A DNA stretch of 59,023 nucleotides, the filler included, from Asterionella formosa (taxonomy: Eukaryota): NCBI GenBank assembly GCA_002256025.1. It is 9 parts of 9 records of this genome, joined end to end, with 100 filler letters (N's around TTAATTAATTAA, not from the genome) between each part and the next. Parts side by side here need not be neighbours in the genome. Positions count along the whole stretch, not along the records: positions 6,581 to 13,056 come from NKIB01012692.1; 8 more parts are not named here. One strand, 5' to 3'. Position numbers and translations under genes: made by a program. The notes beneath the pieces are model-generated. The model had not been told where the DNA came from. It searched no databases and was given only the letters and a program-made list of their open reading frames with translations. Shown piece after piece: positions 1-59,023 of this stretch (the stretch's first letter is position 1; each line of letters begins with the position of its first letter).

Positions 1-442
1 TTATAAATTCCCCAAATATTTTTTGTCCAGCTGGATAATAAATCATCATAGTTATAGGATAACTTGATCATAGTTTTGATCTTAAAATTATCATATATAC
101 GAAAATCCTGTGCCACTTAGCGTATGATACCCTTGATCCTATATGCATGATACTTTTTATTTGCAGACGATGTATACAACAATGTACAATTAGGATATTG
201 TTGGACTCATTGTCTCACCAAGCACCCCAACCACACCAGTGCCACCTATAACCATCCCTCTTCTGGTCATCAGATTCATGCCACACTTGATCAATGCATG
301 GGCGGCAGCATCCATATCTTCAGCGATGGTACCCATACCAACCGATGGTACCCATACCAACCGCACACTGCCTACGCCACCTGCCTGATATCAAGGGGAG
401 CAAGTTGACATTGTTAATACTAATAACACAAGCTTATCTACT

Positions 443-705
443 TTGCTTACTTGTCCCCCCATTACGCTTATTGCTTTTTCTGTTAGTTCTGGAAATTCCG
501 CCACCGTTGATCTCCCTGTCATCAAAGCACGAACCACCACTACGCCTATTACCATTCAATTTCTTAATGGTCACCATGTTACTTCTACTCATGAGGCTGA
601 GTTAGATTTACCCATGCTTTTCCCTGCTGCCAGGCATGTTCGCATTGTCCCTGGTCTTCACAATTGTTCTTTACTCAGCATTGGACAGGTCTGTGACTCT
701 GGCTA
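443..705 (+). mobile_element. Ty1/Copia polyprotein remnant (protease region), interrupted at 706 by another element's LTR
   Basis: PITIQFLNGHHVTSTHEAELDLPMLFPAARHVRIVPGLHNCSLLSIGQVCDSG fits the Copia protease C-terminal pattern (L..SLLS.GQLCD.G); similarity stops where the TG..CA LTR starts. Confidence 0.75.
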
Positions 706-952
706 TGAAGTCCTCCGAATAAATACGCTAGTGTTGTCGGCAGAACAACTTACATGGTGCACAAGGAAAGAAAGATAAAGGTTGAAAAGATAGACTTAAA
801 GATATATAAACCTATGCCGTTCTAGCGCATTCGCTGCTCCAAGCTTGCACGCTGTACTATCGCTAAAACACTCTAACGGCTAGTTAGTCCCCTGTACCGT
901 ATGACACGGTACGTTCATCCACGCGCCCACACTGCACTGCAATATTCGTTCA
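706..952 (-). mobile_element. 3' LTR (247 bp) of a Ty1/Copia element
   Basis: TGAA...TTCA inverted termini; polypurine tract TCGAGGGGAC (953-962, minus strand) directly before it, downstream of the RNase H stop. Confidence 0.8.
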
Positions 953-1119
953 GTCCCCTCGAATACATGGGAGGTGAAACCAAACAAATATACCACTAAA
1001 CATCGACCTGGATTCGGTGCCACACGTCATTGCGTGCCCAGGAGGTAACCGGTTTCATAGGTTGTGCCATCACGATGAACCTTGGCTTCAATCTTCGACC
1101 CACTGTGATCCAACAGCCA

Positions 1120-1362
1120 TCAATACATGAACTTGTCGCACAAATACTCTCGTGTAATTTGGGGTAATGGCTTCGTCAGCACATCAGCCAAATTAGTCTT
1201 TCCATCTTCCTTCGTTACCCGAATCATCCCTGCCGCCACAGCTTCTCTCGCTCTGTGATACGCTATCGCATTATGTTTCTTTTTCAAAGTCGATTCTGGA
1301 TGAATCGTGTTCTTCGTCACCGCCTCGTTGTCGCAGAAAACGTTAGTTGGTCCATCGATTGG
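1120..1362 (-). mobile_element. Ty1/Copia RNase H C-terminal remnant
   Basis: PTNVFCDNEAVTKNTIHPESTLKKKHNAIAYHRAREAVAAG...NLADVLTKPL is a typical Copia RNase H end. Confidence 0.92.
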
Positions 1363-1564
1363 GTTCGACACTGGATGGAACTGTGACTCTGTAGGAATAG
1401 AGTCTTCATCCGTGAAGAACAACTATTTGGGTTTCCTCTTCGAAAGCAATCTTTCCTTCTTTTCAATCTCTGCCACTATTGAATCGGCATACTTCATTAT
1501 TTTTTCTAGAGTATTATGAATCTGTTAAAATTCATTTGATCTTTGACTGTATTCAAAGGCATCT

Positions 1565-2640
1565 TCGATTGATTTCATAAGTTTCTTCATCTTCTTTTCC
1601 GAAAACATGAAGTCGTGTAATGTAAACAATGAAAGTAAGTCACGTTTCTTGTTTTACTAATCCTTTGCATGAAATCCATGAAATGCCATTTGGAAATTTT
1701 TCAAAGGGCTAGAAGACTATGATGTAAAACAGTGGAAGGGAACCACGGAGCTTTTTGCAGGGTTTGTGAAGGTACAGCTGGTGTGATGGTAACCGAGTGT
1801 AGTAATTGTTGAACAGAGCACGGTGTAATATGCATATGTCCGCTAGTGTAGTTTTTACACAATATATATGCCGGTATAGATAGCTGACAGGGAAAAACCA
1901 CACGACAATGAACGTGATGGCTGGTTGTTGAGGATACCGGTATGTGATATGCATCAATCCATATCACATTTCATATTATATTGATGTACATATCAATGGA
2001 TCCTATATACCGTATAATACTATCATATTAACTGTTGGCTTTTACTGTATACATTAAAAGTCAAATATATTTATTAAGTAACATTCATTATGATCGATTG
2101 ATTTCATAAGTTTCTTCATCTTCATTTCCGAAAACATAAAGTCATGTAGTGTAACCCATGGAAGTAAGTCGACCATTGTTTCTTGTTTGACAGATCCTTT
2201 GCATGAAATCCATGAAATGCCATTGGGAAAGTTGTCAATGGGCCAGAAGACTATGATGTAAAAGAGTGGAAGGGAAATGCGGAGCAAGCTTTTTGCGGCG
2301 CTTGTAGAGGTGCAGCTGGTGTGTTGGTAACCAAGTGTAGTAATTGTTAAACAGAGCACAGCAGTGTAATATGCATGTTCTGCCAGCGAAGTGTTTACAC
2401 AATACACATGCCGGCATAAATACAGCTATAACAAGGAATAACGACATGACAATGAATGTGATGGCTGGTTGTTGTGATATGCATCAATCCATATCACAAA
2501 TCATATTATAGTAATGTACATATCAACGCATCCGTAAATCGTATACTTAGATCCTAACCTCTGTATAATACTATCATATATACTGTTGGCTTTTACTGTA
2601 AACATTCAAGGTTGAATATTTATTTTAAGTAACATACTTT
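1565..2640. repeat. Diverged tandem duplication, unit ~530 bp, of a decayed minus-strand coding sequence
   Basis: GATTGATTTCATAAGTTTCTTCATCTTC at ~1567 and ~2096, with collinear similarity afterwards; both copies translate to similar ALFNNYYT.LP.HQL..LPLFYIIVF peptides. Confidence 0.85.
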
Positions 2641-3324
2641 ATGATCGTTTTCTTTTTTCTATGATGTATCGATAACACTTACGTACATATTTTATTATAT
2701 TTTATTGTCATTTTATTATTTTAACATGATCATATTTTGATCAAAATATATGATGTTGGCTTTTACTGTATACATTAAAAGTCGAATTTATATATTAAGT
2801 TATGATTTATTCATTCATTTTCTGTGATGTATCGATAAAACTTGCGTACATATTTTATCGAATTTTATTGTCATTATATTATTTTAACATAAGCATATTT
2901 CGATTAAATTTATATCACACACATTTTAAAGAATCATCATACTTCTATGATCAATGTATCATAGTTATGTCATATATTTTTTCTAACATTACATATAATA
3001 TTTTGGTGATGTATGCATTGATGTGACCTTATTGTGATATCACATTATCATCTTATCAATCATGATGAGATGATTGGGAACTGTATTCTGCATTGTACTA
3101 CAAAGTATGATATTTTAACACGCACTTTAGTAGCTAATTCATTCCTGTCATGTAAACATGTCGACAGTGCACATACACACACGCTAATCAGGTTTGTGGC
3201 AACGGACAGTGGTTCCAACAAGCGAATGACAACACCACGGGAACCAATTTCTCCAGCGGCAAACCGCAATGATAAAGGACACTTGTCCCTCTATTGATGG
3301 GGATGACACGGACACCGACTTTTC

Positions 3325-3690
3325 CAGGAGCAAACAACAATGAAGAGACCCACTTGTCGCTCTATGGATGGTAACAAAGATGCGGACAAGTTCAACAGTG
3401 AAAACAAGAACAACATACCAATGAAAACAAGTCGACAGTGTGTGTAGGCACATGCCAAGTAGGTTTGAGGCAACGGGCAGTCCCAACAAGTAAATGACGA
3501 TACATATATCAAATTTTTCCTATGGCAAACCACAATGACAATGATGAAGGACATTCATCACTCTAGTGTTGATGATATAGATAACGGGCGGGTTTTCCAT
3601 GAGCAAAAAACAATGAAGCGAGCCACTTGTTGCTCTATTGATGGTAACAAAGATGCGGACAAATTCAATAGTAAATACAAGTAAAGCATG
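3325..3690. repeat. Diverged direct repeat, period ~275 bp
   Basis: CAATGAAG..A.CCACTTGT.GCTCTAT.GATGGTAACAAAGATGCGGACAA at ~3337 and ~3611. Confidence 0.8.
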
Positions 3691-4630
3691 CGAAATGCAA
3701 AAACGAGAGATATGGAAAAGAAATTGTAATCAGAATCATTCAATAACTATAACTTTGTGGATAGCAGTCTGTTACATTTTCGTATCTCCTTCTGTCTGAA
3801 GCTCAAAAGTAGGTGTAGTATCATATGACAATTGAAAATGTCAACAAGAACAAGAAGAATGTGTTTGTTTACAAGTTGATTTGTGAGATTGTGATGCTGG
3901 TGGTCAGCAATACAGAGTTACTATTTTCACTGTGTGCGGAACCATTCTGAGCTTGAATGATTTCTTCTCTGTAAATTCTTAATTGAATGATTATGAACAT
4001 AGGTTCACTGCACATGATAATTACTCAAAGATATAATGATCACTTGACCAACCTTTGAAGACGTTGTTATTGTAAACAAGCATTCCCCTTTTCATTGCTA
4101 GTATTTCGTTGTTGTTGCAAAATTCGGAGTGATGACAGATAGAAATGATGAGCCAAATTACATTACTTTAGCTGGTACATTTTTCAAACAAGAAATTCAA
4201 ATACAACAATGAGGGGTGAATGTACTTGGAAAGGCATGAAATGAAATGATGGCACCTCTGCCCATGGTCAATTTTGGTTCTTGTGCCATCCTGCACTGAG
4301 ATTTTTGAGATTATTTCAGCTGGTAGGCTTCTCATGTATTTATAATTTTATCAAATCTATGAGCTTATATCACTGTGAATACCTCCAGAAACCGATTGTT
4401 CTTTTGATTTAGATTTACTTCTCAGAAATTAAATATCCATTGAATTGATCTACCAGTACTGGCATGAAGGGGAAAACCCAGACTGAATCCAGTCTATTTG
4501 ACTGAAATGAGCCTATCCGGAAAGAATCCGTAATGAATACCGTCATCAGTATCATTACTATAAATTGATTATTTTCTTCGGCGGGAGCGGAGCGGAGCGA
4601 AAAAAAACAGCACACTCCATAATATCAAAA

Positions 4631-5749
4631 ATGGTTCTCAAATGTTCAAATCTCCTAGTTTTATTAGCTTTTTTTGTTTCAGGCTTAGTCTACCAAAGTT
4701 ATGTTCCCACTGAAATATATTCATCGGGAGTGACCTTCCTACTCCATGATACAACATACTATCGATCTGTGACTCATAGAGGTGGTTGGAAAAATGTTAT
4801 GGCACATTTGATAGAAAAAGGCACTGTTATGGAAAGAACCGAACATTTTACACCAGGCCACAACATGCTTCTCCTTGATCTAACCGAGAGGCACTTTTTG
4901 TGGGAAAACTTTGGGGTGATTAACCAACCATGGCTAGGAATCACACACATGGTCATGAATGCCCCAGAGCATTTCGAAGTCCCGGTTCGCCTTGAAAATG
5001 TTTTGAACCATCCTGATTTTTTGAAAAGCTTAAAATTCTGCAAAGGCATAGTGTGTTTCAGTAAGAACGCTGCCCGAAACGTCCAAGAATTTTTGGATAG
5101 CAAACTTACTGAGGTACCTAAAATACATGTTTGCGCTCTTCACCACCCCATTACGACTGAAGGTGTTGAGCCATTTAAGTCAGATGTTGATCTTAAGGTA
5201 TTGATTGAAAACCCAAACGCGGGTGTCCTGTTTTTGGGACAACAATATCGAAGATTAGCTACCATACATCAATTGAAAACGAGTAGGAAGAAGCTTTGGC
5301 TCCCAGGGTTCAAGTTAAATAGCACTGAATTCGAGCTTCTTAAAGGGAAGGTTGTGAAAGAACTTGTTATTGCCAAATGTGAGCATGATCCCTCAATTGA
5401 AGTTATATATTCCAATTCTTTGTCAGAGTACGACAGACTTCTGAAGCAGAACATCGTAATTGTTGATTTATGGGCTGCCACTGCCAACAATGCCATCCTA
5501 GAAGCCATTGGCCTTCAGATTCCCATGCTAATTCGACGAATCGACAGTACTGAAGAATACCTTGGCCATTCATACCCCCTTTTTTTTGACACCACAGAAG
5601 AACTGGCATTACTCCTTGTTGATTCATCAGAGTTAGGCAAGAAGCTTCGACTAGCACACAATTACATGAAAGACATGAATTTAAATGGGCTCACCATGGA
5701 ATCATTCAGAAAGGATTTAATAGGATGTGCAGACAAAAATTTGAATTAA
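4631..5749 (+). CDS. Intronless membrane-anchored GT-B (glycosyltransferase-like) protein, 372 aa from the first ATG
   Basis: Long clean ORF; N-terminal hydrophobic anchor LLVLLAFFVSGLVY; motifs HRGGW, PWLGITH, SLKFCKGI, HHP, EYDRLLKQNIVIVDLWAATANNAILEAIGLQIPML, EEYLGHSYPLFF; the LEA..P segment resembles the GT4 nucleotide-sugar-binding helix. Function is inferred. Confidence 0.8.
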   Translation: MVLKCSNLLVLLAFFVSGLVYQSYVPTEIYSSGVTFLLHDTTYYRSVTHRGGWKNVMAHLIEKGTVMERTEHFTPGHNMLLLDLTERHFLWENFGVINQPWLGITHMVMNAPEHFEVPVRLENVLNHPDFLKSLKFCKGIVCFSKNAARNVQEFLDSKLTEVPKIHVCALHHPITTEGVEPFKSDVDLKVLIENPNAGVLFLGQQYRRLATIHQLKTSRKKLWLPGFKLNSTEFELLKGKVVKELVIAKCEHDPSIEVIYSNSLSEYDRLLKQNIVIVDLWAATANNAILEAIGLQIPMLIRRIDSTEEYLGHSYPLFFDTTEELALLLVDSSELGKKLRLAHNYMKDMNLNGLTMESFRKDLIGCADKNLN

Positions 5750-5899
5750 ATTCATTTTGCTCTATCTACCTTTTTACTTTAATTATAATGTTACACTATA
5801 GACAAGCAGCATCACTCTCAGTTTCATTTTGGATCATTTTACTAGTTAAGGAAATATTTGAGTCCTTTGGTTTTATAACATGTTACTCATAATGGCTTG

Positions 5900-6480
5900 G
5901 ATTTTCTGTCAGCTCATCAATCATATCCTTTGGTTAGCTTTGTATTCTGTAATGGCCAAGGTGCCTTCCACTTGGTAATGTGGATGTTGATTCTTTCCAA
6001 TCCCTCATTCCTTTTTGAAAGTCCTTAATCTTAAATTCGGTCTTGATTGGAGTAATCCCTTTGACGCCTTTGGGGATAGCGATGGTGGTGATGAATTCTC
6101 TGAATACTGGAAAACAATTGTCACTTATGTTCTCAAATAATGTTTCCTCAAGAATTTGGTCTGCTGCATTTGTCAATCCATTAAATCCTAATAATGCGTC
6201 CATTTGACCAAATCCAAATTAAGTGCTGAATGTTTTCCAAAAGTGCTTATGACAATGTTGGAAGATTGCTTTTTTGAGAGTTTCTGCCTCAAATTCTTAA
6301 GTCAAAGTCATGACATCCCCTTGTTCTGATGTGATCTCTGGAACTAACACCATTGAATTTGTTCCCCCTACTCTTGAATTGAAAATCCTTTTCAGGCACG
6401 AATAACAATCTAGTGATTTTTCCGTATTTAATATTGATTGGAGCCTTTTTCTTTCCTTCCTTGCCTCTTTCAACAAGTAT
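5900..6480 (-). mobile_element. Non-LTR retrotransposon remnant (region preceding the RT domain)
   Basis: WKESTSTLPSGRHLGHY fits the W.E.TSTSPSG.H.GHY pattern I recall from stramenopile LINE-like elements; several stops; truncated by contig end. Confidence 0.7.
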
Positions 6481-6580
6481 NNNNNNNNNNNNNNNNNNNN
6501 NNNNNNNNNNNNNNNNNNNNNNNNTTAATTAATTAANNNNNNNNNNNNNNNNNNNNNNNNNNNNNNNNNNNNNNNNNNNN
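6481..6580. other. Artificial contig linker N44-TTAATTAATTAA-N44
   Basis: Identical 100-bp linker with stops in all six frames; flanking contigs decrease monotonically in length. Confidence 0.98.
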
Positions 6581-6861
6581 ACAAAAGGCAAGGAATAAAT
6601 GAAATAACAATCAACATCATACCAAGATAAGCGCCAGCAAAACAACCTTGACAATGACCTCAATTCGTCGTTGAATCTTGAATTTTCTTTCATGAGAAGC
6701 TGTAATTATGAAAGGAGTAAGAGGTGTGAGAAGTAGAAGATCAGAAAGAGTCACAATCACATCAAACTGACCATGCAGAAGCAACCTTCATCGTGGCGGT
6801 TTCCTTGATTTTGGCATGATTTTATAATTTATGTGGCGCAAGTATGATCATCTTCATTCTA

Positions 6862-7190
6862 GGGTACTGGTACCTGGTACCATGTACCAGGTACCAGGTA
6901 CAAACAAGTCTATAATTAATTAATTTAATCTGGGCGCTGTCAATTGTGCTCATTTCCTAATAAAATGTGCCAGACTCCTCTAATAAAACGAACACACAAA
7001 CGAAACTGGCGCAGTCTGCAGTCTTGTACGAGTGTACCATGAGGACCTCCAATTTTACCACCATTCAACAACCAGGTACCTGGTACCAGGCACATGATAC
7101 CAGGATTAAAAAGGTACATGAGGAAGAAAGTAAGGCTGCTGGTACCTTGCCAGGTATCAGGTAGGAGTACCTGTTACCTGGTACCAGGTA
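6862..7190. repeat. Cluster of CCTGGTACCAGG/GGTACC palindromic units
   Basis: TGGTACCTGGTAC-cat-GTACCAGGTACCA at ~6868-6896 and CCAGGTACCTGGTACCAGG at ~7072. Confidence 0.9.
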
Positions 7191-7197
7191 ATGGAGG

Positions 7198-8060
7198 GTA
7201 GCCCTCGCAATCGCTACAAGGTAAATTATTATTTAGCTGAGATACTGCGATTCTTTTGACTATACAAAATCCTACAGTGTAGTTGTTGTGATCATCTGGA
7301 GCATCCTGCATCATGTCGTCTCAACCTTGACCATGACGATAATAGCGGAAATCTCTACGAAAATTGAGAACGACGCTCTCCTGTTAGGAACATATATCAA
7401 TCACAACAAAGGCAATACAACCATAAGAGATTAGTTGCAATGGCATTGATAGTGACAGCGAAAACTGCAATCGCCGATGGCACAATTTTTCTACATAATC
7501 TATAGCTGCTCAAATCAAAACGACGCTGTTGCGAACAGATTTGACATTTTAGAAGTTGCTGAGCAATGAACGACTATAACAATAACATGATTAGTTGAAG
7601 CAAAAAATTGTTAAAATAGTTATTCATCAAATAAGAATGATTGATTGTACCAACGGCATTTGTGGATGCGGATATCGGCGCCAACAACTGCTTGTGCTGT
7701 TTGTTCTTTGGCAGTCGATATCAAGGGAAAATGTGATTGAGGAAAAAATAATAATTGAATCGAAATTAGGTACTCTTTACTTAATCATGTGGTGAGACCA
7801 GCATAATATTGCCGTGAAGTGGCGTAATTTCGCCATTATACCGTTATGCTAGTTGGAAAAAAATATTGTTGCGAACTCACATAATTATTCGTTTGATCAC
7901 ATAATTATTAGATAAGTAGAATAAATTTTGTTTTAGAACACATAAATTTTGGTTTGACCCAAATAAATTCCCAAAAAAGTAGCATAATATTTTAGAAAAG
8001 TAGCATAAATACGTCACTTTAGACATAAATTTGAAAAAGTGCCGTAAACGGCGTCTTAGA
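7198..8060 (+). repeat. Unclassified ~860-bp non-coding dispersed repeat (longest copy seen)
   Basis: 5' half aligns by eye with 20267-20640 and 47221-47660; 3' half with 58287-58580 and 33050-33108; ends in hairpin GCCGT-AA-ACGGC followed by GTCTTAG. Confidence 0.7.
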
Positions 8061-9769
8061 TGAAACCAGCAGTTTATTCTTGGTTGTCACGAAGCTGGAT
8101 TGGGATCTGGTGATGCTGACATTGTTTATTTCGCAATGAACTTACCTCTTGCTGTTGGATTTTGGTCAACCCAAGATAATTTCACTGCGGTAGGAGAGAA
8201 AGTTGGTGAGGCGGAAATGGCAACAACAGCTCTTGCTATGGAAGAGGCTTGTCGGGAGGAAATATATCAAACACTGAGTGTGCGTGAACGAGGCGATTGG
8301 GCTGACAAAGGACGAGATTTCCAGTGGTGGAATAGTCTACCTGTTACAGAATGCATGTCTGTACTCAATATGCTGCAACTCACCATTACTTATGATATGG
8401 GATGGCAGCAGCGATCCAGTGGGAATAAATACAACTCCGTAAGTGGACATGCATTCTGTATTGGTGGCTACACGAGAAAGATGATAGACTATCGAGTAAA
8501 ATCAAAGGTCTGTAATGTGTGCAACAGGGCTTTATGGTACAAGAAACCTATCAAACATCATGTTTGCTGCAAGAATCACGATGCCATTAATTAATACAAT
8601 GTTATCTACTCTACAATCATCGGTGATGATGATTCTACAATTTGAGCTGTCTCCAAATGGTTCTATAAGGAATTATCAAATCTACGGTCTGACTTTCAAT
8701 GGCCTAGGACATTAAATGGTAAAAAAACCTGACAAAGGATGCCTTCCACTACACATTCCAGAACCAAGGTTTCTTTCCGATCCTTCGCACAGGATCCGCA
8801 TTCTTCTCCGCCCTGCCTTTCTAAAATCCAATGGCCCAGTCTGTGTAGAGCGACATTCCAACAAAGCAGATTGTCTCTGACTAAAGATATATTATGGAGC
8901 ATGGATTAAAAATACCGGACCCTCTCTCTAACCGAATTCATGGAGTCCTCCATAGCACCAATCAACCACTAGTTTGGTTGCCACGACTACTGCTCGGAGT
9001 CATGATGTCCTGTAAAGTCTGGAAAAAGTGTTAGTAACGGAAAATATCATGACAAGGAAAAGGAAACGAAATTATGCGAATGGTTAATGAAAAATGTGGC
9101 AACAAAAGTCGAAGGAGAAAAGCTCCTTTCATTGTATCATCCCTTCGATACACAGATGAATGAGGGAATTAACAATGCAGTGTCACGACGATGTCCAAAG
9201 AACAAAGTGTTCGCAGGATCTGTTGACTAAAATACAGAGTGGCACCAGTTGCCGGACAAAAAGACACAAGGAGTCACAAAATACAATTAAGATGTATACA
9301 AACGATGTGGAATGAAAATGTCCCAACTGCAAGAATCCTTCTGGAAACAGAAGAATAAGCGATGGAACAATGGTGCAGCCTACAAAGCGCAATTCAATCG
9401 GAAAAGGAAAGGAAAGGAAAAGAAAGGAAAGGAAACGAAAGGAAACGAAACGAAAACATTCATGCTGCACAATTTGAAGCTGTCAAACAAGGAAGGCACA
9501 ACAATAAAACTGGAAAGACTTACAGCTCTGGGGTGGCTTTATTAGAAGACCAAGATCAGGATGCCACAACAAAGAATGCAAATGCGCAATGCAAACATTG
9601 TGGCCGGAATGATCATCAGAGAAAAAGCAGCACACTCTGTCCATTCTTTCAAGGCAAAGCGAATCATATTAATGGTAATGGTATTACATGTGCACCCAGT
9701 GTGGCCGGCGTAAGTTTGCAACGCCCTGCACATCAGGCAAATCAAATGGACATACGAAATTCATGTTGA
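8060..9769 (+). pseudogene. Degenerate DDE transposase of the Kolobok / 'Mutator-like transposase' type
   Basis: Motifs across frames: ITYDMGWQQRSSG..YNSVSGHAF.IG..T.K.IDY.VKSKVC..C..H.C.KN, IIGDDDST, FLSDPSHR, H.FGCHDYC, DTQMNEGINNAVSRRCPKNKVFAGS, C-terminal CKHCGRNDH zinc knuckle; stops and frameshifts; 5' end cut by the 7198-8060 repeat. Confidence 0.8.
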
Positions 9770-9916
9770 CCAATCATATTGTATATGTGGAAGCCGGCAC
9801 TTACAATGGAATTTTTTGGACAGGGGATTTTAGGACTAAAAATTCCGGCACACGACTACTATTCCGATGATGATGTTTCGGCTCATAGTAATTCTGATTC
9901 CGATATTTTGGCGACA

Positions 9917-10369
9917 GTAGAAAAGACCGATTTTGTCGAGTTTTTGGACAACGATAGCTAAACGTCGGCTGGGTCTGAAGGCGATTTAGATACATAGGTA
10001 ACTTTGAAATAGCATCAGTACATAACTTCTGGCGAGAAACTGCAGAAAGGAACTTCGGTTTTTTACGATACCAAATAAACAGATTTCCCCCAAATTTCCG
10101 AGTAGTTTTAGCCTAGTAAAAAAACCGAAGTTCCTTTCCTGCAGTTTCTGACCAGATCCTATATACTGACGAGCGATATATAGAGAGGACCTACACCCCT
10201 ACTTTGTCTGAAGACTATATGTAAGCATATGGAAAGGGTTTGTATTGGTGAAAGCTCCGTTGAGCGTTATACATATTCAATTTATATGTGAAAAGTACCT
10301 GTTTGATTAGTCTGACTCAATACTATTTTTTTAAACCTACCTCGGGCTAGGGGTTCAAATGCAGCAACC
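9917..10369 (+). mobile_element. 3' terminal module of the transposon, with a long internal inverted repeat, ending CC|TTAA
   Basis: Collinear with 20917-21366; IR arms ~10028-10066 and ~10116-10156; TTAA at 10370-10373. Confidence 0.85.
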
Positions 10370-13056
10370 TTAAGAAAACAGGTTCCCGTTGTACCATACA
10401 GACAATTAAAACCGGTACAGATCCCTGCGCACCAGCGCCCGATGAAGGCACGTCTGTTGGGATCATGATCCTGGGTTGCTTGATAAGTAAGTACATAAGT
10501 ACATGAACATCAGAGCTGGAAGCGCCAGGAAGCACTACGCGGTTTATCCTTCTAGCAATTGAGTAGTCTCAAAGCGCTTAATATAAGTATTGTTAACTTT
10601 TTTGATACTTGTGATTTTGGCATCAAAATCATCAGCCAACCAATCCAGTTCTTCGCAATAGTCACACTCAAAGAGCCAGGGAAATTCATGAGAAGGGACA
10701 ACTCATTGCAGCAGCCAGCAAATGAGGATCATGATCACCCCACTCATTTCTATTTGGTTTAGTGAATGGTCAGATGGTTTTGAACCAAGATATTCCACCA
10801 AAGCCAATCAAGGGTCAGCATGAATAAATACAATCACCATTGCACCACCACCAAAAAAATTCATTCTTTGGACTAAACATACCCAATTGCAGTCGGGAGG
10901 TCATCCTCAGAAAAACTCTTTTCTGCAGATTTGAAGATCTTGGTCAAAAAAGCAGACCCAGATGGTAAAGCTCTCTATCAGGGTGGAATGAAATCTAATG
11001 TGAGGGTGAACGCTTAACTATTTGTTTCATAAATGACAGACAGAGAGTCATGGGGCAAACTACATCACGTTGGGTTTAGAAACATGCACTATGAGATGGA
11101 GTCACGCAGGAAATGTTTCTAATGTTGCCGACAAATTTGCCAGCCTGCAATGACTGCCTCAATAATCTCAACTCCAATGAGCACCAAGTTAACTGGCCAC
11201 CACCCAGTCAAGTTTGCACGTGTTGGAAAACAATTAATATGATAACATGCTGCATGTTGAATTCCCCAATATTTCCATGTGAATATGATACCTGAATCTA
11301 ATCTACTCTTTACTAGCTACGCTCATCACATATGCGGGCATAATTTCTGCAATTGATTTAATAAATGAAAAAGTGTTCAATGGAAGTTGGAGCTTTCAGG
11401 TTGGATAAGCCTATCTTCAGGTGAGCTTTGTGAATTGAATGCAATTGTCAGTGGTTAGGTTTCAAACAAGAGAGTTTGTCCTCTGTGCTGTCCAGAGGCA
11501 AAATATAACAAGGATTATACCCAGAAATAATCCCTGTTGGACATAAAGATCATAATCATGGTGAAATCGTGAATATTACTACTATCAGCAAATACTTCCA
11601 ATGGACATTGTCAAATTAGTTATGTGACCTGCCAACAAACACCGACTTTACTAATTTTTGTATGCTACTACCAAAACTTAACATGAATGGCATCCCAATT
11701 CCTGCCACCCTGCCTGAATAAACAAAGTGTGTAAACCATGATTGATTCAGAATGGATTGGATTGAAAACCAGGATAATAAGTGCCCCTCTGATGGAACAT
11801 ATTTTATGAAAGAGAGTACATAATACTAAGAACCTAATAAAAATGTATAGTAATTATTTTATTGCGCATTTTTACTAGTCTATTTCTAGGTTGTCTTTGT
11901 TGCACTCCATGGCCCATATATGGTTGGGCGGTTGGATTTTGGGTGGGTAGTCACTTCCTCATGCAGAAGTACGGGTTAAAATTATTTAGGGAAGCATTGA
12001 TCTTGGATCAATTCTCATTGACTAATCTGTTCTTGTCAGCCGGAGAATTGAATTGTGAGTGTTGATTGGGTAAAGAATTTTCTTTGTGTCCCCACTCCTT
12101 GGTGCTATTTCTCTTCATCTTTTTATTGTTCAGTATGTACTGTGTAGGTATGGTGGGACGGAAATGATCTGTTTGGTTCTGATTTCGATGCATTGACATG
12201 GTCAAAAGACAAGCCTTAGCTACTCAATTCAATCATGCTGCCTTATGGATTCCGGTCAATATCTCCATGATTTTCTTGTCAATTTTTTTGGTTCTTTCAT
12301 CTGCTTGTAGCGTTTTGTATACTGTGTAGCTGCAGCGGCGCTGAAACGGAGTCATTTGATGGTGTAGCTGTAAATAGTATACATCACCCCCTATGGTGAG
12401 AGAGGGTGCTTACTAGCCAGCGCTTGTACGATTGCAGTGATAGTACTGCCTAACTTACTTTCTACTGTTTACATTTGGGTACTTTGACAAAATTGTAACC
12501 TAATAATAAACATAATATTCAAATTTTCTCAATGTATATTAATAAACCACATAATATATCAATTTGCTTTGATCCCAATTGGTAGAAACATTTCAAACCC
12601 TAAACCTAAGGCCAACAATAGATAACAATTTGGAAACTCAATTGGTAGTAAAATTAAAATTGATACCAATTTGGATCCAAATTGGCATTTCTGTCTACAT
12701 CATATTGGTATACAAATCCGATTTAGCAAAACAAATTTCAAAATTTGGGTTTTGGACACTTGAAAAAATCCCAAAAACCTCGAAATCCCGATGTGGGGTC
12801 CAAATTGGGTGCTAAACAGCTAAATTGGTTACCGGTACTTCTCGATTTCTGTGTACAGGCATGTACAAAATTTTTCACACTTGTACTCGCCCTGGTACCT
12901 GATACCTGTAATAAGAAATGATTTATCTTTTATCACCCCACATCCACGGACCATGTCGTAGGCATCACCGGATCAATTAGATCCAAGATTAAAATTCCTA
13001 TGTTTTGTACTCCGAGTACTCACCAAACAACAAGCATCTTAAAATCAGGAACACGA

Positions 13057-13156
13057 NNNNNNNNNNNNNNNNNNNNNNNNNNNNNNNNNNNNNNNNNNNN
13101 TTAATTAATTAANNNNNNNNNNNNNNNNNNNNNNNNNNNNNNNNNNNNNNNNNNNN
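13057..13156. other. Artificial contig linker
   Basis: Same N44-TTAATTAATTAA-N44 linker. Confidence 0.98.
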
Positions 13157-13200
13157 TTATGATTTGTGGCAAAATTTTTGAAGCTTTAGATATTATCATT

Positions 13201-13350
13201 TTGGAAGATATAGCAAAATTTTTGATTTGGCAAATAAAGTAAACTGTACTTTATTCAAGTAAAGTTCACTTTGGGTCATTAGGTCATTGCTCGATTCAAG
13301 TAAAGTTTACTTTATCTGCCAAATCAAAAACATTTTGCTAAATCTGCCAA
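13201..13350. repeat. Imperfect ~50-bp inverted repeat (fold-back/MITE-like)
   Basis: TTGGAAGATATAGCAAAATTTTTGATTTGGCAAATAAAGTAAACT versus AGTTTACTTTATCTGCCAAATCAAAAACATTTTGCTAAATCTGCCAA. Confidence 0.75.
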
Positions 13351-13950
13351 GAACTTGATTATAGCCAAAGTGATGGCGTGCCAACTCGAAAGTATTACAG
13401 TTTCAAAGATTTCTTCTTTATCGGCCTATCTGCCTCTAATTGACTTGCAACTGTTATAGTTAAAACTCTTTCCATGTTAACTGTAATATTCCAAACATGG
13501 TAGAGGTGATGGGGTTGGTTGCCATTATTACATTAACAACAATGATCCTAGTCGAGCTACGTTTTCGGGGCCTCGATGTTCTTCATTATTACAATCAATT
13601 TTATTTATTTTAGAAAAAGATGGTCGAGCTAAATTAATTTGCATCACACACACTATGAATAAAAATGCTTCTAGTACACGTTCCAGCAAGAAGGGACATA
13701 AAAGAGCAATTGTTTCTGCTGCATCTGCGCGGGCTGTAAAGCTACTAGGTAGGAGTAATTAGCATCTGGTACCATGTACCTGGTACTATTACTAGCTATC
13801 AAACGTAAGTACGAAATTGGAACATAGCTCCAACGATGTATACCGGTAGTATGAATACGGACATGAGAGAGTGCCGGCCGGAAAGGAGCAAAGGAGTAGA
13901 AAGCCTTCAACACAGCCAGCAGTCAGTACACACGGAGAGTAGCTACCAGG

Positions 13951-14138
13951 TGAAGTATCTAACCAGAAGTAGTAGTATTTGTTGAATATATGATCTTATT
14001 TGTTAATCGTTATGGGTAACTCGTTCTCTAAGTCGACACCAAAGTATACAATGAGGGTTAGTCGAGTTCTCTCATTATTGAGTTCTGATATATATGATAA
14101 AACACTAACCCTACTGTATTGATGCGCAAGATCGCTCA
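13951..14138 (-). repeat. Gypsy 3' LTR (188 bp)
   Basis: Direct repeat of 18251-18447; purine tract GGGAGAG adjacent on minus strand. Confidence 0.92.
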
Positions 14139-14159
14139 CTCTCCCACACCACCAAGGGA

Positions 14160-15880
14160 AAACCTTTGACCTTTGAAAAGGTTTGATGCAATAAATATTA
14201 ATTCGTTCCGTAGTATGAATGATGGTTCGTTGAAAAAAAACTGTACCATTGGCATCTACTTGAATAATAGAATAAGGACCTCGTCCACGGTCATCCAAGG
14301 TAGTAGGATTATCCAATAGGATTAAAATCTCATCACCAACTTTGTAATCACAAGAACAACGACGGAACTATCACAACGTAGGCATTTGTCAATTATCCCT
14401 TATCGACATTGATATCCCAATATCAATTGCATATCTGTAATCAAAGGAATATTTAATATCATATCATGTTGGAAAACCCAGCCATATTCCTGGTGAAATA
14501 AGCAAAGTGCTAGAAATAGTAGCTCGAGCCGCATATGATGCAGCAAAAAGTGTATCCACGATATTCTTAGCTTGAAATCCCTTGATTGGAGGATGAGCCT
14601 TTAACAAAATTCGTGGAGTGTTACTGATAGATTGATGTAAACGTTCCCAGATAGCATTTGTTTGTGGATTCTTGACTGTAATGGTCAATTTTTAATTCCA
14701 TTCAACACTAACATCATGTGTATGAAAGGAATACCAGTAAATTCAACTCCATTGTCATGTATACAACGTTCGGACAGTGATATCTGTCTAACCAATCATT
14801 TTCAAATTTCATCGCAATATATTCTGATGTCTTATTATTGATACGTGAAATTTCTGGTAAATTTGGTGACTGTGTTAAACTCAAGTTAGAGCACGAAATT
14901 CAATCGTTTGTGCAGCCACTGTTATCTTCCATGGACCAATGAAATCAACTGTGACTTCTGACCATTGTAATAACAATGTATTACTTGTTGGAATTTCACC
15001 AAAACCCAGCACCAGTTAATTTTTTACGTTTTGACAGGCTTCATACATGCTTGCAATTTGTTCCACTCTTATTTTAATGGAGGGTTGCAATATGTTCCAC
15101 TCTTGCTTTTAATGGAGGTTAATAAAAATGTGTAGAAATTGTAGCATTTAATCTTGTCATACCCACATGAGCCAACATCTAATGATACCAATTAATAATA
15201 AGATCCAACAGTGATGTAGGAATAGCAACATGCCAAGTATCTCCTGGATTCTTCACAAAACATGATAGAGGGAAATTTTAACGGATGTGTTTGTTGATTG
15301 AAAATGAGATGGCTGTGTTGTTTGATTGAGAATCAATTGTTTATCCAGAAATTTTCTATCAGCCATGTATTGCATTATAATCCAGAGGATATTGAATATT
15401 GTCTGCCAAGATTGGATGATTGAGGAAACAGTTCAACAGAGGTTCATCATCTAATTCAATTGAGAAAGTAGAAGTGGATGTTGATGCTAAAATATTTCGG
15501 CCCAATATCATCCCCCACCAAAGACTCAAGCCTCGGGAGGCGAGAGATAGAATCTGTAATATTTGACATCATCAGTACCCTTCATATTGTGAAAAGTATG
15601 AAGAAGATATACTTCAATATAAAGCCTCCATCGGAGAAGACGTTGAGTGTCTGTGTAGGGTATTATAAATAAAAATACGATGCTCAGTGTGAACATGTAG
15701 AACCGCATTCAATGACATAGAGCGAAATTCTTTGAAAGTTTCTTAATTGACAATCAGAAACATCAGTAAAAATATGGATAGGAAAATTACGATCAGGATA
15801 CCGCATGAGTGTATCTGCAACTAACAATTCTTTCATTGAATCAAAAGCTTCTTGATGGATGCATAGGTAACCAGACAAAC
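14160..15880 (-). pseudogene. Gypsy pol remnant: RNase H and integrase
   Basis: EAFDSMKELLVADTLMRYPDRNFPIHIFTDVSDCQL; QRLLRWRLYIE; TVKNPQTNAIWERLHQ; GPYSIIQVDANGTV (GPY/F); many stops and frameshifts. Confidence 0.88.
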
Positions 15881-18250
15881 GGACCAGTTCTATTTAAATC
15901 CTTTTTTAATTTTGAAGACCAAAATTTGAGATCTGTTGGATTTTATTGATATCCCAATGAGTCAGTTTCTTCAACAGACCATTTCATTTGGAATTGTGCT
16001 TGATGACTTGTGGTTAAATACATTTATTTCAGCCATATCAGCAGCTTTCCGTATCTGTATAGTTTGCAGCTTTAATGTTTCATGTGTTAACATAATTCCT
16101 GATAGGTGTATCAAAATAGAACAATCCATTATGTAAATGTTCTGTATCATTATAGGAATCAATGACATGCAGAAAAAACTGATGTATCCACTACACAGGA
16201 CATAGTATTTTGTACAAAATCCATCATAAATTAACCAGCTGGACAAATGAGTAAACTTGCAGAATGTACTAAGACCAGGTACTTCTGGTGCAGAATACTA
16301 GCTGACGGATTAAATTTTGGGAGCATCATGTTTTATGAAAGAGTACTGGCAAAGGAAGAAAACATCATACCTGCTATTCATGGTATATATCAAGTATATA
16401 TGCTCGATGGGCAACGAAATGTCCTGAAGTACAATTCATTCATAAGTTAAAGATCAGGACCCACTACGATCAAATAACATTCATCTTATGTCATGTATAT
16501 ACATAGCAGCCACCAATCCTTGGGTTGCTAATGAAATGGGAATGAAATGAAATGAAGCTTATGCATTCTTACGCAAAGAAAGAATGAGACCGGAATCAGG
16601 CCTTCAGATGCGCATATGGAATGATATATTGAATCTACCTTTGCATTTTAAAACATCCAGCGTTAGAATAGCTGCGTTATCCAACCTGCAATTATCCTGT
16701 AAATAACAAATGATATCCAGGTAATGATTGACGTAAGACATATTCAATGTGCTGTCTCTCATAAATATACTATATATATATTATTAAAATCATAGCATTG
16801 CTGTTGTCGCACATACTTCTGTTAAGGCGATCTGTTCAGCATTTTGCTGGTTTTTATTAGGCACATAGGCCATTAGCTGACCAACAGGAGGGTTCATGAC
16901 CACTAAAATTTCCTAGGCAGATTCATAAAAGTCGGCAGGTATGGCCCTCGGCACAGTATCCTAACCAGACATCGCTCATCATAGGGTTAACCCATGGAAT
17001 TCCCATGGATTTGCTTGTATAAAACATGCACGGAAAACATGAATAGCTAGTACTAGGGTTAGCTTTGACAGTATGATAATTCGCTCCACGTGAAATTTCC
17101 ACGCCAGTGGAACATGAACAGGAACAGGGTTTGTAGTGCTAGTAATGTTAACTCGATGGACCTTCTGTTTGACCATTGTTTCACAATCACATGCGTGGCC
17201 GGCTGCATTAAAATGCATGTGCCCTGCCATTGTTGGCAGTTAGTATTATAAAATTATCATGTACAAATTTTCGCGTGAAATAGTTGTTTTCTTGATGCAT
17301 CACACAACTGCATTCAGGAATGCGAAGACGATCTTCTGTTAAAATTGAGACTAGTTACGCTTGTTTTCTTGATGCATCATGGGATTTTCTTCAACTTCAA
17401 CTATTTATATGACGATTTTTGTGGTAGAAAATTGATACCAGGCACGCGCGTTCTCTCGACATAACAAGACTGCCTTCAGCGATGTGAAGTCGATTTCGGC
17501 TTATGGCAGAACTCATGCTTGACGAGGATGTGCTCGAGTTGATCGTTGAATGATTGTTGACTCTCGAAGTAAGTCAAAACCAAGCGAATTAATTATTTTG
17601 TGTTCTTTTCATTGTTCCATTCAAACACTTGCTGCCACGCATTGTCAATAAAGCAAAATGACAATCAACCTCAAATCTTCCTTGGCAGAGACCTCTTGAT
17701 CTTCTGGATGAGGTATCATGAGTTTCAGGAACTTCTTTAAGGTCTTGAGACAGGCAGCGAAGGCGATCATAAACATGTTGAAATGTTTTATTGAGTATTA
17801 TCATGGCATTCACTGATGCTGACTCTCAGAGATACCATGAAGAAGGTAATCTTCCAGCCACATCACCATGACTTTGTTGTTGAGACTATTATGAGACTGA
17901 GCATCTGGGTGTATTGCAACGCTCATCCAGTCAGACAAGACGATATCTGTGAGTCATCTTTTGTAGCAGTAGGTGAACAAGCAAGGAATCTGCTGGACTA
18001 AAGGTATATGAGTTAGCAATATCACAGGATTTACTGAAATCAATCAATAAGCTTCCACTGAGTGTTCACTGATCATATCTTTTTTGAAAGACTCCAACAA
18101 GCATTGACCTGGTAGCGATACACAAAGAGGTCTGAATCTTGGCTGATGTTTAGTGTGTTGTTATCCTTCATCAATGGGACCACTGGAACTTGAGAGGACA
18201 TTATATCAACATGATTATTAATTCTAATTGGAATCGTTTTGAATTCAAAG

Positions 18251-18447
18251 TGAAGTATCTAACTAGAAGTAGTAGTATTTGTTGAATATATGAGCTTATT
18301 TGTTAATCCTTGTGTGTAACTCATTCTCTAAGTCGACACCAAAGTATACAATAAGGGTTAGTTGTGTTCTCTCATTACTGAGTTCTGATTTATATGATAT
18401 AACACTTACCCTATATACGTCTCTGCATTGATGCGCAAGATCGCTCA
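18251..18447 (-). repeat. Gypsy 5' LTR (197 bp)
   Basis: Direct repeat of 13951-14138; followed on the element strand by CTTTGAATTCAAA. Confidence 0.92.
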
Positions 18448-18457
18448 CCAGGTGGTA

Positions 18458-19234
18458 CTCCCTCTGTCTAGTAACAGTTGCATCGATAATTGAAATTTAT
18501 CCGGGACCATTTTGACTCATACGATTTTCTCCGGCTCAATTGCCCTATTGGGCGGCTTGCTCTAAGCTACAGAATCATGTATAGAAAGACTAAAATTGGG
18601 AACTACATTTGAAAAAAACGTTTTTGGGATTTTTCGATTTTCACTTGTAGCTATCTCGAGCAAAATGCAGATGCATGAGGACCCATTTTTCTTCGAACCA
18701 TCTATTCTCAACATACGTGCAAAGTACGATATAACAGTAGAACAACTGCAACTTGCGTTCAATTATGGAATGTGCAACCCCGAAAGTGGCGATGGTGGGA
18801 AGGAAGAAAACGACGGTATGCTCGTTTTGAGGATTGTAACCGTTGAACGTCAGGTGGCACGGTCCATGTAGGTGCAACAACCGTAGAAAGTATAACAAAC
18901 GACAATTTTTCTATTCATGTTATAATTATGATAGTGGCTTGTTGTGTTTGGTTTCCCGCAAATATTTGACTGGCCAGCCGATGTGAAACAGCAGTTGGCG
19001 ATATGTAGATGTATGCAATGAATATGCGTATGTTAAATTTGTTTCGATTAATTTATTTACATGCTAAAAATTTAATTACAGAAACCAAGTATATGTTCAC
19101 GTCTATGTAACTCATTAAAAACGCATTTTTTCGAGTAAGCCGACCCTCACGTAGAACTTTGGTATGTTGGCCACAGAATCCTTCATATGTGGTGGTGCCG
19201 GCGAATCGATGCAACTGTTACTAGACACAGGGAG
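18458..19234. mobile_element. Tc1/mariner-type (Stowaway-like) non-autonomous element, 777 bp
   Basis: 30-bp TIRs CTCCCTCTGTCTAGTAACAGTTGCATCGAT / ATCGATGCAACTGTTACTAGACACAGGGAG with 1 mismatch; TA on both sides; no transposase inside. Confidence 0.9.
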
Positions 19235-19628
19235 TACCAGGTACCAGGATCCTGGAAGCTCCGGTAAAACACGTTTTAACCTTATGAAAGGACTAAGCTA
19301 ATTATCTCGACTTCCGGGCCTTCTTGGGACTTACGATAGAACCTGGAACTTTAAATACATATGTATTAATAGGCATCAGCCAACAATATAAGCTGCCCCC
19401 AGCAACTGTGATAAATACGGGAACAAGATTGCTCGGGTTCTCCGGGGAATTGGTGACTTACCCCTTACCGCACCAACTGATGAATCAGATATCCATAGTA
19501 CTTGATGGGTACTGGTACAACGTGGTTGTACCATCTACGTAGATACATACTAACCTAGTAAAAATTACTGCTGGAACGGCCTCAAGTCACAACTTGTTGG
19601 ACCTACCATTACAGCAGGGCACTAACAG

Positions 19629-19728
19629 NNNNNNNNNNNNNNNNNNNNNNNNNNNNNNNNNNNNNNNNNNNNTTAATTAATTAANNNNNNNNNNNNNNNN
19701 NNNNNNNNNNNNNNNNNNNNNNNNNNNN
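19629..19728. other. Artificial contig linker
   Basis: Same linker. Confidence 0.98.
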
Positions 19729-19909
19729 TTCGATGGAAATAATAATCCTTAAGTAATTAGGAACATGTTACTCTTATTGACTGATGACGATTTGCAGAAT
19801 CAGTCTCTGAACACAACTCGGATTTGCTGATTGATGAACCTGTTCAACAAACTATCTTCTAGCTTTGGAATACAAATAGGAATCATGTTTTCTACATTTA
19901 CAACTTGCT

Positions 19910-19990
19910 TACAATGACTAGAATTTGCTGACTACGACTAGAAGTTGCTGACAATGATTAGAGTTTGCTGACAATGAGCGACTAGAACAT
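19910..19990. repeat. Degenerate ~20-bp minisatellite
   Basis: 3-4 units of (A)ATGACTAGAA.TTGCTGAC; related units at ~20735-20775. Confidence 0.7.
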
Positions 19991-20266
19991 GTGGATACAA
20001 ATAGATTTTCTAACTGATCCTTATGCCAATGAAGTATACTATAGTACATGAACAGACACAACCAATACCCCCTGATAGCCTTGCCAATACTATGAACATA
20101 TGTAATGTTATATCTATATACATGGTCACAGTCATTATCACGCCTGATGCAATAACCTACTACCGGGGTATCACTAAATTTGCAATATCATACACATCAC
20201 ATGCATATCACATGATATAATATGGCTGCCGGTATGCACATAGGATACATGCTCAGGGGACTTGAT

Positions 20267-20640
20267 GTAGCCCTTGCTGAAGCTAGTATATAATTATTTA
20301 GCTTAGATGTTGCGATTTGTCTCTATTTATAAAATGCTACAGTGTAGTTCTTGTGAGTGGCTGGCTGGAGAATCAGCTAATTTCTCCACGAAAAATGAGA
20401 ATGGTGCTTTGCTATAGGGTACATATATCTAACACGTCATAGATAATACAATCATAAAAAATAACTGTAATAAGACTAATATTGACAACGAAAATTGAAG
20501 TCGCCTATGGCGCATTTCTTCATGTACTTTAGATGGCCAATGCACAATTCAAACGACGAAGTTACGACAAGATTTAACACTTTCACAGTATACAACACTC
20601 TACACTACGGCAATCATCTGTAGGCCGAACCAAATTTCGT
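20267..20640 (+). repeat. Partial copy of the 7198-8060 dispersed repeat
   Basis: Shared blocks TAATTATTTAGCT, CTACAGTGTAGTT, ACGAAAA.TGAGAA, ACATATATC, GCC.ATGGC. Confidence 0.75.
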
Positions 20641-20908
20641 TTGATTCTTTATATAACCATATCAATTAATAGTCCATTGACATTTTCAAAATGACTCCTT
20701 TGTTTATGATTACTGATCCAGTTGGTGACTACATATGACTAGATGTTGCTGACAACAACTAGAAGTTACTGATTGGTGAATTCCATTAGGATACCGTCTT
20801 CCAGTTGCTGAATATCATTACCAGTAGTAGTAGGTAAACACGATTTCGATGATCAGAGCACAACTTGGATTTAAAGATGATAATTTAACATTATAGTAAT
20901 TTCTTTAA

Positions 20909-21366
20909 AGGAGTTCGTAGAAAAGGCCAATTTTGTCGAATTTTTGGACAACGATAGCTCAACGTTGGCTGGGTCTGAAGCCGATTTAGATACATAGGTA
21001 ACCTTAAAATAGCATCAATATATAACTTCTGGCGAGAAACTGCAGAAAGGAACTTCGGTTGTTTTTACTTCGCCAAATAAAGTGATTTCCCCCGAAATTT
21101 CTAGTCTTTATAGAATAGTTTAAAAACCGAAGTTCCTTTCTGCAGTTTCTCGCCAGATCCTATATCCTGACGATATATAGCGTTGCCCTATACCCCTACT
21201 TTGGTCAATGACTCTATCTAAGCATATGGAAAGGGTGTCTTTTGGTGAAAGCTCCGTTTAGCGATACACATTTATGCTTTAGTCGTACGAAGTGTGTGTT
21301 TGAGTTCTCTGACTCAATATTATATTTTTAACCCTACCTCTAAACTAGGGTTGAAATGCAGGAACC
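20909..21366 (+). mobile_element. Stand-alone 458-bp copy of the transposon terminal module (solo-LTDR-like or MITE-like) between TTAA sites
   Basis: TTAA|AGGAGTTC...GGAACC|TTAA; perfect 33-bp internal IR at 21028-21060 and 21125-21157; collinear with 9917-10369. Confidence 0.85.
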
Positions 21367-22103
21367 TTAAGCTAAATTCCCGCCCCCCTCTGGTTTCTCG
21401 ATTGCCGGACCCTCCTGGTACCAGGTACCGAGAATCGTACTCGGTAGGCTCTGTAGAGCAGAGCACAAGGCCTAGCTACCGGTAAGTGCCGACAAGCACA
21501 CTCTGTAGTACAAGCTGACAATTAGTCGTGTGCAACATCTCAACCCTGCAAGGAGCAAAGCGGTTCTTGCGATGGATGAAGAAGGACAAGCCAAGAGGCA
21601 GGAGGGTGTTACATACACAAAGTCTTCTCAGATGCCACAGTCATCTCATTGTCTTAAGTACTAGACAAGGTGAGTAGTAGCATATCATTGTTGGATAGAA
21701 GAAAGCCAATTGAATGAAAATCCATTTGATTGAAGAGTAGGAAGGAAGGAAAGTACAAATAATATAGATTCGTTAAAATGTATAATTTAAATACCATTGC
21801 ATGTATTAATTGCTCTTTTCACTTGTTGTTGTTGTTGTTGCTTGTTGTTGCTTCAGCAACGACGACGTCGACAGCTTAAACAATCACAAGGAACATGGAA
21901 AAATTCTACATAGCTATTGAAGTGTTGACTAGACATATCATAGGTACTACACATGTTGAGGATTTCAATAGCAGATAATAATTTGTGGAATATGCAAATT
22001 ATACTGTGGTTTGAGACGTTCCTATTTGTTGAGTGAACAGCGTGGGACATGAAACATCCAGTGCTCCATACATCTAAATGTACGCAACAAAGTTCGAGCT
22101 GCA

Positions 22104-23536
22104 CTATCCTCGCAACTTGGTGTGCTTCACCTTCTTGGCTTCGAATTTCTTTTTGTGGTACTTGTCAGCAAACCCCTGAACCAATGATTGATAATTCTTA
22201 TCTTGCCGTTGCTGTGAATTAGTCTTTGTGACAATCTGCACTACGTCTTCATCGTCTAGTTGATGCTCCACTCCACATCGTTGAGGAGAGTGCTTGGCGC
22301 TTGTACCCCAGACAAGGGCAAAATTGAAGTCACGAAGCATTTGGGATGACACATTGGCACATAGGGACCTGATCTTGGTTCCTTTACGGATCTTGGACAA
22401 GACGACAGGATCTTCCAAGTCTGGTGGTTGACCTGCAGTGGGGAGAATGATTCGATACGTCAGTGAGATACAACATTCCATGAGTTTTGAGAAATCCAAA
22501 TGGAAATTTTCAGACAATGCATACCTCGTCGTTTGGTGTAAATTCTCGTCAAACCCAAGTATTCCCACATCTTGGCCTTTAGCAAATCATCTTCATCTGG
22601 CTTTCCGATATTGTACTCTTCGCTCACACTTCCCACCAAAGAATGGGGTTGACGTGCCAAATTATCAATCTCTTCTATAGTTACTGTATCAATCTTGTTG
22701 TAGAGATACAAGCATGGTTTGTATTGTCGATTGCCCTGAATTACATCTACCAATTGATCCACAGTGATATCTTCTCTGGTCAATATGTCAGCATTTGTAA
22801 TTTTATACTCCCTCATGATGTTCATTGCCACTTTTTCCGGTTCTGGCCCCAAATTAGTCAGTTGAACGGTGGACGAAAACTTGACTCCACCAGTTTTCTT
22901 TTTCGAAAACGTCACATCAGGAGGTCTCTGATTTAATCGGATCCCTACCGTTTCTAGTTCCTTTTCCAAAATCTCACGATGCCTGTTCAGTCCTTCCTTT
23001 CCTGCATCCAATACGATTAAGATCGCATCTGCATTGCGAGCAACAGCTATAACTTCCCGACCTCGGCCCTTACCGTGAGCAGCACCCTCGATAATTCCTG
23101 GCAGATCCAAGATTTGGACCTTCGACCCCTTGTACTTCATAGTACCAGGAATACACGTGAGAGTTGTGAATTCGTAGTCAGCCTGTGTTTGTGCATTTGT
23201 GAGAAAAAAGGAACATCGACATGGTCACATGCCAAAAGTGCAGTTAAGCAAACCACTCACAGCCTCTGACTGCGACCCTGTCAATTGGTTCAACAAGGAC
23301 GACTTCCCCACTGACGGAAAGCCAATCAACGCCACTCGCGCATCCCCCAATCTCGCAACATCGAATCCCTCTCCGGCCCCAGCGCCTCCACTTCCGCCGC
23401 TCTGCTCCACTAGCAAGTCGTTTCGAAGCTTGGCTAATTTGGCCTTAAGTGTTCCTAAATGGTAGTTGGTGGCCTTGTTCTTTTGGGTCCGGGCCATTTC
23501 ATCTTCGATTTCCTTGATGCGTTCTAGAATACCCAT
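22104..23536 (-). CDS. DRG2: Developmentally regulated GTP-binding protein, DRG2/Rbg2-type OBG GTPase with TGS domain, 420 aa; exons 23536-23261, 23182-22525, 22432-22104
   Basis: [73 protein letters not shown] introns 23260-23183 (78 bp) and 22524-22433 (92 bp) join the ORFs in frame. Confidence 0.96.
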
Positions 23537-24956
23537 TTTGAATTTCCCTTGTTGTAGAAAGACGAAGAATTATCGATAGTAGTCAACGATAGACTGTGCT
23601 ACTCTGATAAAGCAAATAGAATACAATGATCTACAAATAATTGTGATGGAATGAAAGGGAATCATGCATCTAGGCAACTACTGGTACCCAGTACCCTTTA
23701 CCCTGGGGTACCATTTCTAAAAATAAAACAACTACCTACCGGTACATACAGTTATCAGCCAGCATGGCTGATCAAAACTTTATGATGAGGTTGTGATGAT
23801 GGGCGGAGGACGAGACAAGAAAAACGAAGCTGGCTGTGGGTGCAATTCCCGCTCCAGCTATCGTCTTGCCATTCGGGTCCTTGTTAAGTAATTTTTGGGC
23901 TTTAAGTAATTTCATAAGTAATTTTTATTTAGGGGCAATATGGGGCACATGGAATTTTTCGGCAATAAAATTGCCGATTTTAGCAAGACAGCCAGAATAA
24001 CAGTAATATGCATAGGGATGATACAACAAGCGTAAAACACACGAGAATGATTGTAACATGCAACATCAATGAAAATTGAACATGATGTTTGGAGCAACCA
24101 AAGTATGAAATGCGATGTAATAAGTAGCATCAAATTAGAAATAGAAAAAATTGTTTTGGGTTAGAAATGAAGTGAAAAATAGGAGTTTCAATGGAAACAT
24201 ATGCATTGTGACATTGTACTACTTACACAGGCAACATTGACTTTCCATTACCACACAATCGAAGACCGAAAGAAGAAGAAAAAAAGCAGAAACCAATTTA
24301 GACCTGCAACGTTATGTAGTGTAGATGATCTGGTTGCTGCAACCATTCACATCGCTGTAGCAGCCTAACACCAGTAGCAGTCTTTCCGCCACAATCATTC
24401 CTCCCACCCAACAACCCTGATCATTCCACTCCATTCTGAGCTAGCGTGATTGCCAGGCTACTCCAGCACTATCGACGCCCTCTAGCTGAGTATTTTTACG
24501 TAGCCTGTGATACAAACTCGTAGTAGAAAGGTAGCAAAGCGCGTTAGTACAAGAAAAGCATTGCTTGGCGGGAATATTGACATCATTGTCAATGACTATA
24601 CAAATCAACAAATAAGATCAACAACGGCACAATACAACTTCAAAGAGTAGGCATTGATACATGCATCGGCCCTTTGAAGATATTTACAATCAAATCAAAA
24701 CGACAGTGCGGAATGACAAAGAACGATAGAAGCGATCAAAACGGACCATGGAAGCAGCAATCAAATAGGAAACTCAACAATCGTATCTATGATCACATTC
24801 AGTATTTGACTGGTGTACTCACCGGTCTGCTCTAACAAGCGTAACACGCAGCAGATGATGGGCACATAAGGAAGTCGAAAGTTCCTGTTGCAAGCCTGAA
24901 TTGAGCAACAACAGGAAGGATAGAGTGAGAATTATAATTGTGAGGACGAAATTGGG

Positions 24957-26197
24957 TGTTGAGATTGCGTCCCGAAGCACTCTATGCTTTCTTGTATCCT
25001 GTAAGGACACGTCAGGGACCAAAAAGGCTGTAGATATGAACAACGATGTCTCCGTAATCGATTGTAATCATTCCTAAGAGTTTTAATAGAATTATGGGTT
25101 TTTACTGTTGACGTTGATTGTTTTCGAATTCTGAGTCTTCTCTGGTACCATATTCTTTCTTGATTCATTCGATTCAATATGTAGTAGGTAATTTATACCG
25201 GGATTTTCTTTCCTAAAATATTTTCTCCAACACACTCCTGCTGGACACGGATGCTCACTTTGAATTCATAATTTGCTGACGAAAATGAATAAATTTCGTT
25301 CCAACCAGTGGTTTCATCATGTAGTCTGCTAACATTGCATCCGTTGGACAGTACTACTTAATCTGTACTTCCTTTCTTTCAATAAGATCAGTAATATAAA
25401 AATATTTGATGTTGAAATGTCGTGTGCGTTTTCCTGAACTTGCTTTTCCATTTGCTTCTAGCTTCATTGCGCTAGTGTTGTCACAGTAAATGACATTCGT
25501 AGTCACCTTGTGTCCTTGCGCTTCAATAAATAATTTCGTCCACAACACCTTTGATACAATGTCATCGACACCAACCAATTCAGCTTCAGTCAAGCTTCTA
25601 GTGTTCACTTTCTGTTTTGTGGACATAGAACAAATAATTCCGTTTCCAAGTGACAATGTGGCTCCAGTGTGACTTTTAAAATCTTTGTGTACTGCAGACG
25701 CCGCATCAACGTACCATTTAATGCTCTGAGTGTCATCAGCACTCATAGATGCAACCTCATTCTGAGTTGCTTTCAAGAAATTTATGATCTTGACTAATTT
25801 TGCCCAATCGCCTTCATTTGGTTTTGTAGTTTGGGTTGCCAGAAATGCAATTCCTGGTTGAATGTCCTGTCTTCCTCACTTACATAGGAACATTCCTTTC
25901 ATGCCATATAATGCCTTGATCATCCTAACATATAGGACCTTGCTGTTTCCTTCATAAACAACATATTTTTCATAAGTCTCGGGGCTGAGTTCTGTCAACA
26001 TATTGACAAGCAAACCTCTAATCTTCATCATGATTTGTTCCCCTTTTTCTTTCTCATCGATATCCACGTGCACAAATGCATTGGGTATATCTGCAGTCAT
26101 AACATCGCGATTTTGCTTTGCATCAATTGTTGCTGTTATCATAACAGATTCAGTCATGGTAGTTGGACTAGCTGCTTCATCTCTTTCCATGAATTCA
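24957..26197 (-). mobile_element. 3' part of a Ty1/Copia element: internally deleted RT, RNase H, PPT and 3' LTR (24957-25232)
   Basis: ASPT..ESV..TA.IDA...RDV.TADIPNAF, KALYGM joined directly to KGMFLCK, WYVDA..AVH.D.KSHTG, KQKVNTRS.TEAELVG, KRTRHFNIKYFYITD; PPT GCAGGAGTG then TGTTGGAGA...TCTCAACA. Confidence 0.92.
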
Positions 26198-26297
26198 NNN
26201 NNNNNNNNNNNNNNNNNNNNNNNNNNNNNNNNNNNNNNNNNTTAATTAATTAANNNNNNNNNNNNNNNNNNNNNNNNNNNNNNNNNNNNNNNNNNNN
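26198..26297. other. Artificial contig linker
   Basis: Same linker. Confidence 0.98.
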
Positions 26298-27185
26298 TAA
26301 TTTTCTAAAATGTTGCTCTACGCAAGTCTCGTCTAGTATGTGGGATATTGAAACACATGAATAAATTTCGAAGTTTTGTATTTTCAGCGAAGATCAAATA
26401 TTATGTGTGGGTGAAAAAGTTTACAAAAACGTATATAATACATAAAATTCATTTGTTTTCCACTATCAGGTTTGCTTGACCCAAATGGACCGGAGCGCTC
26501 TTATTGTGGACACATGATAAAATTTTAAGGATGTTCAATTGATAGAGAATTGAACCGAATGGTCATCGTTCAGATTTGACCCGAATTTCAGGATAGTGTT
26601 GGCCTTTTCAACGGAAATACTGGTAGTTCATTTCAACGGCTTGACACGGTGAAAACGCTTACCGGTACATGCGTTGTGAGACTTTGCTCCTTGGCATAAA
26701 TATACTTAACATGAACCACGTCCGAGGACAAAACAGCCCGAAAGAGAAATAATCGAGGATGGACAGATAACGCATGGAAGAATTTTGTGAGGATGTCCCC
26801 CCTAAGTGGTTGTACCACAAGCTTTGGAGGGGATTGTCGCTCATTAACATGTTTTCACGAAAATAAACTGTAAGCAATCAAGAAGTAATAGCTGGCTACT
26901 TATGGAAAAGTTCCAAAATTATATTACCTGGTACCGGTACTACAGTAGTGACTTATGTACCGAAAGTTTGCTTTGTGACTAGCACTGCCGGTAATTAATA
27001 AATACCTGGAGTATCCTCTACCCTGCTTGTGGAGGGTCCGATAAAAAAACGTATTTTACCTTTGAAAAGATTCAGCTAAAGCCAATATCTCAATTACCGG
27101 ACCTTCCCTGGTACCAGCACCAGCTACCAGGTACCAGGGTAAGTGACCACATCATTCCCCCGCCCCGAATAATGATTTTATCCAA

Positions 27186-27228
27186 ACGATGTACGGTACT
27201 GGTACCTGGTACCAGTACCGTACATCGT
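27186..27228. repeat. Perfect 43-bp palindrome (21-bp arms, 1-nt centre) built on GGTACC-T-GGTACC
   Basis: ACGATGTACGGTACTGGTACC t GGTACCAGTACCGTACATCGT. Confidence 0.95.
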
Positions 27229-27654
27229 CTTACAAGCAACACCGACTTGCGAAGGAAAAACTAAAGTAATACATATACCGGTACACATAAAAAGAATGAG
27301 CCAAATATTTAAGAGCAAATCATTGCTTCAGCGATCGACGAGAAAATCTGAAAAATGTCAATAGTTTATAAATATTTTGTCTAGAATTAATTTTTTAATC
27401 CCGAATCAGCTGTTACGCGATACCTGTAAGGTAGTCCGGTTTGATTTGGAGGCTTTGGTTTAATCTCGCTTATCATGAAGACAAGTACAAGGTGTACCAG
27501 CACTGGCAATTTAGATACAATTGTACGGTGATTCGTGCGACATGGACAAAGTTTTGGATTCGAGAGTAGGACCACCCAAGGCGATCCGACAACAAGCGGA
27601 GACAGGATGCTATGCCATCCTTGAACCACAAGGCCAACAAACCCTCTTGTCGAA

Positions 27655-27870
27655 TGCATACCGGTAGTCGAGCTGGTACCCCTGGTAGCACTTGGTGCAT
27701 GGTACCAGGTACTGGTACCTGGTACCATGTACTGATACAAGGGGGCCTGGTACCAGGTACCACGTACCAGGGTGGTAAACGGTACTCTGAAAGGTGGTCC
27801 AGGCCTCCTCGTTTTGACGAAACTCCGATTTTGCGTGGGATTAAAATGTTGGTACCTGGTACCACCAGGG
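27655..27870. repeat. Dense GGTACC/CCWGG palindrome cluster
   Basis: About eight GGTACC sites, including the fold-back CATGGTACCAGGTAC-tg-GTACCTGGTACCATG (27698-27729). Confidence 0.9.
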
Positions 27871-29528
27871 TATATCAGTCGTATAACCTGTACCTTTCGT
27901 GCACAATGAATTTTGACCTAGACAATGGCCTGACATCACTGCGTTCAAGGTGACTCGAACAGTGGGCATCACCTGTGGAAGATTTTTCAATTTGTTTGCA
28001 TCACATTTCCTGGAAATTCCTCATTCTTACGCAGCCAGGACTAGGCCTATCTAGCACTACCTAGCAGAGAAATATTAGAACAGGCACAGTATGGTGGAAA
28101 TATGTATGACCAATACATAAGTATGTTGAACAACCCATGCATGGATTTATGCCGGGCAGTCGACAGCTACCTGGCTGGTACCTGGTACCTTGTACCAGAC
28201 AGCAGTAAAACCAACAGGGTATGAAATTAATTATATAGCACACAAGAGTAGAATATTATTTGGTAAATAGTTTTTCTGTGTCTGGCAGCATATGGTATTG
28301 TCGTGATTGTGTCAACAGGTGTTTTAAATTTGGCTTACTAGTTTATCAGACCATACCACTCTCATGTACACCCGCTCTTTGGAACATAATACCCCTGCGA
28401 AGGGCTCACCCCCTACAGTGGCGCCTGTTGACAGAACAAATCGTCGGCCATTGAACGCCGCACAAGTAAAGTTGACCGTTGAACTTTTTTGCTTGCATAC
28501 AGTTGCTCTTGGCCATTGAATTTTTAGTGTGAATCGACCTGCAAATGCACTCCCCACCACTTTCCAAACAGAGGTTCTGACTGATTCTGGCCCCTTACAC
28601 ACACACCTTGCTGGTTATGAGTTTTAAACAGACACTCACGACGCCCATAAGAGTTTAAAACAGGGAACTCATTACACCCATAAGAGTCTAACAAGGGGTA
28701 GCAATCACTCATCCTTCTCCTTGACCTTCTCCCTCTCATTCAACACCTGGCCTTACCATACACCCCATCTCCTGGCTGCATCCTCCTTTCACTGTTTGCC
28801 TCCACATCTACTAGCCACCTTCCTGTGTTGCCACACCCCAGCATGTCTTACCATCTACCAAGCATTGTCAACCCTGGCTTGCCGATTCTCTCAAATGGGG
28901 GGGGGGAATCCTGCTGGATCTAGTCTGCACAGATGCTCACAGCACCAACAGAAGTACCATAACATGGGGGTTTTATCTATTATTTTGCTCTCCCAACAAC
29001 CAAGGACTTCTTTTGCCAGCATGTACAAGAACCCTACACTATGATGAGAGGGAGATTGTGTTCTTGGATATCTTTCTTCTTTTCATCAGCCACTTGTCAC
29101 TGGAACACCGCAGATAGGGGAGATATGTCCCATGGCATCAGAATTGCAGAAAGGGTCAGCTTATTGCATCACAGATATCAGGCAAATAGCAATAAAGAAA
29201 TCTTCTTTAGCTATCATTCTGGATGAGATTTGTTGTCCTGAACAAATAGCAAGGGATTCATATTGTAAAGTCCATAGTGATTTCAGCCATCAAAGAGAGG
29301 GACCTGAAAGCTGGCTTAATTAGTTGACTATCAGAACAAATTTAAAATTAAAATAGTTGCATCTCAATACAAAAAAGCTACATGATGTTCCAATAGGAAA
29401 CATAGGAGAACATAAATCTTTCCCATGACAGCAAGTCCTCCATGTGTGTATATTAAAAATGAGGTGTCCAGAGTCTGACATCGCCCATTTTCACCTTGTG
29501 TGTTACCAGGAAACACATTTAATGAGAA

Positions 29529-31235
29529 TTAGACATCTGCGCTATTTTTCGCAATGGCTTTGGTCAGCAAGACTTGTACCAAACCCATCCCGGAGACTAC
29601 TGTATATGACGAGATACACGCAATAAACACTGGGGCAGTTAAGGGCCCTCCCAGTACAAAAATAAAGCTGGACAGGATGGTAAATGTAAAAATTCCTGGT
29701 AAGATGGATGTGGCAACAGCGACAAGACAACAAGGGACTGTCACAAGGGCTGGGATTTCTGGAATGATCAAATTGATTGCCGATCCAACACAGGCTCCAG
29801 AAAAAATTAGTGGAAAGAAAGGACCCCCAATAAATCCGAATCCAATACAGACACTCATTGATAACAGCTTGAGCAGCCCAGATACAATGATTGTTTCTTT
29901 CCCAAGCTCTTTTCCATTTGTAATTATCAAACTCATCTGTTCAGAGCCATCCGAAAGATTCAGAGGCGCCGCGACAACCAACAATCCATGGACCACTCCA
30001 CCAATCATTGGAGTCAATAGTTTACCCAGGACATTTGGACCAAGTCCCATTCTCTCCCCCAGATCATTCAACTTTGTGCTGACCAAGGCACCCACCACCT
30101 TACTAACCGCAAGGAATAGAAATCCGACAAAGCCAACCAGACCACAAAAACACCCCATTCCTGCGGCGTACACTAATAAGCGAGTTTGAACGATGGGTAG
30201 CACATCATATGCGGCTGCCGGAAGCACAGTGATATCCAGAAGAGTGCGATCTTCAAAGCCGGTGAAGAGTGCATAAGAAAATGTCGCAGAGATACCCGTA
30301 CGCGCCAGAGTCTCGACTAAGGAGAATCGACCTCCGTGTCCCCAGTGACCACCCAACTCAAAAAGCAGGAGCGGTGACAGCAACTGATTGGGGAAAATGG
30401 CGCCAAAGGCGGCTGCCATGCCATCTAGGACGCACATGGATTTGTCTCGCGAAAAGTCGGGCAAAAGATATGACAGGAATCCATGCTTTTCTCTTTCGTC
30501 GCTCGTTTCTCCGTTTCGCTCATCGTCGTCCGCGAGGATTGGTCCTGACTGGGATGGTCCACCCCTCCGCCATCGACACCCCATTGTGCATCCTAGTGCT
30601 GTCCCCATGGCACCAAGTGCTACTTCGGGCCCCACAGATGCACCCATTCCAATCGAAATAGCAGAAGCAATCATCATCCCCAAGGGCAACAACCTGTCCT
30701 CAATTGTAAGGTTCGATAATTCTTCCAAAAAACCCGGAATGTTTTCTTTGAATTCGTGGTTCGGCAAAAGCTTGGTCCAAACGACTTTCAAGAGACCTAC
30801 GGCCAAGCCCGCACCAGCCAACAGTCCCACCCACCACCATTCACCTCGTCCTATTTTGAGTGGGTTTAAAGTTTGCGAATCGTTTACATTATCATCAGTC
30901 GATGATGGTGTATAATCAATCGCCTCTTGGTAGCTCCCCTGGAGAAACGTCGCGTTCGCCAAGGCAGTATAACAATTGAAAAAAGCCAATGCTACTGCAC
31001 CCATGATCATCCCTTGTAGACTTGATGAAAATACGAGGGCCTGCCAATAGAACCAGCCTTGCGCATAGGCGGGTCCCATGGCGTTTAGAGTTATTTGCGC
31101 TTGTTCGACTTTTTCGGCGCGTTGGGTGGATGCGGCGGCAGCTTTGACAGAGGCGGATCGGGCAGGGATACCCCAAACAGCGTTACCGCTATCATTCTCC
31201 TCCTCATGATTACTATCATTATCGAAATCCCGCAT
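29529..31235 (-). CDS. CLC-family chloride channel/transporter, prokaryote-like, no CBS domains, ~568 aa, intronless
   Basis: Many hydrophobic helices; GASVGPEVA (GxEGP-equivalent), GMAAAFGAIF, GFIGGPFFPLIFSG. Start placed at MRDFDND because the upstream part of the ORF is GGTACC-repeat translation. Confidence 0.88.
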   Translation of the reverse strand: MRDFDNDSNHEEENDSGNAVWGIPARSASVKAAAASTQRAEKVEQAQITLNAMGPAYAQGWFYWQALVFSSSLQGMIMGAVALAFFNCYTALANATFLQGSYQEAIDYTPSSTDDNVNDSQTLNPLKIGRGEWWWVGLLAGAGLAVGLLKVVWTKLLPNHEFKENIPGFLEELSNLTIEDRLLPLGMMIASAISIGMGASVGPEVALGAMGTALGCTMGCRWRRGGPSQSGPILADDDERNGETSDEREKHGFLSYLLPDFSRDKSMCVLDGMAAAFGAIFPNQLLSPLLLFELGGHWGHGGRFSLVETLARTGISATFSYALFTGFEDRTLLDITVLPAAAYDVLPIVQTRLLVYAAGMGCFCGLVGFVGFLFLAVSKVVGALVSTKLNDLGERMGLGPNVLGKLLTPMIGGVVHGLLVVAAPLNLSDGSEQMSLIITNGKELGKETIIVSGLLKLLSMSVCIGFGFIGGPFFPLIFSGACVGSAINLIIPEIPALVTVPCCLVAVATSILPGIFTFTILSSFIFVLGGPLTAPVFIACISSYTVVSGMGLVQVLLTKAIAKNSADV

Positions 31236-31359
31236 ATTGTTGGGGGGAGGGGACAGGTGAGGGCGCTTGGGATAGGGCGGGCGGCTTGTGTTTGCGGCGT
31301 TTGTCAATTCTATAAAGCGACCTGCTTTCACAGCGCGGTCGATTTCTGTTCTGCAGGAG

Positions 31360-31955
31360 TACCTTGTACTTGGTACAGGTACATAGTGCCTGGTACCTGG
31401 TACCTGGTACCGATCTACCAGTAGCATCGTTTTCAATCAGAATCGCTCGCAACCTGATGGTACCAGGGGTACTTGATACCAGGTACCATCAGGTGCCTTG
31501 TAACGCAGTACGGTAGGCTCGCTCGAGCATGTAGCGGAGGCACTTTTCGGCTAATACCACCGACGTACCGTAGTACGGTATGATATTCATACTAAGATAC
31601 CGGTATGCTTCTGGTCATAAAATGTGCACTACTGTAAACATATATACCGGTATAGATATGATACATGTTAAAGAATATAATACAGCCATTCCTGTACCAG
31701 GTACCTGTAGTCTAGTACCAGGTACGCAGAATGGAAACTGGTATACCATTCATGCCGGTATGATGATGTACGGAGTACCTGGTATCAGGTACCTGGTACT
31801 ATTTGATAGGTAGGAGCACCTCTCACCAGTACTACCCGGTAGTAACGGTACTGGTACTCCGAATGCTGGTTCCATGGCACCAGTGGTATGTTATGTGAAC
31901 AGTACAGTACCTGGTACTGGTAGAGACAAACCGGAGTACAGGACCATATGTACCG
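31360..31955. promoter_or_regulatory. GGTACC/CCWGG-rich region upstream of the CLC gene
   Basis: CCTGGTACCTGGTACCTGGTACC at ~31389; fold-back ACCTGATGGTACC...GGTACCATCAGGT at 31452-31494. Regulatory role is inferred only from position. Confidence 0.45.
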
Positions 31956-32629
31956 GTAATAAAAATGGACACCTCTGAGCTCCGGGTTATTCATATGGTA
32001 CTAAACGAAGCAACGAATATCATCATTTCAGCCAGAGCGACAAAGAGCGAAAGCAAATGAAAGGAAAACGATTCGCCATTATCTATAGAAAGTGGTGAGG
32101 TGAAGCATGCGGACCCTGGAGGATCGTTTTTTGATGTCGTTGCCCCCTGCAGATCCTCTATACTGATATGAGGACATTCTGTGAAAGTTGAGCTGAAGTT
32201 GATTCGAAATCCATTCGTTTTCCTGTCCATTGCGTCGGCCACGAGCATCATGTCACTTTTGTTTCCAGCTTTCTCGGTTCTACATAGGAACTGGTATTCT
32301 TTTTTGCGTTCAACGTGCGCCTGCCGACACGAAGACTCAATTCCCACTGATTGTACTGCTTAAATACCCGGCATGCAGTATGACGAACAGAGCGCCATAC
32401 CGGTTTCTATGATAAAATAACTGCCTTCCATCCATAATTTCAGCTGTGCTACTGGTACTCACTTCCAAGTTGTTGTTTCTCTTGCAGAACGAACATTGCA
32501 CATCCTCTTTATTCCTTGGCTTGTTCATTGCAGCGCTTGAGCTTGAGCTTGAGCTTGAACTGCCAGCACTCGACTCGTTGAAAGCCCAGTCTGCCATATT
32601 TGTATCCAACTGCAGAATCTCTCCTGAGA

Positions 32630-32765
32630 ATGAATTCGTCGGACGAGACCGACGCCACAGCTTCCGACTCGGATGACGACGACCATCAGTTGGCCACAGG
32701 GCAGGCTTCTGCTCCGATGGAAACGGATACATCAGTCGATGGTGCCAAGGAAGAAACTAACACTG
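32630..32765 (+). CDS. Possible 5' end of an acidic low-complexity protein, truncated by the contig end
   Basis: MNSSDETDATASDSDDDDHQ..., open to the linker, in a GC- and CpG-richer stretch; no family recognised. Confidence 0.35.
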
Positions 32766-32865
32766 NNNNNNNNNNNNNNNNNNNNNNNNNNNNNNNNNNN
32801 NNNNNNNNNTTAATTAATTAANNNNNNNNNNNNNNNNNNNNNNNNNNNNNNNNNNNNNNNNNNNN
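32766..32865. other. Artificial contig linker
   Basis: Same linker. Confidence 0.98.
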
Positions 32866-33108
32866 TAACACTCGTACGTAGACGAAATTTCGAAAAGTCA
32901 AATGAATTATTTGAAACATCAACTAATTCAGTCTCGCGTTCAAAATTCATTGTGAAAACTTCACATGAAACAGTTAAAACTTCACATGAAACCGTTAAAA
33001 GTAATCTTTTTTACGTGAAGAGTGGCATTAATGCATGTGAAGTACCACATAATTAACACTCATACGTAGACGAAATTTCGAAAAGTGGCGTATTTCGCGT
33101 CTTAGATG
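32866..33108 (+). repeat. 3'-end-like segment related to the 7198-8060 repeat, with internal duplications
   Basis: TAACACTC.TACGTAGACGAAATTTCGAAAAGT twice; AAAACTTCACATGAAAC twice; ends AAAAGTGGCGTATTTCGCGTCTTAGATG like 8036-8062. Confidence 0.55.
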
Positions 33109-35399
33109 TCGTGTGTCAATCTCGCGTCCATGCATCCTTGTATAGAATAGCAGCGAGTATCATTAACAGTGATTATTACAGTTGAGACGGGTTAAAGGAA
33201 CTTTAAGAATGAAGTAATTATGGACTACCGAAATTATCGGTAGATAGAACATATACAGGTATTGCTCTCCTTTTCCTTGCAGGTAGAATTTTCTTGAAAA
33301 TATCACTGTTAACCCTAACTTCGTTATTATGATTGGTAGAATATACTACCAAAACGAGATAACAAATTCTACCAAAAATTCTACATGGTAGAATTTTGAC
33401 CTGTTACATACCTCATACTGACCACGTAAATATTTGCCAATACCTTGGAGGTATTTTCTGTCCTCAGTAGAAGACTACCAAGGCCTACGAGAAAATACTA
33501 CCTTGGTAGAATTTCGGGACTATTATACTGGTAGACACCCAACAGGTTTTTCAGCTACTGGTATTTCAATTTCGGCACCAGCATTTGTAGTAATGAGGAG
33601 TTCCTTGGTGTGCCTCTACAAACTGGATGAACAAATGAAATGGCTGTATCTAGTACCAGGATACCTTTTGTCAGTGCACGTGCCTGGCACGGTGGTGCGT
33701 ACAAAAATAACAAGGTGGTACACCAGTGTCGGGGCAATTAAGTGATCAAGTGATTACTGTAGGCACCTGGTACTCGGAGTACACCTGGTAATCGGTACCA
33801 CGTCCCTGGTACGGAGTATGTAACAGGTACCGGTACTCTGGTACTTCGGAGCTTCGTAGTACTTGAGGAAGTCTCGAGAACTGGGACAGCTGGTACGGCG
33901 GAATATGTACAAGGTACCCTGGTACCTTGTACATTTTAAAAATTAAGTATGTAGTGTAGCCTATGTACTTTACGGAAGCTTGGTATGCTTACTGTACGTG
34001 GATGGTGCTGTGGATGAGACGATCAGCGATTCGGTTGTGCAATGAAGTAGATGGCACTACGTAGGTATGTGACTCGAAAATGCAAAAACACAAGAGATAC
34101 CTTGCTCAATATATTTGTCCGCCCCGCCCTAATTGGTATCAACGAACGTGGATGGTCTATCCAGATACCAAGGATGGGATTACAGTCACCGTGAAATGAT
34201 TGATTTTTGTATCACAATTTCGCTGTAGCAATAACAGTTTGACACTGAAGCACGAGACGACTCTTTGCAGTGACGGAAGAGCGATTTCGGCGATTGAGAC
34301 GGGAAAGTGAACATCACATCCGTCTTGTCTCGACCCACCAGCAGAAACGAAAAGGAGGTATCATTCATGATACAACTCCTGCTGATGCTGCAGTAAGGAG
34401 AAAAGAAGGAGAAAAAGTACGCCGCAGTCTGTCATGTTCATCGTTGTCGAGAACTGACACTGGAACCCCACATCTCCGACTCTTTGCTCGTTTGTCTCAT
34501 TGGCTTGTGGATGTTCCTGAAGAAGAGCCACCACCTGTGCCAATTCGCCACTACTGGTTCAAGCGGAAGGGTCAAGCTCAACTATTATGGCTTTATCTAC
34601 CCCCAATGCTTTCTTTACTCCCAATTCAAGTCAGTGAGGTTAAGATAGAGGGCAAATTTATCTCCCATCCTTCGATATGTCTCTCCGAATATGGAGATGA
34701 CAGAAATAATGATACCAATCAGTCCGACGGGTTCCTTACTTACTTTTGCTGCTCTCATTCCAGACATATGAGAGCTTTATATTGATTGGTCGAAAAATGG
34801 GAGAAATGGGTCTCCATTGACATGCTCCTTCATGGACTCTATCAATGATCACCTAGAATTCATTAGGTTCCAACAATTATATGAAGCAAATTAAAAAGGT
34901 CTTGCCTCCCAAAATTGCTTGAAACCATGAATCTCCCACATGCTTCTTCTAGAATGGAAGAAACTAGGTCTGAAAGGATGATTTGGATTTCAATTTCTTT
35001 CGTGTTTTGGATGTCATGACATTTCTGATGATAAAATGGGAACACTCACCCACATGTGTAAATTCAAAATTATTACTATTATGTTCCCAAAATCAATAAA
35101 TATTGTGATGGGAGAAAACTGGATCATGAAGTAACCATGGAATTTCTCCTCCCATAAGAAATGCTTTCAAAATGCAGAAAGGAAACAAAAAACAATTACT
35201 TACATTTAACTTCAAACTCGTTCTTCACCCATATGATGTTACCAACTTTGTCCAAAACAGGAACCAGGTTCTTTTCCTTATGGTCCTTTTCAGAAATTTT
35301 ATCACGGGATGGTCCAACAATTGGAGTTAGCCTCTTCCAATCCAACTCAATAACAGACTTGCTTGAAAGAATTTTATCAAGCTCTTTTGTAAGGGGATA

Positions 35400-37159
35400 T
35401 CATATCATAACATTGGCTAATTTCTCAATTGATTCAGTTGAACAATAAAATTCCAGCTAAAATTTGACCAGCAGGTGCTGCAACTTTTAGAAGAAACAAA
35501 GCACATCTGATTGCAGGTGCAACATCTGTCACCCATTTCCTGGTAACTTGCATAGTAAAACAGGCTTCTTTTTCATCAACACCTGAATGCTGACAAACAA
35601 AGAATATCTGAACTTCAGTTTTTATCCAATGTTTTGGCTTGGGGCCCCTTCTTCATAAAGTGGAACAATATAGACAATTTTGGGACACTTTGCCTCTACT
35701 CCAGCAGTAAGATTAGCAAGGCCCTTTGTAACTTGTGACTGTAGATGAGACATCTTCTCCAGAAATTCTTTTTGGTTTTGCAAGAGTTTGGACCATTTCT
35801 CATTTTCATCTTGTTTCCTCACATGAAGAACATACAGATTTCTGGACAAGATCTGGCTCTTGAACATTCCTTATTTGAAAAAGACTGGTCACAACCTTTG
35901 ATTGGGCACTGAATGGTCTCATCACCAAGATGCGTAATGACATGATCCTCAAAGCATTGTTGGCATGTGGAATGATCTTTGCACATGGAAACAAAAGTAG
36001 AAACTTTGCTACACACATGACGTTGTTTATTACTTTTATTCAAGCTCAATGTTCCCATTTTTCCACCACAGGATTCTATGGGACCTCCACCAACATTATG
36101 ATATGTTTGACAAACAAGTTCACCCAGTTTCTCAACCAATTCACTAGTTGTTGGCCTATTTCCAAACCGGTACTGAATGCAAGAAATGGCTAATGAGCAC
36201 ACAGAAGACAGACTTCCATCTTCCCATTCATCTGCAAGAGGATCAACATCTTTCGCCAATTCTGGAATTGCCAATTTCAATGCCTCTGCTGGATTTCCAT
36301 CAAAATTTTCTGGGAAGTAGCGTTTAAAGAAATCTCCTTTCTGCCCATTTTGAATGCAGCCTGTCACAAGCTCAATCATGAAAATGCCAAACAAGTAAAC
36401 ATAATAGCATGCCTTAAATGTCTTTTTCTCATGAGAATACCTTGTACATATGTAGCCAGGTGTCCTAAAGACTCCACCAAGTGTTGTGTTCTGAACTGAA
36501 AAAAGATTTGCAATTGAGTCATCCACAGGCACGAACTTGGCCAGGCCACAATCAATCAGTTTGGCAGTATAGTCTCGTCTAAGGCAGATATTAGCCGACT
36601 TGATGTCACAATGAAACAGAATAAAGTTGTCACTTATTTCAGTATCACTTTTCTCTGTATGAAGGAAGTGGATGGCACGAATAATGTGGAACATGATTCG
36701 AAGTTGGATCTCACTTGAGAGGCTTTCTCTGCTTTCTTCACTTGCATAAAATTTATCAAGCGAACCCCTGGATGCATACTCATACAACAGGTATTGAGAA
36801 GGCGAATCAGAGGATATTTGATAGCCATACAAAGATACAATATGGGGGTGTCAGAACCTCTTTAATGCCTGAAACAAGAGAAGAGAAGAATGAGAAACAT
36901 AAAGTCTTGTGAAGACATGATGCAATATCTGATACCACACATGAACTCACCTGCAATTCGATTTTAAAACTTTTGCTAAATTCCTTCACCTTATCTTCCT
37001 TGACAGTTTGTTTACATCATTTAGTAAATCATCACCAATTGAATTACTATAGAGATGAAATGTACTCAAGACAGTATTGACTTTGAGACCCTCTGCAATG
37101 GCCATGGCTCTGTCAACACCAATTGAATTACTCAAGAGAACAATTGTAGTCAAGACAGT
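35400..37159 (-). pseudogene. LRR + IRAK/Pelle-like kinase + Cys/His zinc finger + coiled-coil pseudogene
   Basis: RI-type LRR (SNSIGVDRAMAIAEGLKVNTVLSTFHLYSNSIG); intron 36950-36869 gives ELQ|ALKRF*HPHIVSLYGY; LLYEYASRGSLD, HCDIKSANI, IDCGLAK, TPGY; C..H..C..C...CP...C; in-frame stop and frameshift near 35870; 5' end cut by a transposon. Confidence 0.82.
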
Positions 37160-37508
37160 GGGCGCGCTCTGATAATAAAAAATTATTATATCATGTGTAT
37201 TATAACACAAATCGTTGTACCCATATCCCCAAAATTTGTGTTTGTGTTGACCAAATTCGGTAAACCGTTTACCAAATTTGGTCAACACAAACACAAATTT
37301 TTTACGGTTATAAATAACAGTGCATTATATAAAAAGATGTTTAGACATGAATGAATAAATAGAATTTCCCGGAATATTTCAAGACTTGCTTGCTCATACT
37401 CAAAATGGCTTGCTCTTGCCAAAATAGGTATGCATATACATATGCATATCGTTACATATCAATCAACCTCCTCAATAAATCGATCGTCATCGCTTTTCGA
37501 TTTCGGCC

Positions 37509-38688
37509 ATGTCTTCATCTTCTTCTGGTCAAAGGAGAGCAGCCAGGGAGGGCTTCCCTTCCTCTCCAAGGCTGCTTGAACGTCGCCGTCACCAGCAACA
37601 AGAACAACAACAGACTCAACCAGAAGAAGAGGAGGAGGACGACGACGAGAATGAAGATGACACTGGTGCTGATAAATTTGCCAGTGACGATGAGGACAGT
37701 AGGATAGGTGTCCCAGGTGTTTCTCAGATTGGTGTTTCTGGGGTTACTCATTCCCCATCAAGAACGGCAACTGCCAGGCGAGCACCAACGTTTCCAAGAG
37801 CTCGCCGAAGCATGCAGAGTTGGGGACAACAGTTCAGGATCAATGACATTCTCTCATTTCTGGAAGCCATTTCTACTCACCTGCCAATTGGGTCCCATGA
37901 ATGGGAAGTTGTTGCATCACAGCACAACGAGAATTTCCCAGACAAAGAATGGACAGGACCTTCACTTCGCCGAAAGTTTTTCACAACTGCACAAAGTTAA
38001 GAAACCAACTGGGGACCCAACATGCCCTTCTGAGGTGAGATATTCCAAACAAATTTTTCGAAGAATCGACCAACAAGCAGATTCAAGTGCTGAGATTGAA
38101 TCTACTGATCTTGGAATAGAGAGAGAGCCCAATGAGCCCAATGAGCCCAATATTGATGAGCCAAATGTTGATGATGATTTTATAGCGATTTCTGGGGAGA
38201 GTGAAGACAATGGTGGAGCAGCATCTGCCGCTTATGCTAATTTTTCTGGTTCAAGATTTCCTCGACCTATGGTATCCCCTCGATTTAGAGATAAGGCAGT
38301 GACAAACAATACTGGGCCTGTTGAGAAAGTGCTTTCTCTTCTATTGACACAGTTGCTTCACAAGGCTACTCGAACTGATACTGATAACCTGCAGCAGCAA
38401 CAACTGCAGCAACAGAACATGATGAACATGATGATGATGTCATTCATGGCATCATTGTTTAATCAGCATGGGGTATCTCAAATAACCACCTCCACTGACA
38501 GTGTCAATCCCACTCAGGCAATTATGAATTCAATTATTGCTTCAAACATGATTTCAATGCAGCAAACAATGCAAAGCCACAATCCAACCTCGACAGCAGA
38601 TACCAATGCACAACAAACTTTGTCTGCCTCAACTCAATGTCAAAAACCAAAAAACAACAGTGGTAGCAGTAGTAGTGATGATGAATAA
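37509..38688 (+). pseudogene. Harbinger accessory DNA-binding (Myb/SANT-like, DUF6818-like) ORF with a frameshift near 37980
   Basis: LPIGSHEWEVVASQHNENFP...SLRRKF then SQLHKVKKPTGDPTCPSEVRYSKQI, split over two frames at a T6 run; Q/M-rich tail. Confidence 0.75.
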
Positions 38689-38764
38689 CAACCTTAAATT
38701 AATTCATTCTAATATAATGTGAAAGAAGTGGTGCTAAATAATCATGAAGGAACAATTTCTTTGA

Positions 38765-39332
38765 ATTACATGGCATATCTATTTGCATTCCCATGCAAAT
38801 AGGGCAATTTGGTTCTGACCAACTTTGCTAGCACGAAAGTTGTAGAGCACTACAATCATTTGGAGAATTAATTATCTCTCACCTTTTTCTTCATAACGAA
38901 ATTTGTCTTTGATTCTCGAAAATGATCCCTGAAGGCATCGCATTCCCCATTCCGACAGCTGTCGGATGGAGGTGGCTTTGCGATTCATACCAAATCTTTG
39001 TCAAGGATTACCATTTGCATCAACATTGTTTTGATGCGATTTCAACATTGCATTTGATTTGTTCGATGCAAATGCTGAATCCACAACTAATTTTTTAGCT
39101 GTATCCCTGTAAACTGTTTCAATATGATCATAGATCGATGACCAAAGTGCCATGGTGGAGTCATGTGGAACACCAGGTGCATTGAAATATGAGCAGCGAA
39201 TTTTTCCATCAGGCGAAAAAAGAAACAAGTTTGTCACATAGTGTTCATGGGTCCATCCATTGTAGAAGTTGTTCTGCTGTGTTTCATTTCCAGCCCGTTG
39301 CAGGGTCAGTTTCAGACCATCCATTGCTCCCC
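38765..39332 (-). pseudogene. Harbinger-type DDE transposase, C-terminal half
   Basis: DGLKLTLQ..QNNFYNGWTHEHYV..F.FSPDG.I...NAPG..HDS, VVDSAF, ATSIRQLSEWGMRCLQGSFSR, LYNFRASKVGQNQI; internal stops. Confidence 0.88.
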
Positions 39333-39432
39333 NNNNNNNNNNNNNNNNNNNNNNNNNNNNNNNNNNNNNNNNNNNNTTAATTAATTAANNNNNNNNNNNN
39401 NNNNNNNNNNNNNNNNNNNNNNNNNNNNNNNN
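39333..39432. other. Artificial contig linker
   Basis: Same linker. Confidence 0.98.
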
Positions 39433-41185
39433 GAGATTGTAGACTACATCAGAAAGACAACAATATGCCACCAAATGCACCCATGAACTACATCCAGATT
39501 GGCGACCATATCCTGTTTCAATATTTCCAACTCCTTACTGGATAAATGGGATAAATCACTTTCCTCCTTGACCTGGCTGTTCTTTATTTACTTTCCCAAT
39601 CACTCCTAAAATTTCGGAACTCTTTGGTGACAAGTCATGGACTGCTTCTTCCGGATTGGCAACCATGTCTGGAGTTGCCTTCAATTTACATTTTGCTTTT
39701 GCTTTGGAAGGGGGAGATTTTATATCAAGTCTATCAGATTTGATAGACTCAATTAGACGCTCTGAGGAAGTAGAAACAAGATCTACCATGAGCATACAAG
39801 CAACACGATCTTTACTTTTTGGAATGGTATTGGGAGAAGATGAACTGGCATCAACTATTTCGTTTTCACTCGCCTGTGTCAATGCATAAATGGAGAATAC
39901 ACGACGTCAGTGATCTTTATTTGGAATGACAGGTATGATTGATTCCATCGGCTCGTCAGGAAAAAAAGTTTCCCAATTTTGGCGATGCTTCTCAAATTTT
40001 GCCATAGTGGTGCACAGAAGTTTGTTCCTCTTTTCTTCTGTATCAATACCAGCACCAACAATATTAGTAAAAATACCACAGGGATCATTTGAAACGCCCC
40101 AATAACGGAGAAGTTTATCAACATCATTGGAATCATTTCGACAACCATTGTTGCTGTACGACATTGGAATCAGCTAGCTATTGATTGAATAATCATGGCT
40201 CTGGTACCCTCATAAATATTTTCCACCTCTTTGGAGTGGCGAGAACATATGTGTGGGACAAGCTACACTACGTATATATATGCTTTATAAATATAGCGGT
40301 CACTTTGTGGAAACTATGTGTGTGGCAATGGGGTTAGGCTGTCCTATGTAGTGCCTCTGATGATGCCGATAAAGAGATTTCTTAAAACAATGGGATAGTA
40401 CAATGATGTTATTAAGCAAAGTTACGATTGTTATTTCGAACCCCCTGCTATTCAAGGTTCATGTGATGCTACTATTTCCTGAATGAAATGAAGCTACTTC
40501 CTGATTAGTGATGTTGCGGCTCTAATTCTGCAGCATACAAACGTGCTCGCCAATAGCTGGTCAATGAGAATGGAAGACCCATGATTAAGGCCACGAGCAA
40601 CAAACTGCGCCACCATCTGGTCCATCTTCACTTTGATCCACATCTCATCTTGAAGAACAGATTCGAAATACTGATCGATGTTCGCAATGGGCAAATTATG
40701 ATCAAAAGGTACTATCTTCTTGATTTCGGTTGGAGTTTGAATCGGGTATGGCCTTCAATGCATCGTTCTCCAATTCTGTCATTTAAATTGACCAAAGCTT
40801 TTGATTTCGAGTAACAAACAAACAATCAAACTTCGCCAGCATAATTCCCCATCAATATCGAGACTATATCACTCGTTATAAGACTGAGATCATCGTCGTA
40901 CCCGCAAGAAGGTAGCTTGTAAGGGATTCAACGAACACACATGGCTTGTAAGAAATTCGATTACTGATATGCGAATGGAGAGATAATGACGAATACTACC
41001 GGTACAAGAATTGGATCAAAGCATGTACCGGTAGAGCATTCAAATCGGAATGGCAACAAGGAACACACTGTTGTTGCACAGAATTCATTCTGATAGCATC
41101 ATTGGGTACAAGGTTTACATACACGTAAGGTGATCTGTGTAAAGTCATAACCTTTGCTAAAACAATAATTGATCAAAGAGCAACA

Positions 41186-41550
41186 GCTATTGATCAATCA
41201 AACAACGTATCAATATATCAAAGCATTTGGTTATCATATTAGTTTTGATAACTAATATATATGACTTCTATCTATGCGTAACCTGACGTGTGTAAGGAAA
41301 TAATCTGACAAACAAATTTGATTGACCACACTGACACAGTCATTGATATATCAAAATTATCATCAACATAACAAAACATTTGATCAATACATCAACAATT
41401 TTGGTTAACCGATTAGATTTGGTAACTAATATATACAAGTTCTTATATATGCATAACCTAACGTGTGGATGCTACTAACCTAACGTACAAATTTGATTGA
41501 TCATGCAGACACGGCCGTTGATTTTTCAAAAATATCATCAACATGTCAAA
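41186..41550. repeat. Diverged tandem duplication, unit ~175 bp
   Basis: TTTGGTTA..ATTAG.TTTG.TAACTAATATATA ... CAAATTTGATTGA ... TATCATCAACAT, at ~41226 and ~41400. Confidence 0.8.
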
Positions 41551-42909
41551 AAATATGAATAATCAATCAGTTTTTTAATGTATACTGAGTAAAACGATAG
41601 ATCTAAGGGAAAATATATTCACAGACACAGTAAATTCTAGTAGTAGTCAGCAAATTCTAGTTGTAGTCATCAAATTATAATCATTACCCAAAGGACGGAC
41701 ATGGACCAAACCCGGAGTTTGGGAATGTGATACATTACTTAGCAATGTACTCAAAAAGCCATTTACGATATTTAGCTTTATTCGTGGCTCTCTTTTCTTT
41801 TATTCTACGGTTAGCATTAGTTTTATTCTTGCGAAGTACTTAAGATTGGAGGAATAAAAAATGGACGAAACAGTAATTCTGTACCAGTGTACCATAATGT
41901 ATTGCAGTAGACTCTAAGTACTGGTGCCATATGTATGCATGCTCCAAAAAACGCGAAAAGCACGTGGAGATATTAAGAGGTTCGCAGTAGTTGAAACACA
42001 GAAGGATTCTTGATTCCTGAATCCCACTTAGGTCTCCACTTTTTTGTGTGAAGACAACATTTCCCTACTAGTCATTGTGTTTGATGGAACAACACACAAT
42101 TAGGTACCAAGATTAGCAACCTTCAGACATTTGATAAGGAAAAATGTTGAAGGGAGAATTATATGAAGCTTTTCTCTATGTTTACAAACAAGTTCACCTA
42201 ACCCTGAACTGAGAGTGATTGGAAAGACAAAATTAGTTTTGTCTAAAGGATTGAAGAACATTCGAATCACCCTATTGGAGGTTTGAGGAAAAATTGAATC
42301 ATCATATTGGAGCTACCTGAAATAAGTATTTCAGTCAAGGAACATCTTTGTCCTAGAATCGATCTTGGCTAGATGGATCTTTACTACAGATCCTTCTAGC
42401 ATAGTATGCTACAAGGAAGTGGATGTAATCTACTTTGATACAGCTGTAGGAGCCATGAAGAAACTCGCCTCCAGGGAACAAAGAACAATTCATTTCAGAA
42501 ACTTGTTGGATTTGCCATATTTCAATCGAATCTACATTTCAAAATTACGTTTAGATTAAGCTCATACTTTTAGAAAACACACGAATGAAACTACAAAGAT
42601 TGTCAACAGAATGTAGCATCGTAAATTGTACTCCGTACTAATATTACTCACCGAGTATTTATTTTAACGTGAGAACCTGATATGCTTATATGTTTTATGA
42701 ACCATTGTGTATTCGTGCCGGTACATTTCGGTGTATTTTAGCTGTACATACCGGTACCGGTGTACCAGGTACCTAGTAGTTTGATACTTGTGAGTTGTGA
42801 TACTTGAAATGTAATAGGGTTCGACATGAGGTACTCATTGAAAAATTAGCCGTTGTTGAAGTGTTCCAACATTTATTAATGGAAGAAGCACCAAAAACAA
42901 AAGCCAATC

Positions 42910-43971
42910 ATGACTATCACGTTTCTCTCACCCACAATCATTCTCCTTGCTTCTCTTGTAAATACCCTGAACTCATCTCAAGCATTTCAGATAAAGAAAA
43001 TGCAGGGAATGGCTTCAAAACACGCAATGTTCGCTTTGTCCCCCTCCGTTGCGATTCACGAGGAAAAGATCCAATTAAAATCGGGTGTCGCCGCTCAAGT
43101 GCTATCAAGCATCCCTTCTAATCCGACTCAGCCTCCTCTAGCCTTCGTCCATGGATCCTTTCATGCTGCTTGGTGCTGGTCTGAATGCTACTTTCCATAC
43201 TTTGTCGGACTAGGATACCCTGTCGCCGCCTTGAGTTTACGAGGAACAGGAGGGACATTTGCAGGTAAAGGGGTCAAAAAAGTCAAGATCGAAGATCACG
43301 CCAAGGACCTGCAGTCTTTTCTTGAACAATTACCAAAGGTTCTCAATGGGAATCAAGCCAAACCAATTCTCATTTCGCACTCATTTGGTGGGTTAGTAGT
43401 TATGAAGCATTTGGAGTTGCACCCAAGCGATGCTGCCAACATTAGTGGTATCATAACCCTATGTTCTGTTCCCCCCAGTGGAAATGGAAAAATGACGCTG
43501 AGATATCTACGGCGATCCCTTGTTGATAGCTGGAAGATAACGGCAGGCTTTGCCATGAAGAAATGCATTAAGAATGATGAATTGTGTCGTGACTTATTCT
43601 TCGGAGGTCATGTCGGAAATGGTGGAGGCAATTTCGGAATTTCAAACGACGATATTCATAGATATCAAAGTTATTTTGAACGAGATACAGAAGCTACTAT
43701 TGATATCATGGATCTTATGAAAAGGTTACCGAGCAAGGAAGCTGTTGGAGGCAAAGCGCCGCATTTGGACCAGTTTCCTCCTTGTTTGGTGGTTGGAGCA
43801 ACTCGTGACTTCATTGTCGATGATGTGGGTGTGGAAGAAACTGCGACATACTTTGGACTAGAAAGTCCCACCATGATAGATTCACCACATGATGTGATGC
43901 TAGGTCAGAACTGGGAGAATGGGGCAGGCGCAATTCATCGATTTATTCAAGGTTTCGTTGTCACGTCATAG
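42910..43971 (+). CDS. Alpha/beta hydrolase (esterase/lipase-like), 353 aa, probably plastid-targeted
   Basis: FVHGSFHAAWCW oxyanion region, SHSFGG nucleophile elbow, DFIVD and PHDVML; signal peptide followed by SSQAF. Confidence 0.92.
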   Translation: MTITFLSPTIILLASLVNTLNSSQAFQIKKMQGMASKHAMFALSPSVAIHEEKIQLKSGVAAQVLSSIPSNPTQPPLAFVHGSFHAAWCWSECYFPYFVGLGYPVAALSLRGTGGTFAGKGVKKVKIEDHAKDLQSFLEQLPKVLNGNQAKPILISHSFGGLVVMKHLELHPSDAANISGIITLCSVPPSGNGKMTLRYLRRSLVDSWKITAGFAMKKCIKNDELCRDLFFGGHVGNGGGNFGISNDDIHRYQSYFERDTEATIDIMDLMKRLPSKEAVGGKAPHLDQFPPCLVVGATRDFIVDDVGVEETATYFGLESPTMIDSPHDVMLGQNWENGAGAIHRFIQGFVVTS

Positions 43972-45897
43972 TAAGGAATCGGCAAGTCAAAAATGCGAAT
44001 GATTATGGGAAAAAGTTGATTGATATTGTATTCAACAAGGTAGCTAACTGGCACAGAATAGTGTATGTCTTCATAGATCCAGAGATTTCATCAACTTTCT
44101 ACTGTGTAAAGCAAGGGTATCTGTAATCATGCAGCAGTGCTCTACCAGTGACCTCATTTTGCCAAGAAATGATTATATGTTTTTCCACATTGATTTGTAG
44201 TCAAAAGAAGACTACAACATCCATAGATTATTTATATGAGATTGTGTAGTGAAATGAGTGTTGAGCATGTTTATTGATTGGTTCCTGGGTGGAGGGGTGG
44301 AACCAAAGGGGGGGGGGCAAGAGTTCTTTAATAAAAGTGTACTATAAAATTTGTTTAATAATTATTTTAGTTACTCTTGATGTGCTGGGGCTGGAAAATT
44401 GTAAATTTGAATGAATTATACCCATTGGCCAAATGTAAATAAAAAATACTATATAAATATATCTTCTTTTATTGCACTGTGTGCTATGTGGTTGGTTTTT
44501 AATCTAATGTGCTATGAGAATGTATACACATCAGCCACCTCAGTTTTGTCTTGTATGCGATCACAACAATTATACTTTGGGGGAAAACGAACCAAGATTG
44601 GATGTGCCTTGCTTACTGAAATATTTCTCTTTTCTGAATGCTGTGCTTGTGTATGGTGCGTGTGCTGCCAAATATGACAGGTGCTAGTAATGGATTGATC
44701 AACTCAAGGTTTCTGGCTAGTTAGGCACACATGAATGCCGTTGTGAACTCAATTGGCCCATCCAGCTAAATTGTTGCCATCAGCTTCCGTTTTTAGGTTG
44801 CTCAAGAAATAATCAACAGTCAATGGAGGGTTTCATACATTTGATGACAAAGAAGGGGAAGGGGGGGGGGGCGGCTGTCGGCCATATTTCTATGAAACCC
44901 AAACGTTATGTAGTCAATCAAATTCTCCATGCATGAAAGGACGATTATTGGAATCATTGACATTCGAGCCACCGCTTGGGCGAAGCGATTAAAAAATATT
45001 TGCGCAAGAACTCTTTCTGGTCTGCCCTGATGAGTGTGGCCACCAGGGTACGACCGTCTGTTCGATCCCTCACTCATGACGGTGGGGCTGAACTGGAGTG
45101 ATGAACAAAGAACGTTGCGGCGCTGGCTGACATCAGTTCAGTTCTGCTGGACAAAGTACCAGGATTCTATGTAGCTCTACCTGACGATTCTCCGGTATTT
45201 GAGAAAATGATCAAACTGCCAATCATCAAGACGAATATAGTGAAGCAAGTGCTACAAAGCAGTTTTCGATCTAGTAGATGCAAATCGAATTGGGTTTTCT
45301 GTTTAAATCTTAGCAGACCCAAATCAATTTTCGCTTTCAATACTTCATCATAAACTAATGAAAGATTATTCCGCAAAACAAGTATTATATATGCCTTTTT
45401 GGAATTAGTCAGCACAAACTTGACCGAACAGTTTGTTTTCAGTTCTTGAATGCTCAGTGGATCCTAATCGAAATTCACTCTTTGTGTGAATTATTCTTCA
45501 TTCTATGACAAAACTTCTTCGAAAAAATCTCGACTCACAGCTCCATAGAATTGATGGGGAAATCATATCCAACACCTCTAAACAGCATCAGGTTGGTACC
45601 TAGTACTAACTCAAAAGTCTAGACTAAAGTTGAATGGTCGTGCATTGAGCATACCTGTTGAACCGTGGAAAACCAAACCCGCTACCGGTATTCGATTTCA
45701 AACATGCATTATATTCCGGTACCGGTACCGGTATGTTGAAATGTTATCCTCAATTCAAACATCAAGTAAAGTCATACAAATGGATTCTGGATTCCGTCAT
45801 GAAGTATATTGGTATCTGGCCGAGTACCAGTTACCCTGTTTCCTCGTACTGCACAAAGGTGGTGTCATGATCCACCGTACCTGACAGAGTACCAGGT

Positions 45898-45997
45898 NNN
45901 NNNNNNNNNNNNNNNNNNNNNNNNNNNNNNNNNNNNNNNNNTTAATTAATTAANNNNNNNNNNNNNNNNNNNNNNNNNNNNNNNNNNNNNNNNNNNN
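45898..45997. other. Artificial contig linker
   Basis: Same linker. Confidence 0.98.
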
Positions 45998-47000
45998 CTG
46001 TCTTTAGGTTTAGTACTAATGGCACATGACTGCTGTGATTAGGAGACATTCCTACAAACAGTGCTCTCCTAGACCTTGGTTCCCATCTAGGTAGCTTAAT
46101 GCCATTTTGCATTTTAGGATCTAATACATAGCACGGGCAGCCCCATACATGTAAGTCCTTAAGTCCATGTCTTGGTACTAGAGACCCAGTAAATATATCA
46201 ATTGGTGGTTGTCCTGTCTGTGCTCCTGGCACGTGGTTATAGACATGTACAGCATAATCAACTGCCATGGGCCATAGCATTGCATCAGCAGTTTCAGGCC
46301 ATCTAATTGATGCATGTAGCATCATGACTCTTGCCATATTAGATACAGTTCGTATGCTTCTCTCAGCAGCCCCATTTTGGTGATGTGCACCTATTCCACA
46401 GTATTTAACCTGTTGTCCACGTGAAATGATAGCATTAACAAACTCCTTAGCGCCAAAAGTGCCATGGTCGGTCATATATCGGCCTATGAGAACCCCGTGG
46501 TTGTAAGCCCAATTTTCGAATTGTTGCTTACCCGTGAGTGTTTCGGTTGCTGAGAATCCCACCAGGTGGTGGACATAAAGAAGGCCGGATGCATGGTCCA
46601 CAAAGATACAGCCCCCTTATACATACAGGAGTCATGTGACTTTCCTTGCGAAGAATATTGTCTTCCAAGCACTCATGATTCGAAATGGTCTACAGATACT
46701 CCTGAGCCTGGATCTATGTCTCCTACTAGCTTCACCGTTCCCTCCCTCTCAGGCGATGGAGTGCCAATTGTGCTTTTAAAGGTTTCCTTTGGGCCTTCCC
46801 ATACTCACATGCTGCACACTTGGGTGCAGTACAATGGGCAGCTGCTCTAATTTTTAGATTATTACCAAATGACGGTTGTCGTAGTAACCACTGTATAGTA
46901 GCAGGGCCCAAATGTCCCAATTTATAATGCCAGCGCAGATACTCCTTCTGAGCTTCTGTTAGGTTCTGGTTACGATCCTCAGTGACGCAAAGATCCCCCT
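45998..47000 (-). mobile_element. Ty1/Copia integrase remnant (HHCC/GAG-pre-integrase and core domain)
   Basis: LRWHYKLGH...PKCAACEYGKA, SVDHFES, FVDHASG, GAHHQNGAAERSI, LWPMAVDYA, VWGCPCYVLDP...KLPRWEPRSR; frameshifts. Confidence 0.93.
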
Positions 47001-47220
47001 TGTGAAAAAATGACCCCAACAAAGTGTACACTGGTTTCAAAACTACTTCTAAAAGTTCCAAATCTAGTAGTGATTAGTTTTATTTACTTTTTTCATTCAT
47101 TTTAATAGAATTTATACTTCAACCCACCTATGTAGTATGCAACTTGTTATATTGCATGTACTATATTATGCATATGGCTGGGTTCATGCATATAGTGTGT
47201 ACTGGTAGTACCCGAGAAGA

Positions 47221-47660
47221 TAGCTCGCATTTGCGCTGGAATATAATTATTTAGCTGAAATCATGCTATTCTTTTGTATATAGAATACGCTATAGTGTAG
47301 CAGTAGTCGTGGTTGCAAGCGGCTGCAGCATTCTTCATCATCATGTCGTTGCAGCATTGACCATGATGAAAATAGCGACCATCTTGACGAAAAATGAGAA
47401 TGACGCTTTCCTATTTGAGACATATATCAAACAAGACATAGAAAGTACAATCGTACAAGAATAATCATAATCACACTAATATTGACGACGAAAATGGAAG
47501 TCGCCGCTGGCATATTTTTTCATTTAATTTAGAGATGCGCAATTTTATACGACGATGCTACGAGCAGATACCACGCTTTTACAGTAGCTATATAACAAAT
47601 AAGACTACGACTACAGCAGTAACATGAATAATCGAAGCAAAGTATGTGAATTAAGGTCAA
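47221..47660 (+). repeat. Partial copy of the 7198-8060 dispersed repeat
   Basis: Shares ATTATTTAGCTGA, CATCATGTCGT, TTGACCATGA, ACGAAAA.TGAGAA.GACGCT, ACATATATCAA. Confidence 0.8.
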
Positions 47661-47928
47661 CTACTGAGAATTTATTGATTGCGAATTGGCAATTTGTAAA
47701 TACAATTGGCAATTTGTAAATACGACTTGTAGAAGCAGACAAATGTCGGTATGATGTCATCAAAACTACCAGTAATGCGCTATAGTCGTAACAGGTAGTA
47801 CTACATGAAACACGGTCTATACTTGGCTAGCCATGCATGTGGCAACAGGAGTGTCCCGGCACCGGGGTTACCGCTAACTCAATTTTGTTCCGTAGTGACG
47901 TAGCTAGGCAGCATTCTCAAATGAATTA

Positions 47929-48018
47929 AGGACTATATTTGTCTAGTTTAAGCAAAATTTTGCTTAAAGTTCAGTTTTGCTTAAAGTAGAGTCCATTTTC
48001 TTAAACTAACATAGTCCC
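47929..48018. mobile_element. Very small Tourist-like MITE
   Basis: tta|AGGACTAT...TAGTTTAAGCAAAAT and ATTTTCTTAAACTAACATAGTCCC|taa, imperfect TIRs flanked by TTA/TAA. Confidence 0.55.
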
Positions 48019-48599
48019 TAAGTACTTAACCCCGAAATTTCAATTCGTCAGAACCTGTTTTGTCCCTAATTATCAGAAATTATCAAATTTTGTCAGGCAG
48101 GCGCGAACCATTAGGAGTTTCATACTTTGATAACTTAATGGCTGCCGAGCCGGGAAATATTTGTCGGTTTTGGGAATGTGTACATTGAGAAGCAAAATTA
48201 CCGCAACTTGCAGGTATGGCTGGATGCAATTTTTGAGGCCACCGGGTAGACCCTGTAGGGCTAGTATTAGCATAAACCCTAAACCTATGGTATATAATAT
48301 TTTGCGCCTGGATTGGCATGTTATAATCACATCCACCATGTTGTAATTATTCTGTTACTTTACTCAACAAAAGAACATCCTCCCGTGCCGCTTCAAATAG
48401 CTTTCTTTCCTCCATGAGTAGCGCTACAATTAAACACCGGAAGCGGCACGGGACGACACAACTTGCTTCATATATGAACTATTTTTTGTTGGGCATGGAG
48501 ATCCACGCCTATCATTCATTTGTTATCCCTAAAGAAGTAAATTAAATTTTATAGTGCGTTAAAGCTATCCAATAATCGCACTCGTGCCCATTTGAATGA

Positions 48600-48767
48600 A
48601 AACAATTAGTACCGGTTTTATTCATCCATACGGTACAACAGGAACTGTCTCTTTTTCAGCCTCATCGCCCGGAACTCTAGGGACTACAAAAAAGAAGGAC
48701 AGGTGGAGGATGCAGGAATCGAACCCGCCACCTCATGAGGTGTGCTAACCAATTAAGCCATTCCCCC
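48600..48767 (-). mobile_element. tRNA(Ala-like)-derived pseudogene or SINE; head 48767-48704 lacks an intact anticodon arm
   Basis: Minus strand GGGGGAATGGCTTAATTGGTTAGC...GCGGGTTCGATTCCTGCATCCTCCA with A and B boxes and an acceptor-like stem; then ~100 bp ending AATAAAACCGGTACT. Confidence 0.7.
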
Positions 48768-49348
48768 ATTCATTGGTCATCTCTCACCAGTAAACCAACA
48801 TGTTGCAAGTGTCCCCTTGTTGTTGTTGTTGTCTTGATTGTATAACCCGTATTTTTCGAATCACACAGACATTGAGGAGGACATGATAGAAACAAAATTT
48901 CATCATGATGCACCAGAGTTAACACCCTTTTTAAATTTTGTTGGGGAATCAATACAAAATCAAAGTGTTTTTAAATTCTAGTAGAAGTCTAGCAGGTCAT
49001 CTAGTGCAACCATTGGCTATGCCCTCTCCTTCTTGTCATATTTTTTCAAAGTCATAGCACTTGTAGTCTCAGAAATTGGTCCAGACGAAACTATTAGAAA
49101 GACTGCGCCAAATGTTTCATGTAAGATTGTACGTTATTATGGCACAACGAGGAAATCATGGCTGCGCCAGGATTTTTGACCATCTGAGTTTATAAGAGTA
49201 AAATTCAACACTACAGTGACATATACGTTTCCAGCATGGAGAGAATAATTACAACCAACATCCTCTCCCTTCCTCCGGCTTTTCAGCTGCCTCACTATTA
49301 AAAAATCCTTCATCAACTCACATATTGTTTGTTGCACCAACAGAAGGT

Positions 49349-49730
49349 GAAATGGTGCAACATTGAGATCCGCAATGGATGCTTTGAACGTAAGATTAAT
49401 TGTTTTTCTCGCTATTTTTGAGTTACCAAGCGAGCAATGACGCATATTGATATGCTGTTTTTCTCAACATTCATTGTAAATTTGAACAGGACTTTTCAGA
49501 AAAGGAGTGTTCTTTTAAAAGCAGGAGTTGTAGGAGATGAAATGATGCAACATGGAAATCCGCAATGGAGGCTTTTAAGGTAAGGTTTATTTACAGTTTT
49601 GTCATCATATCAGCAAATGGAGCGATAACTCACACAGATATGTTATTATAGTTCTCTACATTTATTTGACATTCTAACAGGCAATTTCAGAGCAGGAGTG
49701 TCCTTTTGAACGCATGAGTGAGTTGTGGTG
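49349..49730 (+). repeat. Tandemly duplicated exon+intron-like unit (~190 bp) in a decayed gene
   Basis: GAAATG.TGCAACAT.G..ATCCGCAATGGA.GCTTT.AA.|GTAAG ... AACAG|G...TTTCAGA..AGGAGTGT.CTTTT present twice. Confidence 0.65.
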
Positions 49731-50889
49731 CTGCCTGCCTGATGCTGGTGATTGGCTTTCAATTAAATGGTCCGTGCTGAAACTGTTGAATGGCGCATGT
49801 GTATATGTTGCTTTCTGTTCTAGCTAATTCTATCGAATGATTTACTGACAGACTGTTGCTATGAAAACCTTTGCAAGTCAATGAAGAAGTCATTTCAAGG
49901 ACAAGAAGGAAGACACCAGGAGTGTGGTGCATTCCTGTTGCAATGTCGCACAATAATGCCTGTTCAAATGTGAATATTTGTTTATTCTGAATGAATGACG
50001 TCTATTGTTTCATTGTCCAAACAGACTTCCCATAATGCCTGCCTACTCAAGACTTCAGATTTATTCTGAAAGTGCAGTCTGGATTGCATTTCTAGATTCG
50101 TATCCCAGCATGTAGTTTGAAATAGTTGAATTAGTCACCAGATCAGGTTATGATGGTGTCAATATTTTTCCTTCTCTAGTGACCTGATTAGGAACATGTA
50201 CCACAATCTACTATATGATTGATTCAAGGACACATGGTCAAATATCGGGTGTTAAATGCCACAATTGAGAGAGGAACTTTCAGGAGAAGTTCTCCCTAAA
50301 CTATAAATGGACTTTAGGAAGCGATCTGATCTAGAGGCCAAATCAATAAATGATTGACTGGGAAATGCAGAGATGTCCACGAAATCAATGAATATTAAAG
50401 AAGCAAACGAGATATGAACTAGTTATGATTAGCTAACAGGAACATTCTGTAAGCAGTCATCAATCAAACAGCATCTGGCATAAGTTGAGACAAGTCAAGA
50501 TGAGAAATATGTGTATTTAGGAAGAGAATGTAGTTTATTCTCAATTCAAGTTGGGAACACAAATGAACCTCACCTCCAAAAATCACCTCTATTTTGAAAC
50601 ATGCATGAGCTTGGAAGTTTCAAAACTATATTCAAATTTACATTTACATAAGGTCACACTTTTATAAAAGCAACTATTAACAAACAAACGAATATAAAGC
50701 AATTTTGTACAAACAGTTTTCTAGCAATCTTTACTGCGTGAGAGCTACAGATTCGTAGCGTCTTCCAACTAGCACTTGTCATTCTTGCCAAGGACCTGGT
50801 ATGGAGTAAGGAGTACCAGGGTACCAGGTATTTCAAAGAGATGCAGGCATTCTGTACTAGGAGAGTATTGCCACCGCATCTACCAAATA

Positions 50890-52332
50890 CCAAGCCAATT
50901 GAAGTTGCTGGTCATTACACCTCATGATGCATCATGTAAATCGAAGAAACTAAAATATTTTAGTCACCGCATCGACCGAGATCATATGTGCTTTGGTCAT
51001 GGTCGAGGATTAACCCTTCTCCACCAAATATCAGATGTTTGGTCGATTAGACTCCGACTGTAGCCAAATAAAAGAAGCGCTTCTATTGGTTGAGATTATG
51101 GCTCGCACCAGCACCCTATCGTTTATGGTTTAATTATTGCATACATAATTACAGTATATTCACTATAGTCTCTTCATGAAGAAATCTATAGGCAAATTTC
51201 ATGTTGGTGCATATACATATTGAGTCAACATCATAAAATAATAATCATCATCAGGATGGGTTCCAGTGTCAGTTGGGAGAAGGAAGAGGAAAAGGCACTC
51301 GTTCGGGCCTGGGTAACAGCAAGTGTTATCACTTTGGATGGTCAGAAAGCTTGCAAGTTTTGGAGCAGGGAGTTTTTTGAGATTTATTTTGAGCTCATCT
51401 CAGATGGGAAGGATCGCACCTCAACAGTGTGCACTGCCCAATGGGTAACCATCAATCAAGATGTGACAAAGTTTGCAGCTTCTATTCAGCTCTAAGATAC
51501 TCTTTCCCATAACTGTTGATTTTTGCATTACAGAAGTTTTGCAGATTGTTGAGTGTTGTTGACTCTGCCATCCTTGTTGAATTGTCCAACTGATCTGCTG
51601 ATGTTCCATACTAGGCTAACATGCAAAGCGCCAAGGTAAGTTTTTGGTGTGGCAAAAATTCCAGCAAACCCAAAGGCATCCTTCCTTCTTCTGAGAGAAG
51701 TACGAATCCGAAGCAACTAAATCATCAAGACTCCTCTTCTCAAGCAATGACCAGCTCATCCGGAAGCGCCTCCTGAAAATTGCCATTGAGTAAATCGGGT
51801 TTTCGCCAATATAATCCTTTTTCAAAAGCTTGTCGTAGTCTCTGTCCGAAAACGATTGAGATTGGAATCAACTCCCACCTTCAAGCCTCCTCCTTTGTTT
51901 TTTTCTCACTTGGCCTTCTCGCTTTGCTTCCGCATATTGCGGAAGTGGAAGAAGTGATCGTCATCTGACAAGTCCCTATCATTGCTCATTTTCGCAGTGT
52001 ATAAATAATAGTGGTATAAAGCCACAATTCTCTACGACCAATATTCAAATAAATAGTCATAGTAGTTTTTGATAGGTAGCACCAGATAGGCGTATTGCTA
52101 GCTGTGTAAGAATAATCGGCTGCTGCATGAATTAAGAGCGATACACACGTAACTACCCTCTAGCTCTATTTCTATTGGCCAAAAATTTAGGCGCGAGATT
52201 TGACTATTATAGGATTTGGTCGATGGCTCCGTTGGGAAAAAAGCAATATGAAAATTTCGACTAACTATCTGTTGATAACAAAATTCTCGACCAAGTGACG
52301 TGTATTGATATTTTCAACTGCAATTGGCCACT
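50890..52332. mobile_element. Internally deleted PIF/Harbinger element: Myb-like ORF 5' part (+, ~51256-51495) abutting transposase 5' part (-, ~51990-51495)
   Basis: SWEKEEEKALVRAWVTAS...QKACKFW...QWVTINQDVTKF; DYIGENPIYS..IFRRRFRMS...YFSQKKDA.G..G, LAYGTSADQLD...RMAEST...FC..YGKEYLR; imperfect TIR GCCAATTG.AGTTG at ~50894 and ~52328. Confidence 0.85.
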
Positions 52333-52461
52333 ACCGGGAACGTAGTCGTAAAAAATTAAACTCCCAGTTAAACCCGTACCGGTAGTGGAAGCAAGCGCTA
52401 GTAGTTAACTGCCTGGTACCAGTAGTACCGTGCACAAGCTAGCAACAATGATCATACGGTA

Positions 52462-52561
52462 NNNNNNNNNNNNNNNNNNNNNNNNNNNNNNNNNNNNNNN
52501 NNNNNTTAATTAATTAANNNNNNNNNNNNNNNNNNNNNNNNNNNNNNNNNNNNNNNNNNNN
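52462..52561. other. Artificial contig linker
   Basis: Same linker. Confidence 0.98.
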
Positions 52562-52750
52562 GCCCTGGCGGCACAATCTGCTTGTCGGGGGCAAACCCAC
52601 TATTTCTCGCACACCTGGCAAGACCGTGCAGGATGGTAAGGAGTGTGGGAGTCGAACCCAATAATTGCTTCTCAAAAAATTGCGGGAATCAAACCACACA
52701 ACTTCAGATCAAAAGCAACATGCTCAACCAATTACCATAAGCCATTCCTT
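52562..52750 (-). mobile_element. 5' part of a second copy of the double-B-box SINE, truncated by the contig end
   Basis: Reverse complement aligns with 56428-~56610 (TTTTTTGAGAAGC, GGGTTCGACTCCCACA, GTCTTGCC.GGTGTGC.AGAAATAGTGGGTT). Confidence 0.85.
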
Positions 52751-53241
52751 TATACATGAACCTAGTAGTATATCCATCAGTTAAATGATCAATGTGGTTA
52801 TTCCTACTAGTCCAAACATACACTGGGAATGAAAATGACTCAATTGTTTGCTGACTTCAACAATTTCTCAAAAAAACCAAATATCTATAAATAACAAGGA
52901 CATTGCTTCAATAATTTGAAAAATATTGCAGATAGTATGGTGAATAGAGGGAAAGAAGGATAATGATTAAAGGAGCAGCAAGCAACAGACAAAATGATCA
53001 TTATTCTCAATAAAAAACGAAATCGCCTAGAATGATGGATTTGTTCATGTTAATTATTCAAACTGCCAAAACAAAAATCTTACTAAGGACGAAATGGAGT
53101 GCCCCATTTTAAAATTACAAGTAGTCAAGTGAACACAGAAAATGAAAATTTTCTGTTAAGCGGCATCATAATGGTCCAAATATACAGCCTTGACTCACTA
53201 AACAACCATGGAAACTTTTGCACTGTTTAGCATCTTACTTC

Positions 53242-55731
53242 CTATCTAATCCGGACTTCTTCAAACGCATTGCTAAAGTTGAAATCTTGTGTGACTACAG
53301 CCTTTGCAGCACTTTCCCATTCTTGAACAGCCTCCATAACAGCTGAAGCTTTTAACAGCATTTCTTCATACTCATCACTGCTCTCACTCAAGGCCGTGAT
53401 TGCTCCACCTGCTCCAATGCTAATCTTCCATCCATTCCCTTGCTGCGAGGGAATGGCGACAGCACTTCGAATAACTATATTCATATCCATACAACCATTT
53501 AGACTCAAATAACCTAGACATCCGGAGTATACCCCTCGAGACACACCTTCTTCCATTTCATTTAGAAGTTCTACAGTCCGCAGTTTTGGTGCGCCTGTCA
53601 TGCTTCCTCCAGGGAAGCTAGCTTTAAGTACGTCAACCGAATCGTATTGTAAAGGATCAAGTCGGCCGCAAATAGTTGACACCATTTGGTGAACAGTTGC
53701 ATAGGATTCTATGTTCATCAACGTCGGGACATGAATAGAGCCAACTTTGCAAACTCGGCTGAGGTCATTCCTTAGCAAATCAACAATCATCAGATTTTCT
53801 GCTCTATTTTTTACACTGACTTCCAATTCTAGCGCACGCCTCTTGTCTTCCATGTAATCTGCAGCAGTGGCTTCTTTTCCTTCAGGGATCTTTGGCCGAG
53901 CAGCCGTGCCCTTGATGGGTTTGGCTTGGACGAGGAGCTCTGTCGAATTATCAGGAGCGTGTCTCACTGATACAAATTGCTCAGGGGAGGAACAGCAAAT
54001 CGAGAAATTAGCTCCGTTCTGGCTTTCGAAGCGAACAAACGCCGCGAAAGGGGCTGGATTACGCTTTCTCAGGATTCCATAGAGGTCTAGCGGTTTCCCG
54101 TGATCCACGACTGCCTCCAATTGATTTGTTAAGCAAAGTTCATATGTTTCTCCATTTCTAATTTCTTCATGACATTGGGCAATATTCCTCTCATAGGTTC
54201 TCCGAGATCTATTTGGTAGGAAACTCACTGATGGTTGAAAAGTGTAGGAATCTGTCGTGCGCTTCGACACTGACTCTCTAAGTTGACGTATCCTTGTTGA
54301 CACTTTCTTCATCCAGCCTACCAACTCCGAACTATCACTCCCTTGCCGCGAGACTCCTATCAAATAATAATCATTTTTCCAGTGGTCATATACAATTGAA
54401 TAATCACAAAACAGAAAAGCTGATGTTGGGACATTAGACTTCGAGAAAACCTTTTGTGCAAAGGTATCACTCTTTCCATAATGATCTTTTTCCATAAATT
54501 CTTGAGTATCATGCCTGACTTCGTACCCCAAGAAGCCAATGTACCCCCCTCTGTAGTCAAAGGGTAGCAACGTTTGATTCATTTTATAGACTTCGAAATC
54601 CCTCGAAATCATTTGAACTGACTCCACAGAACCTGTTTGGCATTGCAAGTAGGTCAAGATATCCATCTTGTGCTCATGCCTATTACCAAAGGTGTCAGTC
54701 ACAAACAAACCACCAGCTTGGTATTCCTTTCCGTAGTATTCGATCCGTTGACTCATAGGGCCGTCCTGTGCTGCCATGATGGAAATGCGAGAAAGTGCGG
54801 TTTGGGGCAGGATATCGGAACTCGAGCTATCCAACCAAACAGCGTGAGGAGCATCACCATAAAGCTCTTTAAAAATGTCATATGGCGTCGCCACTGAATC
54901 GTCTATTTTGTGAATCATGACCTGATATTGCTTCTGTACATGCTTTGATATTAGCATTTCTGGTGCTGTTTTCGCTTTAGCGGCATGTATAGGCAGCTTC
55001 CAATTCTTCTGTTGCTTTTCTTGACAAATCAAACAAAAGTTTCTCAGGAGCTCCTTCCCTTGCTCAGTTCCGATGGACTCAGGATGAAATTGCACCCCAT
55101 AATGTGGATTTTTTGGGTGCGAAAGACCCATGAGCACCTTTGTACCATCCTCTTCTACGGACCAAGCAGTCGCAACCAAGGGCGAGCGCTCCAAATTCTC
55201 CACAACGAGAGAGTGATATCGCACAACAGAAAGAGGACTGATGATTCCTTTCCAAAGAGCGTCACCCTGGTCGTGCCGAACCTTTCGAACTTGCCCATGA
55301 ACAGGGCCACAAGGCGCTAGTTCGACGGAAGCACCATAAACATGGCCAAGCGCTTGATGGCCCAAACAAACGCCTAAAATTGGTAGGTCCGGAGAGTCAG
55401 ATATGATCTGCAATGTTCTTCCCATATCAGAGGCGCGTTGAGGTCGCCCTGGGCCTGGTGAGAGTACCAGGCCGTCGCATTGTGGAAGAGCCCCAGTAAA
55501 ATCCTTGGACAACACCAGCGGCGGGGAGGTACACAACTCAGCCAATATGTTGTAGAGATTGTAGGTGTAGGAATCGTAGTGATCCAACAACACAAGCTGT
55601 AAAGAAAACTTTCCGACCAGCCCGTAAAGTCTGGACGATGATTGAGCACGAGGAGCAGCTGTCACATGAAATGCTGACACTTCTGTTGCAATAAGCCAGA
55701 TGGCAAGCCAAAATGTGAAAGTTGTCACCAT
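53242..55731 (-). CDS. ADCS: Bifunctional aminodeoxychorismate synthase (PabA-PabB fusion, folate/pABA pathway), 829 aa, plastid-type presequence
   Basis: GATase: DHYDSYTYN, SPGPG, GVCLGHQ, RYHSL, QFHPES; synthase: GETYELCLT, SSPE, KPIKGT, KNRAENLMIVDLLRNDL, FPGGSMTGAPK, GAGGAI; signal peptide + VSAF; intronless. Confidence 0.96.
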   Translation of the reverse strand: MVTTFTFWLAIWLIATEVSAFHVTAAPRAQSSSRLYGLVGKFSLQLVLLDHYDSYTYNLYNILAELCTSPPLVLSKDFTGALPQCDGLVLSPGPGRPQRASDMGRTLQIISDSPDLPILGVCLGHQALGHVYGASVELAPCGPVHGQVRKVRHDQGDALWKGIISPLSVVRYHSLVVENLERSPLVATAWSVEEDGTKVLMGLSHPKNPHYGVQFHPESIGTEQGKELLRNFCLICQEKQQKNWKLPIHAAKAKTAPEMLISKHVQKQYQVMIHKIDDSVATPYDIFKELYGDAPHAVWLDSSSSDILPQTALSRISIMAAQDGPMSQRIEYYGKEYQAGGLFVTDTFGNRHEHKMDILTYLQCQTGSVESVQMISRDFEVYKMNQTLLPFDYRGGYIGFLGYEVRHDTQEFMEKDHYGKSDTFAQKVFSKSNVPTSAFLFCDYSIVYDHWKNDYYLIGVSRQGSDSSELVGWMKKVSTRIRQLRESVSKRTTDSYTFQPSVSFLPNRSRRTYERNIAQCHEEIRNGETYELCLTNQLEAVVDHGKPLDLYGILRKRNPAPFAAFVRFESQNGANFSICCSSPEQFVSVRHAPDNSTELLVQAKPIKGTAARPKIPEGKEATAADYMEDKRRALELEVSVKNRAENLMIVDLLRNDLSRVCKVGSIHVPTLMNIESYATVHQMVSTICGRLDPLQYDSVDVLKASFPGGSMTGAPKLRTVELLNEMEEGVSRGVYSGCLGYLSLNGCMDMNIVIRSAVAIPSQQGNGWKISIGAGGAITALSESSDEYEEMLLKASAVMEAVQEWESAAKAVVTQDFNFSNAFEEVRIR

Positions 55732-55984
55732 TGTTGCTACAGCAATGCTTTGAAGCTAGGAAGTGTTAGCAAATGAGATATCACCATCATATTGTCTGAT
55801 CGAGTGATGGGACACACGAGCCAAAATGCAACGGCAATGAAAGCTATTCGACCTACTATTGAGTCCACCACGCCAGCAATGATTTTATGGATGCTACCTG
55901 GTACCAGGGTCCCAGGTACCAGGTACCACCGACCTACCTACCGGTATAGCAGTCAAATGAAGAACATGAGGGAAGAAGGAAAAT

Positions 55985-56227
55985 TGAGGAACGTTCTATC
56001 GTTCACGTGGTACACCATAGGCATTTACTGGTAAACACATATAGGGTTAGGGTTATGTAGACTATTTCAGAACTACCAGGTATGATATCAGGAGAGAACT
56101 CAACAAACACCTATTTAATACTTTGTGTCAACCTAGGAGAACGAGTTGCACACAAGGATTAACTATTAAGCTGAAAAACTCAACAAATGCTACTACTTCT
56201 AGTTAGATACTTCACTTTGAATTCAAA
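55985..56227 (+). mobile_element. Diverged Gypsy LTR plus adjacent priming-site region, same family as 13951-18447 (5' boundary uncertain)
   Basis: CAACAAAT.CTACTACTTCTAGTTAGATACTTCA|CTTTGAATTCAAAA matches the reverse complement of ~18237-18284. Confidence 0.82.
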
Positions 56228-56427
56228 AAGAGTCCGATTGCATTTACAACACCGATTAATGGTACAGCCGCCACAAAAAACGCTAGTCAAATATATAATC
56301 GCCCAAATCAATAATTTGGGTGGCTATGAAAAATTTGACAATGTACACATGCACATAATTTAAGGGTATGACATCACATAAAAAATATGATGCATCACAT
56401 AGTAATATATATATGATGATAGGAATG

Positions 56428-56796
56428 AAGGGATCGGCTTAGTGGTTTAGCACGTTGCCTATGATCTGAGGTTGTGAGGTTCGACTCCTACAGTTTTTTG
56501 AGAAGCCATTGTTGGGTTCGACTCCCACAATCCTTACTGTCCCGCACAGTCTTGCCTGGTGTGCAAGAAATAGTGGGTTGCCCCCCTACAAGGAGCTGCC
56601 TTGTGTCGCCTTCCTAGGCGGTCGGAGTTTCCCCTGACGCTGTGGCTAAGACAATCACCTTTTGTGAAAGGTGGTTAGGGAATCAGCTATGCTACCAAAA
56701 CTAGGGAATCACAGGTCTTGTCAGCAGGTATCACAATTGAAAGTCTTAACTAGAAATAGGGGAGTATTAATGGGCTATAAAACATACTATCCTTTC
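56428..56796 (+). mobile_element. Full-length tRNA-derived SINE (369 bp) with a 17-bp TSD
   Basis: A box ~56435-56445; B boxes GGTTCGACTCC at 56478 and 56515; tail ATAAAACATACTATCCTTTC; TSD ATATGATGATAGGAATG (56411-56427) versus ATATGATCATAGGAGTG (56797-56813). Confidence 0.85.
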
Positions 56797-57289
56797 ATAT
56801 GATCATAGGAGTGGACTAAAATAGTTTTGACAACTTCCATAATTATTTTAGAACCCACATAATTTTTGGGGACAACTGACAATATTTTCTGGGAACGCAA
56901 AGAAAAATTAATTCAGTTTGTAATCTCTACTTTACTTTGATCAAATTGATACCTCAAGGCATTTTAGCAAGAATGTGATATTTTGTTCCTTGCATTCCAG
57001 CAGCTGCTTTTCATAAAAGAGACCTGGCGCGGATGGCCCTCCTCATCGTCCTTCATTTTTAACTAAATTTGTGTACATTGTACTCGTTAACAAAAATCTG
57101 GAGCAGCCTATGCTTAGTTGGTATATCCAGACCGTACAAAAATCTGACAAACATAGCTAGTCATTAGTCTGGTTCCACGTTTTGATATGCAATCGATTAC
57201 TAATACTATAGAGCATATCTGAATTGTTACTATTTATATCACCTTTTCGGAGCGATGATAAATGATGTAGCAACCAAAATTTCAATCCA

Positions 57290-57640
57290 TATTTCTCCAC
57301 CAATTTTTAGCCGATTTCTATCTAGTAAAGTATTCGATGTACAAGAGATCAATGCCTTTATGTCAAATGTCGACATGGCTGCTCAGAACGAACGTATATT
57401 GATCAAATTAGGCATCAGTATGTGTAAAAATTTCGGTGCTTGTGGACTGATGATCAGTGATGCAAGCACAAAAAGCACAAAAAATCCAATCCATATTTAG
57501 TCTCCAACAATTTGAAGCCGAATTATGTCTAGTAACCAAATCAATGTATTCAAGATCAATACCTTTATGTCAAATATCAATATGCTTAGAACAGACATAT
57601 ATTGATCAAATTAGGCATCACTTAATATTTGCAGTGCTTG
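57290..57640. repeat. Diverged tandem duplication, period ~205 bp
   Basis: AGATCAAT.CCTTTATGTCAAAT.TC.A ... TATATTGATCAAATTAGGCATCA present twice. Confidence 0.8.
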
Positions 57641-58286
57641 CTTTGTTGTGTTCCATAATTTGGATAATCCAATTTTTCAAACAAAATTTCCTTCCACAGT
57701 TATCAATTTAGATGTAATGTAGCTGGTCTAAAAAGGAGATGGCCATTGTGGCACTTCTCATTTTCGACTTACCAAAGGATGTGCTAGCTAGTATGCAGCT
57801 GTGATAGATAGTACATTAGCTAGCAGCAATGTACCAGAACTCAAATCTATGATTCTCTACCAAATTGTATCCAGCTGCGAAATTGGAAAGGATTCGATGT
57901 GCATGAGATCAATTCCTATATTTTGTGTGTCGAGATGCAACAACTAGTACTATTTCTATCAAATTTTCAAATTCGATCGTTGACAGATCCTCATTCTTTG
58001 CTTCTGTTTCTATCATGTTCTTTCTAGAGTTATCATTGTAGACTATTTCTAGCCGCTCCGAAAAGGAGAAGGCAATCGATGCCCATCTCAATTTCGAGTT
58101 ACTACAGTGACATGCAAGGCTCAACAATGATCACTGAGTATCAACAATTTTTTACTTCTAATCTGTCTGGCAATTGAAAGCTCAACAAACAATCAGCAAT
58201 GACAAAACAATGTGCAATAATGTGTCGACTAGCTACTACAACTTCATCAGCTTAATTCTTCTGTGTGAATCTTCCTCTTGCAAGTG

Positions 58287-58580
58287 TCGTTCTTTGGCAG
58301 TTGGTATCAAAGAAATATGCTGGAGCGGGAAAATATCGCTCTTTGTTTCGTTACATGGTAAAAGCAGCATAGTTTCACCAATTTAATACGGTCGCAATGG
58401 CTAGTTGGTCAATATGTATTGTCGCAAACACACCTAATTATTGGTGTGATCACATTATTATTTGATGATTGAAATAAGTTTTTAAACCTGAATAAATTAC
58501 TGAAAAAGTAACATGATAGTTTAGAAACGTAACAAAATACATCACTTTATGCATAAAAGTGTTGTAAACAGCGTCACTAT
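58287..58580 (+). repeat. 3' part of the 7198-8060 dispersed repeat
   Basis: GTTCTTTGGCAGT.G.TATCAA, GCTAGTTGG, TAATTATT.GT.TGATCACAT, AAAAGTG..GTAAAC.GCGTC shared with ~7702-8056. Confidence 0.7.
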
Positions 58581-58819
58581 CAGAGAAGGCGTGAGCAACC
58601 CTGGTTGACTCCCCTGGACACAGATCAGGCTGCTTCTGTCAGTGCCTCAACTGTTGCTAGCAAACATTAAATCCCACCTGGTCTCCCACCATCACTCCCA
58701 CCTTTCATTACAACTACAACTACAACTCCGTCACCTGCCTCCTCCCAATAGGACAACGACATCAAGGGAGCAATCAGAAACCAACTCTCGATACATTGGC
58801 AAAACCAGGAACATTGAAG

Positions 58820-58985
58820 ACCCAGACAATCATCATGGCCATTATTGCGCTGATATAGACACTTGCGCCGATAACCTTGTGCTGGACAAGCTTTTTTACC
58901 TATCCACAAGACAGGATGAGACGTTGATGTTAGCGGTTTCCACTCAACCCTTCTTGGCACAATTAAAGGCATCCCAATTGTATGT
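58820..58985 (+). mobile_element. Ty1/Copia aspartic protease remnant
   Basis: DTCAD (DSHAD-like), then after a frameshift CAGQAFLPIHKTG.DVDVSGFHSTLLGTIKGIPIV. Confidence 0.6.
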
Positions 58986-59023
58986 AAGCCACAGCCTTTG
59001 GCTCTCCTCAAGGAACCTATATC

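Follow-up and report, generated by a model that had tools for sequence, protein, structure and literature searches.

The 455-bp module studied here is the last ~450 bp of an ordinary Kolobok element. This element is very probably a classical cut-and-paste Kolobok DNA transposon with short terminal inverted repeats (TIRs), not a composite one, and the second, isolated ("solo") copy of the module a 5′-deleted derivative. [quoted passage not shown]

Two copies of the module in the window

The window, that is, the whole 59,023-nucleotide stretch analysed from Asterionella formosa, consists of nine pieces of ~6.48 kb each with N spacers between them. The transposon copy with module A lies in piece 2 (6581–13056) and the solo copy, module B, in piece 4 (19729–26197). 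Piece 2 contains a decayed Kolobok transposase (8064–9766, plus strand) that corresponds to residues 198–791 of the intact 791-aa protein P0001 (tblastn E 1e-177) and matches Pfam PF20700 (E 1.7e-19). The remnant carries eight in-frame stops in its first segment, an 18-residue stretch is missing, and the frame changes once. This copy lacks the first 197 transposase residues together with the accessory ORF and the 5′ TIR, and its 5′ break, at about 8058–8066, adjoins an unrelated repeat (7848–8057, plus strand; second copy at 58400–58557). The interval 8064–10369 is probably a dead copy, everything left of residue 198 having apparently been lost at the junction with another repeat. A remnant of an acidic C-terminal coding tail (9824–9997, plus strand; ...YYSDDDVSAHSNSDSDILATVEKTDFVEFLDNDS, then a stop) is in frame with the transposase ORF.

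Module A (9917–10369, plus strand) makes up the element's final 453 bp and comprises the last 26 tail codons with the stop, a subterminal hairpin region and the 3′ TIR. Its long internal hairpin (10028–10156, plus strand) is an inverted repeat with a DNA fold of −33.2 kcal/mol (z −8.8), and its 3′ TIR (10347–10369, minus strand), which is followed by TTAA at 10370–10373, differs at one position from the 23-bp TIR found in the intact relative described below. Module B (20917–21366, plus strand) is the 3′-terminal 450 bp only, 85.6% identical to the intact relative's contig L002 and 82% to module A; neither a transposase nor a 5′ TIR was found around it in piece 4. Its internal hairpin (21028–21157, plus strand) has a 33-bp perfect stem and a DNA fold of −45.4 kcal/mol (z −13.9), and its matches in Rfam, to long miRNA-precursor hairpins, were all sub-threshold. 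On the right, a diverged 3′ TIR (21345–21366, minus strand) is followed by TTAA at 21367–21370. On the left, TTAA and AGGAGTTC (together 20905–20916, plus strand) are neither homologous to the element nor a TIR: the eight bases AGGAGTTC (20909–20916), which follow TTAA at 20905–20908, are present in the solo copy only and not in module A.

Modules A (9917–10369/10374) and B (20917–21366/21371) are collinear, with a mean column identity of 87% in the MAFFT alignment and 82.2% identity over 461 columns by blastn (E 4e-127), and both end in ...GCAG(C/G)AACC followed by TTAA. Several readings in the preliminary description of this DNA were thus borne out: a decayed transposase (the remnant at 8064–9766) followed by a module ending CC/TTAA, the modules being 82–87% identical; a second module alone on another contig and collinear with the first save for ~8 bp, which the alignment places as AGGAGTTC in the solo copy only; and an element whose 5′ half is absent here, since the remnant starts at residue 198, with no accessory ORF or 5′ TIR.

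An intact relative defines the element ends

The comparator was an intact relative of ~3.9 kb from two metagenome contigs, L001 and L002, which are 99.86% identical over 3534 bp, the identity ending at the element ends. L001 lacks the right end, and L002 is missing, on its left, TTAA and the element's initial 3 bases. Both contigs are named marine metagenome; the window itself is eukaryotic, and the runs that match it best carry algae or freshwater metagenome labels. At 75–86% DNA identity, the comparator represents a related family, distinct from the full-length copy of the window genome itself. The window copy is 79.7% identical to L002 over 693 columns, with homology running across and upstream of the module start. 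The left end in L001 reads TTAA/GGTTCCTGCATTTGAACCCCTAG and the right end in L002 reads CTAGGGGTTCAAATGCAGGAACC/TTAA, giving perfect 23-bp TIRs, GG...CC termini and TTAA flanks. The order of the intact element is TTAA, 23-bp TIR (GG), a 152-aa ORF, the transposase, ~370 bp of non-coding subterminal DNA with a long hairpin, 23-bp TIR (CC) and TTAA. The 791-aa transposase is followed by an acidic tail, which would be reached through a 72-nt in-frame candidate intron, by predicted splicing, or by read-through.

Comparison of the ends of the intact relative in inverted orientation gave a score of 48 against a null mean of 20.7, reached by none of 300 shuffles. In direct orientation, the first 600 bp against the 3′ module scored 20 (null 20.6; 188 of 300 shuffles reached this score), and a blastn self-comparison of the intact relative found no direct repeat. 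For the solo copy, aligning its first 40 nt with the reverse-complemented last 40 nt gave a score of 9 (null 11.1; reached by 281 of 300 shuffles), and an ungapped comparison of its ends gave 5 matches in the first 20 positions. A search of the whole window gave a single match to the 23-bp TIR (3 mismatches or fewer) and two to its 13-bp core; each of these is a 3′ end, and no 5′ TIR was found.

TTAA flanks all four intact ends examined (5′ in L001, 3′ in L002, and 3′ in both window copies, where TTAA starts at 10370 and 21367), and the termini are of the RR...YY type: GG...CC in L001/L002 and CC at both window 3′ ends. In all four runs, copies continue through TTAA to 21370 and then diverge. 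A single insertion with both TTAA flanks was not seen, so the TTAA duplication itself is presumed. A TTAA ends 0–12 bases upstream of 5.7% of window positions; the left TTAA of the solo copy, 8 bases outside the homology, is therefore by itself not beyond chance.

The left edge of the module lies in coding sequence

The module starts at the V of VEK (9917), inside the conserved, in-frame acidic tail of the transposase. Public data yielded 108 related tail ORFs; in 107 the alignment already starts 15 or more residues upstream of VEK, and the remaining one begins at a contig edge. The count is biased in that the query took in the upstream part and short solo-type ORFs were possibly never called. 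Among these hits, P0172 and P0206 are continuous from the C-terminus of the transposase into the tail. In P0031, the region of the accessory ORF is joined straight to the tail, demonstrating that internal-deletion derivatives exist.

Together, the end structure and the position of this edge overturn the architecture proposed in the preliminary description. It had read the module as an LTDR that also occurs as a solo LTDR; the 5′ end of the intact relative is unrelated to the module and shares the 23-bp TIR only, an outcome that the description itself had set against its proposal. It had taken the solo copy for the recombination product of two LTDRs; this copy has no TIRs of its own, and its left edge falls inside the coding tail. 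Nor did the idea of a composite-like DNA transposon in a stramenopile survive: the element is very probably an ordinary Kolobok, and the two ends of its intact metagenome relative share no extended repeat in direct orientation.

The module is highly repeated

The module family stood about 10^3-fold above single-copy depth in all four runs. Summed module depth against the single-copy flank was 0.94–2.3 million against 918 in X1, 58k–314k against 163 in X2, 1843–6849 against 4.98 in X7, and 1387–6880 against about 3 in X8. Depth was roughly even along the whole module, including the first bin (20924–21000). The right edge at 21370 was sharp in 4/4 runs, and the flanks beyond it were unlike (agreement 0.37–0.40). 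At the left, one contig each from X2 (record 13) and X8 (record 26) breaks off at 20918, the 224 bases before that point being unlike, and no cluster of loose ends at 20905–20920 appeared among the matches listed. The right end of the element is among the commonest repeats of the alga, which matters for genome annotation and assembly.

Transposase and accessory ORF

Against Pfam, P0001 matched PF20700 (E 3.8e-43) and no other transposase family at E ≤ 1. [quoted passage not shown] Candidates for such residues, assigned by eye in P0001, are the D of YDMGW (307), CDDD (402), GCHDYC...WC (520–530) and NE (579); the related P0003 reads DHTH where P0001 reads CHDY. A C-x2-C...H-x-C cluster (P0001 347–369) lies just after the first candidate catalytic D.

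Upstream of the transposase, the intact relative encodes a small, Cys-rich accessory ORF of 152 aa with invariant cysteines C27, C40, C46, C53 and C58. It has 50 homologues, and a search with its profile found 73 proteins. Of 26 distant profile hits, 19 reach E ≤ 0.01 against PF20478 (P2RX7_C), 12 of these exceeding the Pfam cut-off, and hhalign of the accessory-ORF alignment against the PF20478 alignment gave 99.3% probability (E 7e-21). The accessory ORF itself had no direct Pfam or PDB match, and its structure model was poor (pLDDT 42.7); the link to KolX is accordingly transitive. By this transitive link we classify the predicted protein as KolX-like (P2X7 ballast-related), and as Kol0-type by layout. 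In the account given in PMC9587614, the KolX protein of Kol0 elements is similar to the ballast at the C-terminus of P2X7.

The preliminary description had seen no nuclease ORF, and the His-Me search that it had proposed likewise found none in the intact relative: for the 17 other L002 ORFs of at least 60 aa, Pfam gave 0 matches at E ≤ 0.01. The His-Me finger nuclease is also missing from some KolobokP families, according to the KolobokP material in PMC9587614.

Alternative explanations

A KolobokP-like composite, with the module as an LTDR at both ends and the solo copy as a solo LTDR produced by recombination, is extremely improbable. Its ~455 bp would fit the ~450-bp LTDR class reported for KolobokP in PMC9587614, the solo copy lies between two TTAAs (left p about 0.06) with AG...CC ends, the module is highly repeated, and the comparator is a related family rather than the window genome's own full-length copy. 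However, the intact relative ends without a direct repeat and with a 23-bp TIR only; the left module edge is in coding sequence that 107 of 108 related ORFs cross; no His-Me nuclease ORF was found; the solo copy has no TIRs of its own, whereas KolobokP LTDRs carry TIRs of 11–18 bp as PMC9587614 describes them; and the KolX-like accessory protein is assigned to another lineage in that account. We also think it unlikely that the module is a discrete non-autonomous unit that is mobile by itself, from TTAA to TTAA, and has thereby reached ~10^3 copies, its right end being the canonical 3′ TIR and its left end (AGGAGTTC...) non-canonical. The TTAA on both sides of the solo copy, the very high and roughly even depth and the contig breaks at 20918 in X2 record 13 and X8 record 26 are consistent with such a unit, but copies that run on into the coding tail, which the solo copy lacks, would give such breaks just as readily, 107 of 108 tail ORFs extend across the boundary on its upstream side, the left TTAA is only weakly unexpected (5.7%), only one such copy was seen, and a left end unlike a TIR gives a DDE transposase nothing to bind. 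Amplification of the right-end module alone, with one canonical TIR and a left end recognised otherwise (for example, through the conserved internal hairpin), is similarly doubtful; if true, it would represent asymmetric-end, "one-TIR" mobilisation of a Kolobok derivative. More likely than the one-TIR unit is a separate reading, in which a KolX-carrying Kolobok has here been seen for the first time in a host other than an animal; the P2X7 "ballast" domain would then have originated before animals did.

The Kolobok-type assignment made in the preliminary description stands on TTAA at 4/4 ends, GG...CC termini, the PF20700 transposase and the KolX-like ORF, and it is very unlikely that the element belongs instead to MuDR/MULE or piggyBac. 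For MuDR, the sole transposase match, PF20700, is titled "Mutator-like transposase" by Pfam, but all four ends carry TTAA and not 8–10-bp duplications, and no MULE- or piggyBac-type Pfam family matches P0001 at E ≤ 1. TTAA is also the piggyBac target, but piggyBac ends differ from the GG...CC termini found here. Termini of this type separate Kolobok from piggyBac in the comparison presented in PMC9587614. A few piggyBac families encode a protein like the KolX C-terminus, as that source reports, but the KolX-like ORF here keeps many cysteines, unlike the piggyBac-borne form it describes.

Under the preferred reading of an ordinary Kolobok with short TIRs, transposition would proceed by DDE cut-and-paste into TTAA, by analogy with the superfamily. 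The solo copy may have arisen by deletion or rearrangement, with presumed loss of the left part and a chance TTAA nearby, or possibly by in-place deletion of nearly all of a once complete, TTAA-flanked insertion.

Comparison with known systems

The many-copy end region and the internal-deletion form (P0031) recall truncated and non-autonomous derivatives such as the T2-MITEs of Xenopus, which are said to be Kolobok-derived. The solo copy keeps one TIR only and is therefore a dead fragment, unlike a mobilisable MITE.

KolobokP belongs to the same superfamily, and the ~455-bp piece and the possible CCHC finger after the first D are points of likeness. As described in PMC9587614 (Kojima and Bao 2022), a full-length KolobokP copy has an LTDR of about 450 or 660 bp at each end, and its His-Me finger (I-PpoI-like) nuclease is encoded on the opposite strand, downstream of the transposase. 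In contrast, no LTDRs, module TIRs, His-Me nuclease or multimers were seen here, and the accessory protein is KolX-like.

Kolobok elements are reported from the diatom Fragilariopsis cylindrus (PMC9587614) and among the DNA transposons of Cyclotella cryptica (PMC7466962). Both hosts are stramenopile algae; the accessory ORF and the end structure are undescribed in the relevant portions of those reports.

Kol0-type families such as Kolobok-1_XT, as characterised in PMC9587614, share the TTAA target, the RR...YY (GG...CC) termini, the short TIRs, a DDE transposase, putative in the present element, and, as second protein, a small Cys-rich one with a relationship to the ballast domain at the P2X7 C-terminus. 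Two features differ: the C-x2-C...H-x-C cluster after the first D in P0001, a CCHC finger at this position being ascribed in that source to KolobokP, E, D, 5 and some solitary families, and the host, which here is an alga. In PMC9587614, the one paper of the searched library with a description of KolX, all hosts listed for Kol0, the lineage with KolX, are animals (vertebrates, annelids, cnidarians and sponges).

The window copy and its intact relative

Comparison of the two modules, one lying 3' of a transposase remnant (module A, 9917-10369) and one standing alone on another piece (module B, the solo copy, 20917-21366), demonstrated that their homology is real: by blastn, positions 9917-10374 and 20917-21371 aligned at 82.2% over 461 columns (E = 4e-127), and mean column identity in a MAFFT alignment was 87%. 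Both modules finish with ...GCAG(C/G)AACC|TTAA, confirming the CC|TTAA right ends noted in the preliminary description, and the eight bases AGGAGTTC, between the TTAA at 20905-20908 and the start of homology, are indeed confined to the solo copy. Nine pieces, each about 6.48 kb, make up the window, with runs of N and a 12-base linker between them. Transposase and module A fall in piece 2 (6581-13056) and piece 4 (19729-26197) contains the solo copy, so that their placement on different contigs was likewise borne out.

The region described as a decayed transposase (8064-9766) matched PF20700 (E = 1.7e-19), a family for which a literature search found no papers, and corresponded by tblastn to residues 198-791 of an intact 791-residue relative (P0001). 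Its first tblastn segment contains eight in-frame stops, and an 18-residue gap and a frame change are also present. This is a dead transposase, and no further transposase copies were found elsewhere in the window. The 5' break of the remnant (approximately 8058-8066) adjoins another repeat (7848-8057), whose second copy occupies 58400-58557; the Kolobok copy may have been severed by this repeat.

Scanning metagenome contigs with P0001 yielded three loci, among them L001 (3784 bp) and L002 (5472 bp), which are 99.86% identical over 3534 bp and unlike outside that span, thereby marking the edge of the element. The left end in L001 reads TTAA|GGTTCCTGCATTTGAACCCCTAG and the right end in L002 reads CTAGGGGTTCAAATGCAGGAACC|TTAA; the two form a perfect 23-bp inverted repeat with GG...CC termini, and the intact element is about 3.9 kb long (L002 854-4789, the left coordinate being transferred from L001). 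At the L002 left end (840-860), neither the TTAA nor the initial three bases (GGT) of L001 (240-255) are present, owing either to a deletion at the terminus or to chimerism of the metagenome contig. Since this end is incomplete and L001 stops before the right end, both flanks are visible in no single insertion. The contigs are named marine and share 75-86% DNA identity with the window copies, indicating a related family and not the master copy of the window genome itself.

No support for the module as a long terminal direct repeat

The preliminary description had interpreted the module as a long terminal direct repeat (LTDR) of the KolobokP type and the solo copy as a solo LTDR. Smith-Waterman comparison of the first 600 bp of the intact element with its 3' module gave a score of 48 in inverted orientation, reached by 0 of 300 shuffles, and of 20 in direct orientation, where shuffles averaged 20.6 and 188 of 300 reached the observed score. 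As the match is inverted only, with no direct match above the null level, the 5' end of the full-length element is unrelated to the module and bears a short terminal inverted repeat (TIR). This was the outcome named beforehand as refuting LTDRs, and it was obtained on a metagenome relative; with an intact element that carries only a 23-bp TIR, the LTDR/solo-LTDR architecture is left unsupported.

The left edge of the module points in the same direction. Homology between the window copy (8064-10369) and L002 continues across and upstream of the module start, at 79.7% over 693 columns. The module start, GTAGAAAAG, codes for the VEK of a conserved acidic tail (...YSDDDVSA.S.SDSD.L.TVEK.D.VEFLD.DS...) whose reading frame is that of the transposase ORF. 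Between the 788-codon transposase ORF and the 57-codon acidic tail, L002 carries a 72-nt GTAAGT...ACAG stretch (4176-4247) whose removal is frame-neutral, and we infer that it is spliced out; in some relatives the corresponding stretch is simply read through. A search with the 75-residue tail retrieved 108 proteins, a count biased toward copies with the upstream part, and in 107 of them the alignment begins 15 or more residues before VEK; the sole exception starts at a contig edge. Some of the proteins, P0172 and P0206 among them, read unbroken from the transposase C-terminus into the tail. Despite the bias, the alignments show the left edge of the module to fall inside the C-terminal coding region of the transposase, a senseless place for an LTDR to begin. 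The module is thus no unit in itself. KolobokP LTDRs, as described in PMC9587614, bear TIRs of 11-18 bp.

Origin of the solo copy

Tested as inverted repeats, the ends of the solo copy scored 9 (null 11.1), a value reached by 281 of 300 shuffles. A search of the window for the TIR, with three mismatches allowed, gave a single match, and the 13-bp core was present at two sites; all are 3' ends. Without TIRs of its own, the solo copy cannot be upheld as an LTDR. Homology upstream of 20917 was not demonstrable: aligned locally, 20600-20916 scored at null level against the window copy (211 of 300 shuffles reached the score), and its alignment with L002 was borderline (2 of 300) and very gappy. In an end-anchored 70-nt test, the counts among random windows were 232 of 4000 (window copy) and 756 of 4000 (L002). 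A 9-mer match (ATAGTAATT) and a MAFFT alignment in this upstream stretch are, given these scores and counts, taken as unproven. Reading the eight extra bases as a 5' TIR remnant (GG..TTC, with a 2-nt insertion) proved too weak, and the left TTAA is weakly informative, because a TTAA ends 0-12 bases upstream of 5.7% of random positions.

Lacking inverted-repeat ends and upstream homology, in a window where only 3' TIRs occur, the solo copy is thus a derivative stripped of everything on its left. The loss would have arisen either through a rearrangement next to a chance TTAA or through in-place deletion within a once complete insertion. In P0031 the accessory-ORF region is joined directly to the tail, indicating that internal-deletion forms exist in the family.

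Copy number and internal hairpin

Contigs of four sequencing runs were aligned to 20000-22300 at 80% likeness or more. Summed depth over the module, compared with the single-copy flank, was 0.94-2.3 million versus 918 in X1, 58k-314k versus 163 in X2, 1843-6849 versus 4.98 in X7 and 1387-6880 versus approximately 3 in X8, giving ratios of the order of 10^3, with the reservation that summed depth does not measure copy number strictly. In all four runs the right edge was sharp at 21370 and gave way to unlike flanks (agreement 0.37-0.40), indicating that the copies share the TTAA and then diverge. Other repeat families occupy the sequence left of the module. No cluster of loose ends at the left edge was among the 24 rows listed, with a further 2223 in the full listing, and this result carries no weight here.

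The internal inverted repeat is a long hairpin that occupies the middle of the module; because it lies away from the module ends it is not the TIR of an LTDR. It is kept in all three copies compared (window copy, solo copy and L002), and in the latter two its stem is perfect over 33 bp (z about -14). The hairpin may bind the transposase, may be a structure of the 3' end or may descend from an old, nested palindromic insertion. A miRNA precursor was considered and rejected, the plant miRNA-precursor matches that Rfam gave for the hairpin in the solo region being sub-threshold (43 bits against a gathering score of 139). An exact scan of genome and viral contig collections with the conserved 25-nt hairpin arm returned no match.

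Genomic surroundings

The window carries ordinary eukaryotic genes, among them kinases and those for a DRG-type GTPase and a CLC channel, as well as a fused aminodeoxychorismate-synthase-like ORF, for which an Atlas look-up indicated a eukaryote at no finer level. Piece 4 is best covered by runs labelled algae metagenome or freshwater metagenome, and parts of it are present in 20 rows that come from 16 studies. A diverged repeat some 400 bp long (R1; 7221-7604, 20282-20590 and 47235-47641; 70-79% identity) lies on the same strand upstream of both Kolobok 3' modules, with its third copy elsewhere in the window; it was rejected as a transposon part, being unrelated to the intact element.

Several other repeats were observed. 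A 153-nt inverted repeat pair (52578-52730 and 56443-56595, 84% complementary) flanks the 837-codon aminodeoxychorismate-synthase-like ORF (53242-55755), and related copies lie at 13950-14139, 18226-18448 and 56039-56239. In piece 1, units of about 530 bp (80% identity) are tandemly repeated, and there are also shorter repeats of 163-170 bp (1565-2650 and 2576-2908). GGTACC-rich motifs (CCTGGTACCAGGTAC-like) recur in several pieces (7149-7195, 13744-13790, 27690-27736, 31368-31414 and 21400-21430), one of these sites lying just right of the solo copy. Just past the right end of the transposon, 10700-10830 (+) encodes a short peptide (..WSDGFEPRYSTKANQGSA*) of conserved appearance, perhaps a remnant of another transposase; ORFs near it had no Pfam match.

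Kolobok identity and a KolX-like accessory ORF

The Kolobok superfamily is defined in PMC9587614 by a TTAA target and RR...YY ends, and both are present here, supporting the original assignment. No ORF for a His-Me nuclease was found in L002 (ORF list and Pfam), so its reported absence extends to the intact relative. Upstream of the transposase, on the same strand, L002 encodes a conserved, Cys-rich accessory protein of 152 residues (P0005; 1167-1622, +) with 50 homologues; a profile of 13 members retrieved 73 proteins. PF20478 (P2X7 intracellular domain) was matched by 19 of 26 distant proteins, 12 of them above the Pfam cut-off, and the accessory-ORF and PF20478 alignments matched each other at 99.3% probability (E = 7e-21). 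Pfam detected no P2RX7_C in P0005 and 22 aligned members, sequence and profile searches of P0005 against PDB returned chance matches (E = 0.26 or worse), and the ESM Atlas held nothing above 0.86; the AlphaFold model has a mean pLDDT of 42.7.

By profile searches only, P0005 is a predicted KolX-like protein (P2X7 ballast-like). According to PMC9587614, the one paper found on the subject, KolX, the second protein of the Kol0 lineage, resembles exactly the same part of P2X7, and Kol0 is known from animals only. A KolX-like ORF together with the lack of a His-Me nuclease makes the layout Kol0-like, not KolobokP-like. P0001 also carries a C-x2-C...H-x-C cluster after the first D (residues 347-369), a type of cluster that PMC9587614 links to lineages other than Kol0. 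Kolobok elements have already been reported from diatoms, according to PMC9587614 and PMC7466962; what is added here are two small points, namely that an algal Kolobok has a KolX-like ORF and that the right end reaches a very high copy number.

Follow-up and report, generated by a model that had tools for sequence, protein, structure and literature searches.

Tandem GGTACC arrays in non-coding DNA of the diatom Asterionella formosa, a candidate promoter-proximal palindromic site

The window analysed here, a stretch of 59,023 nucleotides from the freshwater diatom Asterionella formosa, consists of nine pieces of about 6.47 kb separated by N spacers. An earlier note had flagged the interval 26920-28200 as a cloud of iterated GGTACC palindromes. 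No convincing reading frame was found in that interval, which shares its piece with a voltage-gated chloride channel (CLC) gene. The principal features of this piece, together with the array loci elsewhere in the window, are the following.

6863..7186, no strand assigned: two array groups, at 6863-6902 and 7034-7186
21417..21484, minus strand: two-part layout of TACCGGTAGCTAG, a spacer of about 40 nt and GGTACC-W-GGTACC, with no recognised gene behind it
26930..26962, no strand assigned: GGTACCGGTAC site overlapping a TACCGGTA palindrome, the first array in the flagged cloud
27110..27136, no strand assigned: degenerate heptad array
27186..27228, no strand assigned: 43-nt palindrome centred on GGTACC-T-GGTACC, its 21-nt arms 100% complementary about one central base
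27659..27786, no strand assigned: TACCGGTA followed by the densest array cluster (6 GGTACC)
27851..27895, no strand assigned: GGTACC-T-GGTACC array plus one degenerate unit
28079..28330 (right limit approximate), no strand assigned: high-copy dispersed repeat enclosing an array at 28177-28197
29529..31235, minus strand: CLC gene (Pfam Voltage_CLC, 2e-21), with a poly(A) RNA contig over 29359-31203
31359..31488, no strand assigned: arrays upstream of the CLC gene, including (GGTACCT)x3
31694..32002, no strand assigned: loose GGTAC/GTACC cloud with TACCGGTA at 31951, in the spacer between the CLC gene and its upstream gene
33717..33927, no strand assigned: cloud with 4 GGTACC and a 31-nt palindrome at 33905-33935 (z -4.9)
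45716..45733, no strand assigned: six-base-period variant (CCGGTA)x3, that is, GGTACC units without a spacer

Two more copies of TACCGGTA, at 31598 and 31645, lie in the same CLC-side spacer outside 31694..32002, and the cluster at 27659..27786 contains two 15-bp palindromes of the form TGGTACC-W-GGTACCA, at 27713 and 27748. The frame 45170-45463 on the minus strand had no relatives and was passed over as a scorable gene, and Rfam gave 0 matches across the window.

GGTACC occurs at 56 exact sites in the window where 6.13 are expected (sd 2.31, largest 13), a count reached by 0 of 100 dinucleotide-preserving shuffles, in close agreement with the earlier estimate of about 55 in roughly 58 kb against 7-8 expected. 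It ranks first among the 64 palindromic hexamers of the window and, as had been claimed, is found in all nine pieces (3, 8, 2, 5, 22, 4, 7, 2 and 3 sites), with 15 of the 56 in the flagged interval. When sites are collapsed into clusters more than 100 bp apart, 25 remain against the roughly 6 single sites expected. The higher-order background proposed as a check gives observed/expected ratios of 6.6, 9.0, 4.6, 2.5 and 1.3 at Markov orders 0 to 4; the weakness of the excess at orders 3-4 arises because these models are trained on the GGTAC and GTACC 5-mers, which are themselves enriched about 3.8-fold through the GGTACC arrays. Homology-supported coding DNA (11,498 bp) contains a single site of the 56, about the chance rate at 0.09 per kb, while the remaining 46,821 bp contain the other 55 (1.17 per kb), which upholds the earlier statement that nearly all sites are non-coding. 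Neither of the two junction motifs described below enters the coding set (0 of 21 TACCGGTA, 0 of 30 TACC-W-GGTA).

The repeated unit is GGTACC with a one-base A/T spacer or, less often, with none, and the flanks of the sites follow the consensus CC(T>A)GGTACC(A>T)GG. Successive sites are exactly 7 bp apart in 11 of 55 spacings, and 11 of the 14 perfect period-7 tandem loci (at least 2 copies) in the window have GGTACCW as their unit, in accord with the 7-bp chaining noticed previously; TRF likewise returned period-7 rows, and tandem units with a period of 6 or 8-10 are each confined to at most 2 loci. One-mismatch variants of GGTACC that alter the central TA are not enriched (0.8-0.9 fold), and those that alter the outer G/C are, by 1.5-3.0 fold. 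The excess extends to the inverse junctions TACCGGTA and TACC-W-GGTA. The first of these is a companion palindrome, with 21 copies in the window against 0.24 expected (0 of 100 shuffles reach 21), and 15 of them have a GGTACC within 100 bp, as compared with 2.1 for random positions. Isolated, non-tandem copies are enriched about 90-fold. Both this palindrome and the link to gene starts described below were overlooked in the earlier note. Something must seed or maintain this one unit across so many loci.

The first candidate for such a process had been suggested by the cyanobacterial palindrome HIP1, with a methyltransferase or mismatch-repair bias acting on GGTACC, GTAC or CCWGG to uphold the palindrome genome-wide. 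The palindrome is strongly over-represented, and known methyltransferases of bacteria and of algal viruses recognise GGTACC and GTAC. CCWGG, however, has 130 sites in the window; 53 of these touch a GTAC core, and the remaining 77 match the 73.9 expected. CCWGG is therefore a by-product of the arrays, and the proposed Dcm link, and with it the HIP1 analogy, is weak. HIP1-type palindromes are scattered singly through genes and spacers alike, whereas the sites described here lie in short tandem arrays, clustered and near-absent from coding DNA, which a repair bias should also reach. We therefore regard this explanation as very unlikely. A search confined to TTAGGG, which we take to be the diatom telomere repeat, gave no argument for the telomerase-like addition that had also been put forward: the arrays are short, interstitial and palindromic and their unit differs from TTAGGG; no exact double copy of TTAGGG occurs in the window, and its two one-mismatch matches are unrelated to the arrays.

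Origin of the arrays in assembly or library construction can be set aside as wildly improbable, since the stretch is present in runs of 13 studies and contigs from independent libraries, the check suggested at the outset, span the arrays themselves. DNA contigs from two further studies do so at 31292-31562 (X5, 0 differences, across the arrays upstream of the CLC gene) and at 27491-28028 (X6, across the cluster at 27659..27786), and the same cluster is bridged by an RNA contig at 27569-27902 (X7). At array edges in X5 and X6, 10-21 contigs per edge continue into letters with an agreement of about 0.4-0.5, and there are therefore many array loci with unrelated flanks. Other runs differ from the window in having 12 bp of motif-like letters inserted at 27658, one base inserted at 27711 and two bases deleted at 31472; none of the rows shown from these runs has a clean gain or loss of whole 7-bp units.

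The position of the arrays relative to genes could be scored for five genes with a supported start codon, namely the CLC gene and those below.

4631..5749, plus strand: conserved gene with 2281 relatives and no Pfam family, the counter-example
23683..23746, minus strand: upstream module of a DRG GTPase gene, TACCGGTAGGTAG and then GGTACC 152 and 176 bp before the ATG at 23536
42749..42774, plus strand: upstream module of an alpha/beta-hydrolase gene, TACCGGTA and then GGTACC 142 and 157 bp before the ATG at 42910
55900..55946, minus strand: upstream module of an aminodeoxychorismate (PABA) synthase gene, TACCGGTAGGTAG and then GGTACC 174, 189 and 196 bp before the ATG at 55731

In four of the five, arrays lie 142-196 bp upstream of the ATG. 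For the CLC gene the start codon is probably 31235, which places GGTACC 162, 169 and 176 bp before it; an upstream in-frame ATG at 31427 may be used instead, in which case the frame would take in three units and leave the nearest upstream sites at 37 and 60 bp. A scan of 600 bp ahead of the ATG of the gene at 4631..5749 gave no GGTACC and only a lone GGTAC 5-mer, 457 bp away, along with a 10-bp palindrome centred on GTAC at about -180. For a random oriented position, the chance of a site 130-260 bp upstream is 6.9-8.6% and that of one within 300 bp is 13.1-15.4%, and the probability of at least four genes in five is 1.1e-4 to 2.5e-3 across both distance windows, a range to be read with the knowledge that only five genes were scorable and that the 130-260 bp window was picked after inspection of the data, so that the 1-300 bp test is the fairer one. 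The frame 34249-34782 on the plus strand was set aside as a scorable gene, as its matches are only partial, at 71-98% identity, like those of a repeated fragment. About 20 of the 25 clusters, including the flagged cloud, have no homology-supported gene start within 320 bp.

Furthermore, the arrays before the DRG, hydrolase and PABA synthase genes, though not that of the CLC gene, share a layout that reads in the direction of the gene as TACCGGTA on the gene-distal side, a variable spacer, GGTACC-W-GGTACC and AGTAG-like letters. The 13-mer TACCGGTAGGTAG has two exact copies, one ahead of the DRG start and one ahead of the PABA synthase start at similar distances, and a further copy with one mismatch beside a third array. 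This placement suggests a promoter-side signal as opposed to a bacterial-style methylation palindrome, and the link between arrays and gene starts is new here. Among the three causes offered by the earlier note, a sequence-specific DNA-binding protein fits best, given the position some 140-200 bp before start codons. In a metagenome scan that used the PABA synthase alignment and over-general patterns, 80 loci were returned at 26-45% identity on contigs mostly from soil or sediment, with no close relative of the diatom among the 80. As a separate observation, the proteins P0002-P0005 of relatives are 67-71% identical.

These positional data bear directly on the idea that the arrays are a neutral, slippage-prone hairpin heptad, tolerated in nucleosome-free spacers and functionless, as a counterpart of bacterial heptamers would be. 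Their structure is indeed that of a period-7 tandem repeat, runs differ in and beside the arrays, and (GGTACCW)3 occurs at more than 110 prokaryotic loci across many phyla, often beside other heptamer arrays. Viral contigs gave 0 matches to the (GGTACCW)2GGTACC pattern. Bacterial intergenic heptamers are described as over-represented, with polymerase slippage mentioned as a hypothesis, by Rehm et al. (2015, PMC4692102). Slippage only lengthens existing repeats, though, and one unit accounts for 11 of the 14 period-7 loci, so that general slippage is insufficient; the roughly 90-fold excess of isolated TACCGGTA and the consistent position and orientation before genes are likewise left unexplained, and we consider a purely neutral origin unlikely.

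Another candidate is an origin linked to transposons, with the arrays spread by, scars of, or preferred targets of mobile elements that favour the open chromatin of gene 5' ends. In such a scheme the unit would be seeded by elements entering and leaving the central TA again and again, or by travel inside a small repeat. One array does lie inside the high-copy repeat 28079..28330, which reaches 28-68 X5 contigs at places in 28120-28162 and a summed depth of up to about 207,000 there as compared with about 230-1,070 over the CLC gene; the repeat is also present in poly(A) RNA, where a 778-nt contig (X8, depth 250) covers 28079-28253. Exactly within the TA of one GGTACC lies an element of 777 bp that has 30-nt terminal inverted repeats (1 mismatch) and a TA duplication. 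The symmetry of some palindromes reaches past the motif, as would be expected of terminal repeats that abut, a 25-nt stretch with 'imperfect' units is identical at two unrelated loci (6863-6887 and 27708-27732), fragments of Mutator, Harbinger-type and Copia genes are found in the window, and the strain difference at 27658 is a motif-like indel of 12 bp. The inserted 777-bp element, however, has different termini and thus shows no more than that an array can be a site of insertion. When the nine pieces are compared with one another by self-BLAST, they give array-to-array matches of just 25-60 nt, confined to array letters, contigs from elsewhere enter unrelated letters on both sides, and no terminal repeat beyond the array was found in all 48 x 50 pairs of TA-flanked, CCWGG-type ends lying 60-4000 bp apart, all in line with the original remarks that TIR/TSD structure is absent and that the flanks are unrelated. 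The arrays likewise showed no transposon body in common. Random insertion would also leave the equal distance and two-part layout before unrelated genes unexplained, and we find this origin doubtful. Two related candidates were discarded. A TA-excision footprint leaving CCWGG would give the 7-bp period and A/T centre, but requires a CCWGG-ended element and a 5-nt staggered cut, and evidence for these was not found. The sequence GGTACTCC, with 7 copies at array edges, was rejected as an array-edge signal, as its two clear cases are the TA target plus the tip of an inserted element; the other five copies have only four letters in common with it.

The arrays could alternatively act in RNA, as hairpins in 5' untranslated regions that tune translation or RNA stability. 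Poly(A) RNA contigs of other loci carry arrays with more than 100 nt of other sequence on each side, and summed RNA depth is about 1200-1300 in array bins as opposed to 75 over the CLC gene and 0-2 in silent stretches, although the expressed repeat at 28079-28253 supplies part of that signal; cover of 26600-27900 is at background level (depth 2-12). The RNA contigs of the CLC gene end at 31203 (X8) and 30955 (X7), short of the arrays, and are uninformative on its transcription start because contigs break at repeats. In folding, four of eight arrays tested do far better than their shuffles (z -4.4 to -9.5), among them the palindrome at 27186..27228, whose symmetry extends past the motif and whose DNA hairpin at -23.2 kcal/mol (z -9.5) was equalled by 0 of 200 shuffles. 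The other four, which include three of the four gene-proximal arrays, show no such advantage (z -1.0 to -1.4, with -2.6 for the fourth, that of PABA synthase), and a role in RNA is in our judgement highly improbable.

We tentatively propose, short of firm conviction, that the arrays are promoter-proximal clusters of one palindromic site and a candidate binding site for a dimeric factor. An abundant dimer-binding factor would recognise the GGTAC/GTACC half-sites and thereby mark or open promoters. The number of units would drift by replication slippage and hairpin-templated copying, both of which a palindromic heptad would favour, and such drift may give rise to the varied array lengths, the long perfect palindromes and the differences between strains. 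Arrays that have no gene beside them, including those of 26920-28200, could be surplus copies or copies in decay, could serve as promoters of transcripts that lack annotation, or could have been carried there by repeats such as 28079-28330. A bolder form of this proposal, which we think unlikely, holds that a self-expanding (GGTACCW)n together with TACCGGTA serves as a near-universal promoter mark, whose half-sites a putative dimeric factor would read so as to open chromatin at a set distance ahead of genes, and which would be made and renewed by hairpin-templated copying or by a TA-cutting nuclease or transposase; if true, a single mobile simple repeat would supply the promoters of unrelated genes and stand as the eukaryotic equivalent of the bacterial intergenic heptamers.

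To our knowledge, little is established about promoter recognition in diatoms. If their distance from transcription starts proves constant across the genome, the arrays would provide a testable promoter signal for a major algal group, a handle for isolating the binding factor and a ready part for expression constructs. They would also join two puzzles, the build-up of heptamers in bacterial spacers and the spread of palindromes without a visible transposon. If they are instead products of neutral slippage or transposon scars, they form an unusual but ordinary simple-repeat family. Our literature search found no description of this motif, its strings turning up cloning sites and unrelated work only; the main text of a Phytophthora transcription-factor binding survey (PMC11267843) contains no GTAC, GGTA, TACC or ACCGGT string, and an Eimeria cDNA paper (PMC3315734) held nothing useful on it.

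Several known systems resemble the arrays in part. Like REP/BIME and other small dispersed palindromic repeats of bacteria and the palindromic repeats of algal organelles, they form hairpins and are scattered through spacers with unrelated flanks; unlike these they have no fixed length or boundary and no associated transposase, and their unit is 7 bp as compared with a hairpin of 20-40 nt. With HIP1 they share a many-fold excess of a palindrome that has restriction/methylation sites inside it, but HIP1 is singly dispersed and also present in genes, whereas the diatom sites are tandem with 1 of 56 coding. The SBP domain binds a GTAC core, and in the comparison with SBP and the copper response this core was found in the promoter sites and in every array unit; the SBP family is called plant-specific in one review abstract. 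HIP1 itself (GCGATCGC), discussed by Elhai (2015, PMC4390886), is a single short palindrome in many-fold excess genome-wide. The bacterial intergenic heptamers, for which Rehm et al. (2015, PMC4692102) name GGGAATC in Xanthomonas, GGGGA(C/T)T in Nostoc and the cyanobacterial STRR, resemble the arrays in their 7-base tandem units, in having one dominant unit per genome and in being mostly intergenic near genes; according to the same authors they vary in length between relatives and are of unexplained function. These prokaryotic repeats are G-rich, lack palindromic symmetry and are found closer to the 3' side of the gene next to them. The diatom arrays, in contrast, belong to a eukaryotic nucleus, are palindromic and lie upstream of start codons, and identical GGTACCW arrays nonetheless exist in many bacterial genomes, at the prokaryotic loci counted above.

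The proposed promoter-proximal site also has a likeness among eukaryotic promoter palindromes. DREF and BEAF-32 act at the palindromic DRE of fly housekeeping promoters, and Reb1, Abf1 and Rap1 are the general regulatory factors of yeast. The sites of these factors, together with vertebrate TCTCGCGAGA and apicomplexan TGCATGCA, are likewise enriched, short, non-coding palindromes, often in multiple copies, and like the arrays they keep a short, set distance ahead of where unrelated genes of housekeeping type begin. Here, unlike in those elements, the sites form strict 7-bp head-to-tail chains, are accompanied by a second palindrome of the same half-sites and occupy many places without a gene. 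By analogy, the proposed factor would resemble Reb1, Abf1 or Rap1 of yeast, or DREF or BEAF-32 of the fly.

We tentatively propose, though at somewhat less than even confidence, that the GGTACC arrays of the window, short tandem runs of the palindromic seven-letter unit GGTACCW (W being A or T), are promoter-proximal clusters of candidate sites to which a putative dimeric factor would bind and whose number of units would drift by slippage. This reading is preferred because a single unit recurs at many loci while genes are spared, because two palindromes are built from the same half-sites, and because the arrays keep a fixed position and the same orientation upstream of unrelated housekeeping-type genes. 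The feature itself is real and statistically solid: GGTACC is found 56 times against 6.13 expected, a count reached by none of 100 shuffles, with at least two sites in each of the nine pieces and 15 in the 1.3 kb interval 26920-28200 that the earlier note had singled out. Successive sites lie exactly 7 bp apart in 11 of 55 cases, their flanks repeat the unit as CC(T>A)GGTACC(A>T)GG, and the heptad accounts for 11 of the 14 perfect period-7 tandem loci; among the other tandem periods from 6 to 10, no unit recurs at more than two loci in the window. Merging of sites within 100 bp of one another leaves 25 clusters. Far stronger enrichment is seen for inverse junctions of the same half-sites, the companion palindrome TACCGGTA occurring 21 times against 0.24 expected (15 of the 21 within 100 bp of a GGTACC) and TACC-W-GGTA 30 times against 0.2. 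The excess is wholly non-coding, as the 11.5 kb of homology-supported coding DNA holds one of the 56 GGTACC sites and none of the 21 and 30 sites of the other two motifs. Thus the over-representation, the presence on all nine contigs, the near-restriction to non-coding DNA and the 7-bp chaining that the earlier note had described by eye are all borne out. Against Markov backgrounds, a comparison that it had proposed, the observed/expected ratio is 9.0 at order 1, 2.5 at order 3 and 1.3 at order 4; the fall at high orders leaves the finding standing, because the training of those models includes GGTAC and GTACC, whose counts are raised by the arrays. The proposed analogy to cyanobacterial HIP1 with a Dcm link through CCWGG fares poorly. 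Of the 130 CCWGG sites, 53 touch a GTAC core; the remaining 77 compare with 73.9 expected, so that CCWGG is not enriched by itself; since genes are spared as well, a HIP1- or Dcm-type process loses its main prop and is highly improbable. Over the whole window the CpG-containing palindromes ACGCGT, CCCGGG and CCGCGG are missing (3.3, 3.1 and 1.9 expected), and GCATGC and AGATCT stand at 0.43 and 0.35 of expectation.

The arrays are no artefact and occur widely in the genome. Parts of piece 5 are present in runs of 13 studies, and contigs were aligned on it from two public DNA runs (X5 and X6, of two further studies) and from two RNA runs (X7, X8), evidence that speaks to presence and not to copy number or RNA ends. 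An X5 contig spans 31292-31562 without a difference, across a (GGTACCT)x3 array; an X6 contig spans 27491-28028, across the densest cluster, departing from the window at 27 letters and by 19 gap letters; and an X7 contig spans 27569-27902, the bridging in independent libraries that excludes an artefact. X5 places 2321 contigs over 6.5 kb, with a summed depth of 25,000-38,000 in array-holding bins against about 230-1,070 over the CLC chloride channel gene. In the DNA runs, array edges are each crossed by 10 to 21 contigs that continue into letters agreeing at only about 0.4-0.5, a pattern characteristic of many loci whose flanks are unrelated. Within and next to arrays, other runs depart from the window, for instance by 12 inserted bp of motif-like sequence behind 27658. 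Some arrays are transcribed, because poly(A) RNA contigs from other loci hold arrays flanked on either side by more than 100 nt of other sequence and because summed RNA depth is about 1200-1300 in array bins, compared with 75 for the CLC gene and 0-2 in silent stretches; part of this signal is an expressed repeat at 28079-28253.

The nine pieces, each about 6.47 kb with a GC content of 38-45% and joined by N spacers, carry long, intron-poor reading frames, among them a bifunctional aminodeoxychorismate (PABA) synthase, a CLC chloride channel, a DRG-type GTPase, an alpha/beta hydrolase and a protein kinase. Judged by the identities of the PABA synthase, which are 100% to a protein from public run assemblies, 67-71% to metagenome proteins and 41-47% to diatoms such as Seminavis, Thalassiosira, Fragilaria, Fistulifera and Nitzschia, the window is diatom nuclear DNA; the public runs containing it are labelled as freshwater, lake or algae metagenomes. 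Five genes with a start codon supported by homology or family were scored:

ATG 23536, minus strand: DRG gene, Pfam GTPase domain after an N-terminus that reads as in DRG proteins; GGTACC 152 and 176 bp before the ATG
Probable ATG 31235, minus strand: CLC gene; GGTACC 162, 169 and 176 bp before the ATG
ATG 42910, plus strand: hydrolase gene, with a signal-peptide-like start; GGTACC 142 and 157 bp before the ATG
ATG 55731, minus strand: PABA synthase gene, fitting an identical protein of 829 residues; GGTACC 174, 189 and 196 bp before the ATG
4631-5749, plus strand: frame of 372 residues, no Pfam family even at E<=1; upstream scan of 600 bp free of GGTACC

The last is a real gene by its relatives (2281 in a library of 1.84 billion proteins, 123 at E<=1e-30, one 91% identical and collinear from residue 1), which usually match through the C-terminal portion of a longer protein. 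Of random oriented positions, 6.9% have a site 130-260 bp upstream (8.6% for non-coding upstream windows only) and 13.1% (15.4%) have one within 300 bp, and from these narrow and wide rates the probability of at least four of five genes is 1.1e-4 to 2.5e-3; the 300-bp window is the fairer test because the narrower one was picked after the data had been seen. This association with gene starts is new and is based on five genes in 58 kb. Three of the four array-bearing promoters (DRG, hydrolase and PABA synthase) share a two-part layout in which, toward the gene, TACCGGTA is followed after 4-45 nt by GGTACC-W-GGTACC and then by AGTAG-like letters. The window holds two exact copies of the 13-mer TACCGGTAGGTAG, at similar distances before DRG and PABA synthase, and a further copy with one mismatch next to a third array, which has no known gene behind it. 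Against the promoter-site reading stand the fifth gene, whose 10-bp GTAC-centred palindrome at about -180 was given no weight, the kinase gene, whose 5′ end is not defined, a DUF6818-like frame with no array, and the alternative CLC start at ATG 31427, which would put three units inside the reading frame. Furthermore, some 20 of the 25 clusters lie more than 320 bp from any supported gene start, and the flagged interval 26920-28200 has no convincing reading frame and RNA at background level only.

Several arrays belong to long palindromes that stay symmetrical past the motif, as at 27186-27228 (21-nt arms, 100% complementary) and 33905-33935, and the 15-bp palindrome TGGTACC-W-GGTACCA occurs five times in the window. 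Folded as single-stranded DNA, four of eight arrays tested surpass shuffles by a wide margin (z -9.5, -4.9, -4.6 and -4.4); the remaining four, which include all four gene-proximal ones tested, show no such gain (z -1.0 to -2.6). That the arrays have a role as RNA hairpins we consider very unlikely. A near-perfect palindrome of 71 nt (95.8%), unrelated to GGTACC, lies at 37231-37301 in the upstream region of the kinase reading frame, adjoined by 47-nt direct repeats at 37029-37159.

A link of the arrays to transposons, by origin or by targeting, has real but partial support and is, on balance, unlikely. It is favoured by two features:

28079 to about 28330: high-copy dispersed repeat, in X5 contigs and poly(A) RNA, with an array at 28177-28197 inside it
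18458-19234: 777-bp non-autonomous element, 30-nt terminal inverted repeats with one mismatch, TA duplication at 18456-18457 and 19235-19236

The repeat has 28-68 X5 contigs over single positions and is covered by a 778-nt poly(A) RNA contig at a depth of 250; its other copies run on differently upstream of 28078, with a loose-end agreement of 0.89, and therefore the copy in the window is truncated there. A second, moderately repeated stretch follows at 28890-29321. The 777-bp element, outside any recognised gene, is inserted exactly at the central TA of a GGTACC, originally the first of two units in an array; its tip resembles the Stowaway/mariner-type terminal consensus and, with its flanking letters, it would also read GT...AG, as introner-type elements do. 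Arrays can thus be hit by a TA-targeting element, which does not imply that they originate from one. Against such a link, self-BLAST of the nine pieces finds similarity between arrays of 25-60 nt that ends at the array, with no common transposon body, and all TA-flanked CCWGG-type end pairs 60-4000 bp apart lack a terminal repeat past the array itself, in agreement with the earlier description of unrelated flanks and no terminal-inverted-repeat structure. The window also holds mobile-element gene fragments (Mutator-like, Harbinger-type DDE_Tnp_4 and Copia), three dispersed repeat families of 65-88% identity across pieces (7221-7604, 20286-20590 and 47235-47641; 9917-10374 and 20917-21371; 13950-14139, 18226-18448 and 56039-56239) and a tandem repeat at 41226-41558 (175-bp unit, 1.9 copies, 77% matches). 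A plus-strand open frame of 178 residues at 34249-34782, parts of which align with some twelve short metagenome proteins (71-98% identity, 22-45% of the frame's length), looks by this pattern like a repeated, probably mobile, fragment. Neutral slippage as the producer of the arrays is likewise doubtful, as it accounts for their growth and leaves their seeding and placement unexplained.

In the promoter-site reading, the arrays would work most like the promoter-side palindromes for general factors, such as the fly DRE and the yeast Reb1, Abf1 and Rap1 sites. Searches of an open-access literature library brought up no description of GGTACC heptad arrays in a diatom or other eukaryote. Closest in form are the bacterial intergenic heptamer repeats, which Rehm et al. 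2015 (PMC4692102) describe as intergenic, over-represented and variable repeats that lack an explanation. The exact three-unit array (GGTACCW)2GGTACC is present at more than 110 loci in prokaryotic genomes, from bacteria of many phyla, being multi-locus in some genomes (among the matches listed, at least seven in one Acidimicrobiia bin and at least five in one Planctomycetota bin) and often abutting other heptamer arrays. As the same array recurs in many phyla, at several loci and beside other heptamer arrays, this suggests that the GGTACCW heptad is intrinsically prone to expansion.
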